A DNA stretch of 64,000 bases from a virus (IMGVR_UViG_3300042463_001805:1-64000); one strand, 5' to 3'; positions 1-64,000 are shown, counted from the stretch's first letter. Numbers and translations: made by a program. The notes: generated by a model from the sequence alone, not told the origin.

Positions 1-1209
1 ATGAAAAATAGATTTGTCATATCAGAAAATGATAGACGAAGTATTTTGTCTATGTATAATCTAATAAATGAAGATGAGAATAAAACTAGAATTGTAGGTA
101 CAATTCAAGTTGTTCCTACTTATTTTAGAGCGCAAAATATTGAATTAAGTTTATATGGTAACAATCAAGATGATTCGTATGAACCAATAGATGGTCTTGA
201 TATTGAGGATATGGTTTTATTAGGTAAAACAAAAACAAACAATAATGGAAATTATGTTTTTAATAATGTTACTGATTTTGATAATTTATTTATTTCATTT
301 GAAGGAAACGATTTTTATGACTCAATAAATTATAGAGTTGTAAAATTAACCCCGAATAAAGACAATACTGTAGATTTTGATATTAAAAGTAAAAACGGTA
401 AAAAACCAGACGATGAAGAAAAGAAAAAGAAACCAAAAAAAATAAAAAAATGCGAAAAAAAGGAATCGGATAATAATAAATTTTATGGTTATGGTGAATA
501 TATGATTGATGGAGATACTGAAGAAATAATAAAAGGAGAACCATTCAAAAAAAATGTTCAAGGAAAAATGTATCAAGAAGCATCAAAAGTTGCGGTAAAA
601 GACGCGTTATTTGATTACTTGGATTTGTACCCTAATAAGGTTGTTAGTTTTGATACGTTATATAAACATATTTTAAATATAATCGGTACACAAGATCTTA
701 AAAAATTAACAATCACATGTAAAAAAGTTTTTTATGAAAACGGTAAAATAGTGGCAACAACAATAGTTAAATTTAAAAAAACATTTTTAGATCAAGAAAT
801 AAAAAAATTAGAACCTAAAATAATTCCTGTTGTAAGAAAAATTGATTTTGAAGATATTGATTTTCAAAAAGCATTAGAAGATTCTTTTAAGAATAAAAAG
901 AAAATATTTTTATTTTTCTGTACAGATAATCAAGAATGTAATGGTCTATTAAAAAACTTTGTTGAGTTAGGTGATTTAGATAAAAAATTAGGCGGTTGGA
1001 TCAAACTGTATTACAAAGTAGACATGAGTCAAGAAAAAAAATATGTGGTGGCTTCAGAAACACTAAAAGTATTTACATACCCGACTGTTGTCATTTTAGA
1101 AGCCAGCAAAGATCCAACAAAAAACTATATAAAAGATTCGGTACGAATTATTAAAAAAATTACATCATTTGATGAAACAATTTCAGGAATGAGTAATTTA
1201 TTAAACTAA
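1..1209 (+). CDS. Putative virion cargo protein: N-terminal leader, beta-sandwich-like region, C-terminal thioredoxin-like domain
   Basis: Leader ISENDRRSILSMYNLINE; C-terminal FQKALEDS..KKKIFLFFCTDNQEC...YPTVVIL resembles a thioredoxin fold without canonical CxxC. Confidence 0.55.
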   Translation: MKNRFVISENDRRSILSMYNLINEDENKTRIVGTIQVVPTYFRAQNIELSLYGNNQDDSYEPIDGLDIEDMVLLGKTKTNNNGNYVFNNVTDFDNLFISFEGNDFYDSINYRVVKLTPNKDNTVDFDIKSKNGKKPDDEEKKKKPKKIKKCEKKESDNNKFYGYGEYMIDGDTEEIIKGEPFKKNVQGKMYQEASKVAVKDALFDYLDLYPNKVVSFDTLYKHILNIIGTQDLKKLTITCKKVFYENGKIVATTIVKFKKTFLDQEIKKLEPKIIPVVRKIDFEDIDFQKALEDSFKNKKKIFLFFCTDNQECNGLLKNFVELGDLDKKLGGWIKLYYKVDMSQEKKYVVASETLKVFTYPTVVILEASKDPTKNYIKDSVRIIKKITSFDETISGMSNLLN

Positions 1210-1234
1210 TAATATATTTATAAAAAAAACAATT

Positions 1235-1867
1235 ATGAAAAATTTAAGACAAGAGTTAAATGAAATGAAATTTTTATTTGGATACAAGCCAGGTAAACTA
1301 TTATCTGAACAAAATATACCAACTGAAGAAGAGTACGGTATGGAAGAAATGTATGACATGGAAGAAATGTATGACATGGAAGAAGGAGAATATCCTATGG
1401 AAGAAGATTTTGAAATGGAAGACGATATTTTAATGGCAGATCCTGATGTAATGGAGCCTGAAGTTAAACCTGACACAGATAGGGGCGTTGAGGAAAGACC
1501 ATCTAGACCCGGAAGACCAGATAGAGACCCAAGTAGATTACCATATACCGATCCCGATACACACCCACAAGGAGAATATGAAGATGATTTAATTATGAAA
1601 AAGGGATATGCTGAAAAAAAAGACCGTGATGAGGTTGAATACGAATTAGAAATTGACGATGAACCAAGAAGGTCTAGAGACGAGGTTGAATACGAATTAG
1701 AAATTGATGACGAACCAAGAAGACCAAGACCTATGAGAAGTATGAGTAGAAGAGGGTCTATGGATCGTGAAGAAATGAATGAACCATTTGTTGATGATGT
1801 TGATTCAGAATACGAAAATAGCGATTTAGGAGATTTAGTAAAAAAATATTTAGGTAAAAGACGTTAA
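1235..1867 (+). CDS. Acidic low-complexity protein, probable prohead core/internal protein
   Basis: E/D/M-rich repeats, leader QELNEMKFLFGY..LLSE, TATTTAT at 1215. Confidence 0.6.
   Translation: MKNLRQELNEMKFLFGYKPGKLLSEQNIPTEEEYGMEEMYDMEEMYDMEEGEYPMEEDFEMEDDILMADPDVMEPEVKPDTDRGVEERPSRPGRPDRDPSRLPYTDPDTHPQGEYEDDLIMKKGYAEKKDRDEVEYELEIDDEPRRSRDEVEYELEIDDEPRRPRPMRSMSRRGSMDREEMNEPFVDDVDSEYENSDLGDLVKKYLGKRR
1625..1724 (+). repeat. Intragenic 51-nt tandem duplication (RDEVEYELEIDDEPRR x2)
   Basis: Two near-identical copies of GAGGTTGAATACGAATTAGAAATTGA.GA.GAACCAAGAAG. Confidence 0.9.
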
Positions 1868-1868
1868 T

Positions 1869-2867
1869 ATGCGAAGAAATAGGTTGATTTATGAAAGACC
1901 TGTAAGTGATTACTTACCTGATGAATTTAAAAAAGGGGCAAAAGAGGCGAGTAAACGTTTATATGATGACCCAACTAACCCTGCGCCTAGTAGTAATCAA
2001 GTAGGTATGTTAATGATGGGTTTACCAAGAATGGAATCAGGTAAACAACAACAATTAGTTAATCTTGCGTTAGAATCATTTTACGGAATGTATCCACATA
2101 TTAAAAAATTAGTGGATCAAGGTAAAATTATAATGGATGTTCAGTTAGGTAGTGCTGGTGGTAGAATGAAAACTCAAACACCCGCAAGACCTTCAGTAGA
2201 AAAGGCTAAAGAAACTGATCCTGACTTTGATGAAAGAATAAAACAAAGACATTTTATTAACGCTAAGACACAAGGTAAGGCTTGGTTAGACGGTTTTGGT
2301 GCCATCAAGAAGATGAAAAGTAAAATTGAAGCAATTGATCCTAGTTTATATCAAAACTATGACGGATTTGTTAGAGGAGCTTCAAGATTTTATTGGGAAA
2401 ACACCGAAATGTTAGAAAGAATGGCAGCATCAGGAGCTGGTCGTATGGCATATTGTGATGTTTATCCTGACAAATCAAAAAAAGGTGTGTTTGTTATAGA
2501 AGTAAGAGCACCACATCTTCCATTATTAATGCATGAGTTAGTTAAAGGTGCCGAATACTACGATAGTTTATTTTCATTACCTGGTCAGAAAGAAGTTGGT
2601 GATGTTTTAATGGGTATTACTGACGTTCACAAACACGAAATTCAAAATATGAACTACGGTAGGTCTTTGTGGTCAAAAATTCGTTACATCTTAGAAGAAT
2701 TTGTAAGTGGTTATGATAGATCTATGGAAAGTGATCTTACTTTTATGTTAGAAAGTCTTGGACCTAAAGTTTATAATAGATTTATGGATGGTATTGTTAA
2801 AGATGATAACAAAATTATTCAAGAGTTTATTGCCGAGTGTGAAGAATTAGTAAAAGAATTAGATTAA
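1869..2867 (+). CDS. Hypothetical phage protein
   Basis: 332-aa ORF starting just after the upstream stop; HELVKG motif (HExxH-like, second His absent). Confidence 0.7.
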   Translation: MRRNRLIYERPVSDYLPDEFKKGAKEASKRLYDDPTNPAPSSNQVGMLMMGLPRMESGKQQQLVNLALESFYGMYPHIKKLVDQGKIIMDVQLGSAGGRMKTQTPARPSVEKAKETDPDFDERIKQRHFINAKTQGKAWLDGFGAIKKMKSKIEAIDPSLYQNYDGFVRGASRFYWENTEMLERMAASGAGRMAYCDVYPDKSKKGVFVIEVRAPHLPLLMHELVKGAEYYDSLFSLPGQKEVGDVLMGITDVHKHEIQNMNYGRSLWSKIRYILEEFVSGYDRSMESDLTFMLESLGPKVYNRFMDGIVKDDNKIIQEFIAECEELVKELD

Positions 2868-2879
2868 AACACCAATCCT

Positions 2880-3539
2880 GTGGAAGAGTCACAAGCAAAA
2901 CAACTTTTTATTGATTTATTTGGTAAAGAATTTAAAATTTATGGTCTTTTAGTAAAATTAATTAGTGTACATTACGGAGAAGTAAAAAATTCAAACAAAA
3001 CTTACTATTTTAGTTTTGAAATAACTAATTCAAATGACGTTTCTTATTATTATTTACCATTTAAATGGGAGATTGCTGATATGTTAACTGATTTTAGTAA
3101 ATATGTTGATGTAAAAACCAAATCAGAAGTATATTTTGATACCAACCAAGGTGATTTATACTTTAATCTAGAGAAAACTAAAGAAATTGAAAGGTCATTT
3201 AAGAAAGTTGGCACAATAAAGTTCACAACAGGGACTCCTTTTATTGGTTATAAGCGTTATGAACTAAAAATTGAGTCAGTTGGTTACAAAAAAGGGTATA
3301 ATTATGAAAACATATGGTTAGAAAATATTGCTAAACCTATAAGTGCCACTAAAAATGGTGAACCATGTGAGATTGATGAGGTAATTTTACAGTACTACGA
3401 AGAATTTTTACCTCAACAAGAAACATATTGGGAATCAGAGAACCTTTATCAACATTTAGACCAAGTTTTATCGACAATACCATCTATTGGTAACAACGAT
3501 ATACTATTAGAGTACTCAACAACCTTACTTCGTAAGTGA
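2880..3539 (+). CDS. Hypothetical protein
   Basis: 219-aa ORF with GTG start, same direction as upstream genes. Confidence 0.6.
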   Translation: MEESQAKQLFIDLFGKEFKIYGLLVKLISVHYGEVKNSNKTYYFSFEITNSNDVSYYYLPFKWEIADMLTDFSKYVDVKTKSEVYFDTNQGDLYFNLEKTKEIERSFKKVGTIKFTTGTPFIGYKRYELKIESVGYKKGYNYENIWLENIAKPISATKNGEPCEIDEVILQYYEEFLPQQETYWESENLYQHLDQVLSTIPSIGNNDILLEYSTTLLRK

Positions 3540-4799
3540 TTTACTACGTTTTTTACGGTGAAATGTGATAACAAACCTGTGAACCTCATCTTGAATGGTT
3601 GCAAGTAGGTTAAAAAACTTAGAATTTTCAAATTTTACAGTATTTCCGTCAATAAAATGTAAAATATCTGACTTATGAGACGAATTTTTACTAATTGAGA
3701 CTAAATCTACCCTATCAAGTATAGAAAGTTCGTTAAAAACCCTTTTTGCTACCCCTAATTGACCCTTACCACCATCAATTATAACCATATCAGGTAGTTT
3801 TTTCTTCTCTGATAGTAATCTTTGGAACCTACGACGTAAAACTTCATCAAAAGAAGCATAGTCATCAGGACCTTCTACTGTTTTTATGTTGAATTTACGG
3901 TATTCAGAGGTGTTTTTCTTACCATTAGTGTATCTAACTAAGGCAGATACCTGGCAATCACCTCCTGTATGGGAGTTATCATACATTTCTATGTCAATTG
4001 GGGTGTTTTTTAACCCATAAGTGGTCTTAAAGTCGTCTGCAAGTACCAAATAACCACCAATTCTTGTAGTTTCTACACATTTTTCATACTTATTTAGAGC
4101 ATATAACCTGAATTTGATGTCATTTGCCTTCTCAAACTCCATATTCTTACTGTATTTACCCATCAAACGGGATAACTTACCTCTATATTGATCAATTTTA
4201 TAAGAAATTACGTCTTTTAGGTCTGAAATGGTGGAGTTATAGGCAAATTTATTGATATTACCAACACATGGAGCGTCACATCTACCCATATGGGACTCTA
4301 AACAGGTAGAAAACTTAGTATTTTCAACATTTTCAGGTGTAATATCATAAGAACATGACCGTAAATTGAATATATCATGTAGTAAATCATACATTTCATA
4401 GCAAATATTACTACTTGTAACACAAATTAGGGGATCTGAGTCTAAATTTGTCTCATTTTTAACTTCTAAACGTGGAAAAACCTCATTTGATAGGGTTAAA
4501 TACCATTTTTTTGACCGATCATCCTTTAATTTAATGTTAAATTTAGGTTTATGGGATTTAATTAGGTCATTTTCAAGTGTAAGTGCGGAATTTTCGTCTA
4601 AAGTGGTCAAAAAATCAACATCTGAGACGTTTTCTACCAATAATTTGGTCTTATCTGAATGATTTTTGTGAGAAAAGTATGATTTTACCCTGTTTGGAAG
4701 GTATTTTGCCTTACCAACATAGATAATTTGACCTTTTTTGTCTTTAAAAAGGTAACAACCACTAGATTTTGGAATATTTTTTAGTTTTTCTTCTAACAT
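3525..4799 (-). CDS. uvrC: UvrC-like excinuclease (GIY-YIG + UVR + RNase H-like nuclease, no C-terminal HhH)
   Basis: GCYLF..IIYVGKAK.L.NRV.SYF, KPKFN, Cys cluster, FEKA, DNSHTGG, YRKFNIK, DDYAS, PDMVIIDGGKGQL, IQDEVHRF. Confidence 0.9.
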   Translation of the reverse strand: MLEEKLKNIPKSSGCYLFKDKKGQIIYVGKAKYLPNRVKSYFSHKNHSDKTKLLVENVSDVDFLTTLDENSALTLENDLIKSHKPKFNIKLKDDRSKKWYLTLSNEVFPRLEVKNETNLDSDPLICVTSSNICYEMYDLLHDIFNLRSCSYDITPENVENTKFSTCLESHMGRCDAPCVGNINKFAYNSTISDLKDVISYKIDQYRGKLSRLMGKYSKNMEFEKANDIKFRLYALNKYEKCVETTRIGGYLVLADDFKTTYGLKNTPIDIEMYDNSHTGGDCQVSALVRYTNGKKNTSEYRKFNIKTVEGPDDYASFDEVLRRRFQRLLSEKKKLPDMVIIDGGKGQLGVAKRVFNELSILDRVDLVSISKNSSHKSDILHFIDGNTVKFENSKFFNLLATIQDEVHRFVITFHRKKRSKSLTK

Positions 4800-4856
4800 T
4801 TAGGCTAAAATACGACTTTTTTAGGTAAAAACCAACAATTTTGACTATTTATTTGT

Positions 4857-5405
4857 ATGAAAATAGTAATAACTGAGTCTCAATACCAAAAATTGGTTGA
4901 AAATATTGAAATAATTGACGATATTTTAGATAAATTAGGTAAAATTGGGTACGAAAACCTTGAAAATGACGAAAAAATGACCCTAAATAGGTACTCAGAG
5001 TGGTTAAATTCGGGTCAAAAAGGTGAATTTATGGGTGAAATTACCCCTAAAAACACTGATTTTGAGGCCAAAATAGGTGAAATATTCACTACAAATATGA
5101 GTGATGATAGTGAATTAACATTTCAATATGATTACTCGGATATATTAAAACACGAAAACATACATTACGGTACCGTAAAATGGCATGGAGAAGAGTGGAT
5201 AGGTTTAATTGCAACAGATAAAAATGATAAAATAACTGAAATTGATTTTGTTTTAGATCAAGATTTTTATTTAGATAGTGATGTAGAGAGTTTTAGCGAA
5301 TATGACGACAGTAATGAAAAAAGATTACAAGACGAAATAGGTAAAGATTATAAAAGATTAGAATATTTCTTTCAAGAAGACGTAATACCTTATTTAACCG
5401 ATTAA
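4857..5405 (+). CDS. Hypothetical leader-bearing protein
   Basis: Leader MKIVITESQYQKLVE; TATTTAT at 4846. Confidence 0.7.
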   Translation: MKIVITESQYQKLVENIEIIDDILDKLGKIGYENLENDEKMTLNRYSEWLNSGQKGEFMGEITPKNTDFEAKIGEIFTTNMSDDSELTFQYDYSDILKHENIHYGTVKWHGEEWIGLIATDKNDKITEIDFVLDQDFYLDSDVESFSEYDDSNEKRLQDEIGKDYKRLEYFFQEDVIPYLTD

Positions 5406-6002
5406 ATTTTCTTTTTTTAAATAATCAAATAGAGATTTTGCCAACTTCTCACCAAATTTTATATCTGATGGGTAATGTGCTTTAGCCATTTGTCTTGAAT
5501 AGACGATATCATCTTTGATTTTTTTTAATTCAGATTTAAATTTTGGGTATTTGTAAGATAAAACTAAATAAAGTAAATTAGATTGTGTTGAATGACCCGA
5601 TGGGTATGCGAAACCTTCCATAGATTTAAGCATTGGATCCGATAATTTTGAATCAATTCTAAAAGGTCTAGGTCTTTTATAAAAATTTTTTAACTCAAGT
5701 ATTATTTCTCTAACGTCAAAAATTAACTTATTTATTAATTTATTTTCTTTTATATTTTTTTCTTTTAAAAAATTAATAAAGTTTTGAGGTATATTATCTT
5801 TTTCTTGTACAAATTTTTTTTTAAGGTCTATACTTTTTAAAAAATTAATTTCTTTTTTTGTTTGTGTACTGTTATTTGATGGTGGATATAAATTTTTAAA
5901 TGGGTAAAGATCAAAATTTTTGAATATATTATTTTTAATGGATTTAGTTTCCTGAATACTCATTAAATTTTTAATCCTATTAATTTCTTCATGTAATAAC
6001 AT
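5394..6002 (-). CDS. PAP2-superfamily acid phosphatase with N-terminal leader
   Basis: Motifs KNFYKRPRP, YPSGH, SRQMAKAHYPSD; leader LLHEEINRIKNLMSIQE. Confidence 0.85.
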   Translation of the reverse strand: MLLHEEINRIKNLMSIQETKSIKNNIFKNFDLYPFKNLYPPSNNSTQTKKEINFLKSIDLKKKFVQEKDNIPQNFINFLKEKNIKENKLINKLIFDVREIILELKNFYKRPRPFRIDSKLSDPMLKSMEGFAYPSGHSTQSNLLYLVLSYKYPKFKSELKKIKDDIVYSRQMAKAHYPSDIKFGEKLAKSLFDYLKKENLIG

Positions 6003-6030
6003 ATTTATAAGTATCTATATATTTATTACT

Positions 6031-6456
6031 ATGATAACAAAAAAAGATTTTTTAAATGGAGGCGGTTTAATAGTAGAACAAAAAACCTCTAATAGTGATT
6101 ATGTTGAAATGATTTCATTGTTATTACATTCAAGAACACAGTCACATACACTACATTTACAAACAGAATCATATCCAGAACATATGGCTTTAAATGGGTA
6201 TTATGATGGTATTGGAAACATCATTGACGGATTAGTGGAATCATATCAAGGGAAATATGGTATATTGAAGGGATATAAATCATACCCAATTTCAGAATAT
6301 AAATCTACCGAATCAACAATTAAATATTTAAAAGATTTATGTTCTAAAATAGAGAAATTAAGAAGTTGTTGTAAAGATTCATACATACAAAATCAAATAG
6401 ATACTGCATGTGAATTAATTAATTCAACATTATATAAACTTAGATTTTTAAAATAA
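6031..6456 (+). CDS. Ferritin/Dps-like four-helix bundle protein (DUF5856-like)
   Basis: HxLHLQT..Y.EH.AL..YY....D.LVE.YQG..G pattern, C-terminal TLYKL. Confidence 0.7.
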   Translation: MITKKDFLNGGGLIVEQKTSNSDYVEMISLLLHSRTQSHTLHLQTESYPEHMALNGYYDGIGNIIDGLVESYQGKYGILKGYKSYPISEYKSTESTIKYLKDLCSKIEKLRSCCKDSYIQNQIDTACELINSTLYKLRFLK

Positions 6457-6463
6457 AAAAAAA

Positions 6464-6871
6464 ATGGCAAAAGAAATTTTAATTAAGGAATCAGATCTTA
6501 TCAGAATGATAAAAAGAATGGTTAGCGAAGTAAAAAAAGAACAAGAAATGAAAGAAGGTCTATTTGGTCCAAATAGAAAAGATTTAGAGTTAAGAAAAAC
6601 TGATCTAATTAGAAAAATAGACGACTTAATGGAAGAGTTAGAATTAACTGATGAAGATTTATATAACTCAATTGATTCGGTAATTAGACAAGCAGAAGAA
6701 CATAACTACGATGGTGAAGTTGATGTTAAACAAGGAAGAACAGGAAGAATTGTATTGATTTTTAGACCAACACCATCTAAATTCCATCAATCAGGATTTT
6801 ATAAAAATGTTGTAAGCCCTATGGTTGGTGGTATGAGGGGCGGTCATACATTTGGTGGAGGAAGAGACTAA
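6464..6871 (+). CDS. Hypothetical leader-bearing protein
   Basis: Leader LIKESDLIRMIKRMVSE. Confidence 0.7.
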   Translation: MAKEILIKESDLIRMIKRMVSEVKKEQEMKEGLFGPNRKDLELRKTDLIRKIDDLMEELELTDEDLYNSIDSVIRQAEEHNYDGEVDVKQGRTGRIVLIFRPTPSKFHQSGFYKNVVSPMVGGMRGGHTFGGGRD

Positions 6872-6899
6872 AATTAACATATTAAAATAGTCAAGGTGG

Positions 6900-7196
6900 T
6901 TATTTAACCACCTTTTTTTTGTCCAATAAATTGTGTATCATTTCTAATGATTTAAGACTAACCTTATGGTATTTTAAATAATTGTAAGATCTTATAGTCT
7001 GTTGAGTGAAAAAAATAGATGTTACTGAAAAAATAATTATTGGTATTGTACCTAAAGATAGGTTAACTGTACAAATGACTAACATTGAAATAAAGAAAAA
7101 CAAACTGTGAGCTGAAAAATTTAATTTTAACTCCCATTTGTTTACTAGTTTTTTAGCGTCATTAATTTGATTTTGTTTTTTTTCTTCGTAATTCAT
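6900..7196 (-). CDS. Small membrane protein
   Basis: Two hydrophobic segments; TATATTTG box immediately upstream (7201-7208). Confidence 0.6.
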   Translation of the reverse strand: MNYEEKKQNQINDAKKLVNKWELKLNFSAHSLFFFISMLVICTVNLSLGTIPIIIFSVTSIFFTQQTIRSYNYLKYHKVSLKSLEMIHNLLDKKKVVK

Positions 7197-7232
7197 ATTA
7201 CAAATATAAATAAAAAATTTAATACTAAAAAA

Positions 7233-9008
7233 TTAATCTAAACTATTTTTATATTTTTTAAAAAATTCTAAAGGTATTTTTTCGTGACTCAAAGAAGTCT
7301 TAGATAGTATCCCCTTTTCTTCTAAAGATTTTAATCTATCTCTAGTATTTGGATATCCTGTCCAATTGGCGTGATTTGATAAAGATGCGACATTTGAGGG
7401 TAATCCCCCGTTTTTGTATTTTTCATAATGATTTTCTTCAGTAGATGGATCTATTAATCCTATAAATGAATATTGATTACTATTTGAAATAATTTCATCC
7501 CACACATCAATACCACCGGCAGAAAACCCTAATATTTTATTAACTTGATTATTTTTCTTTATGTTTGGTAAATCTGTAGAAGTGTAAGGTAAAAATATAA
7601 CGTCTTTTTCTGATAGACCCGCAGCAACCCATTGAGATTTCATCCATTCTGGCGTTGCATAATCAGTACCACCAAAAACCACCGTTTTTGATGGAAATAC
7701 GTTTTCTTCATCCTCAATATATTCTTGACCACCAATGTAGTATAAATGCCACGGTTCGGCACCTCTAAGAGGTCCTTGAGTTTTATAAGTCACCTCAAAC
7801 CCATAATCTTCACATTTGTTTGCGACCCAATTTTTTACTTTAGGATTTGTATCCCACCACGATGGGTCTGTACTAAATATATCAAAAGCCTTTCCTGTAT
7901 GGTGTTGACTAAACCCTGGTAATGAGTTCCATTTTTGAGTATCATCTATACCCCTAACTTTAGCCTTTGAACCAAAATTGGTGACTTGATCTTCAGGTGG
8001 TGTAGAAATACTTCTATAACCTGATACTATGTTATAAGGATATTTAACTGAGGGGTTTGCTTTTTTACAATCATTTATTAATTGGTTAATTGCTGCTAAC
8101 GCATCTGAATTAACACTGCCGGCATCGTCTCTGGTTTGACCTTCTTGTTTCATTTCACGATCCAAATGTAATTCAGTAATTTCTACACCCCAGTCCGTTT
8201 TTAATTTTTTAATTGCATTTTGTACAGGTATTGGTAATCTATCAAATATTTTAACATTTGAAGATCCTCCACCTGAGTTGTTATAACCACCGCCTGACCC
8301 AATGTCCTCTATATTTTTTTTAAAATTATCTTCCATTCCTGGATTTATAAAAACAATATACTCGTCATCAATTTCTGCCGGATCAGTATCTTTAACTGTT
8401 TTTTTAACTCCATTTTTTTCTTCAAGTCTATCAGTTGCGTTTGGTGGGTAATATTCAAAATGTTCGTGGGGACCTGTTGATGGTTGGGTATTACCTACCT
8501 CTTGGAAAATGGATCCCGCAGGTATTATGTCCCCTTCATTAAAAAAAACTTTACTGTAATGACAATGTTTAGTTTTGGATCCGTCGTCATGTTCTATAGT
8601 AAAACATAATGGTCCTATTTTACCCATTTTGCCTGATTTAAGTATGGCCATTGGTGTGCCAAAAGGCGCACCATAATCTCTTCCTGCGTGCCAGTGCCAA
8701 TTACAATATCTTGGTTTTCCTTGTGCACATAAACTAGCGATAGGCCCCCTCCACCCATATTTATTACCTCTTCTTACGGATGCTAACGTTATGTACGATG
8801 GGTTTAATTTACTAACATTTATTTGATTTGCAGACCCCTTACCAATCTCACTTGGACTAATATATCTAACAAATTCTCCTTTATCTCCAAATTCTACAGC
8901 ACCTATTACATCTCCGGTCTTTTCACCTGTTGGTAAAAAAGTATTTTTTCTGTATAAACCTTGCTCAGAAATTTGATTTTTAAGTATATCTAATAATTTG
9001 ATTGACAT
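7233..9008 (-). CDS. Tri-domain cell-envelope hydrolase: M23 peptidase + M15B/VanY-like peptidase + alpha/beta hydrolase
   Basis: HAGRD...STGPHEHFE (M23); SGYRS..SQHHTGKAFD..EPWHLYY (M15B); GFSAGG nucleophile elbow. Start reassigned to MSIKLL (9008), downstream of minus-strand TATTTAT. Confidence 0.8.
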   Translation of the reverse strand: MSIKLLDILKNQISEQGLYRKNTFLPTGEKTGDVIGAVEFGDKGEFVRYISPSEIGKGSANQINVSKLNPSYITLASVRRGNKYGWRGPIASLCAQGKPRYCNWHWHAGRDYGAPFGTPMAILKSGKMGKIGPLCFTIEHDDGSKTKHCHYSKVFFNEGDIIPAGSIFQEVGNTQPSTGPHEHFEYYPPNATDRLEEKNGVKKTVKDTDPAEIDDEYIVFINPGMEDNFKKNIEDIGSGGGYNNSGGGSSNVKIFDRLPIPVQNAIKKLKTDWGVEITELHLDREMKQEGQTRDDAGSVNSDALAAINQLINDCKKANPSVKYPYNIVSGYRSISTPPEDQVTNFGSKAKVRGIDDTQKWNSLPGFSQHHTGKAFDIFSTDPSWWDTNPKVKNWVANKCEDYGFEVTYKTQGPLRGAEPWHLYYIGGQEYIEDEENVFPSKTVVFGGTDYATPEWMKSQWVAAGLSEKDVIFLPYTSTDLPNIKKNNQVNKILGFSAGGIDVWDEIISNSNQYSFIGLIDPSTEENHYEKYKNGGLPSNVASLSNHANWTGYPNTRDRLKSLEEKGILSKTSLSHEKIPLEFFKKYKNSLD

Positions 9009-9112
9009 AATATATAAATAAATATACAATATAATAATTACATATAGTTAAATGTTAAACTATTCAATATTTAACACTACTAATTTATTTTTTAAACGTA
9101 TTTATTGTATAT

Positions 9113-9706
9113 ATGAAATTTATAATTACCATTTTATTTTTATTTATTTTTACAATTACATTTGGTCAATGTAACGGTGTACAATCTTTTACTTTAACAC
9201 CTCCTCCCGTTGGTGGTACTTATTTACCTGGTCAAGTTGTAACCATGTGTTATACTATGAATGGGTATACTCAGGCAGGGGTCAATTGGATTGAGGGGTT
9301 TGATTTAACATTAGGTCCAGGTTGGGCTTCAGTTGCTCCACAAACTGCACCTGCAAATTGTGGAGGAAATACTACAGGAGGACAATGGGTTTGGAATACA
9401 TCGGTAACATCTACAACCACCCCAATAGTTACTGTTGGTCCTGGATACTTTTTTGATTTAACAGTTGATGGTAATCCAGGAAATGATTTTGGTGATTCAG
9501 GTTCTTGTTTATGGACATTTTGTGTAACACTAACAGTTGCAAATGTATGTACACCACAAAACTTATTATTACAAGTCACTCCCGGTTCAGATGGTATGTG
9601 GGGTAGTTATACCAGTACAAGTTGTGATGTTGCAACACCATTTACAGTATTTAACGGAACAATAAACACAGTCCCAATTGTACTGGGACCAATAACACAC
9701 AATTAA
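9113..9706 (+). CDS. Secreted beta-rich protein with C-terminal PITHN
   Basis: Bacteroidota-style signal peptide ending FG|Q; Thr/Gly/Cys-rich. Confidence 0.7.
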   Translation: MKFIITILFLFIFTITFGQCNGVQSFTLTPPPVGGTYLPGQVVTMCYTMNGYTQAGVNWIEGFDLTLGPGWASVAPQTAPANCGGNTTGGQWVWNTSVTSTTTPIVTVGPGYFFDLTVDGNPGNDFGDSGSCLWTFCVTLTVANVCTPQNLLLQVTPGSDGMWGSYTSTSCDVATPFTVFNGTINTVPIVLGPITHN

Positions 9707-9712
9707 ATTATT

Positions 9713-10294
9713 ATGAAAAAGGTTTTATTTATTTTAATGACAATGATTTCAAGTATTTCATTATCACAATTATCAACAGTTAACCCTGATACGGTTTGTT
9801 ATCAATCAACCGCACTTTCAACCTATACTATACCTTCGGTTGGTTCGGGTACTTATACTTGGACAGTTGCTGCTCCTGGAGTTATTACTGCAGGTCAAGG
9901 TACTAATTCAATATCTGTCAATTGGTCAACCGCCTCCCCTGGTTTGATACCAAATGGTGTGTCTGTTACATACTCATCACCAGCACCCGCAAACTGTCCT
10001 GCAACCCCTGTAAACTTAAATGTGTTGATCTATCAGGTTATACCTACAATCACGGCTTTAGGTCCATTTTGTGAATCTGATCCTTGTGTGACTTTAGTTG
10101 GGTCCCCTGTAGGTGGAACTTGGTCAGGAACGGGAGTTGTGGGTAATCAATTTTGTCCTGATAACGTAACGAATGGTACCAACGCAACTTCAACTGTAAC
10201 GTATACTGTTGGCTCTGCCGGATGTACATTTTCTACTTCAGTTGTTGTTCCTGTTTATGGGACACCGACATTGTCACCTATCCAACATAACTAA
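9713..10294 (+). CDS. Secreted PKD/Ig-like protein with C-terminal PIQHN
   Basis: Signal peptide ending LS|Q; TYTW...ITAGQGTNSISVNW and GGTWSGTGV..NQFCP motifs typical of Bacteroidota surface proteins. Confidence 0.75.
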   Translation: MKKVLFILMTMISSISLSQLSTVNPDTVCYQSTALSTYTIPSVGSGTYTWTVAAPGVITAGQGTNSISVNWSTASPGLIPNGVSVTYSSPAPANCPATPVNLNVLIYQVIPTITALGPFCESDPCVTLVGSPVGGTWSGTGVVGNQFCPDNVTNGTNATSTVTYTVGSAGCTFSTSVVVPVYGTPTLSPIQHN

Positions 10295-10861
10295 ATGAAA
10301 TTTATTTTTTTCATATCATTTTTATTTATGTCCTTAGTTACTTCGGCACAACAACTTATTGAATTGTGTGCCGGAGAAACTAAAACCGTTACTTATTTCT
10401 CAACATCAACAGGTGATGGGACTACGTCATGGACTGTTAATGGTATTGTATATAACACAGATGAATTAACATACACATATAGTAATGAGGGAACATATAA
10501 TATCGTTGTGAAAAGAGAAAACGGTCCTTGTTATGTTGAAGAAACTTTACAAGTGGTTGTTACCGAGTGTCCTGGCGTAACTTATTGGGTTCCTAATTGT
10601 TTTACACCTGATGGTAATGAACATAACCAAGTGTTTGGTCCTATTATGATTGATGGGTTTGATGTTAATGGTTTTGAGTTCAGAATATTTAATAGGTGGG
10701 GTAATGTAGTTTGGGAATCACAAGACCCTAACGGAAAATGGGATGGTACATATAAAAATAAAAATTGTACTGACGGTGTATATATATGGACTTTAAGATT
10801 CAACATTTTTGGTGATGATGGAAAAGTTTTTGATCATGGTCATTTAACCCTTATCCGATAA
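10295..10861 (+). CDS. T9SS type B sorting (gliding-motility C-terminal, CHU_C-like) domain protein
   Basis: Signal peptide; VPNCFTPDG..N..F, IFNRWG.VVWES, WDG, DGVYIW, terminal GHLTLIR. Confidence 0.9.
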   Translation: MKFIFFISFLFMSLVTSAQQLIELCAGETKTVTYFSTSTGDGTTSWTVNGIVYNTDELTYTYSNEGTYNIVVKRENGPCYVEETLQVVVTECPGVTYWVPNCFTPDGNEHNQVFGPIMIDGFDVNGFEFRIFNRWGNVVWESQDPNGKWDGTYKNKNCTDGVYIWTLRFNIFGDDGKVFDHGHLTLIR

Positions 10862-11030
10862 CCTCACTAATCATACCCATTTCAATTAGATTTTCTATTG
10901 TCTTATTAAAAGGTGCTTTAATAAAATAATTTTCACCTTCGTGTCTAAAAAAACACCACCCAGATAAAACCGTATTTAAATGATTAAACGTTTCTTTATC
11001 TTTTACTTTATATACTTTTAATCCCACCAT
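10851..11030 (-). CDS. Small hypothetical protein (59 aa, not in ORF track)
   Basis: MVGLKVYKVKDKETFNHLNTVLSGWCFFRHEG...; ATG overlaps the end of the upstream minus-strand gene and fills the gap. Confidence 0.55.
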   Translation of the reverse strand: MVGLKVYKVKDKETFNHLNTVLSGWCFFRHEGENYFIKAPFNKTIENLIEMGMISEVIG

Positions 11031-11593
11031 CCTTCTATTTTTTCATTTAACATATTAAATAATAACTTTCTCGCCTTTTCTTGGTTGTGTGTTGCAACTA
11101 ACATACAAAGAGTTTCTTTATCTATTTCACCTTCTTCTTTTAAGACTTTTCTAACTGATGATTTGTACTTGTTTAAATATTCATCATATCTTTCAGATAA
11201 AACTTCAAATTTCATTTGTTTTAAACTTGTACCTTCAACCGGTATAGTCTCAACTTTCATTTCATAGTAATCTGTGTGTTCACTTTCATAGTAACCATTT
11301 TTTACTCTTTGAAGTAAATTTAAAATTATTGTCATGTCTCGGTTATCTTGCCAAACTCTTGTACTACGATTATCATAGACAATCTCTTTTCTTTGAAATT
11401 CTATTTTCTTTTGAAGTATTGTGTATATATGATATTGGTCCCAATCTCTATCTTTAAATAAAGTAGGTGCCCATTTTATTATGTTTTTACAACCTATAAG
11501 AAAGTTTCTGATTCTCCAATGTAAACTTCTCCATAAAGCGTTTCTATCCCAAGCAGAATCTTCAGGTATTATCAGTTTTTCGTAATTTTTCAT
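11018..11593 (-). CDS. Hypothetical phage protein
   Basis: 191-aa ORF with W.P.L..DRDWD and terminal WWD motifs. Confidence 0.7.
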   Translation of the reverse strand: MKNYEKLIIPEDSAWDRNALWRSLHWRIRNFLIGCKNIIKWAPTLFKDRDWDQYHIYTILQKKIEFQRKEIVYDNRSTRVWQDNRDMTIILNLLQRVKNGYYESEHTDYYEMKVETIPVEGTSLKQMKFEVLSERYDEYLNKYKSSVRKVLKEEGEIDKETLCMLVATHNQEKARKLLFNMLNEKIEGWWD

Positions 11594-11777
11594 TTTCCTT
11601 TTCTTTGTATTGCAAATATACGGAAAAAATAACTAAAAAGTTAACTAATACACAAAAAAAAGTTTCAAGAATCCAGTGCCAATCTGTTTGGGTCATTGAC
11701 ACATGAGTGCCGAACCACATAAATGAACCATACTTGTTCATAACCTCAACTAACAAATACTTTAAAAATTTGACCAT
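11562..11777 (-). CDS. Small membrane protein
   Basis: Hydrophobic 71-aa ORF overlapping the next gene start. Confidence 0.55.
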   Translation of the reverse strand: MVKFLKYLLVEVMNKYGSFMWFGTHVSMTQTDWHWILETFFCVLVNFLVIFSVYLQYKEKENEKLRKTDNT

Positions 11778-11813
11778 ATAATTATTATTACAATTATAAT
11801 TATATTTATTTAT

Positions 11814-12143
11814 ATGGAAAAAAGAAATCTTAATGAACCAAATCCCAAATTAAAAGAAGGTGATAGAATCATTTTAATATATATGGACGGGGAAGAAATC
11901 CCCATAGGTTCAAAAGGAATTGTTGTTGGGATAAACGGACAACCTAGATTTAGACCAACAGATTCTGGTATGGGTTATTGGGTTGAGTTTTATGATCCTG
12001 AAGATAATCAATTTATTTCCAAATTAACATTAATACCCGAAGATGATGTATGGGTATACGATAAAGATTATTATGAAAATGAGACTTTAAAGGAAAGTTT
12101 ATTTTTTATAACTAAAAAAAATATAAACAAAGTAAAATTATAA
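11814..12143 (+). CDS. Small SH3-like beta-barrel hypothetical protein
   Basis: LKEGDRI.L..M...IPIGSKG.V pattern; TATTTAT at 11803. Confidence 0.6.
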   Translation: MEKRNLNEPNPKLKEGDRIILIYMDGEEIPIGSKGIVVGINGQPRFRPTDSGMGYWVEFYDPEDNQFISKLTLIPEDDVWVYDKDYYENETLKESLFFITKKNINKVKL

Positions 12144-12145
12144 TT

Positions 12146-12673
12146 ATGAGAGGATTTGTAGGATTAACCGCAAAAGAAAAAGAAGACATTATTAAAAAAC
12201 ATAGTCAACCATACGATGGGTATGCAACTATGGGCCAAAGTGGTAATATGTACCCAATCACGGTATATAACGATGCAAGAGACAATCAAGGTATTACATT
12301 AGATAATAAGAATAACCCAACACAATATAAAAACCACAGAATTAATGAAATTGCCGCAAAAAATTTACATTATGATGAAATAGAACCGGCATATGAGTTT
12401 GATTCAAGTGGACCTGGAGACCCAAATTTAGGTTATGATGTTTATAACCAAACAAAAAATGCTTATGATTTTGATTCACAAGGACCCGCAGATCCTTTTT
12501 ATGGTGGTGGTTATCAAACGGGTTTTGAGGATCATGGAGAAGACTCAGACAATGATTTTGAGTTTGATATGGTGGATTTTGAAGATTATATTGAAGGTGA
12601 GGATAAAGGTAACATAGAGGAAAGTGTTAATAAAACAATTGATATGTTTAAAAGATTTAAAAAATATAACTAA
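12146..12673 (+). CDS. Acidic leader-bearing hypothetical protein
   Basis: LTAKEKEDIIKKH leader; internal AY.FDS.GP repeat; C-terminal IEESVNKTIDMFKRF. Confidence 0.7.
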   Translation: MRGFVGLTAKEKEDIIKKHSQPYDGYATMGQSGNMYPITVYNDARDNQGITLDNKNNPTQYKNHRINEIAAKNLHYDEIEPAYEFDSSGPGDPNLGYDVYNQTKNAYDFDSQGPADPFYGGGYQTGFEDHGEDSDNDFEFDMVDFEDYIEGEDKGNIEESVNKTIDMFKRFKKYN

Positions 12674-12975
12674 TGGAAGTTATTGAAATAATTTCTCATT
12701 ATATTGATAAAACCCAAAATTTAATAAATGTTGAATTCAAAATGTTGGGTGACGAGGACGATATGGTTAGAGAAGATTTTATTGAATATTCTTTTTTTGA
12801 AGAATTTGGTTATGACAAAACAAAAGATTTTGGAATATTTGAAAATGTTTTAGAAGAAGATGAATGGGAAGAAGATGACTACGATTATTTTGATAATGAG
12901 GATAACCTCATATCTTTTTTAAATGAGTACTATGTAGTATATCCAAAAAAAATACCTAAAGTTGAAATTAAATAA
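12673..12975 (+). CDS. Acidic hypothetical protein
   Basis: TAATG stop/start overlap. Confidence 0.65.
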   Translation: MEVIEIISHYIDKTQNLINVEFKMLGDEDDMVREDFIEYSFFEEFGYDKTKDFGIFENVLEEDEWEEDDYDYFDNEDNLISFLNEYYVVYPKKIPKVEIK

Positions 12976-12978
12976 ATT

Positions 12979-14532
12979 ATGAATTTTTTATCAGAAATTA
13001 AAAAAATTAGAAGTCTAATAAATCTTTTTGAAGGTAAAGATAAAATTGAACCGGTAGCAATAATTGGTGATAATATTGCAAAATTAGTGAGTACAAATTT
13101 TAATAATGAATATTCAGAACTGATTGATGAAAATATGGATTATGAATTATTGTATAATAAATTAAGTAGTTATGAAAATGTAGAAGATCAGGTTGAAGAC
13201 GTTTTTTTGTCAATAGGGTCGGAAGATTTTTTTGATAATAGAATAGATGTTGGTACGTTATTAGATAATTTGGATAGAATCTTTCCTAACGCCAAAATAC
13301 ACATAATAAAAGGTTATATTGATTCAGTAGAAAATAACTTAGATACTAAAAATATTGAATTATTAGAAGATAACTCCGTTTCTTTTTATAGGATTTTTCA
13401 AAAAAATAATATTAACGTTGTTGGTGATCATAAAATCTTTGGGTCGGTTAAATTAGATATTGGTGAAAATTTAATTATTGATTTAGTAGAGATAATTAAA
13501 CAATATTTTGATTTTAATGAAAGAGAAGAAGAGGATGAAGAAGAAAAAGAAGTAATTTTTAATGATTTAGATATTGACGAAAGAACGGATTTTGATGTTA
13601 TATATGAGTTTCTTTCTAATTTAGAAAAAATGGTTAAATCTAAAAATGTTTACAATACAGAATTGAAAGATAAGTATTTGGGTGATGTTGAAATAATACA
13701 AATATCTTTAAAATTTTTGGGGGTATCTTTTAGTGAGTCTTTAGAAATAAATGGAAAATATGATGAAAAAACTAAAAGATGTGTTGAGGAGTTTCAAAAA
13801 ACTAAGGGTATATCTCCCGATGGTATTGCGGATACCGATACTTTAGAAGAAATATTATGGGATTTAAAAATAAAAAGTTTTGATGATGACGATTTATTTA
13901 AATTCCTTTCAGGTGAAGAAATTGAAATGAAAGTTTATACACCTGACGTGTACGATCTAGAGGATATAATAGATAATATTATTAACAATATTGAGGGTGG
14001 GTATGCGGCAACTGAACATTTTATGGCCAACGCACATAAACAAAAAGACCCTACAGTGAGAGACGCTCTTTTAAACTCAGGTGAAACTATGTTCGGTATT
14101 GATAGAAAAAATGGGCCACAGATGGATGAGTTTTGGGAAATAGTAGATGAAAATAGTGGGTATGCCCCCGAATCTGCCGATAAAGATAAATGGACTCATG
14201 GTTATATGGGTGGTGATGTTGAAGATGAACTAAGAGAACTTGTCTATGAATGGGCAATTCCACTTTACGAAGACTACAAAAATAGTAAAATGTCTTCTGA
14301 ATTAAGAAGGTTGGTAGATGAAGATAAGAGATTGGCAACACACTTTATGTACGCATGTTGGAATGGGATAGTATTTTATAATCAATTTAAAAATATTTTA
14401 GAGTCCGAAATAAGTAATGGTAATACAGATAGAGATTCACTATGGAAAGTGGCAATTGACTCAAGAAAAAATCACTCAAATGGGGTTGCTAGATTGACAG
14501 CACCAAAAGTTGAAAAAATTGCAAATATGTAA
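12979..14532 (+). CDS. Leader + degenerate SGNH-like + peptidoglycan-binding + GH108-like lysozyme
   Basis: IIGDNIA/LSIGSED; INGKYD..T...V..FQ...GISPDGIA...TL (PG-binding); IEGGY...GETMFGIDR (GH108-like). Confidence 0.7.
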   Translation: MNFLSEIKKIRSLINLFEGKDKIEPVAIIGDNIAKLVSTNFNNEYSELIDENMDYELLYNKLSSYENVEDQVEDVFLSIGSEDFFDNRIDVGTLLDNLDRIFPNAKIHIIKGYIDSVENNLDTKNIELLEDNSVSFYRIFQKNNINVVGDHKIFGSVKLDIGENLIIDLVEIIKQYFDFNEREEEDEEEKEVIFNDLDIDERTDFDVIYEFLSNLEKMVKSKNVYNTELKDKYLGDVEIIQISLKFLGVSFSESLEINGKYDEKTKRCVEEFQKTKGISPDGIADTDTLEEILWDLKIKSFDDDDLFKFLSGEEIEMKVYTPDVYDLEDIIDNIINNIEGGYAATEHFMANAHKQKDPTVRDALLNSGETMFGIDRKNGPQMDEFWEIVDENSGYAPESADKDKWTHGYMGGDVEDELRELVYEWAIPLYEDYKNSKMSSELRRLVDEDKRLATHFMYACWNGIVFYNQFKNILESEISNGNTDRDSLWKVAIDSRKNHSNGVARLTAPKVEKIANM

Positions 14533-14568
14533 GTGATTTTTAAATAAAAAAATACCATATTTATATTC

Positions 14569-14835
14569 ATGGTAGGTTTTTTATTAGATAAATTTACAGG
14601 TACACTTATGTTGTCCAAAACTAAGTTTTTTGGTTTAAAAAAATATCATGCAGAAATTCTAATAACCCAAAATTTAAAGATAATTTCAGTAAAAACAAAT
14701 ATAAAAGATTTGCCAAATAAAAATGGAGACATTATAGATTTTTTAATTATAAAAAATTGGGCAGAATCAAATGGTTACGATATAGTCTTAAAAACAAAAA
14801 ATAATAAATTAAAACGTTTATTTTATTTTATTTAA
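14569..14835 (+). CDS. Hypothetical protein
   Basis: 88-aa basic ORF after TATTTAT at 14558. Confidence 0.5.
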   Translation: MVGFLLDKFTGTLMLSKTKFFGLKKYHAEILITQNLKIISVKTNIKDLPNKNGDIIDFLIIKNWAESNGYDIVLKTKNNKLKRLFYFI

Positions 14836-14854
14836 TCTTGAAGTATTTATTATT

Positions 14855-15154
14855 ATGGATAAATTATTTGAAGATATTCGCAGAATAAAGTCTTTGATGG
14901 AGTTAAAAAATGAAGATGTTGAGGAGTCAGAAATCAAAGAAGAGGGTGAGGAATCATCTAGTGCGGGATCAACCGGAGGTGGGGGTTACCCTACTGTAAA
15001 AAAACATTCAGACACTTATCAAACAAAAAGAGGTAAAGCGAATACTTTAGATATGAAAACTAAATGGGAAAGTGGTGTTGCAAGAGGTAAGGCCAATAAA
15101 ATAGATAATTCAAAATGGGAAAGTGGTAGAACAATGGGTTCCACAGGTCCTTAA
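14855..15154 (+). CDS. Small leader-bearing protein with KWESG/RGKAN repeats
   Basis: Leader LFEDIRRIKSLME; TATTTAT at 14844. Confidence 0.7.
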   Translation: MDKLFEDIRRIKSLMELKNEDVEESEIKEEGEESSSAGSTGGGGYPTVKKHSDTYQTKRGKANTLDMKTKWESGVARGKANKIDNSKWESGRTMGSTGP

Positions 15155-15163
15155 ATATGTGTT

Positions 15164-18100
15164 ATGAAGGGTTTAATAATTACAGAAGAAGAAAAAAAAC
15201 ATATTAGGGGTTTGTACTCTTCAAAAAATCAAAAATCTTTGATTACCGAAGAAGAAAAACCAACAATTGCAGGTGCTAATGAAATATGGCAGTTCCAAAG
15301 TTGGATTTGGAATAAAGTTGAGGGTAAGGGAGATCCTGAGAATGCAAATCCGGATTATTTATTTACCTCTATGTTATGTACCACACCAAATAGTAAATGT
15401 TATGTGTATGGTGTAAGGAAAAGAGTACCTGGTACTAATTATGATGCTTGGTACCCACCAGCAGCTATTGATGGTATGTGGGGACCAAAACTTTTAGAAT
15501 TATGGGATAAATACTGGAAAAGATACACCAAAGAAAATCCAGGATGGAGAGTACCAAAACCTGAAGTTAATGCAAAATTATTGGGTCAAGAAATACCAAC
15601 AACATTATTACAAGCTAAAAATTTCCAACAATGGTATTTAGAAGAAATAGAAAAATCAGTTCCAAATAAATACGGTTTATACACTACAAAACTTTGTAGT
15701 TCTCCATGTAATTTAAACACTGCAGTAAGTGGTACATTTAACAAACAAACACAAGACCTTTGGTTAGAATATAGAGAAGCATATATGGCGGTAAATAAAC
15801 TTTGGATGGTTGAAAAAAAATGGACCGCAGCTGAACAAAAAGTCGTTGACATGGCAAATTCAATAACAAATGAAGATATTGCAATGTTAAATTTACCAAA
15901 TTTTTATGAAGATCCGTCAGGGTGGGATGGTATTACACCAATGCCTGCGGTTCGTACTGATTTATGGGGTGATTGGAATGGAGAACTTTGGGTTCAAGAT
16001 AGTAATGCCCAATATTGGGGTGGAAAAAATAATGGTTGGAATGAAAATACATCTGTTTTTCCATACCCTAGAAAATATACTCAAGAAGAAATTAATATGT
16101 TTACTGGTGGTCTTGGCGGTAAAACCTATAAAGCATCATCAATGGATTATTATAGGTATTTAGACCCCTTAGATCCCAAATTAGCACAGGCAACTGTTTC
16201 TGATAATACAAGGGTTAATATTAATCCAGCAACCGATAAAACCTCTTCAATACCAAACATTTCAAAAGAAATTGAAAATAAAATAAAAGAGGTACAAGCG
16301 GCAGAAATTCAAGCCAAAAAACAAATTGGATATGCGATGACAAACTGGAATAAGGATCTTGATAGACAGAGCACGGATATTCCAAAATATTGTAAATATA
16401 TAGGATTAACGATTGATGGTGTTAGAAAATATATAAATCCAGAATTGTTGTGTAGTGGTAGGGGTGGTCTTTGGGTGTATGAAACGGGAACTAAACAAAA
16501 GTCATGTGGATGTAGGGCAGGAACACCTAATGTTGATGTAATGAATCAATCAAATGGAAAAAGTTTTTACATTAATCCATCTAAATTAATGAAAAACACC
16601 GAACAAAGAAGAGAATTCAGATATGATGATGTAACTGATTGGGCAGATATTGTAAATGAAATAGTTCCTGTAATTTCAATACCTTTAGCTATTTTTGGAG
16701 GAGCATTCATTGCAACGGGAACAGTTGCTAGAATTGTATTCGCATTAGATATGGTAGATGCCGCCGCTTATGCTGTTAAAGGGGACGCGTATGGGTTTGG
16801 GCTTGCATTAACATTCGGTATAATAGGTGGTTCGGAAATTTTTAAAGAAATGCCAGCAGTCCAACAAATTTGGAACGGATATGATAATACATTAAAATCA
16901 GTAATGAAAGAAGGTCAAGAATTATTTGAAAAAATAAGATTTGGTAGATTAGATAATGCAGGAAGAAAGGCTCTTGCAAGATGGTCTAAAGCCTTAAAAG
17001 AAATTGCCGAAAAAATAAAGTCTGGTTGGTTAACAAATAAAATATATGCAGCATCTAAAATTACAGGAGAAGCATTACAAAAAGTAACAGTTTCCGCAGC
17101 AAAAATCGCCTTTAACATTTTTAAAATATCAGGTAAGGTTTTACTTGATGTGATTATGTTTTTGATTAAATCTGATAAGTTACCAATCTCTTTTTTAAGA
17201 AATTTTGGGGTAAATGTTGCTGGAGGATTTTTAACTTGGGACGCAATTGCTTATTTTATGGGTATTTGTAATACAATGCCAATGACAAAATCTATGAATG
17301 AATTGGTAAAAGAAATTGAAGAACTTAAAAAGAAAAGCGTTTTTGCATTAGATGAAGAAGAAAGAGATATTTTAGATGGTGAACCATGGAAGGCAACCGT
17401 GGCCTTTGTTAAAACGTTAGGTGCCTTTCAGCAACTATCAACACCATGTTCAAAGTTGAATGTTTTTAATGAAATGAAAAAAAATAAAAAACTACAAGAA
17501 GACATACTAAAATACGAGGCTGAAAAATTCTCAAGTTCAAATAAAGCAATCTATAAAAAAGAATTAGAAAAAATTGGAGTTAATGGTTATACAGACATTA
17601 TGGATGCGTTTGACCCAACGATTTATTCAATTCAGTGCGTGTTAAAACATTGGGCGGATAAAAAATCTTTAGCTAAAGAAATAGATAATTGGGGTGTTTA
17701 TGACCAATCAACAAAAGACTTGGTAAAAGAATTTAAAAAATATGCCGGGATAACATACTATAGAGATAAAACTGAAGATGAAAAAAACAAGACCCTTACA
17801 AAAACAAAAATAAATAAAACCGGTTTATCGGATATTGGTGCCGAACCTGATGTTATTGAAGACATTAGTATTGAAAAAACAGAATCAATAGACAATCGTT
17901 TGGTGGAGTCTTTAATAAAATTTATAGATCAAGTACCTGAAGATATGAAAAATTATAACAACTTTGATTTTTCTTCTAAAGGATTAGAAGATTTGAAAAA
18001 AATGACGGTAGATTTAATTGAGGGATCTAAATCAAAAGGACCGTCTAGCGAAGAACAAGGAAAGATCAAAAAACCAATTGAAGATTTAGATGGAGTTTCC

Positions 18101-18205
18101 GAAGAACAAAAAAAGGCAAATATTAATGGACTTGAAAATATAATAAAAAGAGAAAAAATGATAGAATTAATTAAATCACTTGATCCAAACATAACTAAGC
18201 AATAG
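15164..18205 (+). CDS. Large leader-bearing protein with central hydrophobic helices
   Basis: Leader ITEEEKKHIRGLY..LITE; hydrophobic IVPVISIPLAIFGG...DAAAYAVKGDAYGFGL; degenerate PG-binding-like segments. Confidence 0.7.
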   Translation: MKGLIITEEEKKHIRGLYSSKNQKSLITEEEKPTIAGANEIWQFQSWIWNKVEGKGDPENANPDYLFTSMLCTTPNSKCYVYGVRKRVPGTNYDAWYPPAAIDGMWGPKLLELWDKYWKRYTKENPGWRVPKPEVNAKLLGQEIPTTLLQAKNFQQWYLEEIEKSVPNKYGLYTTKLCSSPCNLNTAVSGTFNKQTQDLWLEYREAYMAVNKLWMVEKKWTAAEQKVVDMANSITNEDIAMLNLPNFYEDPSGWDGITPMPAVRTDLWGDWNGELWVQDSNAQYWGGKNNGWNENTSVFPYPRKYTQEEINMFTGGLGGKTYKASSMDYYRYLDPLDPKLAQATVSDNTRVNINPATDKTSSIPNISKEIENKIKEVQAAEIQAKKQIGYAMTNWNKDLDRQSTDIPKYCKYIGLTIDGVRKYINPELLCSGRGGLWVYETGTKQKSCGCRAGTPNVDVMNQSNGKSFYINPSKLMKNTEQRREFRYDDVTDWADIVNEIVPVISIPLAIFGGAFIATGTVARIVFALDMVDAAAYAVKGDAYGFGLALTFGIIGGSEIFKEMPAVQQIWNGYDNTLKSVMKEGQELFEKIRFGRLDNAGRKALARWSKALKEIAEKIKSGWLTNKIYAASKITGEALQKVTVSAAKIAFNIFKISGKVLLDVIMFLIKSDKLPISFLRNFGVNVAGGFLTWDAIAYFMGICNTMPMTKSMNELVKEIEELKKKSVFALDEEERDILDGEPWKATVAFVKTLGAFQQLSTPCSKLNVFNEMKKNKKLQEDILKYEAEKFSSSNKAIYKKELEKIGVNGYTDIMDAFDPTIYSIQCVLKHWADKKSLAKEIDNWGVYDQSTKDLVKEFKKYAGITYYRDKTEDEKNKTLTKTKINKTGLSDIGAEPDVIEDISIEKTESIDNRLVESLIKFIDQVPEDMKNYNNFDFSSKGLEDLKKMTVDLIEGSKSKGPSSEEQGKIKKPIEDLDGVSEEQKKANINGLENIIKREKMIELIKSLDPNITKQ

Positions 18206-18211
18206 TTTTTT

Positions 18212-21200
18212 ATGAAAAAAGAACTTATTTCAGAAATATCACGTATTCATAAAATAATGGGGGTTAAAAATGCAACAATCATTAAAGAAAGTACTGGTTG
18301 CCCATTATGCGATGTTATTAATTCAAAAATTGATGATTTGGCAAGAAAGTTTGCCAATAAAGAAATTGGATATTCAAGATTTCAATATGAGGTTGATGAT
18401 CTAATAAAAAAAGTAGAATCCGGTGTTGATAACACTGGTAAAAAAATATTAAACTCTGCAGAATTAGAAGGACTTACACAAATCAAAAAAAATCTAGATA
18501 ATCTAAAGAAAACTTCAGATAATATTGATTCATATAAAACAGCAGTAAAAAACACAATTAATAATGCAGACCTTTTAAGTAAAAAAACATTTCAAGAGGC
18601 ATCAACAATAAAAACAAATATTATTGATAACATTGATTGGGATGCCATTAGCAAAACTCAAGAATATTCAGACTATGTTTTTAAAAATTCATCGGAAGTG
18701 AATGGTACTTTGTCATCATTTGATTCAGATTGGTTATCTAAAACTGAAGATCAAATAAAAAAATTTATTGATACGTATAAAACAATTGATGTGTATGCTG
18801 AAAACATTAAAAAGGTAATGAAGTCTTATTTTATTGAAAGCGGTATTGAGGAAACTTTATCTGAAAACCTATCAAATATGTTCAAAACATGGACAAAGGA
18901 AAACCCAAACATAAATAAACATTTTGTTGAACCAACAACAATTTATAAAAAGGCAGAAGATAGAACAGTACCACAAAGGTTTGGTAAAAATTATGATGAT
19001 ATAGATAGTGAATATTATGCATCCTTAGAATTAAATGAAGTGGATCCTCATTTTATTAAACCTCTTGATTTAGATAATGGTGTTGGGTATAGTATGGAGA
19101 ATTTTACTGATTCTAAAACTTTACAAGATTACTTGGGTGGGGGTAATAAAATTTCTGAAAAAATGGCAGATGACATAAAATTGTCTATTGAAAAGGCACA
19201 TGATAATGGATTATGTCATGGAGATTTAAATACTAATAACATTTTAATTAAAAATGATGGATCAGATTTTAGAATCATAGATCCCGTTGGTTATCCGCCA
19301 AAAGATGAAGGGTTTAAAGATTTTGATTTGGCAAAGGCCGATGATTTAGAAAAATTAAAACTGATAATAGATCCAAAAAATATAAAAGTAGATGAAACGT
19401 TTAACCCAAAAAATTTCACAATAGTTTCTGACTTTAACAGTGATAAATTTCTTAATTTAATTAATCAATTTGTTGAATCTTCAGACCCAATTAAAAGAGT
19501 GTCAATATTGAAAATTTTAACTAAAACAAAAGGAGAAAAAGATATATTAGATGCGTTTGTGACTAAATTTTCTGATAACATTTCACAGACAGAAAAAATA
19601 CAAAGTATTGATCAATTATTTGACCCAAATAAAATTGTTGATTTAACAAATTTAGCGAAAAGTTTGGTTCAAAATAAACAAACTTTGGTTAAGGGTGTAT
19701 ACCCACAATTCAATCAAGTTAGATACCCAAATTTAATTGAATTTGCATCAAGTTCAAACGCTTTGATAAGAGAGATTAAATCAAAAATGACGGACGTTGA
19801 TGTGGATAATGTTGTTTCTTATGTAAAAAATGGGGTAGAAGGGTTATCGTCTGAAAGTGTTGAAAAATTAAGTAATGGTTTACAAAACATTAATAAATCA
19901 ACAACTAATCCTGATGTTAAAAAATTTATAGAAAATGTTTTATTGGATGTTAATAAATTGTCTGATGATTTAACAAATGTTAAATTTCAAATTAATAGAT
20001 TGACTACCGCTGCCGAAAATTTTGAAGTAAAACAAGTTGCTGGTGTTAAAATAAATGAATCAGAATTAAAAAACATACAAAGAATCGTTAAAGAAAGGGG
20101 TGTTATGGAATGGGGTTGGGATAGGTCACTAGACGAGCCGTTATTTGAAAATGTAACCATAAATGGGGAACCTGTGAAATTTACAATTTCAAGAAAAGGT
20201 CCAAGAAGATATGACGGTAATAGGGCATATCAAGATAAGATTTACGATCAATTTGAAGAAGAATATCTTAAAGAATTTAATGTTAGTAACATATCTTTTG
20301 AAGATTTTTTAAAAAAACAGTTTAAAAATGATCAATCTATGCTTGATAGATATTTTCCAAAATACAATGTTAGTGGTGGTGTAAAAATGGCCGATGATGA
20401 TGGTTTTACTTGGGTTATTGTAAATCCTGAGCTGACGAAGAAAAAAAATATTGATTTTGTAACATTTCATGAAATGACTCATGTAGGTCAGAAATCTGAT
20501 TATATGAGTACTTCAAGTAATTATAGATCTCGTTTTAGTTCTTCACAAGATGCTCTAGAGTTTATGAATTCCAAAACCAATTACTCTTTTGAAAAAGGAT
20601 TGTCACCTGATAAAGAATTTGAATTTTGGAAGTTTAGAATAAGCCCAGAGGCCGGTGATGTAATTGCAAATTACAGAAAACTCACAGGTGGTGCGGATCC
20701 TTTTGGTGACTACAATGATTTTTTACCATTTAAAGAATGGGCATTGAAAAATCAATCTTTAGTTGGAGAGAAATTTTTCAAAAATGCAAAAATTTATGAA
20801 AATATAGAAAAGAATAATTTTAGTACTGACGTAAAAAGAAGGTCTTTATTATTATCATTAGAAGAAACAAGAAAAAGAGCCTATCAAAATGGTATTCCTG
20901 AAGGAATTGAAAAGATTGAAAAAATGATTGATAACGTTAAAAATTTACCTGAAGATAAATTAAATCGTTATTTAAAAAATAATGTTGACGACCCCATGCT
21001 AAGTCATAACATCATAGATTCTGCAAAAAGATTAGGTTATGGGTTAAATATACAAGAAATGGAAGCCAATTTTACTGCACTAATAAGAGAGTTAATGGAA
21101 AACGGAACAAATAAAGAAAATGTAGGTTTAGCAACGTGGATAGTTAATTATTTGAAAAAAAATAATAAGTTAGAAACATTATCAAATCTACAAAACAAAC

Positions 21201-21529
21201 AAGATTTTTCAAAACAGGTTTACAGTTATATGCCAAATTTAAACATAGCACAAAAAAGTAGGGCAGAAAAATACGCAAATAATTCATCTGAACAATTTTG
21301 GGAATTTTTAGAAAAAATAGAAAAAGAATATAAGGCGGTTTATCCTGATGATGCGCAAAAACTTTATAGTAAGTTGTATAAACAGGCTTACCAAATTATT
21401 AGTAAAGGATTTCCTGTCGTTGCTGGTGTTGTATTTGCGGATGGAATTACAGATATTGGTGGTGGAAGTGAAGTAACCACTGAATCTTTTGTTAAATTTA
21501 AACTAAAAGAGTTTTTTGAAATACAATAA
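18212..21529 (+). CDS. Polymorphic cargo protein A: shared 238-aa N-terminus + kinase-like core + HExxH zincin-like motif
   Basis: HGDLNTNNILIK..IIDP (from 19217); FHEMTHVGQ (20468) with downstream QEMEANF. Confidence 0.7.
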   Translation: MKKELISEISRIHKIMGVKNATIIKESTGCPLCDVINSKIDDLARKFANKEIGYSRFQYEVDDLIKKVESGVDNTGKKILNSAELEGLTQIKKNLDNLKKTSDNIDSYKTAVKNTINNADLLSKKTFQEASTIKTNIIDNIDWDAISKTQEYSDYVFKNSSEVNGTLSSFDSDWLSKTEDQIKKFIDTYKTIDVYAENIKKVMKSYFIESGIEETLSENLSNMFKTWTKENPNINKHFVEPTTIYKKAEDRTVPQRFGKNYDDIDSEYYASLELNEVDPHFIKPLDLDNGVGYSMENFTDSKTLQDYLGGGNKISEKMADDIKLSIEKAHDNGLCHGDLNTNNILIKNDGSDFRIIDPVGYPPKDEGFKDFDLAKADDLEKLKLIIDPKNIKVDETFNPKNFTIVSDFNSDKFLNLINQFVESSDPIKRVSILKILTKTKGEKDILDAFVTKFSDNISQTEKIQSIDQLFDPNKIVDLTNLAKSLVQNKQTLVKGVYPQFNQVRYPNLIEFASSSNALIREIKSKMTDVDVDNVVSYVKNGVEGLSSESVEKLSNGLQNINKSTTNPDVKKFIENVLLDVNKLSDDLTNVKFQINRLTTAAENFEVKQVAGVKINESELKNIQRIVKERGVMEWGWDRSLDEPLFENVTINGEPVKFTISRKGPRRYDGNRAYQDKIYDQFEEEYLKEFNVSNISFEDFLKKQFKNDQSMLDRYFPKYNVSGGVKMADDDGFTWVIVNPELTKKKNIDFVTFHEMTHVGQKSDYMSTSSNYRSRFSSSQDALEFMNSKTNYSFEKGLSPDKEFEFWKFRISPEAGDVIANYRKLTGGADPFGDYNDFLPFKEWALKNQSLVGEKFFKNAKIYENIEKNNFSTDVKRRSLLLSLEETRKRAYQNGIPEGIEKIEKMIDNVKNLPEDKLNRYLKNNVDDPMLSHNIIDSAKRLGYGLNIQEMEANFTALIRELMENGTNKENVGLATWIVNYLKKNNKLETLSNLQNKQDFSKQVYSYMPNLNIAQKSRAEKYANNSSEQFWEFLEKIEKEYKAVYPDDAQKLYSKLYKQAYQIISKGFPVVAGVVFADGITDIGGGSEVTTESFVKFKLKEFFEIQ

Positions 21530-22325
21530 CATAAAAGGATAAACCTGACATATATACATTAAAAAGATAATTTACATTAGTTAAATTGTTTTTAAGATAT
21601 ATTTATATATTATGAAAAAAGAACTTATTTCAGAAATATCACGTATTCATGAGATAATGGGGGTTAAAAATGCGATAATTCTTAATGAAAACGTCGCCTG
21701 TCCATTATGCGATGTTATTAATTCAAAAATTGATGATTTGGCGAGAAAATTTGCCAATAAAGAAATTGGATACTCAAGATTTCAATATGAGGTTGATGAG
21801 CTAATAAGAAAAGTAGAATCAGGCGTTGACGATACTGGTAAAAAAATACTAACAGGTAATGAGTTAGCGGGTCTTTCACAAATTAAAAAAAATCTAGATA
21901 ATCTAAAGAAAACTTCAGATAATATTGATTCATATAAAACAGCAGTAAAAAACACAATTAATAATACCGGATCTTTAAGTGACAGACCTTTATCAAGTGC
22001 AAAAAATATTAAAACAAAAATTATTGATAACATTGATTGGGATGCCATTAGCAAAACTCAAGAATATTCAGACTATGTTTTTAAAAATTCATCAGAAATA
22101 TCCGGCACTTTATCAGATACTGATAACCTTTGGTTATCTCAAACTGAAGAACAAATAAAACAATATGTTGATTTTTATAAAACAGTTGATGTTTATGCTG
22201 AAAACCTTAAAAAAACACTTAAACAATATTTTATTGGAAAAGGTTTTGATGAAACGTTTGCGGAGAATTTATCAGAAGCATTTAAAACATGGACAAAGGA
22301 AAACCCAAACATAAATAAACATTTT
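18212..22325 (+). repeat. Dispersed 714-nt direct repeat (18212-18925 and 21612-22325)
   Basis: Constant 3400-nt offset, long identical blocks, ends at identical AAAACATGGACAAAGGAAAACCCAAACATAAATAAACATTTT. Confidence 0.9.
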
Positions 22326-24314
22326 CCAAATACTTCACCTGTAATTGATGATGGTGCGGATGACGTTGTTGATGACGTTGTTGATGATGTAGGTACCGAT
22401 CTAAATCCCCCTGAAATTAAAAAAACAAGTGATTCTGAAATAAAGACAATGTTTGAAGAAAATAGAACTTCTGTTGATATTGAAGGTATAAAAAATGTTG
22501 ATCATCTTAGAAAAAAAGTTGCTAGCAACAATAAAACCGATTCTAATTGGGGTGTTGTTGATGAGGTAAACACCGCAATCATGAAAGGTAAAAAAATTGA
22601 TGTTTCAACATATTCAGATGATTTAATAAAAAATGCATTTAAAGAAACTGGCGAATTTTCTGACGAACAAATAAATACATATTTAAAACTTTTAAGAAAC
22701 CCTGTTAAGGGTTATGGTATTGCCGATTACGTTTGGTGGAATATTTTTGAACCAATATTTAAAAAGTTTACCGTATTAATACCCGAAATAATCACAAAGG
22801 TTAAAGTTGCGTTAGGAATGATGAAAAAACCAACACAACAAGATCTTGTTGATAATTTTATGGAAAAAGTACAAAAAATGATGTTGACTCCAGACATTAT
22901 GTCGGACCCAAGAAAATTATCAGCAGCATTAAAAGAATTAAGAGTTAAGTTTGGTCAATTAAGATCTATAAATCCATCCGCATATCCATATTATCAAACA
23001 ATTTGGAAAGATTTGGACAGTTTTATGAGAAAAGAATTATCTGGTAGTGTTGACTCAATAAAGTTATGGGATGAATTTATTGATGCGACTAAAGCACAAA
23101 AAGATGGATTTTTGAGTTCTAGTTGGAATTATTTATTAAAACGAACAATAGATGAAAAGGGGTTAGCTAATGACATTGATTTAAGTATATTACCAATGTA
23201 CGGTGCACAAAAAAAGGCTGTAGAACAAGTTATAAAAAGTAGTAAAACACAGGCATTTTTTAAAAAATTAAAAAATTCATTACTAGGTTATTTTTTAGCA
23301 AATACGTTTAGAACACCAAAACAAATGGAACAGTTTTTTATTGATAATGCGTATAGAACAAAAGGAACTAAATGGAGTTTAAAAAATCCTTTAGGTGTAG
23401 GTAGTGCTGCTGTTGCAAATTTACTTTATGGTCCAATAATACGTTATATTTATATTCCTGTGGTTGGGACCGCACTGATTGGATTTACAGAAATGCTTAT
23501 GTCAAGTGGTAGTAACGTGGATCCAATACCTGGAGATCTTGAAGATTATTTTAAAATGTTTATTAATGGTTTTAATTTGGATGGTCCATTAGATTTTAGT
23601 GGTTACCCTGAATGGTATCAAATAATAAAAAATAACAAGGTGATTGATTGGTTTACTCCTCCCGCCGCAGATGTATTATTACAGTTAACTGCTTGGTATA
23701 CTATGGAAAAAGTACCTATTGAAAAAGCAATAGAACAAAAATCTCAAGAAGGATATAAAGAAGGAGTAAAAACCGCAAATGAAGAAGCGTTAAAAAAATA
23801 TGAAAATAGTAATGAAGCAACTAAAGAAGAAATTAAAAAAAGAAGTCAATATACCACGACTTTAGATTTATTAACAACTCGTGGATACCGATCACCTAGT
23901 AGAGTACAACAAGATTGTTTAAAAAATAAAATATTATTTGAACCAACACCAACAATAGGGTTTGAACCAAAGGTAGACGTTAAAAAAATTGATGTTAAAT
24001 CTACTATAGATGCAGTTAAAAATACAAACCCAAAAGATTTGATAAATTCTGATGAGATAAAAAAACAAATTACCGCAAACGTTATTGGTAATACGGTTTT
24101 TAAAGCTAAAGACGGTAAAAAATATGTTTTAGTTCCTGCCTATTCGGGCAACGACCCTTTGGATGTTTTGGATAAAACTGACAATAAATCAATTATTGAT
24201 GATGGTGCTGCGATTGTTTTACCAGCATATGAAGACATAAAACCTGGTATTACAAAATATACGTTTATTAGTTTAAAAGAATTTGCAGATAAATACATAG
24301 AATGTTCTAAATAA
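21612..24314 (+). CDS. Polymorphic cargo protein B: shared 238-aa N-terminus + unrelated C-terminal region with hydrophobic helices
   Basis: N-terminus colinear with 18212 gene; TATTTAT at 21600. Confidence 0.75.
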   Translation: MKKELISEISRIHEIMGVKNAIILNENVACPLCDVINSKIDDLARKFANKEIGYSRFQYEVDELIRKVESGVDDTGKKILTGNELAGLSQIKKNLDNLKKTSDNIDSYKTAVKNTINNTGSLSDRPLSSAKNIKTKIIDNIDWDAISKTQEYSDYVFKNSSEISGTLSDTDNLWLSQTEEQIKQYVDFYKTVDVYAENLKKTLKQYFIGKGFDETFAENLSEAFKTWTKENPNINKHFPNTSPVIDDGADDVVDDVVDDVGTDLNPPEIKKTSDSEIKTMFEENRTSVDIEGIKNVDHLRKKVASNNKTDSNWGVVDEVNTAIMKGKKIDVSTYSDDLIKNAFKETGEFSDEQINTYLKLLRNPVKGYGIADYVWWNIFEPIFKKFTVLIPEIITKVKVALGMMKKPTQQDLVDNFMEKVQKMMLTPDIMSDPRKLSAALKELRVKFGQLRSINPSAYPYYQTIWKDLDSFMRKELSGSVDSIKLWDEFIDATKAQKDGFLSSSWNYLLKRTIDEKGLANDIDLSILPMYGAQKKAVEQVIKSSKTQAFFKKLKNSLLGYFLANTFRTPKQMEQFFIDNAYRTKGTKWSLKNPLGVGSAAVANLLYGPIIRYIYIPVVGTALIGFTEMLMSSGSNVDPIPGDLEDYFKMFINGFNLDGPLDFSGYPEWYQIIKNNKVIDWFTPPAADVLLQLTAWYTMEKVPIEKAIEQKSQEGYKEGVKTANEEALKKYENSNEATKEEIKKRSQYTTTLDLLTTRGYRSPSRVQQDCLKNKILFEPTPTIGFEPKVDVKKIDVKSTIDAVKNTNPKDLINSDEIKKQITANVIGNTVFKAKDGKKYVLVPAYSGNDPLDVLDKTDNKSIIDDGAAIVLPAYEDIKPGITKYTFISLKEFADKYIECSK

Positions 24315-24334
24315 AAAAAAATATAACTTAAATT

Positions 24335-25201
24335 ATGAGTAAAAGATTTGACGAAGATAATTTTAAACACTGGAAAGACACATTCAAGTTCCAATCATAC
24401 GATGAGGAAAATGGTGAGTATAAAGATGTTAAAATTAAAATGGAAGATGTAATGGATAGAATTGACCATTACAGAAAAAAATATGACGAGGATGATTCCT
24501 TTGTTAGAGCAGTAGTTGATACTCATGAAGATGTTGTAAAAATTATGTTTACAAAAGATTTGGCACACTTAACTGAATCAACAAGGTTGGTTGGGTTTGC
24601 AAAACTACTTCAAAACATAACTGAAAGTAGAGGTGAAATGGAAATATGGTCAGTTGCTAGACCTGCAGATGGAAACTGGTTTTTAGTAAAAGGGTCTTTC
24701 AATAAAAGACAATTAGCAAATATGGATTTACATAAAAAAGAAAGACCAGATAAAGAACCTGAACATAGAGAAAAACCCGAACAAGGGTTAAAAAAAAAAG
24801 AAGAAAGCGCAATCCAAACACTGAAGACTAATGAAGTTCAAGGACTTGAGTTACTACCCGTTAAAATAAAACAAAAGGTAAAAGAAAAAATGTCCAAAGG
24901 ATGGACAACTGAAACTCCTTTTGATTTTTTTAGTGATTTTTATACAACAAGTGAAATAAATTCAGTTTTTAATGAAAAAATTAAAATTTATAAACTTAAA
25001 GCCACTCATGAATTTTTTAACGCATTAAAAGAACATTCTGCAAAAATATCACTGAAAAGAGGTTTATGTAGAGCGATTTATTTGGCAAAAAATGATTCTG
25101 ACATAACACAAGATCAAGAAAAAGTCGTAAGACACGTTATTAATAGATGTGATCAAAAATTTGAAGGTAAATTAGGAATTTATAGGTCACAACCGAATTA
25201 A
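24335..25201 (+). CDS. Hypothetical protein
   Basis: 288-aa ORF; internal LTE/ITE motifs. Confidence 0.7.
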   Translation: MSKRFDEDNFKHWKDTFKFQSYDEENGEYKDVKIKMEDVMDRIDHYRKKYDEDDSFVRAVVDTHEDVVKIMFTKDLAHLTESTRLVGFAKLLQNITESRGEMEIWSVARPADGNWFLVKGSFNKRQLANMDLHKKERPDKEPEHREKPEQGLKKKEESAIQTLKTNEVQGLELLPVKIKQKVKEKMSKGWTTETPFDFFSDFYTTSEINSVFNEKIKIYKLKATHEFFNALKEHSAKISLKRGLCRAIYLAKNDSDITQDQEKVVRHVINRCDQKFEGKLGIYRSQPN

Positions 25202-25226
25202 ACAAATTATCAAATATTTATTGTAA

Positions 25227-27692
25227 ATGAAAAGAAGTTTACAAATAAGCGAGGATGAAAAAAAACACATCCTAAACAAATATAACTTATTAAAAGAGGC
25301 GCTAGACCCTAGAGTAAAATCAATTACTTGTGGAAGTGGTAACACAGAAAAAGGTCAAGGGTTAGATTGTGTAATTGAATACACAAATGGGGATTCTTTT
25401 GAGGGGATGACCCAAAACGGATTACCACAAAATGGTAAATATATCTTTGCTGACGGTCATTTCTATTATGGTTCCTTTGAGTTCACCGAAAGTCATTCCA
25501 AATTACACTATCAAGGATGGGGTATGGATGGTGACGCATATAGAAAAGTTGATACTGAAGATTTAATTGATTATCACAAAAAATTTATTGGTTCATCTGA
25601 TGATGAAGAAGAAGTTAAACCCGAAGATAAACCCGAAGATAAGCCTGAAGAAATAGTAAAACCTAATGAAGTAACTATTTCTGACGAGTTAAGAAAAAAA
25701 TGGGAAGGGTGTGTAAAAACTCAAGATCCGGCATTTCATTTTGATGGAGGAAGAACAGGAAGTAAAGATTTAGGCACATTAACTAAAATGCCTGAAATGG
25801 GATTTGCAAAATTCAAAGGAACCGTTGATGGTAAAACCATTGAGTTTAGGGGGTGTTTTGATAAGTTCAAAATGGTTAGGGGGTTTGAAACAGGAGATAG
25901 AGGGTCTTTTGATGGTTATTACTATACAGAAGATGAAACCGCATCATTTTTTCTTGGTGATGAAACTAAGGGAAATAAATTCATGTGGGGTCAATTAAGT
26001 AAGTCTAAAGATTATAAATTTCACGATGCCGATTGGGTCTACACGGGTAGTTTTGTTGATGGTAAAATCAACGGGACTTCTAAAGATATACCTCCTGTTA
26101 CTGCTGACATACATTTTGGGGATATTAAATTTAGTGACGGTAAAAAATATGAAGGAGATTTTGAAGGAGAACAAATAAACGGTAAGGGAATTTTCTTATT
26201 TCCAAATGGAATGAAGTTGGAAGGAGATTTCAAAACAAATGCCGAAGAAGGCGTTACTATAAGTGTTACCACAAATGAAAATCAGTTTATTCCCGACATA
26301 TTCAAATATAATGAAACGTACAAACACGTTACAAAAAAAGAAGAGAAAAAAACAGTCGGAGCAATAAAGACAAGTAATTTTAATGGTATTACTAAATTTA
26401 AATTTAATTTAGAAAGTAAAAAAACAGGCAAGAAAAAAGATTTTCAAGGACCACTACCTTATGTTTTTGTGAGAATAACTAATACCAAAGACAGAAAAAT
26501 ATTTTTTGAAACTAAATCTGACTCGTCAGGTAATTTTAAAATACCAAATGTACCATACGGAACCTACAAATTATTTTTTGCGGTGGATGGCAATATAAGA
26601 GAATTTATTTATAAAAAATCAAAATATGTGATTAACAAAGAAGAACAAAAAGTTAGTGTTCCTCTTAAACCATCAAAATATTTATATAAATCTCTACGTT
26701 TTGATGTAATTAATTTTGATAGATCTGAAACAAGGTCAGATGGTAGTACCTTTTTACCAGGTACAGGTGCAGAAACATATGATTTATTAGGTATGACCAA
26801 TGAAGAAATGATAGAATACGTATTTTCAAGTATTCATCAAACTGACGACAAAGATTGGTTATCTGATTTAATTGCCGGTAGATTTGAAAAAAAATATGGT
26901 GAGGTGACAAGCAAAGAAGCGTGTTTAAGAGAATTTAAAAACTACGCCGACATAATCAGAAAAATACAAAAAAAGGAAATAGATTTAGAAATACTAAAAA
27001 AACCAGGTAATGATTTACAACCAACTAAAGAATATCTAAAAAAATGTGTACAAGTTTATGGTAAACAAATCAACGACAAAGATGATGTAAAATTAGTTGC
27101 AAACCCACCTGGTGAAGCCTATGGTTATGGGGTAAGATTAGAAAATAAAAATAAACAAAATATTTATAAAGATATGGGACTTTCAAGAACAATTAATAAA
27201 GTGGTTACTGAACACGCAAATAATAAAAAGTCTTTAATTCAAGAATCAAGAATTATTAATAATAGGTTGAAAATGATAGCTGAAAGTTATAATTTAAATC
27301 GTAAATCAGAAAAAAGATTAGCATTCAATGAGTTAAGAAATGAAAAAATAAAATTAATAAGTTTGGGTTATGACCGAAACATTGTGAAAGAATCTTTTAT
27401 AGATGTTATGAAAGGTTTATTTGGTAGTACAGGTCAAGACCCAATTGCTGACTTTAAAAAGGGTTTAAGTGAAAAATTATCAACACCGATAGATTTGAAA
27501 GTGATTGCAAATGAACTTGATGTTGCGATTATAGAAGAAGCGTTTAAAACTGAAAACCCAAAAGATTTAATATTAGAAACCATAATAGAAAAAATAAAAG
27601 AAAAGATAGATCCACAAATTGATGTTGTATTTCAAAATATTAATAAAAAAATGGATGACTTTCGCAATGCCGTTGGCGGATTACAAGTATAA
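25227..27692 (+). CDS. Leader + MORN-like repeats + carboxypeptidase-regulatory-like domain protein
   Basis: Leader ISEDEKKHILNKYNLLKE; Y.NGDSFEG, FSDGKKYEGDF..GKG.F.FPNG; TKSDSSGNFKI.NVPYGTY. Confidence 0.7.
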   Translation: MKRSLQISEDEKKHILNKYNLLKEALDPRVKSITCGSGNTEKGQGLDCVIEYTNGDSFEGMTQNGLPQNGKYIFADGHFYYGSFEFTESHSKLHYQGWGMDGDAYRKVDTEDLIDYHKKFIGSSDDEEEVKPEDKPEDKPEEIVKPNEVTISDELRKKWEGCVKTQDPAFHFDGGRTGSKDLGTLTKMPEMGFAKFKGTVDGKTIEFRGCFDKFKMVRGFETGDRGSFDGYYYTEDETASFFLGDETKGNKFMWGQLSKSKDYKFHDADWVYTGSFVDGKINGTSKDIPPVTADIHFGDIKFSDGKKYEGDFEGEQINGKGIFLFPNGMKLEGDFKTNAEEGVTISVTTNENQFIPDIFKYNETYKHVTKKEEKKTVGAIKTSNFNGITKFKFNLESKKTGKKKDFQGPLPYVFVRITNTKDRKIFFETKSDSSGNFKIPNVPYGTYKLFFAVDGNIREFIYKKSKYVINKEEQKVSVPLKPSKYLYKSLRFDVINFDRSETRSDGSTFLPGTGAETYDLLGMTNEEMIEYVFSSIHQTDDKDWLSDLIAGRFEKKYGEVTSKEACLREFKNYADIIRKIQKKEIDLEILKKPGNDLQPTKEYLKKCVQVYGKQINDKDDVKLVANPPGEAYGYGVRLENKNKQNIYKDMGLSRTINKVVTEHANNKKSLIQESRIINNRLKMIAESYNLNRKSEKRLAFNELRNEKIKLISLGYDRNIVKESFIDVMKGLFGSTGQDPIADFKKGLSEKLSTPIDLKVIANELDVAIIEEAFKTENPKDLILETIIEKIKEKIDPQIDVVFQNINKKMDDFRNAVGGLQV

Positions 27693-27757
27693 CGGTAGAA
27701 ACTTTGGGTAGAATCTTAGTTTCATAAACCTTAAAGAAAGGGAGGTGTTCTAAATCT

Positions 27758-27792
27758 AAGAAAGGTGTTCCGAGAGGAATACCTTTTCTTTT
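27758..27792 (+). terminator. Intrinsic terminator
   Basis: AAAGGTGTTCC-GAGA-GGAATACCTTT followed by T tract. Confidence 0.75.
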
Positions 27793-27811
27793 ATTAGGGT
27801 ATTTATTATAT

Positions 27812-28168
27812 ATGGAATTTAATATCAGAAAAAGGGCAACGTTACCATATTTAGAAGTTGATTTGTTTAAATCAGGTAGATTAGATTATAATTTTAAAAA
27901 TACTAACTTATCTGAGGCAACAATTTATTTGTATATGAAAAATGTTGAAACAGGGATATATAAAATCGCTAAAGGTGTTTGTGTGTATTCACAAGAAAAT
28001 AATTCAATATATTATCAATTTACAAAAAAGAATACATCAGATATTGGTAGGTTTGAGGTTGAGTTTAGAATTTCAAACGATCAAGGTGAAATCACATTAC
28101 CATTAACTGAAAAAATTTTTGTTAATGTTTTAGAATCATTTTCAAATAGCGACTTTTGTTGTACATAA
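27812..28168 (+). CDS. BppU-like/Ig-fold virion structural protein
   Basis: F.I....TLP.L.V, YQF...T...G.F..EF.I...ITLP pattern. Confidence 0.55.
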   Translation: MEFNIRKRATLPYLEVDLFKSGRLDYNFKNTNLSEATIYLYMKNVETGIYKIAKGVCVYSQENNSIYYQFTKKNTSDIGRFEVEFRISNDQGEITLPLTEKIFVNVLESFSNSDFCCT

Positions 28169-28202
28169 AAAATACAAAAAACTATTTATTAAATAAAATA
28201 GA

Positions 28203-29066
28203 ATGGCGAATAAAAAAATCTCCGAATTACCATATATAGATGGTGGTAAAATATCAGGAAATACTTTGGTTCCTTTGGTTACGTATTTTAGTGCCACGAC
28301 AGGCGATACGGTACACACATACGTTAGTGATTTACAAACATATTTAACTTCAGGAATAACGGGAAATACGGTGGTAGTTGGTGATTTTTTACCATTAAGT
28401 GGTGGAACTGTTACAGGACAAACGTTTTTTACATCAGGATTAACTATTACGGGAGATACGATTATAATAGACTCAACAGGTACCTCAACCGCCATTGATA
28501 CATCAACAAGAGAATTGGTGGATCCATCATCCTTTGTGAGTGTAGATTGGGGTCAAAGAAGTATGTACGATGATTTAGGTACATCCGCCTTAGAGTGGGC
28601 TTCAAGTAAAAGAAAACTATTAGATATAGCTTCAGCTGGCTCTGTAAATTGGGGGGATAGGATTTTAACAAAATCTGACGGAGCAACGATTTCTTTTGAT
28701 TGGGAAAACGGAATATTAACAGGCCAAACAAATATTGAGTCCTCAACAATATACGCAACAACATATTTGAATTTACCTAATGGATATTATGATACTACAG
28801 GTATAACAAGTTCTCAATCTATAACGTGGGATAAAACATATTGGGGGGTAAGTGGGTTAACAAATGTTGATATAACTTTACCGTCAACAACATCAAAAGA
28901 TGGGTATAGTTTAATAATAAAGGATGAAGGAGGAACCGCAGGAACTTATCGGATTAGGGTAACACCAACGTCAGGTTTGATAGATGGTAATAGTTATATA
29001 GATATGAACATAAACTATATGTCACTTACTTTTGTGGCAAGAAATAATAATTGGTGGATAATATGA
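28203..29066 (+). CDS. Tail-fibre/decoration-like structural protein
   Basis: ANKKISELP start, FLPLSGGTVTG, xDW repeats, ITLP..IIKDE.G...IDG..W.I C-terminal module. Confidence 0.6.
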   Translation: MANKKISELPYIDGGKISGNTLVPLVTYFSATTGDTVHTYVSDLQTYLTSGITGNTVVVGDFLPLSGGTVTGQTFFTSGLTITGDTIIIDSTGTSTAIDTSTRELVDPSSFVSVDWGQRSMYDDLGTSALEWASSKRKLLDIASAGSVNWGDRILTKSDGATISFDWENGILTGQTNIESSTIYATTYLNLPNGYYDTTGITSSQSITWDKTYWGVSGLTNVDITLPSTTSKDGYSLIIKDEGGTAGTYRIRVTPTSGLIDGNSYIDMNINYMSLTFVARNNNWWII

Positions 29067-30283
29067 GTTTCATTTTTAACAATAAAGTTTCTTATTCTGA
29101 TAGCCCAAATCTTGACGCTTTTGGTAGACTAAGAACTGCCGCGGTACAAAATTTAGTGGATATAAAACACGTTTATGATAAAAACCCACTACAAATAAAC
29201 GAAGTTACTGCAGGAACCGCAACATCAATATTTAATCAAGAGTATGCTAGAGTTAGAATGTCAACATCCGCAAATAATGATTTGGTAATTAGACAAGGTA
29301 AAACACACCCAATTTATCAACCAGGGAAGAGTCAATTATACCAAGCGAGCTTCTCAAATTTTCAATTAGAAACAAATATCATAAAAAGAGTTGGGGCTTT
29401 TACAACAATAACAGGGTCACCATACAATTCGGTTTTTGATGGATACTTTTTGGAAAGTAATGGGGTTACAAATGAAATAAGTTTTCAGATATGGAGGTCG
29501 GGTACAACGATATATAGTGCCGCAACAACAGTGTGGGATATTAATGGGTTTGACCCAGTAGGAATAAATTGGTCTAACACTAATTTAATGTCGGTTGATT
29601 ATCAATGGTTAGGTGTTGGTAGAATGAGATTTGGTTTGGATATTGCGGGACAATTATTTTATTTTACAGAACATAATTGTGCAAATAATGAACCAAACGT
29701 TTATATGTCATCACCCAATCAACCAATTAGATATGAGATAAGACAGATTGGTGTTGGTTCGGGGTATTTTGATATGATTTGTTCACAAGTGTGTTCAGAA
29801 GGTGCATTAAACGGGTTGTACTCAACTGTTGGAGTTATAAACTCAACAGTAGCAACTTTAGATTTATCAGGTACAAAATACCCATATATTGGTTATAGAC
29901 TTAAACAAGGTTATAAATCAGTTACATCACAATATAGTAGTTTGAGTATTTTAAACACCTCAAATGACAATTACCTACTAACCATTGAATATAACCCTAC
30001 ATTATCTGTAACCCCAAGTTGGACAGACATACCAAATTCACCATTTCAATATTCAGTTTACAACGGAACTGTGACGGCAACAATAACATCGCCAGGTCAC
30101 ATTATGTCATCCTTAATTGGTGAATCTGGAACATCAGCACTTACAACGATTAAGGTGGATGATAACCAAATTAGAGTTGGTTCTAATGTTAATGGAACAC
30201 TTGATGAAATGTGGGTGTGTATAACACCATTAAGTGCAAATGCAACATTTTTAGGTACTGCAGAAGTATTATATTATTTATGA
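29063..30283 (+). CDS. Virion structural protein, lectin-like beta-sandwich
   Basis: LDAFGRLR, YQPGKSQ, DYQWLGVGRMRFG, P.RYEI; ATGA overlap supports start at 29063. Confidence 0.6.
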   Translation: MSFIFNNKVSYSDSPNLDAFGRLRTAAVQNLVDIKHVYDKNPLQINEVTAGTATSIFNQEYARVRMSTSANNDLVIRQGKTHPIYQPGKSQLYQASFSNFQLETNIIKRVGAFTTITGSPYNSVFDGYFLESNGVTNEISFQIWRSGTTIYSAATTVWDINGFDPVGINWSNTNLMSVDYQWLGVGRMRFGLDIAGQLFYFTEHNCANNEPNVYMSSPNQPIRYEIRQIGVGSGYFDMICSQVCSEGALNGLYSTVGVINSTVATLDLSGTKYPYIGYRLKQGYKSVTSQYSSLSILNTSNDNYLLTIEYNPTLSVTPSWTDIPNSPFQYSVYNGTVTATITSPGHIMSSLIGESGTSALTTIKVDDNQIRVGSNVNGTLDEMWVCITPLSANATFLGTAEVLYYL

Positions 30284-30769
30284 TTAACTGAATACCTCAA
30301 AATACATTCTCTCTTTAGTACCAACCATTTGTTTATACCACAATCCTTTATCATCCATCCAAACATAAGGATCTTCAGGATTATCAGTCCACCCGTGTTT
30401 TGAATAATAATCAAAATCTTTTCTTAATAAGTTGGATCTGTGAGATGCATGAAATTCAGGATCACCCAACCAATGAGGTAAAATAAACTCACCTTCAATA
30501 GTTTCATATTCCATTGTGTTTTTAAATCCACGAGACTTCCACACGTCAATAGAGTCGTTGTAATACAGTTTAAGAGCATTTACATAATCACGCCACATAA
30601 CAGAACAAGGATGTGATGTCCAACCCTTATATGGTTGTCCATTCTTTTTTGGTCTGCCCGTGATTGCAGATATAATTTGGTAAGCCTCAACTCGTTGTTT
30701 ACCGAGTCGTTTATTATCTAAAGATTCTAATGACCTTTTAAAATCTAAATATGGAAGGAATGTTTGCAT
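30284..30769 (-). CDS. Pyrimidine-dimer DNA glycosylase (T4 endonuclease V-like family)
   Basis: MQTFLPY...LDNKRLGKQRVEA.QI, HP...MW, P.WLG..FH.SHRSNLLRKD; TATCTTTG box at 30774-30781. Confidence 0.85.
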   Translation of the reverse strand: MQTFLPYLDFKRSLESLDNKRLGKQRVEAYQIISAITGRPKKNGQPYKGWTSHPCSVMWRDYVNALKLYYNDSIDVWKSRGFKNTMEYETIEGEFILPHWLGDPEFHASHRSNLLRKDFDYYSKHGWTDNPEDPYVWMDDKGLWYKQMVGTKERMYFEVFS

Positions 30770-30862
30770 ATCACAAAGATACAACAATTTTTGATATAAC
30801 CAATTGACTTAAATGATTTTTTATGATATATATTATATAAATAAACGTTTAATTTTTATAAA

Positions 30863-31048
30863 ATGAAAAAGTTAGTATTAGTGTGTCTTACGGTTTTGAC
30901 CACAATTTCTCTATTGACTTCTTGTGGTGAAAAAACGGCAACTCAAAATGCTACTGAAGTGGCTACACCTACAGCGTCACCTGAAGCAACTGCGGTTGAT
31001 TCTACGGCAACTGCTACAGACGTTGTTGTTGACACAACAAAAAAGTAA
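30863..31048 (+). CDS. Small Ala/Thr-rich lipoprotein
   Basis: Signal with lipobox LTSC. Confidence 0.7.
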   Translation: MKKLVLVCLTVLTTISLLTSCGEKTATQNATEVATPTASPEATAVDSTATATDVVVDTTKK

Positions 31049-31070
31049 TTAGGGTTTAACCTAAAAAACA

Positions 31071-31098
31071 AAACCCACTTCAAAAGAGTGGGTTTTTT
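31071..31098. terminator. Bidirectional intrinsic terminator between lipoprotein and tmRNA
   Basis: AAACCCACTT-CAAAA-GAGTGGGTTTTTT. Confidence 0.75.
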
Positions 31099-31101
31099 AA
31101 T

Positions 31102-31506
31102 TGGTGGAGGTGCGGAGGCTCGAACTCCGGTCCATAATATCCTGTCAGATAAGGACTACACGTTTAGGTTAACATTTTCTAATGTTCCAAAATAGATGGT
31201 TTTTTAAAATCCGAACCAACAAACAGATACAATCAAATGACCCCCTGATTATTAGGGGTTGTTCCTTTTCGGGTAGAAACCACACCTTTGTAAAGACTTC
31301 TGTTGCTAGGTTATATGTCCACCGACCCCCCGTTTCCGTGCTTAACTTAAGCTACAGTAACTTGCTCAGTTGAAATTAAACCAACCACTGAAAGGTTATC
31401 AAGTACGTTGCCGTATATAAATGTGAATCAGTTTTTAAGGAGATTAATTCAGTCCCCACGTGCCCTTATTCCTCAGCCGATACCTGTCAAATCCAAAAAC
31501 ACCCCC
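31102..31506 (-). ncRNA. ssrA: tmRNA
   Basis: 5' GGGGGTG..GGATTTGACAG; 3' T-arm CGGAG-TTCGAGC-CTCCG then CACCTCCA-CCA; acceptor stem has G3.U70; internal tag ORF 31347-31412. Confidence 0.92.
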
Positions 31507-31526
31507 ATATTTTCAAAGAACTTATA

Positions 31527-31534
31527 CAAAGATA
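31527..31534 (-). promoter_or_regulatory. Bacteroidota housekeeping-sigma -7 box TAnnTTTG (representative copy, upstream of tmRNA)
   Basis: TATCTTTG; other copies at 7201, 30774, 36182, 40737, 41968. Confidence 0.7.
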
Positions 31535-31572
31535 ATATATTTGTTTCTATTATCCAATATATTTATATAAAT

Positions 31573-32769
31573 ATGTTGAAAAAAAAGTTTATTTTTGAAA
31601 ACGAAGATGAAGATCCTGACAACTGGTCTGATTATAAAAACATCATGCATTTAGCAAAAAATAGAATCAGTCCATATAGAGTTACTTTTGAAACATCTGA
31701 TGGTAAAAGTTTTGATGATATTATTGAAGTTACTCGCGATGGTATAATTTTTACTTTTGATGGGTTAGAAGATTATTTAAAATTTTTCTTTCCTGATGTT
31801 TACGGTGAAGATGATGATGGTGAATATGATGCTAGATATTATGATGCGATGTATAACGGTAGATGGGAGTGGTATGATGACTTTTATAATAGAGATAGTG
31901 ATGATTGGAAAGAAGGATATGTTACAGATCGTTTTAGAAAAAATCATTTAGAATTAATTAGAGATATAACAAAAACCATTTCACCAAGACTTTATACAAA
32001 ACTATCAAAAATGTTGGAAGAAGGAACTCCTCTTGAATCAGAATTAAATATTGAAATAAGAGATTTTTTAGAGACGATAAATATTGGTGATGAAATAACA
32101 GAAGCCTACACAGATGCGAATTATGCTGCAGTTGTAGATGAAATACCAAAAGGAATTAAAGACACATATTGTGATTGTTTAAAAAATGTTGGTGTTGAAA
32201 GGTATAGTCAAAAATATTGTTTTTGGAAATATCAAATGGATTGGGGATCTTGTATGATGTTATATGCTCGTTTTGGAACTGATGAAGATAAACTTTTAGA
32301 TTTATTATTTGAAGCCATTAAAAAAGATGGTATTAGACATTTGCCGGTTTATTATGAAATGCAATATGAATTTTGGGATAGTCAAAAATTTGACGAGACT
32401 TGGAATAGTGGTGTTGAAAGAGTATTAGAAAAGAAATTGGAAGAAATACAAAGTGATTCTGAAAAATATGATGAAAAATATTTTGAAGTTTTAGATAAAG
32501 TAATGGAACTTGGGGGTATTAATACTTGGATCAGAACAAAAGACAAAAAATATGAAATATTAATTGATGATATTGAACCAAGTACTAGTTTAATTAGATA
32601 TAAAATTAAAGAACCTTATCTTCAAAACTTAATTCATAATAAGTGGAATACTAAAGTAGGAAAAACTGATATTGATAGTTTAATTAGTATGATTTATAAT
32701 GAAAAGTTATTTAACATGATGGAGCATCTTGATAAATTTTCAATACTTAGAAATAAGACGTTCCTTTAA
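31573..32769 (+). CDS. Acidic hypothetical protein
   Basis: Start moved to MLKKKFIFE after TATTTAT at 31560; the longer track ORF overlaps the tmRNA. Confidence 0.7.
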   Translation: MLKKKFIFENEDEDPDNWSDYKNIMHLAKNRISPYRVTFETSDGKSFDDIIEVTRDGIIFTFDGLEDYLKFFFPDVYGEDDDGEYDARYYDAMYNGRWEWYDDFYNRDSDDWKEGYVTDRFRKNHLELIRDITKTISPRLYTKLSKMLEEGTPLESELNIEIRDFLETINIGDEITEAYTDANYAAVVDEIPKGIKDTYCDCLKNVGVERYSQKYCFWKYQMDWGSCMMLYARFGTDEDKLLDLLFEAIKKDGIRHLPVYYEMQYEFWDSQKFDETWNSGVERVLEKKLEEIQSDSEKYDEKYFEVLDKVMELGGINTWIRTKDKKYEILIDDIEPSTSLIRYKIKEPYLQNLIHNKWNTKVGKTDIDSLISMIYNEKLFNMMEHLDKFSILRNKTFL

Positions 32770-33780
32770 TATCTCATATAAGTAAACCAAGTCATCATCA
32801 TTTATAAAAAGATTATTACCATCAAAAATATCTGATATTGTAATACCATCTTTTTCTTCAATTACATCAATACTTTCTAATTGATGAACAGGGTAATCTT
32901 CTTCCTCATCTTGAAATTGTAATAACGAGTTCATAACAGTTTGTGGTGTATAAACAATTGGTTTATATTCGTATTTATATTTTTTCAAACCCAATTCTTT
33001 AACCATATTTAATCCTGCTGTAATTGCATTTTCAACATCTTCTATTGAAATAAATTCTTGGTTTGAGTGCATGTTATAATAACCACAAGACATATTGATA
33101 CAACAAACATCAATTTTCTTTTTTAATTGTGATATATCAGTATAGGGGTGTGATTGAACAAGCATTTCATTTCCAAACGCATTTTCAATAACATCTAATG
33201 TTTTAATAAAAAATTCACTATCACGTTCAAATAAACGAACTCCCGAGCAAATCTCGGAGATTAAATGATTTCCTGGTGCATCATATTGCGTAATGTATCC
33301 AACATCTTGTAAAAAGTTTTCATCACATTTTGAAGATCCGTGACAACCTGTCTCTTCTGAAACAAATAGACCAATTTTTACTTTATCTAAAGTTTTTAAT
33401 AACTCTAAACAGATAAAAATACCACATTTATCATCACCACCAATACCTGTTGGATTACCATCTTCGGTGTACGCCTTTAAACATGGGACTTTAACCTCAT
33501 CAAACTTTTTTCCAAATGTATTGGGTCTGATGAGGTCTTCTTCTTTAACTACTATTTTATCTACCTTATGATGAACGGTGTCCGTGTGTGCAATAAACAT
33601 TGGGTAGTATTCACCTTCGTTTAATTCACCTTTAGTTGCATATATATTCATCATATCATCTCGGTAGTAGGAGACGCCTGGAATTGTGTCAAGTTCATTA
33701 CAAAGATATTCTACCATATCTTCTTCTTGATATGTTTTAGAAGGGACTGATAGCAACTCTTTGAATTTATTTATGTTCAT
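32740..33780 (-). CDS. M20/M28-clan zinc exopeptidase
   Basis: AHTDTVH, GGDDKCG, SEETG, YD, GYYNMHS.QE. Confidence 0.8.
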   Translation of the reverse strand: MNINKFKELLSVPSKTYQEEDMVEYLCNELDTIPGVSYYRDDMMNIYATKGELNEGEYYPMFIAHTDTVHHKVDKIVVKEEDLIRPNTFGKKFDEVKVPCLKAYTEDGNPTGIGGDDKCGIFICLELLKTLDKVKIGLFVSEETGCHGSSKCDENFLQDVGYITQYDAPGNHLISEICSGVRLFERDSEFFIKTLDVIENAFGNEMLVQSHPYTDISQLKKKIDVCCINMSCGYYNMHSNQEFISIEDVENAITAGLNMVKELGLKKYKYEYKPIVYTPQTVMNSLLQFQDEEEDYPVHQLESIDVIEEKDGITISDIFDGNNLFINDDDLVYLYEILKERLISKY

Positions 33781-33828
33781 TTAATTTTTTTATAAAGATA
33801 GTATATTTATATAGAAAAAACAAATTTT

Positions 33829-35562
33829 ATGAAAAAAAATTTATTAGAGAGTGAAATTAAAAGGTTTCAAGAATTATCAAATTACGACGCAAATAATAAT
33901 AGTGTATTATCTGAAAATAAAATAGATTTTTATGATAATGAAAATGAAAGAATTTTAGAAATGCACCATAGAGCAATTAATAAAGAATTTTTAACTGAGG
34001 ATGAAGATGATCCTGTAGTTAGAAAAAAGTTTGATTTTGGTGCAAAAGTCAAAGGCCAAAAATACCCAAGGTGGTGGGGTAAACATGGTGGAGGGGCCGA
34101 AGCTAGATTAACTTTAGATTACAAAAAATATAGAGAAATAGATAAAGAACTTAATACCGGTGCCGATCTACTAGCAAAAATGAATGAAGATATAGGTGGT
34201 AATAAAGATTGGGCAATGATACCACCAAATGTTAAATCTGCACTGGCTAACGGATTCAACGAATTTTTACAAGTCGCATCAAAGTCAGAACACATAAAAA
34301 AATTAAGCAGACAAAAAAGAAGAGATTTAAGAAAAATATTTAAAAAGGCTCAAAGATGGAAATTCAAAATAGTTGATTTAAAAAATAATCTATCACAACC
34401 CGAAGAAGGTAAAAAGAAAGCGTCAAAAATAAAACCAGAACTTACAGTGACGTTTCCACAAGGAGAGGGAGCACCAACAGAAGAACAAATAATAGCAGAA
34501 ATAAGAGAAAGTTTAAATGATATTAACATGGCTAACTGTGAAGGTCCAACTATTGGTGCACCTAGTTGTAGTGCTTTAGTAGGTCAAAATGTGACTGTCA
34601 CTGAAGATGATGGTACAAGTTACACTTTAGTACAACCTGTATCTAGAGAAGTATCAAAAGGTGCGTTAGAAACCGCAGTTGTTTATGAGATGATAACACC
34701 AGCATCATATAAAAGAGGTGAGGGGGGGACGTATTTTTTACAAGACACCAAACAAATTGTTATACCTAATGAAGATTCAGGTTTTGCCCCTGGTAGCGAT
34801 GTTGTTGATACCACTTATGTTGATAAAACTGTTCAAACAATATATGATCAACTTATGAATACCACCTTTGAACTTACAGATGAAAAGACAAAAAAAGTTA
34901 TAGTTACTAAAACGGGTAGGGATATAGTTGATGATATAAATGCTGGATTAACAAAATCTGCAATTGTGTTTGAATATATGGACACCACCTCATCGGCAAG
35001 TAATATTTGGTCAGGAAAAAAAGCTTTAGATTTTACACATAAAAATGATGGAACAAAGGTTAAAAACCTTAATGACTTACCTACAACTGGTGAGGATAAA
35101 TCGAACACAAACTTAGCAATAAGAAGAAATAAAAATTTAACAGCAGCAGTACTTGCGGCTTTAGACAAACTACCGGGAATTAAAAGGTATGGTGATTTTA
35201 AATTAAGTCAAGAATTGAGGGTTACCGATACGGGTGGTAAAACAGATGATACAAGAGATAAAAGTAAATATCCTAATATTGGACAATATGGAGGATTTAA
35301 AGTTGGGTTTATGGCATATGTTGAAGAGGCTGTGGTAAAGAAGGAAAAAACGGGAGTAAAAGGTAAGATCGGCCAAAGTTTAATAAAACTTGTATGGGTT
35401 GGTGCCCCTGATACGGGTGTGGAATTTAATTTTGATATTGACTTTGACTGGTGGCCAGGAACAACAAATAGAATAGTTCATAAAAATATTTTTACGGGTC
35501 AATTACAGGCAGGAGGTGCTTGGTGGAGTAAAAATTTAAGAGGTTATAATAAAGTTTTTTAA
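33829..35562 (+). CDS. Double-leader cargo protein with possible degenerate OmpA-like domain
   Basis: LLESEIKRFQELS..VLSE and NENERILEMH..FLTE; TSSASN...NTNLAIRR resembles an OmpA-like C-terminal motif. Confidence 0.6.
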   Translation: MKKNLLESEIKRFQELSNYDANNNSVLSENKIDFYDNENERILEMHHRAINKEFLTEDEDDPVVRKKFDFGAKVKGQKYPRWWGKHGGGAEARLTLDYKKYREIDKELNTGADLLAKMNEDIGGNKDWAMIPPNVKSALANGFNEFLQVASKSEHIKKLSRQKRRDLRKIFKKAQRWKFKIVDLKNNLSQPEEGKKKASKIKPELTVTFPQGEGAPTEEQIIAEIRESLNDINMANCEGPTIGAPSCSALVGQNVTVTEDDGTSYTLVQPVSREVSKGALETAVVYEMITPASYKRGEGGTYFLQDTKQIVIPNEDSGFAPGSDVVDTTYVDKTVQTIYDQLMNTTFELTDEKTKKVIVTKTGRDIVDDINAGLTKSAIVFEYMDTTSSASNIWSGKKALDFTHKNDGTKVKNLNDLPTTGEDKSNTNLAIRRNKNLTAAVLAALDKLPGIKRYGDFKLSQELRVTDTGGKTDDTRDKSKYPNIGQYGGFKVGFMAYVEEAVVKKEKTGVKGKIGQSLIKLVWVGAPDTGVEFNFDIDFDWWPGTTNRIVHKNIFTGQLQAGGAWWSKNLRGYNKVF

Positions 35563-36155
35563 TCTAATTTTTTATTAGATAAAACCGAAACAACACATAA
35601 GGTATTAGATTCTATATTAAAATAAACACTGACCCCTATTTTATTTAATCTACTATTTTCTACTGTATATTTGTGACCTTTAGAGTTTAACCAAGCATTT
35701 AAAACGTAATTTGATATAATTTTTTCACTTCTATCGGGATTATTGATTATTCGTGATAAACCACCTATTCCAAAAATAATTTCATAAACATTATTGAACT
35801 TATTTTCTTTGTCAAATTTTAATACTCTATCATCTGAAGTTTTTAATATTTCATTATCACCCACATATGTTAATTTGTCTACGGTTCTAACTTCGGTGTG
35901 TGATATGTAGAAACTTTTTGAATTATCCCCATTTAAAACCTTTAAATATTCATTATGATAACTTGACGCACTATCTAAAACAGATTCTCTATTTACTGTG
36001 ATGATATTATTTTTTGTTCTGTGTTCGTTAATACTTTCAATAATTGAATTTTCAAGATCTAAAATAAATTTTGAAATACTGTCATGTCTATCTTTTTTTT
36101 GAGAAAAAGAAAACAAAGATAAAAATAAGAATAAAGAAAAAAGAAAAGTTTTCAT
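35559..36155 (-). CDS. Secreted CAP/SCP-domain protein
   Basis: Signal peptide ending FS|Q; INEHR, L...S..H..Y, SH, WLNSKGH, IGVSV. Confidence 0.8.
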   Translation of the reverse strand: MKTFLFSLFLFLSLFSFSQKKDRHDSISKFILDLENSIIESINEHRTKNNIITVNRESVLDSASSYHNEYLKVLNGDNSKSFYISHTEVRTVDKLTYVGDNEILKTSDDRVLKFDKENKFNNVYEIIFGIGGLSRIINNPDRSEKIISNYVLNAWLNSKGHKYTVENSRLNKIGVSVYFNIESNTLCVVSVLSNKKLD

Positions 36156-36213
36156 ATGTGTTATATTAAATAATTATAATACAAACATACGAAAACTTTT
36201 GATATTTACAAAA

Positions 36214-38250
36214 CTATTTTTTACGTTTTGTTGGTTTTTTTATTTTAACCTCAGTTTTTTTATCTTTTTCATTATATGATAAAATAAACTTGGATCCTTT
36301 TTCAGGGTTATCGCTAATTACTTTATCGGTAACCGCATCATCAACCCATTTTTGAATGGTTCTTTTTAATATACGAGCACCAAATCTAGTGTCTGTACCA
36401 ACAGTTATTATATGTTTTTTTAATGTCTCATCCACTTCTAATTCAAAATCAATTGCAGATACTCTTTCATAAACTTTTTCAAGTTCTAGATCTACAATTT
36501 TTAATAAGTCAGTTTCATTAAGGTCTTTAAAATAAATTATCTCATCAAAACGGTTAATGAATTCAGGTGCAAACTTTTTGAATAATTCTTTTTCTAAAAG
36601 TGATTTTACCTCCTCTTCTTTTTTCTCAACTTTTGAATTTGTTGCAAACCCAACACCGGTACCAAAATCTTGAACTACCTTTGTCCCAACGTTAGAAGTC
36701 ATTAAAATTATACAATTTTTAAAATTAATTTTTCTACCATGACCGTCAGTTAAAAAACCTTCATCTAACATTTGTAAAAATACATTAAAAATTTCAGGAT
36801 GTGCCTTTTCTATTTCGTCTAACAATATTACAGAATAAGGTTTATTTTTAATTTTATTTAAAAATGGAGAACCATCTTCATAACCAACATAACCCGGTGA
36901 TGTTCCTGTTAATTTTGATGTTGCAATTTTATCTGAAAATTCACTCATATCTAATCTAATAAGTGCGTCTTCGGTATTAAACATATGTTTTGCCAATTGT
37001 TTTGCTAACTCAGTTTTACCAACACCCGAATTACCAATTAATAATCCACTAAATATTGGTTTTTTAGGGTCGTTTAATCCGACCTTATTTCTTTGAATTG
37101 ATCTTGATATTTTTGCAACAGCATCATCTTGACCAATAACTTTTGTTGATAAAGTATCTTTTAAAGTTTTTAATTGTTCGGTTTCGTCTGTTGAAATTTT
37201 TGATATTGGAATTTTTGTCATTAATGATACAACATCATATACAATATCGTCAGTTACTTCTCTTTTAAATAAATTTCTATTTTTTTCAAATTCAGCCTTT
37301 TCTCTTTCTAAATCATTTAAAACTTTTCTTTCTTTATCTCTAAGATTTGCGGCCTCCTCATATCTTTGACTATTGATAACTCTAACCTTTTCTTCTTTGA
37401 TTTCTTGAGCTTGCCTTTTTAGGTCCTCAATAATCTCAGGTAATTTAATTTCAACTTGAGATCTTGCGCCAACCTCATCAATAATATCAAATGCTTTATC
37501 AGGAAACTCTCTATCTGTAATATAACGGTCAGCTAACTCAACACATAATTTTAATATATCATCACTATAAGTTACTTTATGGTGGTTTTCATATCTATCT
37601 TTTGAATTTTGAAGTATCTGTAAGGTTTCTTCTTTTGTTGATGGATCAACCATTACTTTTTGAAATCTTCTTTCTAATGCTCCGTCCTTTTCAATGTTTT
37701 TTCTATACTCTTCAAGTGTAGTTGCACCAATACATTGTAATTCACCACGAGATAATGCCGGTTTAAATATATTTGACGCATCCATTGATCCCGATGAATT
37801 ACCCGCACCAATCATTGTATGTATTTCATCAATAAAAATAATTATATCAGGATTGTTGTATAACTCTTCAATAATTACTTTCATTCTTTCTTCAAACTGA
37901 CCTCTATATTTTGTTCCCGCAACAATTGATGTCATGTCTAATGAAACAATTCTTTTTCCTGATAAATTCTGTGGACAATCACCCTCAAATATTTTTTTAG
38001 CCAATCCTTCAACTATTGCCGTTTTACCACAACCTGGTTCACCTAAAATAATTGGGTTATTTTTCTTTCTTCTAGAAAGTATTTGAGCGATTCTATTAAT
38101 CTCATTTTCTCTACCAACAACAGGATCCAATTTTCCTTCTTCCGCCAGTTTTATAAGGTCTCTTGAAAAGTTATCTAAAACAGGTGTTTTTGTTTTTGTC
38201 TCTGTATTTTTACTTTTAGATTTTTCTGATTCGTCAAATGATTCAATCAT
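36214..38250 (-). CDS. clpC: ClpC-type Hsp100 ATPase lacking the N-terminal domain
   Basis: LDPVVGR, GEPGCGKT, FIDEIH, ALERRFQ, UVR middle domain, GNSGVGKT, LDEIEKAH, VGF ClpP-docking loop. Confidence 0.92.
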   Translation of the reverse strand: MIESFDESEKSKSKNTETKTKTPVLDNFSRDLIKLAEEGKLDPVVGRENEINRIAQILSRRKKNNPIILGEPGCGKTAIVEGLAKKIFEGDCPQNLSGKRIVSLDMTSIVAGTKYRGQFEERMKVIIEELYNNPDIIIFIDEIHTMIGAGNSSGSMDASNIFKPALSRGELQCIGATTLEEYRKNIEKDGALERRFQKVMVDPSTKEETLQILQNSKDRYENHHKVTYSDDILKLCVELADRYITDREFPDKAFDIIDEVGARSQVEIKLPEIIEDLKRQAQEIKEEKVRVINSQRYEEAANLRDKERKVLNDLEREKAEFEKNRNLFKREVTDDIVYDVVSLMTKIPISKISTDETEQLKTLKDTLSTKVIGQDDAVAKISRSIQRNKVGLNDPKKPIFSGLLIGNSGVGKTELAKQLAKHMFNTEDALIRLDMSEFSDKIATSKLTGTSPGYVGYEDGSPFLNKIKNKPYSVILLDEIEKAHPEIFNVFLQMLDEGFLTDGHGRKINFKNCIILMTSNVGTKVVQDFGTGVGFATNSKVEKKEEEVKSLLEKELFKKFAPEFINRFDEIIYFKDLNETDLLKIVDLELEKVYERVSAIDFELEVDETLKKHIITVGTDTRFGARILKRTIQKWVDDAVTDKVISDNPEKGSKFILSYNEKDKKTEVKIKKPTKRKK

Positions 38251-38324
38251 AATAATTTTTTTAATTTTTTATTTGTTTAAAAGTTAATTAAATATAGATT
38301 AATAATCAATAATTTTTAATTTTT

Positions 38325-38384
38325 TGTCATCATGTCATATATACTGACATTTTGTCATGTTTTTATGTTTGGCATTTAATTGGT
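38325..38384. promoter_or_regulatory. Candidate operator (TGACA-N3-TGTCA) and sigma54-like box in the clpC/UVR divergent region
   Basis: TGTCAtcaTGTCA 38325-38337; perfect palindrome TGACAtttTGTCA 38345-38357; TGGCATTTAATTGGT from 38370. Confidence 0.45.
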
Positions 38385-38425
38385 GTAAAATCATACCAAA
38401 ATAAACTTATAAAAAAAATAAAATT

Positions 38426-38791
38426 ATGTTTAGTAGAAATTTTGAAAAATTATTTAATGAACTATGGTCATCAGATCCATTATTTAATGGTGATAATTGG
38501 GAAAGAAAAAACTATAAGTCTGAAGATGGTAGTATCTCATTTACCTACGTTACAAATAAACGTGGGGGACTTAATAAACAAGATGAAATATCTTTACTGA
38601 AACAAAAATTAGATATTGCTGTTGATGAACAGAATTTTGAAGAGGCGGTAGAGTTAAGAGACAAGATTAAAAATTTAGAAAAAAATAAAGAAGAACTTAC
38701 AAAACTTAATAAAGAACTAGATGAATATGTAAAAAAACAAGATTTTGAAAATGCAATCAAAATAAGAGATAAAATTAGAAGTTTAAAATAA
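38426..38791 (+). CDS. Tandem UVR (UvrB/C coiled-coil) domain protein, possible ClpC adaptor
   Basis: LKQKL..AV.EQNFEEA.ELRDKI and L...V..QDFENA.KIRDKI. Confidence 0.8.
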   Translation: MFSRNFEKLFNELWSSDPLFNGDNWERKNYKSEDGSISFTYVTNKRGGLNKQDEISLLKQKLDIAVDEQNFEEAVELRDKIKNLEKNKEELTKLNKELDEYVKKQDFENAIKIRDKIRSLK

Positions 38792-38813
38792 AAATGTTCT
38801 TATTTTAGTTTTT

Positions 38814-38845
38814 AAACCTGTCCGTAAGGATGGGTTTTTTTTTTT
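38814..38845 (+). terminator. Intrinsic terminator
   Basis: AAACCTGTCC-GTAA-GGATGGGTTT followed by T tract. Confidence 0.75.
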
Positions 38846-38899
38846 GATTTACAACTTTTTTTTAAAAGGAATATATTTATTTGAAAAGAAAATAAAATT

Positions 38900-39517
38900 A
38901 TGAAAAGAATAGTTAGACTAACAGAATCAGATCTTACAAAAATTGTAAGAAGAGTAATAAATGAGCAATATGACGATAATTGGTTTGCGGGGATACAGAG
39001 TATGGTCGCATCAGTTAACTCAAAATTACCAAAAGGATGCCCAAAATTAAAAGCGATTGGGCCGGATCCACACCCAACTTCACCAAATTCAAGAACCGCA
39101 TGGGTTACTGTGGATTTTAAAAGTTTAGGTAGCTCAACCGATGGTTTATTAATGATGTTTAGTGTTTTGAGACAAAAAGACGGTGTAGTTACATCTGTTA
39201 ACCCTACCTTTAGAAACCCTATAAACGACGGATCTGTTGTTTTTGGTTCAATGAAAACGATTGACCCCACTACAAAAAAATTAGAAGTAGGCCCTGGTGG
39301 TCAAATCAGTACAGGTACTTTATTTACGGTTGGGTCTGCATTACAAAAGACTCCTGATAAATCAGTACAACTACTTGGTTCGGTTTTAAAAGGCCAAAAA
39401 GGAAAGAACGATAAAGGACAAATAGTTTATGATTATTCTGCAATACCTACTGAAATTGTTAATTCTTTTAATTCTGTAATAAAATCATTACATACGATGG
39501 TAAAAGCAAAGGCATAA
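38900..39517 (+). CDS. Leader-bearing cargo paralog 1
   Basis: MKRIVRLTESDLTKIVRRVINEQ; TATTTAT at 38874. Confidence 0.8.
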   Translation: MKRIVRLTESDLTKIVRRVINEQYDDNWFAGIQSMVASVNSKLPKGCPKLKAIGPDPHPTSPNSRTAWVTVDFKSLGSSTDGLLMMFSVLRQKDGVVTSVNPTFRNPINDGSVVFGSMKTIDPTTKKLEVGPGGQISTGTLFTVGSALQKTPDKSVQLLGSVLKGQKGKNDKGQIVYDYSAIPTEIVNSFNSVIKSLHTMVKAKA

Positions 39518-39537
39518 TAAATAAATAAATAAATAAA

Positions 39538-40158
39538 ATGAAAAGAATAGTTAGATTAACAGAATCAGATCTTACAAGAATTGTAAGAAGAGTAATAAAT
39601 GAGCAATATGACGATAATTGGGCATCCGCATTACAACGTATAGTTGATGATGTAAATTCAAAGCTACCGGCAAATAGTGCAAGACTTATTGCATATCAAC
39701 CTAACATTACAAAACAACCTGGCGGTACAGAACAAATCAATGCGTCTATAGGTATAGATATGAAAAATTTAGGTATGGGCGGTTCTGGTTTACTTTTCCG
39801 TTTTGGGGTTTTAAAAATGAAAGACGGAGTTGTTCAGGCCGTCTCAGTAACATTAACAAATCCTATAGGTGATAAACAAGTGGCAAGAGCTCAAAAAACT
39901 TTAGATGTACAAACTAAAAAATTAAAATATCCTGTTAGTCCGGATTTTAATTATACACCAATATATGAGATTGCAAAGGCTCTTGAGACTAGTGGAAACC
40001 CAAAACTTACAATATTAGGTAACGCTTTATATGGAAGAAAAAGTAGAAATACTAAAACAAATGAAGTAACTGATTTTTCACAAATACCAGGAAAAATTTT
40101 AACAGGAATTAATTCGGTTAAAAAAGCAATACAGACATTTATACCTGTAAATGCATAA
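39538..40158 (+). CDS. Leader-bearing cargo paralog 2
   Basis: MKRIVRLTESDLTRIVRRVINEQ; body shares V..VNS.LP, LG..L.G, D[FY]S.IP...NS motifs with paralogs. Confidence 0.8.
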   Translation: MKRIVRLTESDLTRIVRRVINEQYDDNWASALQRIVDDVNSKLPANSARLIAYQPNITKQPGGTEQINASIGIDMKNLGMGGSGLLFRFGVLKMKDGVVQAVSVTLTNPIGDKQVARAQKTLDVQTKKLKYPVSPDFNYTPIYEIAKALETSGNPKLTILGNALYGRKSRNTKTNEVTDFSQIPGKILTGINSVKKAIQTFIPVNA

Positions 40159-40175
40159 CAAAAAATTAAATAACA

Positions 40176-40204
40176 AAAAAAGGAGGATTTGATCCTCCTT
40201 TTTT
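40176..40204. terminator. Bidirectional terminator
   Basis: A tract-GGAGGAT-TTG-ATCCTCC-T tract. Confidence 0.8.
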
Positions 40205-40218
40205 ATTTTATAGTAATA

Positions 40219-40704
40219 TTAGTTTACTGGTATGTACTCAACTAAAATAGTTACATTTTCACTTTCATCATAAAAATAACGACAAGGACTTTTTGACATA
40301 TCTGAGGTGTAAACAAAATTCATATCATATTCTTGAATTATTGATCCATTTTTCCACTTGTATCCTGTGTAAACAAATTTAATTGAGTTTGTTTCTTTTT
40401 TGAAATTAAATACTTGTCTTTGTAATGCTACTAAATCATTTTCATCAATAACTATAAAATCTTGATGACTTACCTCATCTATCAACACCATTACCTTTTC
40501 GTTTTTTGGTGTTACTATTGTGTCGTAACTTTTGTTTTTAATGTTGTAAAAACTTTGTCTTCCTTTTGCTTTATACATTACTTGACCACTTGAAAGGAAC
40601 TCTATTTTTAAATTCCACGGACCTTCATCACTACTATATTCTTGTGGTTGTGAAAAAGAGATAAAACTTAAAACTGTAAGTAAGAAGATCAATAGTGTTT
40701 TCAT
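40219..40704 (-). CDS. Secreted partner protein 1
   Basis: Signal peptide ending FS|Q; paralog of 41463-41936; TATATTTG at 40737-40744. Confidence 0.75.
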   Translation of the reverse strand: MKTLLIFLLTVLSFISFSQPQEYSSDEGPWNLKIEFLSSGQVMYKAKGRQSFYNIKNKSYDTIVTPKNEKVMVLIDEVSHQDFIVIDENDLVALQRQVFNFKKETNSIKFVYTGYKWKNGSIIQEYDMNFVYTSDMSKSPCRYFYDESENVTILVEYIPVN

Positions 40705-40829
40705 GTGGTTTATTTTTTAGGTTAATAATTATATTACAAATATAATAATATTTTTTTAATCTACAAATTTTTTTTGTGTTTTTAATATATTTATTAGTTA
40801 GACATCAAATAAATAAATAAATTAAAAGT

Positions 40830-41438
40830 ATGAAAAGAATAGTTAGACTAACAGAATCAGATCTTACAAGAATTGTAAGAAGAGTATTAAACGAACAATA
40901 TAATGATAGTTATACAGGGGCGCTAAAACAACTTGTTGATAACGTTAATTCAATGTTACCTAAAGGTGGGTATAAGTTAGCGTTCGGTGGACCAAATGAA
41001 AGAAAAATTAACAATTGTCCTATGGGTAAACAATATTCATCATATATAAGTGTAGTTAATTCGGCAGGTCAACCTTTGGGTAAATCTTCAGTAACTTTAG
41101 CTATGTTTACAGTGACAACTAATTGTAAAGTTGAGGGGCAAGTAGGGTTATCTAGCGTTACTATATTTGGTTTAGGAGACACCCAAATTGGTAATTATAG
41201 TAAAAACTCTCAGCAAAAAGGAGGGACAGCAATTCAAGGAGGTGCTTTATATCAAGCGGCTACAAGTTATATAAAAAGTGGAGACAAAGGTTTACAACAA
41301 CTTGGTTATGCTCTTAGAGGTACAATATCCACTAATGCTCAAGGAGTTAAAACGGATTATTCAAAAATACCTACTACCTTACTTACCGGTCTTAATTCCG
41401 CAAAAAATTCAATAGAAACTTTAATAAAAACAGTATAA
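40830..41438 (+). CDS. Leader-bearing cargo paralog 3
   Basis: MKRIVRLTESDLTRIVRRVLNEQ; TATTTAT at 40788. Confidence 0.8.
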   Translation: MKRIVRLTESDLTRIVRRVLNEQYNDSYTGALKQLVDNVNSMLPKGGYKLAFGGPNERKINNCPMGKQYSSYISVVNSAGQPLGKSSVTLAMFTVTTNCKVEGQVGLSSVTIFGLGDTQIGNYSKNSQQKGGTAIQGGALYQAATSYIKSGDKGLQQLGYALRGTISTNAQGVKTDYSKIPTTLLTGLNSAKNSIETLIKTV

Positions 41439-41463
41439 AAAAAGGGAGTCTAACTCCCTTTTT
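41438..41463. terminator. Bidirectional terminator
   Basis: A tract-GGGAGT-CTA-ACTCCC-T tract. Confidence 0.75.
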
Positions 41464-41936
41464 TATTTTACAACAATATACTCAATTAATACTGTTAGAT
41501 TTTCAATCTTATCGTAAAAATACTTACAAGGATTTTTAGACAAATTTTTTGTGTAAATGAAATCAATATCATATTCTTGTTTAATCAAACCACCCTCCCA
41601 TTGGTATCCTGTGTAATAGAATTTATCTTCATTTGGTTTTTGTTCAAACCCATATATTAATCTTTGTAGAACAGTTATATCATTTTCTTGAATCACAATA
41701 AAATCATTTTGAGAATATCTGTCAACTAAGATATTAATATTCTCATCAATCATTGTCACCGAACTATCAACCGAATTAGATTTTATGTCCTCAAATGATA
41801 ACTTACCTTTAGCTTTATACATTATTTGACCTTTGGATTTAAATTTTAATTTGTAATCCCATATATCTTCATTTTCTTGTGAAAAGGAAAAAGAAGAAAT
41901 TAAAAAAAGAAAAGTTAATTTAAAAAAGGTTTTCAT
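41463..41936 (-). CDS. Secreted partner protein 2
   Basis: Signal peptide ending FS|Q; shares GQ.MYKAKG..SF, DFIVI.END...LQR, YTGY.W..G.I.QEYD, PC.YFYD with 40219 gene; TATATTTG at 41968-41975. Confidence 0.75.
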   Translation of the reverse strand: MKTFFKLTFLFLISSFSFSQENEDIWDYKLKFKSKGQIMYKAKGKLSFEDIKSNSVDSSVTMIDENINILVDRYSQNDFIVIQENDITVLQRLIYGFEQKPNEDKFYYTGYQWEGGLIKQEYDIDFIYTKNLSKNPCKYFYDKIENLTVLIEYIVVK

Positions 41937-42029
41937 AATGTTTATTTTTTGGTTAATAATTATACTACAAATATAAATCTTTTTTCTTGATTTAAAAAAC
42001 TTTTTTAATATTATTTTTAATAAAAAAAT

Positions 42030-42278
42030 ATGGCAATTAAAAGAACGGATATTGATGGAACAAAAATTACTTGTGAGATAGACTCTAGTAATTTAAAAAC
42101 AACAACATATGATACTGAAACAAAGAAGTTAGTTGTTGAATTTAAAAATGGTTTCAAATATGAATATGATGAAGTTCCCCATAATATCTATGCACAATTT
42201 AGACTTTCAGAATCTCAGGGTAAATTCTTTAATACTCAAATATCAAAAACATTCAAATATAAAAAAATAGATAAATAA
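42030..42278 (+). CDS. KTSC domain protein
   Basis: SSNL....YD.....L.VEFKNG..YEY..VP...Y..F..S.S.GKFFN..I. Confidence 0.85.
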   Translation: MAIKRTDIDGTKITCEIDSSNLKTTTYDTETKKLVVEFKNGFKYEYDEVPHNIYAQFRLSESQGKFFNTQISKTFKYKKIDK

Positions 42279-42300
42279 ATATTACGCCATATTTATATAC

Positions 42301-43053
42301 ATGGCAATTGATAAAAAAATAATCAAAAGTTTTTATTTACAGGATGAATTAAATCCCGAAGTTTGGGAAAGTTCAAAAAACACAACAAAACCTAAATTAG
42401 ATACCCAAATAAGGGATAGGTTGTTAAAGATCGCAAATTTATTTATTGATTTTTTAAACGTGGAGATTTTTGTTCACGATGTTTACTTATTAGGATCTTT
42501 AACTGGTTATAATTGGAGTGAGTTTTCTGATTTTGATTTACATATTATTTATGATTTCAATGACGCTGGTGAAAAAAAAGAAACATACGAAGAGCTATTC
42601 AGATTAAAAAAAACAGTTTTTAATTCTTCTCATGATATTAGAATAAAAGGTTATGAGGTTGAGTTATATGTACAGGACCTTAATGAAGAAAACGAAAGTA
42701 TGGGTGTATATTCTTTAATTTATGACAAGTGGTTAAAAACACCACAAAAAGAAGACTTTAAGGTCAATGAGAAAAAATTAAAAGAAAAGGCACAACAATG
42801 GATGGATATTATTGACGGTGTTTTAGAAAATGCTGAAGATGAAGATTTAGAAACCGCCACAAAACTAATTGATAAGTATAAAGAAAAAATTAGAAAATAC
42901 AGATCGTGTGGTTTAAAAAAAGAAGGTGAGTTTTCTTATGAAAATTTAGTTTTTAAATACCTAAGAAGAAGTGGATATATAGGTAAACTTAACGATTATA
43001 AAAATACTATGATAGATAAAAAATTATCTTTAGAACAAGAAAATTACGAGTAG
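42301..43053 (+). CDS. Pol-beta superfamily nucleotidyltransferase-like protein
   Basis: LLGSL..YNW...SDFDLH and VELYVQD; TATTTAT at 42290. Confidence 0.7.
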   Translation: MAIDKKIIKSFYLQDELNPEVWESSKNTTKPKLDTQIRDRLLKIANLFIDFLNVEIFVHDVYLLGSLTGYNWSEFSDFDLHIIYDFNDAGEKKETYEELFRLKKTVFNSSHDIRIKGYEVELYVQDLNEENESMGVYSLIYDKWLKTPQKEDFKVNEKKLKEKAQQWMDIIDGVLENAEDEDLETATKLIDKYKEKIRKYRSCGLKKEGEFSYENLVFKYLRRSGYIGKLNDYKNTMIDKKLSLEQENYE

Positions 43054-43150
43054 TTTGCAAAATACAAAAAAACAATATATTTATATAAAAAAATGTTTTA
43101 GGATTAAACACCCTAATACTTAATGTACTAAACAATTAAAACAAATTAAA

Positions 43151-44557
43151 ATGGCAGATTTAAGACCTTTAGGTAGTGAAAAATTACAAGGTATGGATAA
43201 AATTAGACGTATCATGGAAATTGCACGATATAATGAAGTACCTAAACAAGAGATTAATGAACTTTCTACCACAAATTATACTATAACTTTATCAGATGGT
43301 AAAACATATGGTATTGTAAAAGAAAAATTAGGTTATATAATTAAAAGCGGATTAAATGAATCTACTTTGGATTATACAGAATCTATGAAACATAGAAGAC
43401 ATTATAAATCTTATTCAGAAGCAATGAAAAGATTGAATATCATGGCCGGAGAAATTAATAGATCCACAGGTTATGAATATGGTATTCCTTTGATTGGTGA
43501 ACAAGCTGAAGGAAAAAAAAAATTCGTATTAAAACAAAATAAACCAAAAACCACTGACGCCCCACCAGCTGATATGGGAGCAGGAGCCCCACCAGCCGAT
43601 ATGGGAGCAGGAGCACCACCATCTGATATGGGAGCAGGATCGCCACCTATGGACGATATGGGAGCAGGATCGCCACCTATGGACGACATGGGTGCAGGAG
43701 CACCACCAGCTGATATGGGTGCAGGAGCACCACCAGCCGATATGGGTGCAGGAGCACCACCAACAGACGCAGGAGCACCACCTATGGACGACATGGGAGC
43801 AGGATCACCACCATCAGATGATATGGGCGGAGAAGGAATGGAACCACCAATGGACGATATGGGCGAACCTGAAGATGGTGAAGAACCATCAGGACCTTCA
43901 GGATTAAAATCAATTCAAAAACTAACAGGAAGGTTAAGTCAAAAAATTAGATCTTTTGATAAAGACAAAGGTATGGATTCTCAAGATATTAAATATGTTG
44001 TAAATTCCATATTATCTGCGATAAATTTAGAAAATTTAGATGAGGATGATAGAGATGATATTATGGCAAAATTTGACGAGGTTGATGAATATGATATGGG
44101 TGATGAAGAAATTGATATGGAGGGAAGTGACGATTTAGGAATGGAAGAACCTGATATGGGTGGTGAAATGGATATGGGTGGTGAAATGACACCTCCTGAT
44201 ATGGGGACATCGCCAGCACCTGAGAAAACAGAAGGTTATTCTCACATTATGGATTCATTATTTGCTGAATCTAAAGTAGAAAAAGTTTTATCTAAATATT
44301 TTGATATCAAACCTGAAGAAAAACCAATTCTTGAGGAAAAAAGAAAAAAGGATTTTTTAAAGGAAAAATTAAAAAGAATTGAAGTTAAAAAAGAATTTAT
44401 AAAACTTAGTGAAAGTCTTTCTCAATTAGAGTCAGCCAATGAATTTTATAAATCAAATAAAAATGCAAAATTTTTAGGTAAATCAAATAAAGAAAACTTA
44501 ATTTTTGTTGTTGAAAACAAACAATATAAAGTAACACCAAGAGGAATAATTATATGA
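43151..44557 (+). CDS. Probable prohead core protein with Pro/Gly/Met tandem repeats
   Basis: Upstream of terminase; many [IL]xE sites; PPADMGAGA repeats. Confidence 0.6.
   Translation: MADLRPLGSEKLQGMDKIRRIMEIARYNEVPKQEINELSTTNYTITLSDGKTYGIVKEKLGYIIKSGLNESTLDYTESMKHRRHYKSYSEAMKRLNIMAGEINRSTGYEYGIPLIGEQAEGKKKFVLKQNKPKTTDAPPADMGAGAPPADMGAGAPPSDMGAGSPPMDDMGAGSPPMDDMGAGAPPADMGAGAPPADMGAGAPPTDAGAPPMDDMGAGSPPSDDMGGEGMEPPMDDMGEPEDGEEPSGPSGLKSIQKLTGRLSQKIRSFDKDKGMDSQDIKYVVNSILSAINLENLDEDDRDDIMAKFDEVDEYDMGDEEIDMEGSDDLGMEEPDMGGEMDMGGEMTPPDMGTSPAPEKTEGYSHIMDSLFAESKVEKVLSKYFDIKPEEKPILEEKRKKDFLKEKLKRIEVKKEFIKLSESLSQLESANEFYKSNKNAKFLGKSNKENLIFVVENKQYKVTPRGIII
43559..43863 (+). repeat. 27-30 nt coding tandem repeat (PP[AS/MD]DMGAG[AS])
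   Basis: About 10 imperfect units of CCACCAGCnGATATGGGnGCAGGA. Confidence 0.9.
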
Positions 44558-44967
44558 TTTTAGTATATGTAAACGAATTAGGACCAAACTATAAAGGAGA
44601 TAATATATATGAATTTATATTTTCAGACTTGGATGATGTTTGGGGTGAAGATTGGGATGCCGAACCAGCATCAGGAAAACCGTTACCGCCTAATTTTGAT
44701 TACATAAAAAAAGTTGGGGTTTTAAAAAATTCAGAAATTGATTTAAACTTAATTCAAAACTCTGATTTTTTTGGTGTTTATGATGCAATTGACGGTGTCA
44801 TATCTTTAGCTTGGGAAAGATCAGATAGTGATGAAATTTTAATACACAAAAGAAAAAGATTAGTTTTTCAATACGGAGATACCGTAGAAACAGTAGAAAA
44901 TAAATTATACGAAAGAGACATCGTATTAAAATGGGAAAAAAACTTAGTTCAAGATGAAACATATTAA
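44554..44967 (+). CDS. Hypothetical protein
   Basis: ATGA-coupled to the upstream gene. Confidence 0.7.
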   Translation: MILVYVNELGPNYKGDNIYEFIFSDLDDVWGEDWDAEPASGKPLPPNFDYIKKVGVLKNSEIDLNLIQNSDFFGVYDAIDGVISLAWERSDSDEILIHKRKRLVFQYGDTVETVENKLYERDIVLKWEKNLVQDETY

Positions 44968-45556
44968 TCCTAAAATAGCAATCCTTTTACATGAAGGATT
45001 TTCAATTTCAACTTTAGAAAAAATGTCTAACGACCAACTTAATTTACTTTATAGTAAAGTAGTAAAAGAACAAACAGTTCCCCCAAACAAAACAGAGACA
45101 GTAACTGCAACTAAAACAACCGTACCACAGGGTGGAAATGCGACAGTTGCAGCAGGTTCTAAAGTTGAGGTTCAGGGAAATAGCGCTATTATAACAACAA
45201 CCGAAACCGAATTAGGTGAAGAAGAAAAGGTTGGTAAAAATAAAGAGGTTAAAGAAAAGGCAATGTCAAAAAAACAACAACAATTTTTTGGTATTGTAAG
45301 AGGAATGCAAAAAGGAGATACACCAAAAAAAGGTAAAGCCGGAAAAGTGGCTAAAGATATTGATCCTGAAGATGCCGAAGATTTTGCTAAAACAAAACAT
45401 AAGGGATTACCGACAAGAAAAACAAACAAAAAATCAGATTCAAAAGAAGATGTTAAAAAATTAGAAGAAGGAATAATGAGATTGATTGAAAGTCATTTAC
45501 CTCCACACACAACAAAAGGTGAATTATTATACGCAATCAGAAGAAACAAAAGATAA
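44954..45556 (+). CDS. Head-associated protein with DUF3008-like basic segment
   Basis: AMSKKQQQFFG...DFAKTKHKGLP. Confidence 0.55.
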   Translation: MKHINPKIAILLHEGFSISTLEKMSNDQLNLLYSKVVKEQTVPPNKTETVTATKTTVPQGGNATVAAGSKVEVQGNSAIITTTETELGEEEKVGKNKEVKEKAMSKKQQQFFGIVRGMQKGDTPKKGKAGKVAKDIDPEDAEDFAKTKHKGLPTRKTNKKSDSKEDVKKLEEGIMRLIESHLPPHTTKGELLYAIRRNKR

Positions 45557-45559
45557 TGA

Positions 45560-47344
45560 ATGTCGTTAACAAAAGAACAAGCGTTATTAGAATATGCAAA
45601 ATGTGTAAATGATACTCCTTACGCATTAAAAACATATCTACAAACATACGACAATACACAATCCAAATACGTACCGTTAGAATTATTTAATGATCAAGTT
45701 ACCCTTGTAAAAGATTACGATACATGTGAAGAAAATATTGCATTAAAGTATCGTCAGGCGGGCGTGTCTACTGTGACTTCTGCATGGGCATCAAAAAGAT
45801 TAGTTTTCGCTCGTAAAGAAAAACCTGAAAAAATCCTTATAATTGCCAACAAAATGGATACTGCCGTGGAAATGGCAAATAAAGTTCGTGCGTTTGTTGA
45901 CCAATGGCCAAAATGGATGGGTGTTGGGTTTTCTTCTGAAAAAAACTCACAGAGACACTTTAAATTAACTAATGGTTGTGAGGTTAAGGCAGTTGCAACA
46001 TCAAAAGATGCCTTACGTGGTTATACACCAACAATATTGATATTTGATGAGGCCGCGTACATCAATGCGGACGAGGACTTTTGGTCTGCTTGTATGGCGT
46101 CCCTTTCAACAGGAGGTAAAGTAATTGTAATATCAACACCAAACGGATTTGATCCAATTTATTATTCTATTTACAGTCAGGCAGTTAAAGGAATGAATGA
46201 CTTTAGAATAACTGAAATGTATTGGTTTAGAGATCCAAGATACTCTAAAGATTTACGACTAATTAAATGTGATGATATTGTTCATTACATGTTAAATAGA
46301 GGTGATTATGTTGATACAGATATCACAATTGATTATGGTAATATAAAAGTTAGTGAAAGAAACTTTGAACAGATAAAACAAAAAATAGAAAACGAAGGGT
46401 ATAAGGCTTATAGTTCTTGGTTTGAGGCTATGGCCAAAAAATTAAAGTTTGATAAGAGAAAGATTTCACAAGAGTTGGAATGTAATTTTTTAGGTTCGGG
46501 GGATAATGTTATACCTGCTGAAACTATGAAAAAAATTAAAGAAAAACATATTAAAGAACCCGAAAATAAATTTATGGGTGGTGCTCTTTGGCAATGGAAA
46601 GAACCTATTGTCGGCCACAGATATATTATGGGGGTTGACGTTTCAAGAGGAGATAGTGAAGATTTTACAACATTTACAATTATTGATTTTGATGAAAGAG
46701 AACAGGTTTTAGAATATTTAGGAAAAGTCCCACCTGATGTTGTAGCAGAAATTGCATATAAATGGGCAACCATGTATAATGCGTTTATTGTTACTGATAT
46801 AACTGGAGGTATGGGTGTTGCAACATCAAGAAAATTACAGGAACTTGGGTATAAAAATTTATATGTGGATGGAGTTAATCCGGCTGATAAATGGAAATGG
46901 GATCCAAAATCACAAGATAAAATACCTGGAATTAATTTTAACTCAAAAAGAGTTCAAATAATCGCAGCTTTTGAGGAATCATTGAGACATGGTTTTGGTG
47001 TTAGATCACAAAGATTATTTAATGAGTTAAACACATTTGTTTATGTAAATGGAAGACCCGATCACCAAAAGGGACAACATGATGATTTAATCATGGCATT
47101 AGCTATGGCGATATATGTTGGGGAAAATTCTTTCGCCCAATTAGAAAAGGCAACCGAACACGCTAAAGCAATGTTGAATTCATGGTCCACAGAAAAAAAA
47201 GAATTTAGAGAATCCCACCAAAATTTTAATCCAGGCGTTCCTGTAAGTTACATGGATAGAATGAATATGGGTATGAGTAGAAGTTCCTTAACACAAAGTG
47301 ATTACCAAAACTATTTATGGTTATTCGGAGGAAAAAGAGTTTAA
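45560..47344 (+). CDS. terL: Terminase large subunit (T4 gp17-like)
   Basis: KYRQAGVST Walker A, ILIFDEAA Walker B, ISTPNG, GVDVSRG, HDDLIMA nuclease motifs. Confidence 0.95.
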   Translation: MSLTKEQALLEYAKCVNDTPYALKTYLQTYDNTQSKYVPLELFNDQVTLVKDYDTCEENIALKYRQAGVSTVTSAWASKRLVFARKEKPEKILIIANKMDTAVEMANKVRAFVDQWPKWMGVGFSSEKNSQRHFKLTNGCEVKAVATSKDALRGYTPTILIFDEAAYINADEDFWSACMASLSTGGKVIVISTPNGFDPIYYSIYSQAVKGMNDFRITEMYWFRDPRYSKDLRLIKCDDIVHYMLNRGDYVDTDITIDYGNIKVSERNFEQIKQKIENEGYKAYSSWFEAMAKKLKFDKRKISQELECNFLGSGDNVIPAETMKKIKEKHIKEPENKFMGGALWQWKEPIVGHRYIMGVDVSRGDSEDFTTFTIIDFDEREQVLEYLGKVPPDVVAEIAYKWATMYNAFIVTDITGGMGVATSRKLQELGYKNLYVDGVNPADKWKWDPKSQDKIPGINFNSKRVQIIAAFEESLRHGFGVRSQRLFNELNTFVYVNGRPDHQKGQHDDLIMALAMAIYVGENSFAQLEKATEHAKAMLNSWSTEKKEFRESHQNFNPGVPVSYMDRMNMGMSRSSLTQSDYQNYLWLFGGKRV

Positions 47345-47382
47345 TTTATAAATTCTAAAACTATTTTTAAAATAAAAAACAT

Positions 47383-49200
47383 ATGGCACAAGAAAAATAT
47401 ACAGTTTGGCAGAGGTTGGGTAAGGTTTTTGGACCTAACGCAACTTTAGATCAACAGGCACCAGTATTTAAATTTGATAAAAAAGAATTATTAAAAACTA
47501 CAGATAAAAAAGAATTTGAGATTGAAAAGTTACAAGCTCAACAATCATTATATATTGGGCAACAATGGCAAAAAGTTGAAAGTAACCTGTACCAACAAGC
47601 GGTCTATTACGAACCAACAAGAATGGCGTCGTACTATGATTACGAATCAATGGAATATACTCCTGAAATTTCAGCGGCTTTAGACATTTATGCGGAAGAA
47701 TCAACAACGCCAGATCAAGACGGATTAATATTAAAAGTTTATTCTGAATCAAAAAGAATAAAACAAGTTTTAACGGATCTTTTTACAAACAAATTGGATA
47801 TAAATACTAACTTACCTATGTGGACAAGAAATACATGTAAGTTTGGTGATAATTTTGTGTATCTAAAATTGGATCCCGAAAAAGGGATAGTTGGGTGTCA
47901 GCAATTACCAAATATTCAAATTGAAAGATTAGAAAAAGGTATGAGATTTCAACCAGACAAATATTCTCAAGAAATGGAGAACGATGCACTTAAATTTGTT
48001 TGGAAAGAAAAAAACATGGAATTTAACACTTGGGAAGTTGGTCATTTTAGAATTTTAGGTGACGATAGAAAACTTCCTTACGGTACATCTATGTTAGAAA
48101 AAGCAAGACGTATTTGGAAACAACTACTATTATGTGAAGACGCTATGTTAATTTATCGTGTATCAAGAGCACCCGAAAGAAGAGTATTTAAAGTGTTTGT
48201 TGGTAACATGGACGATAAAGATGTTGATGCATATGTACAAAAAGTGGCAAATAAATTCAAAAGAGATCAAATTGTAGATTCAAAAACAGGTAACGTTGAT
48301 ATGAGATACAATCAAATGGCGGTTGATCAAGACTTCTTTATCCCTGTACGTGACGCTTCGGCACCTGAACCCGTAACAACATTGGCGGGAGCATCAAACT
48401 TAGCTGAAATTGCAGATATTGAATATATTCAAAAGAAACTTGTTACTGCACTTAGAATACCAAAGGCTTATTTAGGTTTTGAAGAAGCTGTTGGTGATGG
48501 TAAAAACTTATCATTATTAGACATAAGATTTGCTAGAACAATTAATAGAATTCAAAAATCTATGATTGCAGAATTAAATAAAATAGCAATTATTCATTTA
48601 TTTTTATTAGGGTTTGAAGACGAATTAACGAACTTTACTTTATCATTGAATAATCCGTCTAAACAAGGAGAACTATTATCTTTAGAAATTTGGAAAGAAA
48701 AAATTACATTATATAAAGACGCAACTGCTGAGATTGCAAAATCATTAGCACCTGTTTCTGCTTCTTGGGCTAAAAAACACATATTAGGATTTTCCGATGA
48801 AGAAATTAGATTGGACATCCAACAACAAAGAGTTGAACGTGCGGTTTATGCTGAATTAGAAAAAACTGCAGAAGTTATCACTAAAACAGGTTTATTTGAT
48901 AATATTGATAAATTATACGGTAAAAAAGAAGGTGAAGCAGCTGGAGCAGCTGGAGGTGATGCCGCGGCAGGTGGAGCACCACCGGCAGGAGGAGACATGG
49001 GTGGAGGAGCACCTCCGCCACCACCACCATCAGGCGGTGCGGAAGGAGGAGGCGTCACTCCCGAAAGATTTGTAAGAAATGACTTAGATTTAATTTTGGA
49101 AGAGACGTTATTTAACGAATCAAATAATTTAGATTTATCAAAAGGTAGAAATTCTTTAGTGGAAATTGATCAAAAATTAAAAAATTTGATTGATAAGTAA
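47383..49200 (+). CDS. gp20: Portal protein (T4 gp20-like)
   Basis: PEI..ALDIYAEE, EDAMLIYR.SRAPERRVF...VGN, DIEY..KKL..AL.IPK. Confidence 0.95.
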   Translation: MAQEKYTVWQRLGKVFGPNATLDQQAPVFKFDKKELLKTTDKKEFEIEKLQAQQSLYIGQQWQKVESNLYQQAVYYEPTRMASYYDYESMEYTPEISAALDIYAEESTTPDQDGLILKVYSESKRIKQVLTDLFTNKLDINTNLPMWTRNTCKFGDNFVYLKLDPEKGIVGCQQLPNIQIERLEKGMRFQPDKYSQEMENDALKFVWKEKNMEFNTWEVGHFRILGDDRKLPYGTSMLEKARRIWKQLLLCEDAMLIYRVSRAPERRVFKVFVGNMDDKDVDAYVQKVANKFKRDQIVDSKTGNVDMRYNQMAVDQDFFIPVRDASAPEPVTTLAGASNLAEIADIEYIQKKLVTALRIPKAYLGFEEAVGDGKNLSLLDIRFARTINRIQKSMIAELNKIAIIHLFLLGFEDELTNFTLSLNNPSKQGELLSLEIWKEKITLYKDATAEIAKSLAPVSASWAKKHILGFSDEEIRLDIQQQRVERAVYAELEKTAEVITKTGLFDNIDKLYGKKEGEAAGAAGGDAAAGGAPPAGGDMGGGAPPPPPPSGGAEGGGVTPERFVRNDLDLILEETLFNESNNLDLSKGRNSLVEIDQKLKNLIDK

Positions 49201-49220
49201 TATTTATATTAAAAAATAAT

Positions 49221-49952
49221 ATGAATACATTCGGTAACATTAAAACAAATATAGAAAATACAGCTATAGGGATTGCAAAAAAACCAAGTTTTAAAAAATT
49301 CATAAAAGAATTTAATACTATAGTTTTAGAGAATAAAGATCTGGCAGAACTATATTTTATATATGACGATCTATCATCTAACAAAGGTTTAGACATTGAT
49401 TTAGCAAATGATTATATTAACGAATCAATTGAGTATTCTCAAATTTTAATTGAAAATCAAACTTCAGATATTAGAAGATTAAATAATTGGATTACTTCTT
49501 GGAACAAAACAAATAAAAATAACTATTCTGATATAGATAATGTAATTTACACTAAAGGAATAAAAAATTTAGAATCAATATTAGAATCTAAAAAAAATAT
49601 CAAAAACTTATTAATAAAAGAACCAAGCAGAAAAGAAATTTCAGAAAATTATAATATGCCTATTTCTACTATGGTAAAAATCGCTAATGAGTCTTTGAAA
49701 AAAGAAATTTCAACATTACCAATATCTGAACAAAAAGAATTAGAAAGTATTGTTTCTTTAAGTTATGATGATTTAGTTGTGGAAATGAAAAATCTTAAAA
49801 ATGACGTGGTAAAAAAATTGAGGTCATCATTAAATGAATCAAAAGAAATTGATTTGAAGGAATCAATAAATAAAACAATCAATAAAGTAATGGATTCTAA
49901 AGTTAGCCATTATGATTATTATAAACTAAAAAAACTAAGTTTGGGACTATGA
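49221..49952 (+). CDS. Hypothetical head-module protein
   Basis: Follows portal; multiple [IL]xE motifs; TATTTAT at 49201. Confidence 0.65.
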   Translation: MNTFGNIKTNIENTAIGIAKKPSFKKFIKEFNTIVLENKDLAELYFIYDDLSSNKGLDIDLANDYINESIEYSQILIENQTSDIRRLNNWITSWNKTNKNNYSDIDNVIYTKGIKNLESILESKKNIKNLLIKEPSRKEISENYNMPISTMVKIANESLKKEISTLPISEQKELESIVSLSYDDLVVEMKNLKNDVVKKLRSSLNESKEIDLKESINKTINKVMDSKVSHYDYYKLKKLSLGL

Positions 49953-50221
49953 AAAAAATTTTTAGTGGGATTGGAAGATTGTTTACGGACAGCAAGGGAA
50001 ACCCTTCATCAAAAAGATTTATAGGAATCTTGTGTGGTGTTTCTCTTTGTATAACTTTATATGTTAATAGTTATACTCATGGTGACATTAAACCGTCAGA
50101 CACATTAGTGAATGCGGTTGCAATGTTAGCGTTCGGTTGTCTAGGTCTTACATCTACAGAAAAGATTTTTGGAAAAAAATCTGAAGAGAAAAAAGAGGAA
50201 GAAACTCAAGAAGTTGTTTGA
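49949..50221 (+). CDS. Two-TM membrane protein, holin-like
   Basis: SSKRF.G followed by two hydrophobic helices and a charged C-terminal tail. Confidence 0.55.
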   Translation: MKKIFSGIGRLFTDSKGNPSSKRFIGILCGVSLCITLYVNSYTHGDIKPSDTLVNAVAMLAFGCLGLTSTEKIFGKKSEEKKEEETQEVV

Positions 50222-50394
50222 TTCTTCTGTTTGTATTGAGCCTTTTTAATTTGAGCCCTTCGTTTTACGGAGGGTTTTTTATATTCCTGCCTTTCTTGTA
50301 ATTTTTGTATTTGTTTTGTTTTATAAATTTTAAACTTATAAGTTTTTAATGCTTGTTCTAAAGAAGATGAATTTTTAACAGGTACTATAATCAT
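50206..50394 (-). CDS. rpsU: Phage-encoded 30S ribosomal protein bS21
   Basis: MIIVPVK....LEQALK.YK.K.......L.ER..Y.KPSVKRR....KA.Y; 62 aa from ATG at 50394. Confidence 0.9.
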   Translation of the reverse strand: MIIVPVKNSSSLEQALKTYKFKIYKTKQIQKLQERQEYKKPSVKRRAQIKKAQYKQKNQTTS

Positions 50395-50499
50395 ATTTTT
50401 TTGGTTTACACTATAAATAGTAACAAAAAAATTAAATTTTGACAAGAACTAAAAGTTTTACTATAATTGTTAAAACAATAAACTTTCAAGATATGAAAA

Positions 50500-50949
50500 A
50501 TGAAAAAAGGAAAAACATCAAAACTCAATATTTTTGGTGATGCAAAATGTCAGTATGGTACGGTAGATTCAAAAAATTTAAAATCAATTTATATAATATT
50601 ACAAACTTGGATTGAACCAAACGATGACTACGAAAATTGGTCAAAATTAACAGGAGATTTAAAAAGAAATATTTTACATACACTTTTAGAAGTGATTGAT
50701 AGAACAATATTTGAAAAAAAATTTATTGTGGACTTAGATTTAAGAACTAGTGGGATACAAAAAAATAAAAAAAGTTTCCTCAATTTAGAAATAACATTAT
50801 TCGTTCATAAAGAAAATTTAGATTTCAAATCAATATTATTAAAAAATAAAATAAAAAATATTTTAACTTCTGTTTATAAAGACGACCTAAAAAATTCAAA
50901 GTATTTTACATTAAGTATGACTAAAACGAAACAAACTGTAAGTATATAA
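50500..50949 (+). CDS. Hypothetical protein
   Basis: 149-aa ORF; YGTVD and IVDLDLR motifs. Confidence 0.7.
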   Translation: MKKGKTSKLNIFGDAKCQYGTVDSKNLKSIYIILQTWIEPNDDYENWSKLTGDLKRNILHTLLEVIDRTIFEKKFIVDLDLRTSGIQKNKKSFLNLEITLFVHKENLDFKSILLKNKIKNILTSVYKDDLKNSKYFTLSMTKTKQTVSI

Positions 50950-50969
50950 TATTTATCATAAAAAAGATT

Positions 50970-51674
50970 ATGAAAATATTAGGACCTAAAGATACGGGTA
51001 AAGGAATACTTGTTGAGTGGGATGCTGGAATCATTAACCCAAATGAGTATAGAAACAGTCAAGTTTTAAAAGAATCGTATGGCCAACTAGACCACTCAAA
51101 ACCATTTGTTTTTTACGCTACTTTACAAAAATATGGAGTACCAAATAGAAATGGTAGAATTTATCCTGAAAAAATATTAAAAAGAGAAACTGAAAAGTAT
51201 AAAGAGATGATCAATAGAGGGATGTCTATTTCTGAACTTAATCACCCAGAATCTTCTCTGATTGATTTAGATAGAGTTGCTCACCTTATTACTGATGTGT
51301 GGTGGGAAGATAACGTATTGATGGGTAAAATTAAATTATTGACAACACCAGGATTTCATGAAAGAGGGATTGTTTCATCAAAAGGTGACATTGCGGCAAA
51401 CATGATGAGACAAGGTGTGACTATGGGTGTTTCTTCTCGTGGTGTAGGATCTTTAGTAAAAAAAGGAGAACAAAATGAAGTGCAGGATGATTTTGAATTA
51501 ATTTGTTTTGATTTGGTTTCTTCACCATCAACACCTGGTGCATATCTTTACCTTAATAAAGAAGATAGACCTAAATACGAAGAAAATTTAACAGAGCATC
51601 AAGAAATAGAATCAAATCCTTTGAGTAAATCTGTTGACTTAATGAAAAGATTATCCGATTATTTGGATAAATAA
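50970..51674 (+). CDS. gp21: Prohead core protease (T4 gp21-like)
   Basis: NRNGRIYP, SELNHP, GVSSRGVGS, FDLVSSPSTPGA. Confidence 0.93.
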   Translation: MKILGPKDTGKGILVEWDAGIINPNEYRNSQVLKESYGQLDHSKPFVFYATLQKYGVPNRNGRIYPEKILKRETEKYKEMINRGMSISELNHPESSLIDLDRVAHLITDVWWEDNVLMGKIKLLTTPGFHERGIVSSKGDIAANMMRQGVTMGVSSRGVGSLVKKGEQNEVQDDFELICFDLVSSPSTPGAYLYLNKEDRPKYEENLTEHQEIESNPLSKSVDLMKRLSDYLDK

Positions 51675-51684
51675 AAATTAAGTT

Positions 51685-51894
51685 ATGGATGAAAAGTATT
51701 TTGTTGCAAGAGTTACCACAGACATGGTAGACGAGAACACAGGGAAAGTTAAAAAAATTAAAGAAGAAAAATTAGTTAAGGCTTTTTCACCAACAGACGT
51801 AGAGGCAAAAGTCACAAAGGCGTATGAAACATACACTATGGATTGGAGAATTACTGCTATTGTTGAAAGTAAAATTGATGAGGTTATTGAATAA
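51685..51894 (+). CDS. DUF4494-like small protein
   Basis: YF.A.V......TGK.KK.KE..LV.A.S.TD.EA. Confidence 0.55.
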   Translation: MDEKYFVARVTTDMVDENTGKVKKIKEEKLVKAFSPTDVEAKVTKAYETYTMDWRITAIVESKIDEVIE

Positions 51895-51919
51895 TTAATA
51901 ATTTTTTATTTAAAATTTT

Positions 51920-51950
51920 AAGGGAGGTACGTTAAGTGTCTCCCTTTTTT
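51920..51950 (+). terminator. Intrinsic terminator
   Basis: AAGGGAGGTAC-GTTAA-GTGTCTCCCTT followed by T tract. Confidence 0.7.
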
Positions 51951-52047
51951 ATTTTTTAGTTTTTTCATTATAACACAAAAAAATAAGTTTTTTTCAAACA
52001 TCTACATATTTATTTAAAAAATAAACGCATAACATATTGTTTAAAAA

Positions 52048-53688
52048 ATGAGTATGAATGAAAAATCGGTAGTAGAAGACGCTTTATTACAAATTAAGGC
52101 GGTTGAAAATGCTATCAGTGAAAATGCAAAAGGAATACTTGCTTCTACTATGAAGGAAGAAATCAGTGAATTAGTAAGGGAATCTCTTGGAGGTTCAAAA
52201 AAAAGAAGTCTACGTGAACAAGAAGAACAAGGCCAAGAAGTTGGTGTAGAAGACGAAGAAGTAGACGTAGAAGAACCTGTTGATGGTATGGAAGGTGAGG
52301 AAGTTGTTGTTGATGACGAAACGGAAGTTGTTGATGATGGTGAAGAATTACCTGTAGAACCTGAAATGGGAGATAATCTAGGCGGTGAATTACCACCATT
52401 AGATATGACGCAATCATCAATTGGTGACGTAATCAAAGTTTTTAAATTAATGGGTGACGAAGATGGTATTATTGTTAAAAAAGACGAAAAAGGTATCCAT
52501 TTATCTGACCCAAAAAATGAAACAGAATATCTAATACAAATGGATGGTGACACCGAAAATCCACAAAATATGATGGAAAATTCAATGATAGATGCAATTA
52601 GATCAGTCAGACCAAATCAATATGAAAATTATGGATCTGAATTTAATGAGCAAGAAGAAACCGGTTTCGGGTACGATGAGTATGGTGATGAGGGTGAAGA
52701 CTACAGTGATTCTTATTTTGATGAATTAGAAGAAGAGTACGGTATGGAAGAACAAGATTTTCCTATGGAAGAGTACGGTATGGAAGAACAAGATTTTCCT
52801 ATGGAAGAGTATGGTATGGAAGAACAAGATTTTCCTATGGAAGAACAAGATTTTCCTATGGAAGAACAAGATTTTCCTATGGAAGAGTACGGTATGGAGG
52901 AAAACGTTTACGAGATAGATCAAGAAGCTCTTGAGTCTGTTTTGGAATCTTTTAAAGCTAAAGGACTTGGAATGGGTAAACCAGGTAATGGTTTCTCAAA
53001 AATGTCAGTTAACGATAAAGGTTTCAAAGAAGATAGAAAAAGTGGAGGTAAAGGTTTAACAGGTAAAGGTCCTAAATTCAAATATCCTAAAATCAAACAC
53101 GGAGTAACTGAAAATGAATTTGAAGAAGAAGAATTCAATGAGTGGGAAGACGAAACAAACGAAGAATTAATTGATACTAAAGAACAACCGGAAACTACTG
53201 AAGCCTCAAGAACTTTAGGTAATGGTAAATATTGGGGTAGAAAAGGTTTACCTAAACCAAGAACCGCACCTAGACACCTTAGAGTAGAATCAGTAAACGG
53301 AGAGTTAAACTTGTTGAGAGAAAAAAATGAAGAATACAAAAAAGCGTTAGATTTCTTTAGAACAAAACTTAATGAAGTTGCGGTATTTAATTCTAACTTA
53401 GCGTATTCTACACGTTTGTTTACAGAACACTCAACAACAAAACAAGAAAAGATTAATATTCTTAGAAGATTTGACTCAGTTGAATCATTAAAAGAATCTA
53501 AAAATCTTTACCAATCAATCAAAAGAGAACTTGACGGAAAAGGTACTCAACCTGTGGTTACTGAATCAATTCAGAGAAAAGTAACTAAAACTCCACAATC
53601 AGGATCAGCAACAAATTTGATTGAAAGTAAAACTTATGAAAATCCACAATTTATGAGAATTAAGGATTTAATGACAAAAATAAACTAA
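52048..53688 (+). CDS. Prohead scaffold protein (gp22-equivalent)
   Basis: Between protease and major capsid genes; very acidic; coiled-coil C-terminal region with LNEV..FN.NL.Y. Confidence 0.8.
   Translation: MSMNEKSVVEDALLQIKAVENAISENAKGILASTMKEEISELVRESLGGSKKRSLREQEEQGQEVGVEDEEVDVEEPVDGMEGEEVVVDDETEVVDDGEELPVEPEMGDNLGGELPPLDMTQSSIGDVIKVFKLMGDEDGIIVKKDEKGIHLSDPKNETEYLIQMDGDTENPQNMMENSMIDAIRSVRPNQYENYGSEFNEQEETGFGYDEYGDEGEDYSDSYFDELEEEYGMEEQDFPMEEYGMEEQDFPMEEYGMEEQDFPMEEQDFPMEEQDFPMEEYGMEENVYEIDQEALESVLESFKAKGLGMGKPGNGFSKMSVNDKGFKEDRKSGGKGLTGKGPKFKYPKIKHGVTENEFEEEEFNEWEDETNEELIDTKEQPETTEASRTLGNGKYWGRKGLPKPRTAPRHLRVESVNGELNLLREKNEEYKKALDFFRTKLNEVAVFNSNLAYSTRLFTEHSTTKQEKINILRRFDSVESLKESKNLYQSIKRELDGKGTQPVVTESIQRKVTKTPQSGSATNLIESKTYENPQFMRIKDLMTKIN
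52729..52900 (+). repeat. Coding tandem repeat (EEQDFPM / EEYGM units)
   Basis: Five copies of GAAGAACAAGATTTTCCTATG interleaved with GAAGAGTAyGGTATG. Confidence 0.9.
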
Positions 53689-53714
53689 AAAATAAACTTT
53701 TTTAAAAAACTGTA

Positions 53715-53721
53715 TATTTAT
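53715..53721 (+). promoter_or_regulatory. Putative late promoter TATTTAT (representative copy, upstream of the major capsid gene)
   Basis: Same co-oriented motif precedes about 25 virion/cargo genes on both strands. Confidence 0.65.
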
Positions 53722-53765
53722 ATACAAAATAATAAAAAAATAAACTCTAATTAAAAAAATTAAAA

Positions 53766-55574
53766 ATGGGAGCATTATTAGAATCAGGTCTTGTTGGTAA
53801 CATCGGTCTTAAGCACTTGAAAGTTATCAAAGAAGATACAATTAACAAATGGGATAGATTAGGATTCCTAGACGGTCTTAAAGGACACGTTAAAGAGAAC
53901 ATGGCACAATTATATGAAAACCAAGCGTCTCACCTAATTAACGAAGCAGCATCTACTGACAGTTCAGGTTCATTTGAAACTGTAGTATTTCCTATCGTTA
54001 GAAGAGTATTCTCTAAATTATTAGCAAATGATTTAGTATCTGTACAAGCAATGAACTTACCAATCGGTAAATTGTTCTACTTTGTACCTAAAATTCAAGG
54101 TTATAACTCAGCTGATACCGCTGCAGGAACAAACCACTTCGCACCAATTGGTTCGGCAAACTATAACGCGGCTGATGGTACAGGTTATGATGGTGCTGAC
54201 GCTTACGCTAAAAATCTTTATGATTTATTTTATGAAGGTGCTGAGGCGGCATTAGATCCTCCAGGATTATTTGACTATTCTAAAGGTACATGGACTGCAG
54301 TTACAGCAACTACAACAATCCAAGTTTGGTCAAATGGATCATTAGTTGATTCATTGGCTCCAACAGGTGTTCAAAGAAAACTTCTTGTTAAAATGTGTGG
54401 TTTTTATGATAATGGTGTTGGTAAATTAATCGGACCTGATGGATCAGAGGTTGATAGTGAGACTTTCTTGTCTGACTTAAAAATTATCAGATCAACAGGT
54501 TTGAGTATTGCTGAAGGTAGTGCTTGTTCTGTTCCTACAGCAACTCCATTGTTGTTTAGAGTCGTTACTCAACAATACGGTAAAGGTATTGTTTCTCCTA
54601 CATATACACAAACACCAACAACATTCCCTAACGGAAATGGTGGATCTTATGATCAAGTTTGTGATCAAAACGGATGTATCTATTTAGAAGTTGATCTTTC
54701 TTGTCCTGTATGTGCTGATTGTAACGCATCATCTTTAGATGGTTATACAGGAGCAACAATCACTTCAGGTTCTTCGGGTACTTCTTTTGTAGCTGTATTT
54801 AGAAGATATGCTGAATTAGAATTTGAAGATAAAATTGGTGAAGTATCTTTTGACCTTGAGTCAGTTACTGTATCAGTTACAGAAAGAAAACTAAGAGCAC
54901 AATGGTCACCTGAATTAGCACAAGACGTTTCTGCATTCCATAACATTGACGCTGAGGCTGAATTAACAGCATTATTGTCTGAGCAAGTGGCAGCAGAAAT
55001 TGATAGAGAAATCTTGAGAGACCTTAGAAAAGGTGCAGCTTGGAACCTAAGATGGGATTACAACGGATGGAGAAGAATTCCAGGAAACATGACTTATACT
55101 CAAAAAGATTGGAATCAAACTTTGATCACAGCAATTAACCAATTGTCAGCACAAATCCACAAATCTACATTGAGAGGTGGGGCTAACTGGATTGTTGTAT
55201 CTTCTGAAGTTTCTGCTATCTTTGATGACCTAGAGTACTTCCACGTATCTAACGCTTCTCCGGAGCAAGATCAGTACAACATGGGTATTGAAAGAGTTGG
55301 TACATTAGCAGGTCGTTACCAAGTGTATAGAGATCCATACTTCCCAGCTAACCAAATCCTTATTGGACACAAAGGTTCATCTTTGTTAGATACAGGATAT
55401 GTTTACGCTCCGTATGTACCTCTACAATTAACACCTACAATGTATAACCCATTCAACTTTACACCTATCAAAGGTATCATGACCAGATACGCTAAGAAAA
55501 TGGTTAACAACCGTTTCTATGGTAGAATCACAGTTGATGGAGTTAGAACATTTGACTTACAAGAATTGAGATAA
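53766..55574 (+). CDS. gp23: Major capsid protein (T4 gp23-like)
   Basis: FPIVRRVF..L.A..LVSVQ.M..P.G, RKLRAQWSPELAQD..AFH.IDAEAELT, GYVYAPYVPL, TRYA. Confidence 0.96.
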   Translation: MGALLESGLVGNIGLKHLKVIKEDTINKWDRLGFLDGLKGHVKENMAQLYENQASHLINEAASTDSSGSFETVVFPIVRRVFSKLLANDLVSVQAMNLPIGKLFYFVPKIQGYNSADTAAGTNHFAPIGSANYNAADGTGYDGADAYAKNLYDLFYEGAEAALDPPGLFDYSKGTWTAVTATTTIQVWSNGSLVDSLAPTGVQRKLLVKMCGFYDNGVGKLIGPDGSEVDSETFLSDLKIIRSTGLSIAEGSACSVPTATPLLFRVVTQQYGKGIVSPTYTQTPTTFPNGNGGSYDQVCDQNGCIYLEVDLSCPVCADCNASSLDGYTGATITSGSSGTSFVAVFRRYAELEFEDKIGEVSFDLESVTVSVTERKLRAQWSPELAQDVSAFHNIDAEAELTALLSEQVAAEIDREILRDLRKGAAWNLRWDYNGWRRIPGNMTYTQKDWNQTLITAINQLSAQIHKSTLRGGANWIVVSSEVSAIFDDLEYFHVSNASPEQDQYNMGIERVGTLAGRYQVYRDPYFPANQILIGHKGSSLLDTGYVYAPYVPLQLTPTMYNPFNFTPIKGIMTRYAKKMVNNRFYGRITVDGVRTFDLQELR

Positions 55575-55597
55575 TCAATATCTTAACTGAATAAGAG

Positions 55598-55627
55598 AAA
55601 GGAGACAAGAAATTGTCTCCTTTTTTT
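55598..55627 (+). terminator. Intrinsic terminator after the major capsid gene
   Basis: AAAGGAGACAA-GAAA-TTGTCTCCTTT followed by T tract. Confidence 0.85.
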
Positions 55628-55725
55628 ATGAATAATAATTTAATAACACTAAATGTTCATTTGACACAAAATTTACTTTATAATTAAACGTTTTCAAAGT
55701 ATTTATTAAGAAAAAATACTTAATT

Positions 55726-58305
55726 ATGAAAAATTTTTTAATAATACTATTCACCTTAGTTTCTTTTTTGGGTTTTACACAAGTATCAAGTCTTTATTCA
55801 TTTTCTGAGACAACCGGTACATATACGGCAATTGTTGGTGGTACGCAATTAGTAACAACAATTGGCGGTGCCGTCACTTATGATACTGATGGTAGTTATT
55901 TTACAATACCTTCCGGATCACAATTTCAGTTTAATAATACAACAATTACATCTGTTAATATGACAGCAGATGGTGCTTTGTTTTTAAACCCAGGAACAAC
56001 AACAACAGGAAATAGTGTAACTGGACCATTATCATCAACAGGTACTGCAGTGGGTGTTATTGCAGGTATGGGTATGGATTTAAGAAGTACGGCAATTGCG
56101 TCACAAGTATATGAAAGAAGATGGGAGGATGTAGGCACTGAAGTGGTGTTTCAATGGCAAAATGCCGCAAGATATTTACAAAGTAGTTCAGAAAGATTTT
56201 CATTTCAAATTAGAGTAAACAAATCAAATGGTCAAATAAGTGTTGTGTATGGTAATATGACGACAATTACAACAAGTACAACTTATCAACCAATGGTTGG
56301 TTTAAGGGGTTCCACAAATACAGACTACAATAACAGAAGATTAACAACTTCTATACCGGATGCAACACCAAATTGGGGAGCACCAAATGGTACAACCGCT
56401 GGAACATCTAATGCTCACAACGTAAGGTTTCGTAGTGGATGTGTCCCTTCAACAGGGTTAATATTTATTTGGACTGTGCAGTCTTGTATAGGTCCTACAT
56501 TACCAATAATATCGTACACTTCATCATCAACCGCAAATCTTTCTTGGACGGCACCTGGTTCTCCACCATCTAATGGGTATAATTGGGAACTTAGATCATC
56601 AGGTGCTGGTGGAAGTGGGGCAACAGGTCTAGTATCTTCAGGTTCTGTCGCCGCAGGAACAACATCTGCAACCGCAAACGGTTTAACACAACAAACATCA
56701 TATACTTTATATGTACAAAGTAATTGTGGTGGTTTAACAAGTTCTTGGGTTGCATCAACCGCAAGTACAAGTCCACCAACTAATAATGATTGTTCAAATG
56801 CAACATCTGTCACAGTAAACAGTTCTTCAACCTGTACCTCAACAACTTCCGCTAGTAGTGTTGGTGCAACACAATCTTCAGCGGCATGTGCCGGTACAGG
56901 TGCTGATGATGACGTATGGTTTTCTTTTGTTGCAACAAATACTTCACATGTTCTTACTGTCACACCAGGTACTATGGCTGATGTTGTTTTTCAAGTGTAT
57001 GGTGGTAATTGTGGTGGACTTTCATCACTATCTTGTATTGATGCGACGGCAGGTTATAGTGTAGAAACCACAACAGTTAATAGTTTAAGTATTGGTGTTA
57101 CTTACTACATAAGAATTCATAGTTACGCATCCACTGTTGGGTCAAGGGGTACTTTTACAGTTTGTATTACAACACCCTGTACGACACCAACAACCGCAGG
57201 AACACTTTCTTCTAACAAAACATCTACCGTTGTAAATGATGCTGTTACATTCTCAATTGTGGGAAATGGAGGTAGTGTAACATTATTAGAATGGTCTTTT
57301 AATAATTTTAGTACAGTTGACGGATCAATTACAAATCCAGTTATGCCATACACATTACAACTAAATGTTGCACAAACAAATATGTATTTTAGAGCAACTT
57401 CAGTAAATGGTTCTTGTCCTGCTGGTGTTACATCACCAATTTTAGTCACATTAGAACTTGCACCACCATATACTTATGGGGTTAGTGATGGTGATTATAT
57501 AACAAATGTAACTTTAAGTGATATTAATAATACATCTACTGAAGACGGAGACGCGTATTCTGATTACCTTTCAATTGTTGGTAATTTAGACATCGGTGGT
57601 GTTTATACAATATCTGTTTCAGGTACACTAACTTTTGGTTCGTACCCTGGTTATAGTGCTTGGATTGATTGGGACCAAGACGGGGTATTTCAAACAACAG
57701 AAAATGTATTATTATCGGCACCAGGTGCGATAGGTTCCGCATCTGTTAATGTACCAAATGATGCTATTGGGGGTACAGTTAAAATGAGAGTACTTTCTGT
57801 TTGGAATGCAACACCAACAAATGATGCTTATTATTCAACAGGATATGGTTATGGTGAAATAGAAGAATACAGTATACTATTAAGTGTCCCATTACCTGTT
57901 GAATTGAGTCAATTTGAAGGTGATTTATACCCATTATTTAATGTGATTAAATGGTCAACAGAATCTGAAAACAACTCAAGTCATTTTGATTTAGAATCAA
58001 GTAATGACGGTAATAATTGGAAGACTATTACAACAAAATCTGCCGCTGGTAATAGTAATGAAACTATAAGATATTCATATATTGATAATAATTTAAATAG
58101 TATTGTTTATTATAGATTACAACAATTTGATATTGACGGTAAATTTGAAACGTATGGACCGATAGTTATCACGAGGGATGTTACAGATAAAAAAATTATA
58201 GGTTATATTAATTTAATGGGTCAAGAAGTTAAACCTGAAAATGTACATGGAATTATAATTGAAATTTATGATGATGGAACTATGAGAAAAATAACCAAAT
58301 ATTAA
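55726..58305 (+). CDS. Secreted Bacteroidota-type surface protein (FN3-like, GEVED-like, C-terminal T9SS-associated region)
   Basis: Signal peptide ending FT|Q; PPTNNDC..A, DDDVWFSF, AWIDWDQDGVF...E, GEIEEY, PLPVEL..F, W.T.SENNS.HF, YYRL.QFD.DG, NLMGQ. Confidence 0.85.
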   Translation: MKNFLIILFTLVSFLGFTQVSSLYSFSETTGTYTAIVGGTQLVTTIGGAVTYDTDGSYFTIPSGSQFQFNNTTITSVNMTADGALFLNPGTTTTGNSVTGPLSSTGTAVGVIAGMGMDLRSTAIASQVYERRWEDVGTEVVFQWQNAARYLQSSSERFSFQIRVNKSNGQISVVYGNMTTITTSTTYQPMVGLRGSTNTDYNNRRLTTSIPDATPNWGAPNGTTAGTSNAHNVRFRSGCVPSTGLIFIWTVQSCIGPTLPIISYTSSSTANLSWTAPGSPPSNGYNWELRSSGAGGSGATGLVSSGSVAAGTTSATANGLTQQTSYTLYVQSNCGGLTSSWVASTASTSPPTNNDCSNATSVTVNSSSTCTSTTSASSVGATQSSAACAGTGADDDVWFSFVATNTSHVLTVTPGTMADVVFQVYGGNCGGLSSLSCIDATAGYSVETTTVNSLSIGVTYYIRIHSYASTVGSRGTFTVCITTPCTTPTTAGTLSSNKTSTVVNDAVTFSIVGNGGSVTLLEWSFNNFSTVDGSITNPVMPYTLQLNVAQTNMYFRATSVNGSCPAGVTSPILVTLELAPPYTYGVSDGDYITNVTLSDINNTSTEDGDAYSDYLSIVGNLDIGGVYTISVSGTLTFGSYPGYSAWIDWDQDGVFQTTENVLLSAPGAIGSASVNVPNDAIGGTVKMRVLSVWNATPTNDAYYSTGYGYGEIEEYSILLSVPLPVELSQFEGDLYPLFNVIKWSTESENNSSHFDLESSNDGNNWKTITTKSAAGNSNETIRYSYIDNNLNSIVYYRLQQFDIDGKFETYGPIVITRDVTDKKIIGYINLMGQEVKPENVHGIIIEIYDDGTMRKITKY

Positions 58306-58322
58306 GATATTTATATTAAGTT

Positions 58323-59033
58323 ATGAATATTAATTTAATTGTTAAAAACATATTGAAAGAGGCAAATTCTGACAGATATGCAGGTTATTATAATGGACCA
58401 TTAACAATGGGTGAAATTGATTGGGAAAAATCCTCTTTAGGTCCTTTTACAAATAAAGTTTCAAAATTTTTTAATGCTGAGCTAGAGTATGATAGTTATG
58501 ATGGTTCTTTGGACTCACATAAAAAAGATAGAAAAAAATTAGAAACAAAATCTCGTAAAATTTCTAAATACAATAAAAAACATCCTCAAGCAAATGATGA
58601 AGATGGTGGAATTATTAATCAAACACCAGGTAAAGGTAAAAGAATTGTTCCTGTTAATGAATGGGTTGAATTAGATAAAATACCATTAAATGAAGATTTA
58701 GCCGTTTGGTTTGGAAAAAAGAAAAAGCCAAAAGGATCGTCACAACCAAAAGGGCCGTGGGTGGATATATGTAGAAAAGTTGATGGTAAACATCCTCCTT
58801 GTGGTAGAAGTGACACTAGTAAAGGTGCGTATCCTAAATGTAGAGCCGCTGGTGTTGCTGGCAAAATGTCTGATTCACAAAAAAGATCTGCATGTCAACA
58901 AAAAAGAAGAGCGGAGAAAAAAGATACTCAGTCAGGTAAGGGGCAAAAACCTGTAATGACCTCTTATAAAACAAAAAAGACTCAAAAAGAGTCTTTAGAT
59001 ATCATTGTAAGAAATATTTTATCAGGTCTTTAA
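58323..59033 (+). CDS. Leader-bearing basic protein with W..W.D.C/CGR/YPKC motifs
   Basis: INLIVKNILKE; LNEDLAVWFG..WVDIC..CGRS..YPKCR; TATTTAT at 58308. Confidence 0.7.
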   Translation: MNINLIVKNILKEANSDRYAGYYNGPLTMGEIDWEKSSLGPFTNKVSKFFNAELEYDSYDGSLDSHKKDRKKLETKSRKISKYNKKHPQANDEDGGIINQTPGKGKRIVPVNEWVELDKIPLNEDLAVWFGKKKKPKGSSQPKGPWVDICRKVDGKHPPCGRSDTSKGAYPKCRAAGVAGKMSDSQKRSACQQKRRAEKKDTQSGKGQKPVMTSYKTKKTQKESLDIIVRNILSGL

Positions 59034-59473
59034 CAATATGGTGGTGAACATCTTCTTTTACCGTCCAGTCCTTTAATTTTTCCTTTACAAACTTGTACAC
59101 CGTGACCATTACTATATGCACTTGGAAATACATCATATCTTGATTTAGCCGCCGCTTTACCTCTAGCACATAATTTAGTTCCCGTTTTTTTACGACCTTC
59201 TTCAATCATATCTTCTTCATAATCACTACCACCTTCCATTTCATTTTTTAAAAAATCAAAAACTTGGTCCATATTATTTTTAGCTTCAGAGATATGGTCT
59301 TGGGCCCAATCATGTCCGTTTTCTAAAATAGACTCAATTTCATCTTGATCCATATCCAATAACATTTCACACTGTCTCTTCATTTGTTCAAGATTTGAAA
59401 AGAACATATATCTACTTGAATGTTTTTTTTCTTCTTCTCTTAATACTCTTTTTATTATTCTACTGATATTCAT
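59030..59473 (-). CDS. Leader-bearing protein with PSAY motif
   Basis: ISRIIKRVLREE; HDWAQDH; LCARGKAAAK..YDVFPSAY. Confidence 0.7.
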   Translation of the reverse strand: MNISRIIKRVLREEEKKHSSRYMFFSNLEQMKRQCEMLLDMDQDEIESILENGHDWAQDHISEAKNNMDQVFDFLKNEMEGGSDYEEDMIEEGRKKTGTKLCARGKAAAKSRYDVFPSAYSNGHGVQVCKGKIKGLDGKRRCSPPYC

Positions 59474-59476
59474 TTT

Positions 59477-61285
59477 TTAACTATTTAAACCATTTGGTCC
59501 TCCTAATACAACCATGTTTAATTGCATTATAGGGTTATTATATCCATCCGTATAAATAGGATGTGGTGTAGATACCGAGTTAACTGTACTTCCGGTTGAT
59601 CCACAATCACAACATATTACACATGCGTTGTATTCAGTATTTGCACTTCTTGGTTGATTTATATCTGGACAATACTGACAACTGTAGAAAAAATACGCCA
59701 CAGACATACTTTCAGTGGATGCTGAACTAGGTTGAGGACATACACTTGTAATTGTATAACAATTTTGTCTTTGATCTCTAATTGTATAATTTGGTAAAGT
59801 AAAACCATTTCCAATAATTGAAAGATAATTACTTAAACTAATTGTAACATAACTTTCTTCGTCCGTATCACAATTAATTAATCCGACAGTTATGTTGGAA
59901 TTACCTAAACAAGTTCCGCAACCATCATATAATTCAGTATTTCCTAAACTATCTTTTTTGGTATCATACCACGTTGAGCTGTCTGTACCTGGTACAGTAC
60001 TATCTAATTGAACACAAACGTATTCATTTGAACCCCACATTGCTTTTACAACGTTTCCTGTTGCTAATCCGGCAGATGAAACAGTTGTTACATAAATGTC
60101 TTGACCTGTTTCACAAATAGTTCCATACCACAATTCAATATTTGCGTTATAATCGACACAATCAGGACAATCATTAAAAGTATTTACACTATATAAGGTA
60201 TAATCACCACCAGTTGTAATATTACCTATAGTTGTACAGACTTGTTGATACGGATCAAAATAAGTAGTACCTGATGGTAAATATTGATACAAATAAACAG
60301 TTCCTGTGATTGGTTCTTCACTACAAGTGCTATACTCATATGCAACACCATTACATTCAATACAAGGATCACATCCTGGCGATGGAACAAAATTTAAAAA
60401 GTACGGGCTTGAAATTTCTTCAGTCGTTGGACCTACCACTCTAAAACATCCATCATCAGTTGAAAGGTGTGAATAATCACCAATACCAAATAAAGTTGAA
60501 GCCCAAACAACAAGTTGATTTCTTGGGTCTGTACAACTTTCAAGTAATATTTTTTGATTTTCTGTTGCTAAACAATCTTCACAAAAATTACCACCTTCAC
60601 CCGGATTACCATAATCAGAAACAAATGTCCATTCAGGAGTACCTATAGCTTGGTCATTAACAACACCACAATATATATTTGTACCATCAGTATATGATAT
60701 TGTATTTCCAGAATATCCAGGTAATAATAAAACGTAATCACTATTCTCTTCATTACAACGAATAACTTCATAAGTTGTTGCATTTGCTAAAAAACAATCT
60801 TCACAACCACTTCTACCTTCGTAAGATGTTACTTCACCAACTATTGAAGAAAAGATTCTACGATTATAAGCTTCTTCGTTACCGTATTGTTGTATTGATC
60901 CGACTTGCCAGCAAGTGGTAACCCTTTGAATTTCTCCTCCTTCTCCATCATTAACATCAACTGTACCATAAAAAGAATCGTTAACTATTGGTAAATAACC
61001 TAATTCAGATATTGGTACTTCAACACTTTTTATTGTACCATCACAAGAATCAAAAGTCACAGTACCATAGTTATTATTTAAACAGTCATAACAATCAGTA
61101 TAAATTGATTGAGCATACACTGTGGAACCAGTGGCGTCCACATCAGTAATTTCAAAACAACCAAACGTTTTAAAATCTGGTGAATTTGCATAAACAAAAC
61201 TACCAATAATTATACTTGGTACACTGTTATAGTTTACGTTTGTAGTAGTACCTGTGTTGTAACATAATTGAGCGTTACTTGCCAT
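59477..61285 (-). CDS. Cysteine-rich repeat virion protein
   Basis: Repeated CxxC-containing units (CYDC, CEDC, CDPC, CPDC, CGTC, CQYC). Confidence 0.7.
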   Translation of the reverse strand: MASNAQLCYNTGTTTNVNYNSVPSIIIGSFVYANSPDFKTFGCFEITDVDATGSTVYAQSIYTDCYDCLNNNYGTVTFDSCDGTIKSVEVPISELGYLPIVNDSFYGTVDVNDGEGGEIQRVTTCWQVGSIQQYGNEEAYNRRIFSSIVGEVTSYEGRSGCEDCFLANATTYEVIRCNEENSDYVLLLPGYSGNTISYTDGTNIYCGVVNDQAIGTPEWTFVSDYGNPGEGGNFCEDCLATENQKILLESCTDPRNQLVVWASTLFGIGDYSHLSTDDGCFRVVGPTTEEISSPYFLNFVPSPGCDPCIECNGVAYEYSTCSEEPITGTVYLYQYLPSGTTYFDPYQQVCTTIGNITTGGDYTLYSVNTFNDCPDCVDYNANIELWYGTICETGQDIYVTTVSSAGLATGNVVKAMWGSNEYVCVQLDSTVPGTDSSTWYDTKKDSLGNTELYDGCGTCLGNSNITVGLINCDTDEESYVTISLSNYLSIIGNGFTLPNYTIRDQRQNCYTITSVCPQPSSASTESMSVAYFFYSCQYCPDINQPRSANTEYNACVICCDCGSTGSTVNSVSTPHPIYTDGYNNPIMQLNMVVLGGPNGLNS

Positions 61286-61298
61286 AATTTTATATTTT

Positions 61299-62759
61299 TT
61301 ATAATTTATTTACTATTTGAAATTGTAGTTCTCTTTTATAAGTATCTACGTTTTTATCAGTTATCACTTTTATATCAACAAAATATTCATTTGGTATTTT
61401 ATCAGTTGTATCAAAAACAAAATAATAACCATCTGGTGTTTTATTAACTCTTGTCCAATCTTGGACTTGTACTTCTGTATTTGCTCCTTCTCTAACATAA
61501 ATTCTATAATAACACTCCACTGGATTTAAAACAGAATTAGATGAATATGCTTGTTTGATTGTTAAATTTACTTTTCTAATGTCGGTATTTAGTACTTTTT
61601 CATTTTGTTTTATACCACTTACAGAAAATCCAAAAATTTTAGGGTTACTTGTAGTTGTTCCTATTTGATAATTTCCTGCGGTTTCAAGTACTGCGAATTC
61701 ATTTTCAACGTTTGATAAAGATGTGCCATTTATTGATAAACCCTTCCATACGTCAGAAAATAAACACGGTATTGATGTTGATGTGAACCCTGATAATGTA
61801 ACTTTATAAACCCCCTTTGTTACTAAACAAGTTGTAAGTGCAGTAAAACCAACCACAGGATCACCATTTGAATCCAAAATATCAACTGTTGGTAATGTGT
61901 CTAAATTAATTGGGTTACCATTTTCATATACATACAGGTATAAATTATTATTTACACCACCATAAAAATTATTTCTATCATCATCTATTAAGTCATCATA
62001 AGATGTTTCTAAAAATGGTTCATAAAAAGTTTGTGTATAAGGAGAAAAGAAACCAACCGAATAATTTTCAGTCATACCTGAAATATTTTCAACTTGAGGT
62101 AAAAAGGCAATTCCATAACCGGTAACACCCGTAGTACCGCCACTTAAAATTGAGTTTATTTCATTGGACATATTAAACTCTATATCTTCATTCCCAAACT
62201 CAAAGTGTTGTGTATCAATAATTGTTAATCCAGTATAATTCACACCTGTACCTGTGACAGAATTTGTGTTACTGTAAATACCAGGGGTCGTCCAACCACT
62301 TATAGTTAACGTCTCAAACCAATTTGATGGTCTTTGTGAAAAAGATCTATCATTTAAATTTGTTACACCAAAATCGTAGTAATCATAACCAACACCACTA
62401 TCCCATGGCTGATTCTGAGGGATTCTAAATAAAATTAAATCAAAAGACGTTGCCCTTCTTCTTCCTTGAGATGTTTTATCATTTATTAGTTCTTTATCAA
62501 AAAAAGATGTGTTTTTCATTCTTAAAGTGTGACTAATGTTGTTAAATTTAGTACACCCGGTTGATATTGTATAATCTAAAAATTTTTCAGTAAGTTTAGA
62601 TAAATCTATGTTAAATATATAACGGCTATATCCTATTGGTTGAGCCAAATTATTTACCCTACCGTAAAATAATTCAACAATTGGGTTTCTTGCCGTATTG
62701 GTATACGAATTATATATTAACGTGTTTGATTTATCAAAATAAGAACGGTAAATTGACAT
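61299..62759 (-). CDS. Virion structural protein
   Basis: Thr/Ser/Gly-rich; YF.K.NT...S..NT..NP..EL.YG; minus-strand TATTTAT at 62775-62781. Confidence 0.6.
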   Translation of the reverse strand: MSIYRSYFDKSNTLIYNSYTNTARNPIVELFYGRVNNLAQPIGYSRYIFNIDLSKLTEKFLDYTISTGCTKFNNISHTLRMKNTSFFDKELINDKTSQGRRRATSFDLILFRIPQNQPWDSGVGYDYYDFGVTNLNDRSFSQRPSNWFETLTISGWTTPGIYSNTNSVTGTGVNYTGLTIIDTQHFEFGNEDIEFNMSNEINSILSGGTTGVTGYGIAFLPQVENISGMTENYSVGFFSPYTQTFYEPFLETSYDDLIDDDRNNFYGGVNNNLYLYVYENGNPINLDTLPTVDILDSNGDPVVGFTALTTCLVTKGVYKVTLSGFTSTSIPCLFSDVWKGLSINGTSLSNVENEFAVLETAGNYQIGTTTSNPKIFGFSVSGIKQNEKVLNTDIRKVNLTIKQAYSSNSVLNPVECYYRIYVREGANTEVQVQDWTRVNKTPDGYYFVFDTTDKIPNEYFVDIKVITDKNVDTYKRELQFQIVNKL

Positions 62760-62782
62760 TAAAGTATTTTTATAATAAATAC

Positions 62783-64000
62783 TTAGTTAATCCGAATATT
62801 ACTATTTAAAACTTTTTGATATGCTTCTTGCATTTTAACTAACAAATCGTTTGTACTTATTAATGATGCTCTTGATACCGATGTTGGTGGAAGCATTGGA
62901 TATGGGTGGTCATGAGTTATTAAAAAATTAACAATTAATTGTAATAAATCTAATAAAGGTTCACCTCTAACCATAGATGTTGTATTAGGCTCAATAACAT
63001 CAAAAATCGTGTCTGCGGTTATACCATATATTGTATTTGCTAAATCTATTTTACTTTTTCCTTGAACTTCTGAATCGTGACTTAATAAATACAATTTATT
63101 GGCTCCCATAATACCAACAGTATTATCTAAAACAGATGTTGTTACCGGTGTTACTTCTTCAGTTGTTACAGTAAATGGTAAAGGTGTTTTAAAATCTTTA
63201 TATATTAAACCGTAACCTGGTTTTATTTGTGTTGTATATATTTTAACTAAATTCACCAATTGTGACATGTTTGTTAAAGAAACAATATCCACATTTTCAG
63301 ATAGATTAGAAACTGTGTTTCTAATTGAGTCGTCAGGTCTATAAAAAAATGGAAATTGTTGGTTTCTATCTACTTCACAAAAAGCAGATGGACCATCATG
63401 AAAATTTCTGATAGTTTGACTAATTAATTTAGCAAATTCTTCTAAAGGTAACGGGTCACTTACAGGTGGACCAATAGTAAAATCATAAACTAAAGGATAT
63501 GAACTTTTACCAGTTAAAACTGTGTCATAATCTAAAACGTTTGATTGTGTTAAATAACTGTTTTCTTCCGGTAATTTATAAATGTAAATTCCGCCGGAGA
63601 ATAAATTAACTGAACTATTTGGTGTTGAACATCTATACTCTACTAAAAATTTTACAGGTTCGTTTTTATCTACGAATTTTTGAATTTTTTCAGAAGATCC
63701 CGTCTCTTTTTTCAATCCTAACTTACTTAATTGTAAAAACGCCCTGTTTGGGTTTGGTGTTGGTACTTCAGCTCTTTGAAACGGAAAGTGTTTTCCTGCC
63801 CTTAATAAAATTTCATTATCTTTTATAATAACATCTGCAGAGTCCCTACCATTTAAAGTAATATCCACAGGTTCAACAAACACTCCTGATTTTGCAGGGT
63901 CTTTATATGTGCCATCATTGTTTTTTATGTTTGGTAAACTAACTAATGAATTTTGATATCCGTCATCTAAATGAGTTCTTGATGAGTTATAGTCCTCTTT
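62783..64000 (-). CDS. Baseplate hub/spike-like protein, 5'-partial
   Basis: Frame stays open to the window end; GR...D.I...E.L.RAG, VRGE.L..LL..I..FL..H.H, L...IRIN resemble a gp5/gp45-type C-terminus. Confidence 0.55.
   Translation of the reverse strand, partial: KEDYNSSRTHLDDGYQNSLVSLPNIKNNDGTYKDPAKSGVFVEPVDITLNGRDSADVIIKDNEILLRAGKHFPFQRAEVPTPNPNRAFLQLSKLGLKKETGSSEKIQKFVDKNEPVKFLVEYRCSTPNSSVNLFSGGIYIYKLPEENSYLTQSNVLDYDTVLTGKSSYPLVYDFTIGPPVSDPLPLEEFAKLISQTIRNFHDGPSAFCEVDRNQQFPFFYRPDDSIRNTVSNLSENVDIVSLTNMSQLVNLVKIYTTQIKPGYGLIYKDFKTPLPFTVTTEEVTPVTTSVLDNTVGIMGANKLYLLSHDSEVQGKSKIDLANTIYGITADTIFDVIEPNTTSMVRGEPLLDLLQLIVNFLITHDHPYPMLPPTSVSRASLISTNDLLVKMQEAYQKVLNSNIRIN

Follow-up and report, generated by a model that had tools for sequence, protein, structure and literature searches.

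The C-terminal tail of a putative scaffolding protein and the N-terminal leaders of several unrelated proteins, encoded by a phage with a T4-type head module and by related phages, share one short motif, and this shared element is probably a portable, protease-removable prohead-incorporation signal common to the scaffold tail and to the leaders of cargo proteins. The last ~20 residues of the scaffold and the first 18-26 residues of the unrelated proteins would then represent a single short amphipathic helix put to two uses, with the consensus E/Q-h-x-R-[IMW]-[KQ]-x-L-[M/A]-x-x-h. An earlier note on this DNA had proposed that leaders and scaffold tail are related, and the sharing of one motif is borne out by the octapeptide RMQKLAGI, which is found both as the C-terminal tail of scaffolds and within the N-terminal leaders of unrelated proteins. 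The window, that is the whole stretch of DNA analysed here, covers the initial 64 kb of a 97-kb IMG/VR record and has a G+C content of 31%. CheckV estimates the completeness of the 97-kb record at 33%, indicating a jumbo-sized phage.

From its matches to Portal_T4, Peptidase_S77 and Gp23, the head module of the window is T4-type (Table 1). The gp21-like protease is the presumed remover of the leaders and of the scaffold tail, and the gp23-like capsid protein may be regarded as one candidate receptor for the helix. The ORF located between these two genes encodes a product with acidic repeats in its middle region, then a conserved C-terminal domain and then the tail. It matched no Pfam or PHROG family, and its identity as a scaffold is assigned because of its position, the place occupied by gp22 in T4, and because of its acidic, repeat-rich composition. 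Homology to T4 gp22 was not detected by hhalign (probability 0.3%), and the scaffold profile, searched against PDB sequences, returned nothing relevant and no solved relative. A scaffold gene between gp21 and gp23 homologues is also present in phages immuto, Mel-JY01, XaC1 and S-SCSM1, with homologues recognized at the equivalent position in immuto (E 1.7e-9) and Mel-JY01 (E 5.1e-12).

Table 1. Head-module genes, scaffold tail and N-terminal leaders in the 64-kb window.
Feature	Position	Strand	Remarks
PAP2-family leader ORF	5394-6002	-	begins MLLHEEINRIKNLMSI..
Class A leader of PAP2-family protein	5949..6002	-	MLLHEEINRIKNLMSIQE; PAP2 domain PF01569
Class A leader of 517-aa protein	12979..13032	+	MNFLSEIKKIRSLINLFE; PG_binding_1 3.7e-11
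Leader ORF, 99-aa protein	14855-15154		begins MDKLFEDIRRIKSLMEL..
Class A leader of 99-aa protein	14855..14914	+	MDKLFEDIRRIKSLMELKNE; 29.2 bits; profile training site
Leader ORF, 1105-aa protein	18212-21529		begins MKKELISEISRIHKIMGV..
Class A leader of 1105-aa protein	18212..18289	+	MKKELISEISRIHKIMGVKNATIIKE; weak kinase-like match
Leader of 900-aa protein, paralogous to the N-terminal part of the 18212 protein	21612..21689	+	23.6 bits
Large terminase	45560-47344		T4-type head module
Portal	47383-49200		Portal_T4
gp21-like prohead protease	50970..51674	+	PF03420 2.4e-23; phrog_207 2.3e-44
Putative scaffolding protein gene, 546 aa	52048..53688	+	between S77 protease and gp23-like MCP genes
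L-I-E, putative gp21-type protease site	53617..53625	+	residues 524-526, directly upstream of tail
C-terminal tail peptide of scaffold	53626..53685	+	SKTYENPQFMRIKDLMTKIN; motif core F535-I545 at 53650-53682
End of scaffold ORF	53641-53688	+	NPQFMRIKDLMTKIN plus stop codon
gp23-like major capsid protein	53766..55574	+	PF07068 2.1e-73

The scaffold reads ..NLIESKTYENPQFMRIKDLMTKIN up to its stop codon, and the C-terminal end written out in the earlier note was found, as given there, at the very end of this ORF. The C-terminal domain (residues 380-546) has at least 8000 metagenomic homologues, all scored candidates having an E-value of 0.01 or better, and the family comprises 1504 representatives of clusters at 50% identity. 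The tail is positioned at the extreme C-terminus in all 120 listed close homologues and in all 145 further representatives. Loss of the tail in homologues, which the earlier note had named as evidence against its own reading, was thus seen in none of the 265 scaffolds examined. The pattern PQ[FIY]xR[MI][KR][DE][LIM]M fits 238 of these 265 tails, and the remaining 27 depart from it, as in PQITAIKDLMRKIS and PELEKMKKLWDY. More distant scaffold tails, in phages with the same gene order, are ..ERMKKLAGIVK in Mel-JY01, ..ERIKRLAGL in RM378, ..SRMQKLADIS in LR756508, ..SRWQKLAGIIK in immuto and ..SRWQKIAGIK in the genome designated G006, each ending at the stop codon.

At the other end of the relation, the three leaders to which the earlier note had likened the scaffold are true N-termini of the ORFs at 6002 (minus strand), 14855 and 18212, where ORFs are the longest with an ATG start and the positions of N-terminal motifs depend on that choice. 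The leaders mark out as cargo candidates in the window the PAP2 phosphatase, the 517-aa protein with its peptidoglycan-binding domain, the 99-aa protein and the two large paralogues. The kinase-family matches of the larger paralogue, the 1105-aa protein, are below the Pfam cut-offs. In the 104 aligned orthologues of the PAP2 protein, MLLxEEIxRIKNLM followed by [IL]-x-E is kept and the linker that comes after it varies.

Scanning IMG/VR viral contigs for DNA encoding exact RMQKLAGI gave at least 121 matches. The 121 matches listed comprise 94 C-terminal tails, 26 N-terminal leaders and one internal occurrence, located 40 residues ahead of a stop. In the listed tails, the octapeptide lies within 4 residues of the stop in 89 ORFs of 200-590 aa; 5 further C-terminal matches are in short or cut ORFs. 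A single match is in a 5′-cut ORF. All 26 listed leader matches start at ORF residues 7-16. An ORF of the gp23 type (..LP[LIV]VR[RK]..) is present downstream of 74 of the 76 listed C-tail ORFs that have at least 600 nt of downstream DNA, which identifies the ORFs with RMQKLAGI as a C-terminal tail as scaffold genes. The mature parts of 25 of the listed leader proteins fall into 22 blastp families.

Both kinds of terminus have, in addition, a sequence beside the motif that conforms to the T4 prohead protease consensus, L/I-x-E. In all 27 listed RMQKLAGI leaders, a count from a looser split that takes in the one internal case, an [ILV]-x-E ends 2-5 residues past the motif, against a background of 14.5%. 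In 84 of the 94 listed RMQKLAGI tails, an [ILV]-x-E is located upstream of the motif at a distance of 16 residues or less, which in most cases is 6 (background 24%), and 263 of the 265 window-clade scaffolds have an [ILV]-x-E by the tail, which is LIE in 193 of them. We infer that cleavage occurs at the [ILV]-x-E beside the helix and, as this site flanks the helix in leaders and tails alike, that the helix would be a detachable module in both settings. In the available text of PMC9026906, T4-family prohead proteases are described as cutting after Glu in a short motif.

Whether the likeness of tail and leaders exceeds chance depends on how it is measured. Ungapped pairwise comparison (BLOSUM62) of the 14-mer tail with the 66 ORFs of the window gave 3 matches scoring 21 or more, versus 3.1 expected from shuffles, and was abandoned as a test because the scores are at chance level. 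Two simple motif finders applied to the N-termini converged on the start Met or on signal peptides and were discarded. Matches to h-x-R-h-[KRH]-x-h-h in 20,150 residues number five, at four N-termini, at the C-terminus of the scaffold and at no interior position, where shuffles predict 0.06, 0.02 and 0.43 occurrences, respectively (~0.5 in total). This pattern was written after the sequences had been seen and, as the pattern test is therefore circular, a profile was built from leaders only. It has 13 columns and includes 11 N-terminal leaders and no tail, with 4 leaders from the window genome, 3 from G001, 2 from G005 and 2 from immuto. The leaders were chosen by regular expression and by eye, with the 21612 paralogue and three weaker candidates (1235, 33829 and 43151) left out, and the R column of the motif is at residues 9-13 in all 11. 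The profile was scanned across 394,696 residues in 1520 ORFs from seven genomes or genome fragments, namely the record that contains the window, immuto, Mel-JY01, RM378, G001, G003 and G005.

On this leader-only profile the window tail scores 13.1 bits, a value reached by 1.3e-5 of interior positions and by 5 of 1513 other C-termini. With the leaders of its own genome removed from the profile, it scores 15.3 bits, which 9.6e-6 of interior positions reach. Five of the seven scaffold tails are within the top 31 of ~395,000 positions: those of immuto (rank 15, 21.1 bits), Mel-JY01 (rank 18, 18.8 bits), G003 (rank 24, 13.6 bits), the window (rank 27, 13.1 bits) and RM378 (rank 31, 12.6 bits). The G001 and G005 tails have low scores on the pooled profile, 2.1 and 7.8 bits, respectively. 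The leader of the 21612 paralogue, outside the training set, is the best non-training match, and the best matches after the training sites and this dropped paralogue are mostly protein C-termini. Non-training matches of at least 12 bits number 3 at N-termini, 11 at C-termini and 11 in interiors, corresponding to 0.99, 6.0 and 0.34 per 10,000 positions, respectively. A similar confinement to termini is apparent for R[IM]K[DNSTQK][LI]M, with 69 C-terminal, 3 N-terminal and 1 interior occurrences in 814,834 local residues.

The resemblance between leaders and tail claimed in the earlier note is thus upheld by the pattern and by the leader-only profile and is at chance level by pairwise BLOSUM62. 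The note had also drawn attention to an amphipathic helix at the C-terminus of the protease. This region does have a hydrophobic moment in the 98th percentile, but as a copy of the motif it fails, scoring -1.3 bits on the leader profile, and the C-terminus of the portal is likewise strongly amphipathic, yet scores -0.3 bits. The broader proposal that leaders mimic a coat-binding helix of the scaffold is supported in part: it gains from the shared motif, the conservation and the change between clades described below, and loses the protease C-terminus as a further copy.

Tails and leaders have been compared within single phages. The immuto scaffold ends ..SEQVSRWQKLAGIIK, and two immuto ORFs begin MKKQILSEQF[KR]RMQ[FK]LAGIITE. 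When the immuto tail was compared with the 229-ORF proteome of the same phage, these two leader ORFs ranked at the top, with scores of 38 and 31, and the next-best score was 23. G006 (183 kb, complete according to CheckV) has the tail ..VSRWQKIAGIK and leaders ..IKRMQKLAGILSE and ..VKKLQKIAGILKE, so that ..KRMQKLAGILSE and ..KKLQKIAGILKE in the leaders stand beside ..RWQKIAGIK in the tail. In G005, the tail ..LEKMKKLWDY.. and the leader ..VHKMKNLMKY both have K where other phages show R. When tails were matched to their own leaders in the five genomes that have both, the diagonal sum ranked 3rd of 120 permutations by mean score and 4th of 120 by maximum score. Tails and leaders change in step between an LM-type clade (the window, G001 and G005) and a LAGI-type clade (immuto and G006). 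The signal is mainly this split between clades, and so counts as one or two independent events. On a profile made from the window's own four leaders, the window tail scores 5.5 bits, below the 12.8 bits of the RM378 tail, showing no phage-specific matching within the clade of the window.

Leaders of this kind were searched for in Mel-JY01 and RM378 and none were found, although the tail is present, and an exact-pattern search found none in LR756508, which has the tail, or in LR756511 and XaC1. Phages with a tail and no detectable leaders indicate that the tail functions independently of leaders and that the use of leaders is lineage-specific. No class A leader was found in the 98-kb relative G003, a fragment that probably lacks the cargo region.

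The function that we propose would begin with the C-terminal helix of the scaffold gripping its partner in the assembling T4-type prohead. Cargo with an N-terminal copy of the helix would be co-assembled through the contact that the scaffold makes, and the identity of the leader with the scaffold's own conserved end suggests that cargo is chosen by making that contact. The gp21-like protease would then cut at the flanking [ILV]-x-E, which follows the helix in leaders and precedes it in the tail, releasing the body of the scaffold for removal and mature cargo for later ejection. Judged by analogy, the partner of the helix could well be the inner face or the propeptide of the capsid protein, a possibility that we place somewhat short of even; this is the partner favoured in the earlier note, and the P22 and herpesvirus scaffolds are its analogues. 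Nearly as credible is attachment to the scaffold core or bundling of the helix with the tails themselves, and some other partner would be the least expected of these. The coat, the scaffold core (as in the T4 capsid targeting sequence, CTS) and leader-tail bundling would fit the data equally well. Prediction of a complex of the capsid protein with the scaffold's final 50 residues gave 0.00 in both runs, against a mark of 0.32, with an uncertain fold for the partner, an outcome that weighs neither for nor against binding to the coat.

Several other explanations of the likeness were considered. That amphipathic helices in a K/I/N/E-rich proteome (31% G+C) came to look alike by chance, with no shared function, would agree with pairwise scores at the shuffle level, and such proteomes are rich in amphipathic helices, with the loose pattern h..h..hh occurring 116 times in the proteome of the window. 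We nevertheless consider chance extremely improbable, given the statistics of the leader-only profile, the confinement of the motif to protein ends, the conservation of both tail and leader, and the recurrence of the tail-leader relation in phages of 34-41% G+C, where the motif variant differs. Leaders might instead be copies of the 3′-end of the scaffold gene, spread by module shuffling and persisting without acting through the partner of the tail, and in immuto the residues ahead of the motif do agree (SEQV.. in the tail, SEQF.. in the leader). But orthologues conserve the leader and vary in the linker next to it, leaders are located on ~22 unrelated families among the matches listed and the flanking Glu site is kept in 27 of the 27 listed leaders, which together argue for selection on the leader as such and leave copying of this kind very improbable.

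Two further alternatives give the helix a different role. It could be a docking exosite for the prohead protease near the scissile bond, shared by leaders and tail since both are substrates, rather than a signal for incorporation. In favour of docking, the motif always has an [ILV]-x-E only a few residues away and the phage encodes an S77 protease. Against it, the side of the putative scissile bond on which the motif lies differs between leaders and tails, awkward for a single geometry, the putative propeptide site of the capsid protein itself (..HLINE|A) has no such helix adjoining it and, in the available text of PMC9026906, T4-family proteases need very few determinants beyond the Glu motif. 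Docking to the protease therefore seems improbable to us. Less easily set aside, if still unlikely, is that leaders pair like-with-like with scaffold tails in a helix bundle, so that cargo would ride in on the scaffold, much as T4 internal proteins enter with the core, with no pocket on a third party. Near-identical helices, as exemplified by RMQKLAGI in both settings, are a requirement of homotypic bundles, tail and leaders change together, and T4 propeptides are described as conferring affinity for the core (PMC9026906, available text). Against bundling, the helix has only ~11 residues and an unremarkable hydrophobic moment, in the 75th to 92nd percentile, and the tail-bearing phages without leaders point to a separate role for the tail.

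To our knowledge, T4 is the only system of this type that has been studied experimentally. According to the available text of PMC9026906, propeptides guide the internal proteins of T4 to the core, and gp21, a protease that cuts after Glu, then removes the propeptides; the available text of a 2023 review of the T4 head states that the mechanism of localisation 'remains mysterious' (PMC9958956). The CTS of T4 IPII and IPIII is, as described in the accessible parts of both papers, likewise a short N-terminal propeptide on unrelated proteins in a phage of the gp20/gp21/gp23 type (PMC9026906, PMC9958956). As with the CTS, the leaders described here are within the first ~20 residues, are followed by a putative [ILV]-x-E and are present together with S77 and gp23-type genes, and they resemble the CTS in portability, being found in the window on PAP2, PG_binding_1, kinase-like and unknown proteins. 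T4 IPII and IPIII start MKTYQEFIAE, which by eye has no motif in common with the E-h-x-R-h-K-x-L-M found here. A search for a counterpart of the T4 CTS in the last 25 residues of gp22, gp21, gp67 and gp68 gave a best score of 6, versus a self-score of 46. Here the leader repeats the tail motif of the phage's own scaffold, pointing to a receptor logic not known for T4, whereas T4 has no such likeness of tail and leader.

Some elements of this arrangement have parallels in other systems. Engineers load cargo into P22 shells by fusion to the coat-binding part of the scaffold; we know of no maturation protease in P22 and of no natural cargo that copies the scaffold end. The C-terminal helix-turn-helix of the P22 scaffold is reported, in the available text, to be essential for contact with the shell (bioRxiv 10.1101/2022.12.13.520362). 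Both the P22 scaffold and the scaffold described here have a C-terminal element, which in P22 binds coat and here is conserved. In herpesviruses, the scaffold and the protease have a C-terminal tail in common; it binds the major capsid protein and is cleaved off at the maturation site. There, as here, one tail brings several proteins into the procapsid and a protease site, putative in the present case, is directly upstream of it. In herpesviruses, however, nested in-frame genes account for the sharing, which is confined to C-termini, whereas here the helix is at the N-terminus of many separate genes and, unlike the herpesvirus protease, the phage protease does not have the scaffold motif. The cargo-loading peptides of encapsulins and the C-terminal capsid-targeting signal of the HK97 protease are also short terminal peptides that dock cargo inside an HK97-fold shell, but in neither is there a separate scaffold end that cargo imitates or removal of the peptide at a flanking site.

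Searches with the motif strings found no relevant paper among the texts available, and the available literature texts contained no report of a likeness between scaffold tail and leader, only the known work on T4, SPN3US and P1. In its anatomy the present case follows the known principle of the T4 capsid targeting propeptide; a signal identical with the scaffold's own conserved end appears, against the available texts, to be new.

The identity of leader and scaffold end makes the question of how cargo is chosen, and by which receptor, directly testable. The leader would also serve as a simple sequence rule that predicts packaged, and possibly injected, proteins among those now without known function, and in the window this rule singles out the PAP2 phosphatase, the protein with the peptidoglycan-binding domain and the two very large proteins. 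That such phages are common is indicated by the number of scaffold homologues and clusters (at least 8000 and 1504 at 50% identity). A still wider reading, that in abundant aquatic T4-like and jumbo phages the scaffold helix, placed at either end, loads any protein through the scaffold-tail site on the capsid protein and is a label that the protease then removes, is at present doubtful. If true, such a universal label would be both the long-sought logic of the CTS receptor and a natural, programmable packaging tag.

Use of the class A motif, an N-terminal cargo-leader helix resembling the scaffold tail, as a C-terminal label extends past the scaffold, as the motif also lies C-terminally in three small non-scaffold proteins, at 19-24 bits (..NEEINRINKLIKITQ and ..SEEILRVKKLMKL, each ending at the stop codon, and ..YEEVKKIKKLITY..). 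The class A label therefore also serves C-terminally on non-scaffold proteins. The protein encoded at 58323-59033 has similar helices at its N-terminus (MNINLIVKNILKEA..) and at its extreme C-terminus (..ESLDIIVRNILSGL), an arrangement reminiscent of T4 Alt, for which propeptides at both termini are described (PMC9026906). The neighboring ORF, 59030-59473(-), begins MNISRIIKRVLREE.

The 468-aa protein has a scaffold-like composition, is conserved in the 98-kb relative G003 (18575) and may be a second core protein; it begins ..GMDKIRRIMEIARYNE, which scores 5.2 bits with the class A profile. In the related phage G005, a 387-aa ORF (G005:C1:297898) contains an internal copy of that phage's scaffold tail variant at residue 281 (..NESIDKMKHLWEF..), preceded, as is the tail itself, by ..NES. 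Either another scaffold-like protein or a mis-joined ORF could account for it.

Residues 1-60 of the gp23-like capsid protein (MGALLESGLVGNIGLKHLK..; 53766-53945) are almost invariant across the clade and finish in ..HLINE|A, a likely cut site for a propeptide, similar to that of T4 gp23. Four ORFs in the window, as well as ORFs in G003 and G005, carry N-terminal leaders of a second class (M..RLTESDLTRIVRRVINE or ..IKESDLIRMIKRMVSE). In four phages, the profile for this class, built from two seeds, also matched capsid residues 71-83 (ETVVFPIVRRVFS), which directly follow the putative propeptide cut site; at 12.1 bits the match is weak and may have arisen by chance. Several large window proteins share a leader-like pattern of a third kind at their N-termini (..ISENDRRSILSMYNL.., ..ITEEEKKHIRGLYSS.., ..ISEDEKKHILNKYNL..).

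Locations of leader, label and signal-peptide features
Feature	Location	Strand	Remarks
C-terminal class A motif, non-scaffold	G000:C1:87352-87576	(-)	beyond window
C-terminal class A motif, non-scaffold	G003 8088		175 aa
C-terminal class A motif, non-scaffold	G001 33122	(-)	178 aa
468-aa protein	window 43151-44557		PPADMGAGA-type repeats, acidic stretches
Second leader class	window ORFs 38900-39517, 39538-40158, 40830-41438, 6464-6871		N-terminal
Third leader-like pattern	window ORFs 1-1209, 15164-18205, 25227-27692		N-terminal
Signal peptide	window ORFs 55726-58305, 9113-10861		
Signal peptide	window ORFs 35559-36155, 40219-40704, 41463-41936	(-)	

Several window ORFs open with signal peptides of the Bacteroidota type (..F[ST]Q), and the C-terminus of the 859-aa member resembles a putative type IX secretion sorting domain. 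Together, these signal peptides and the putative sorting domain hint at a host from the Bacteroidota.
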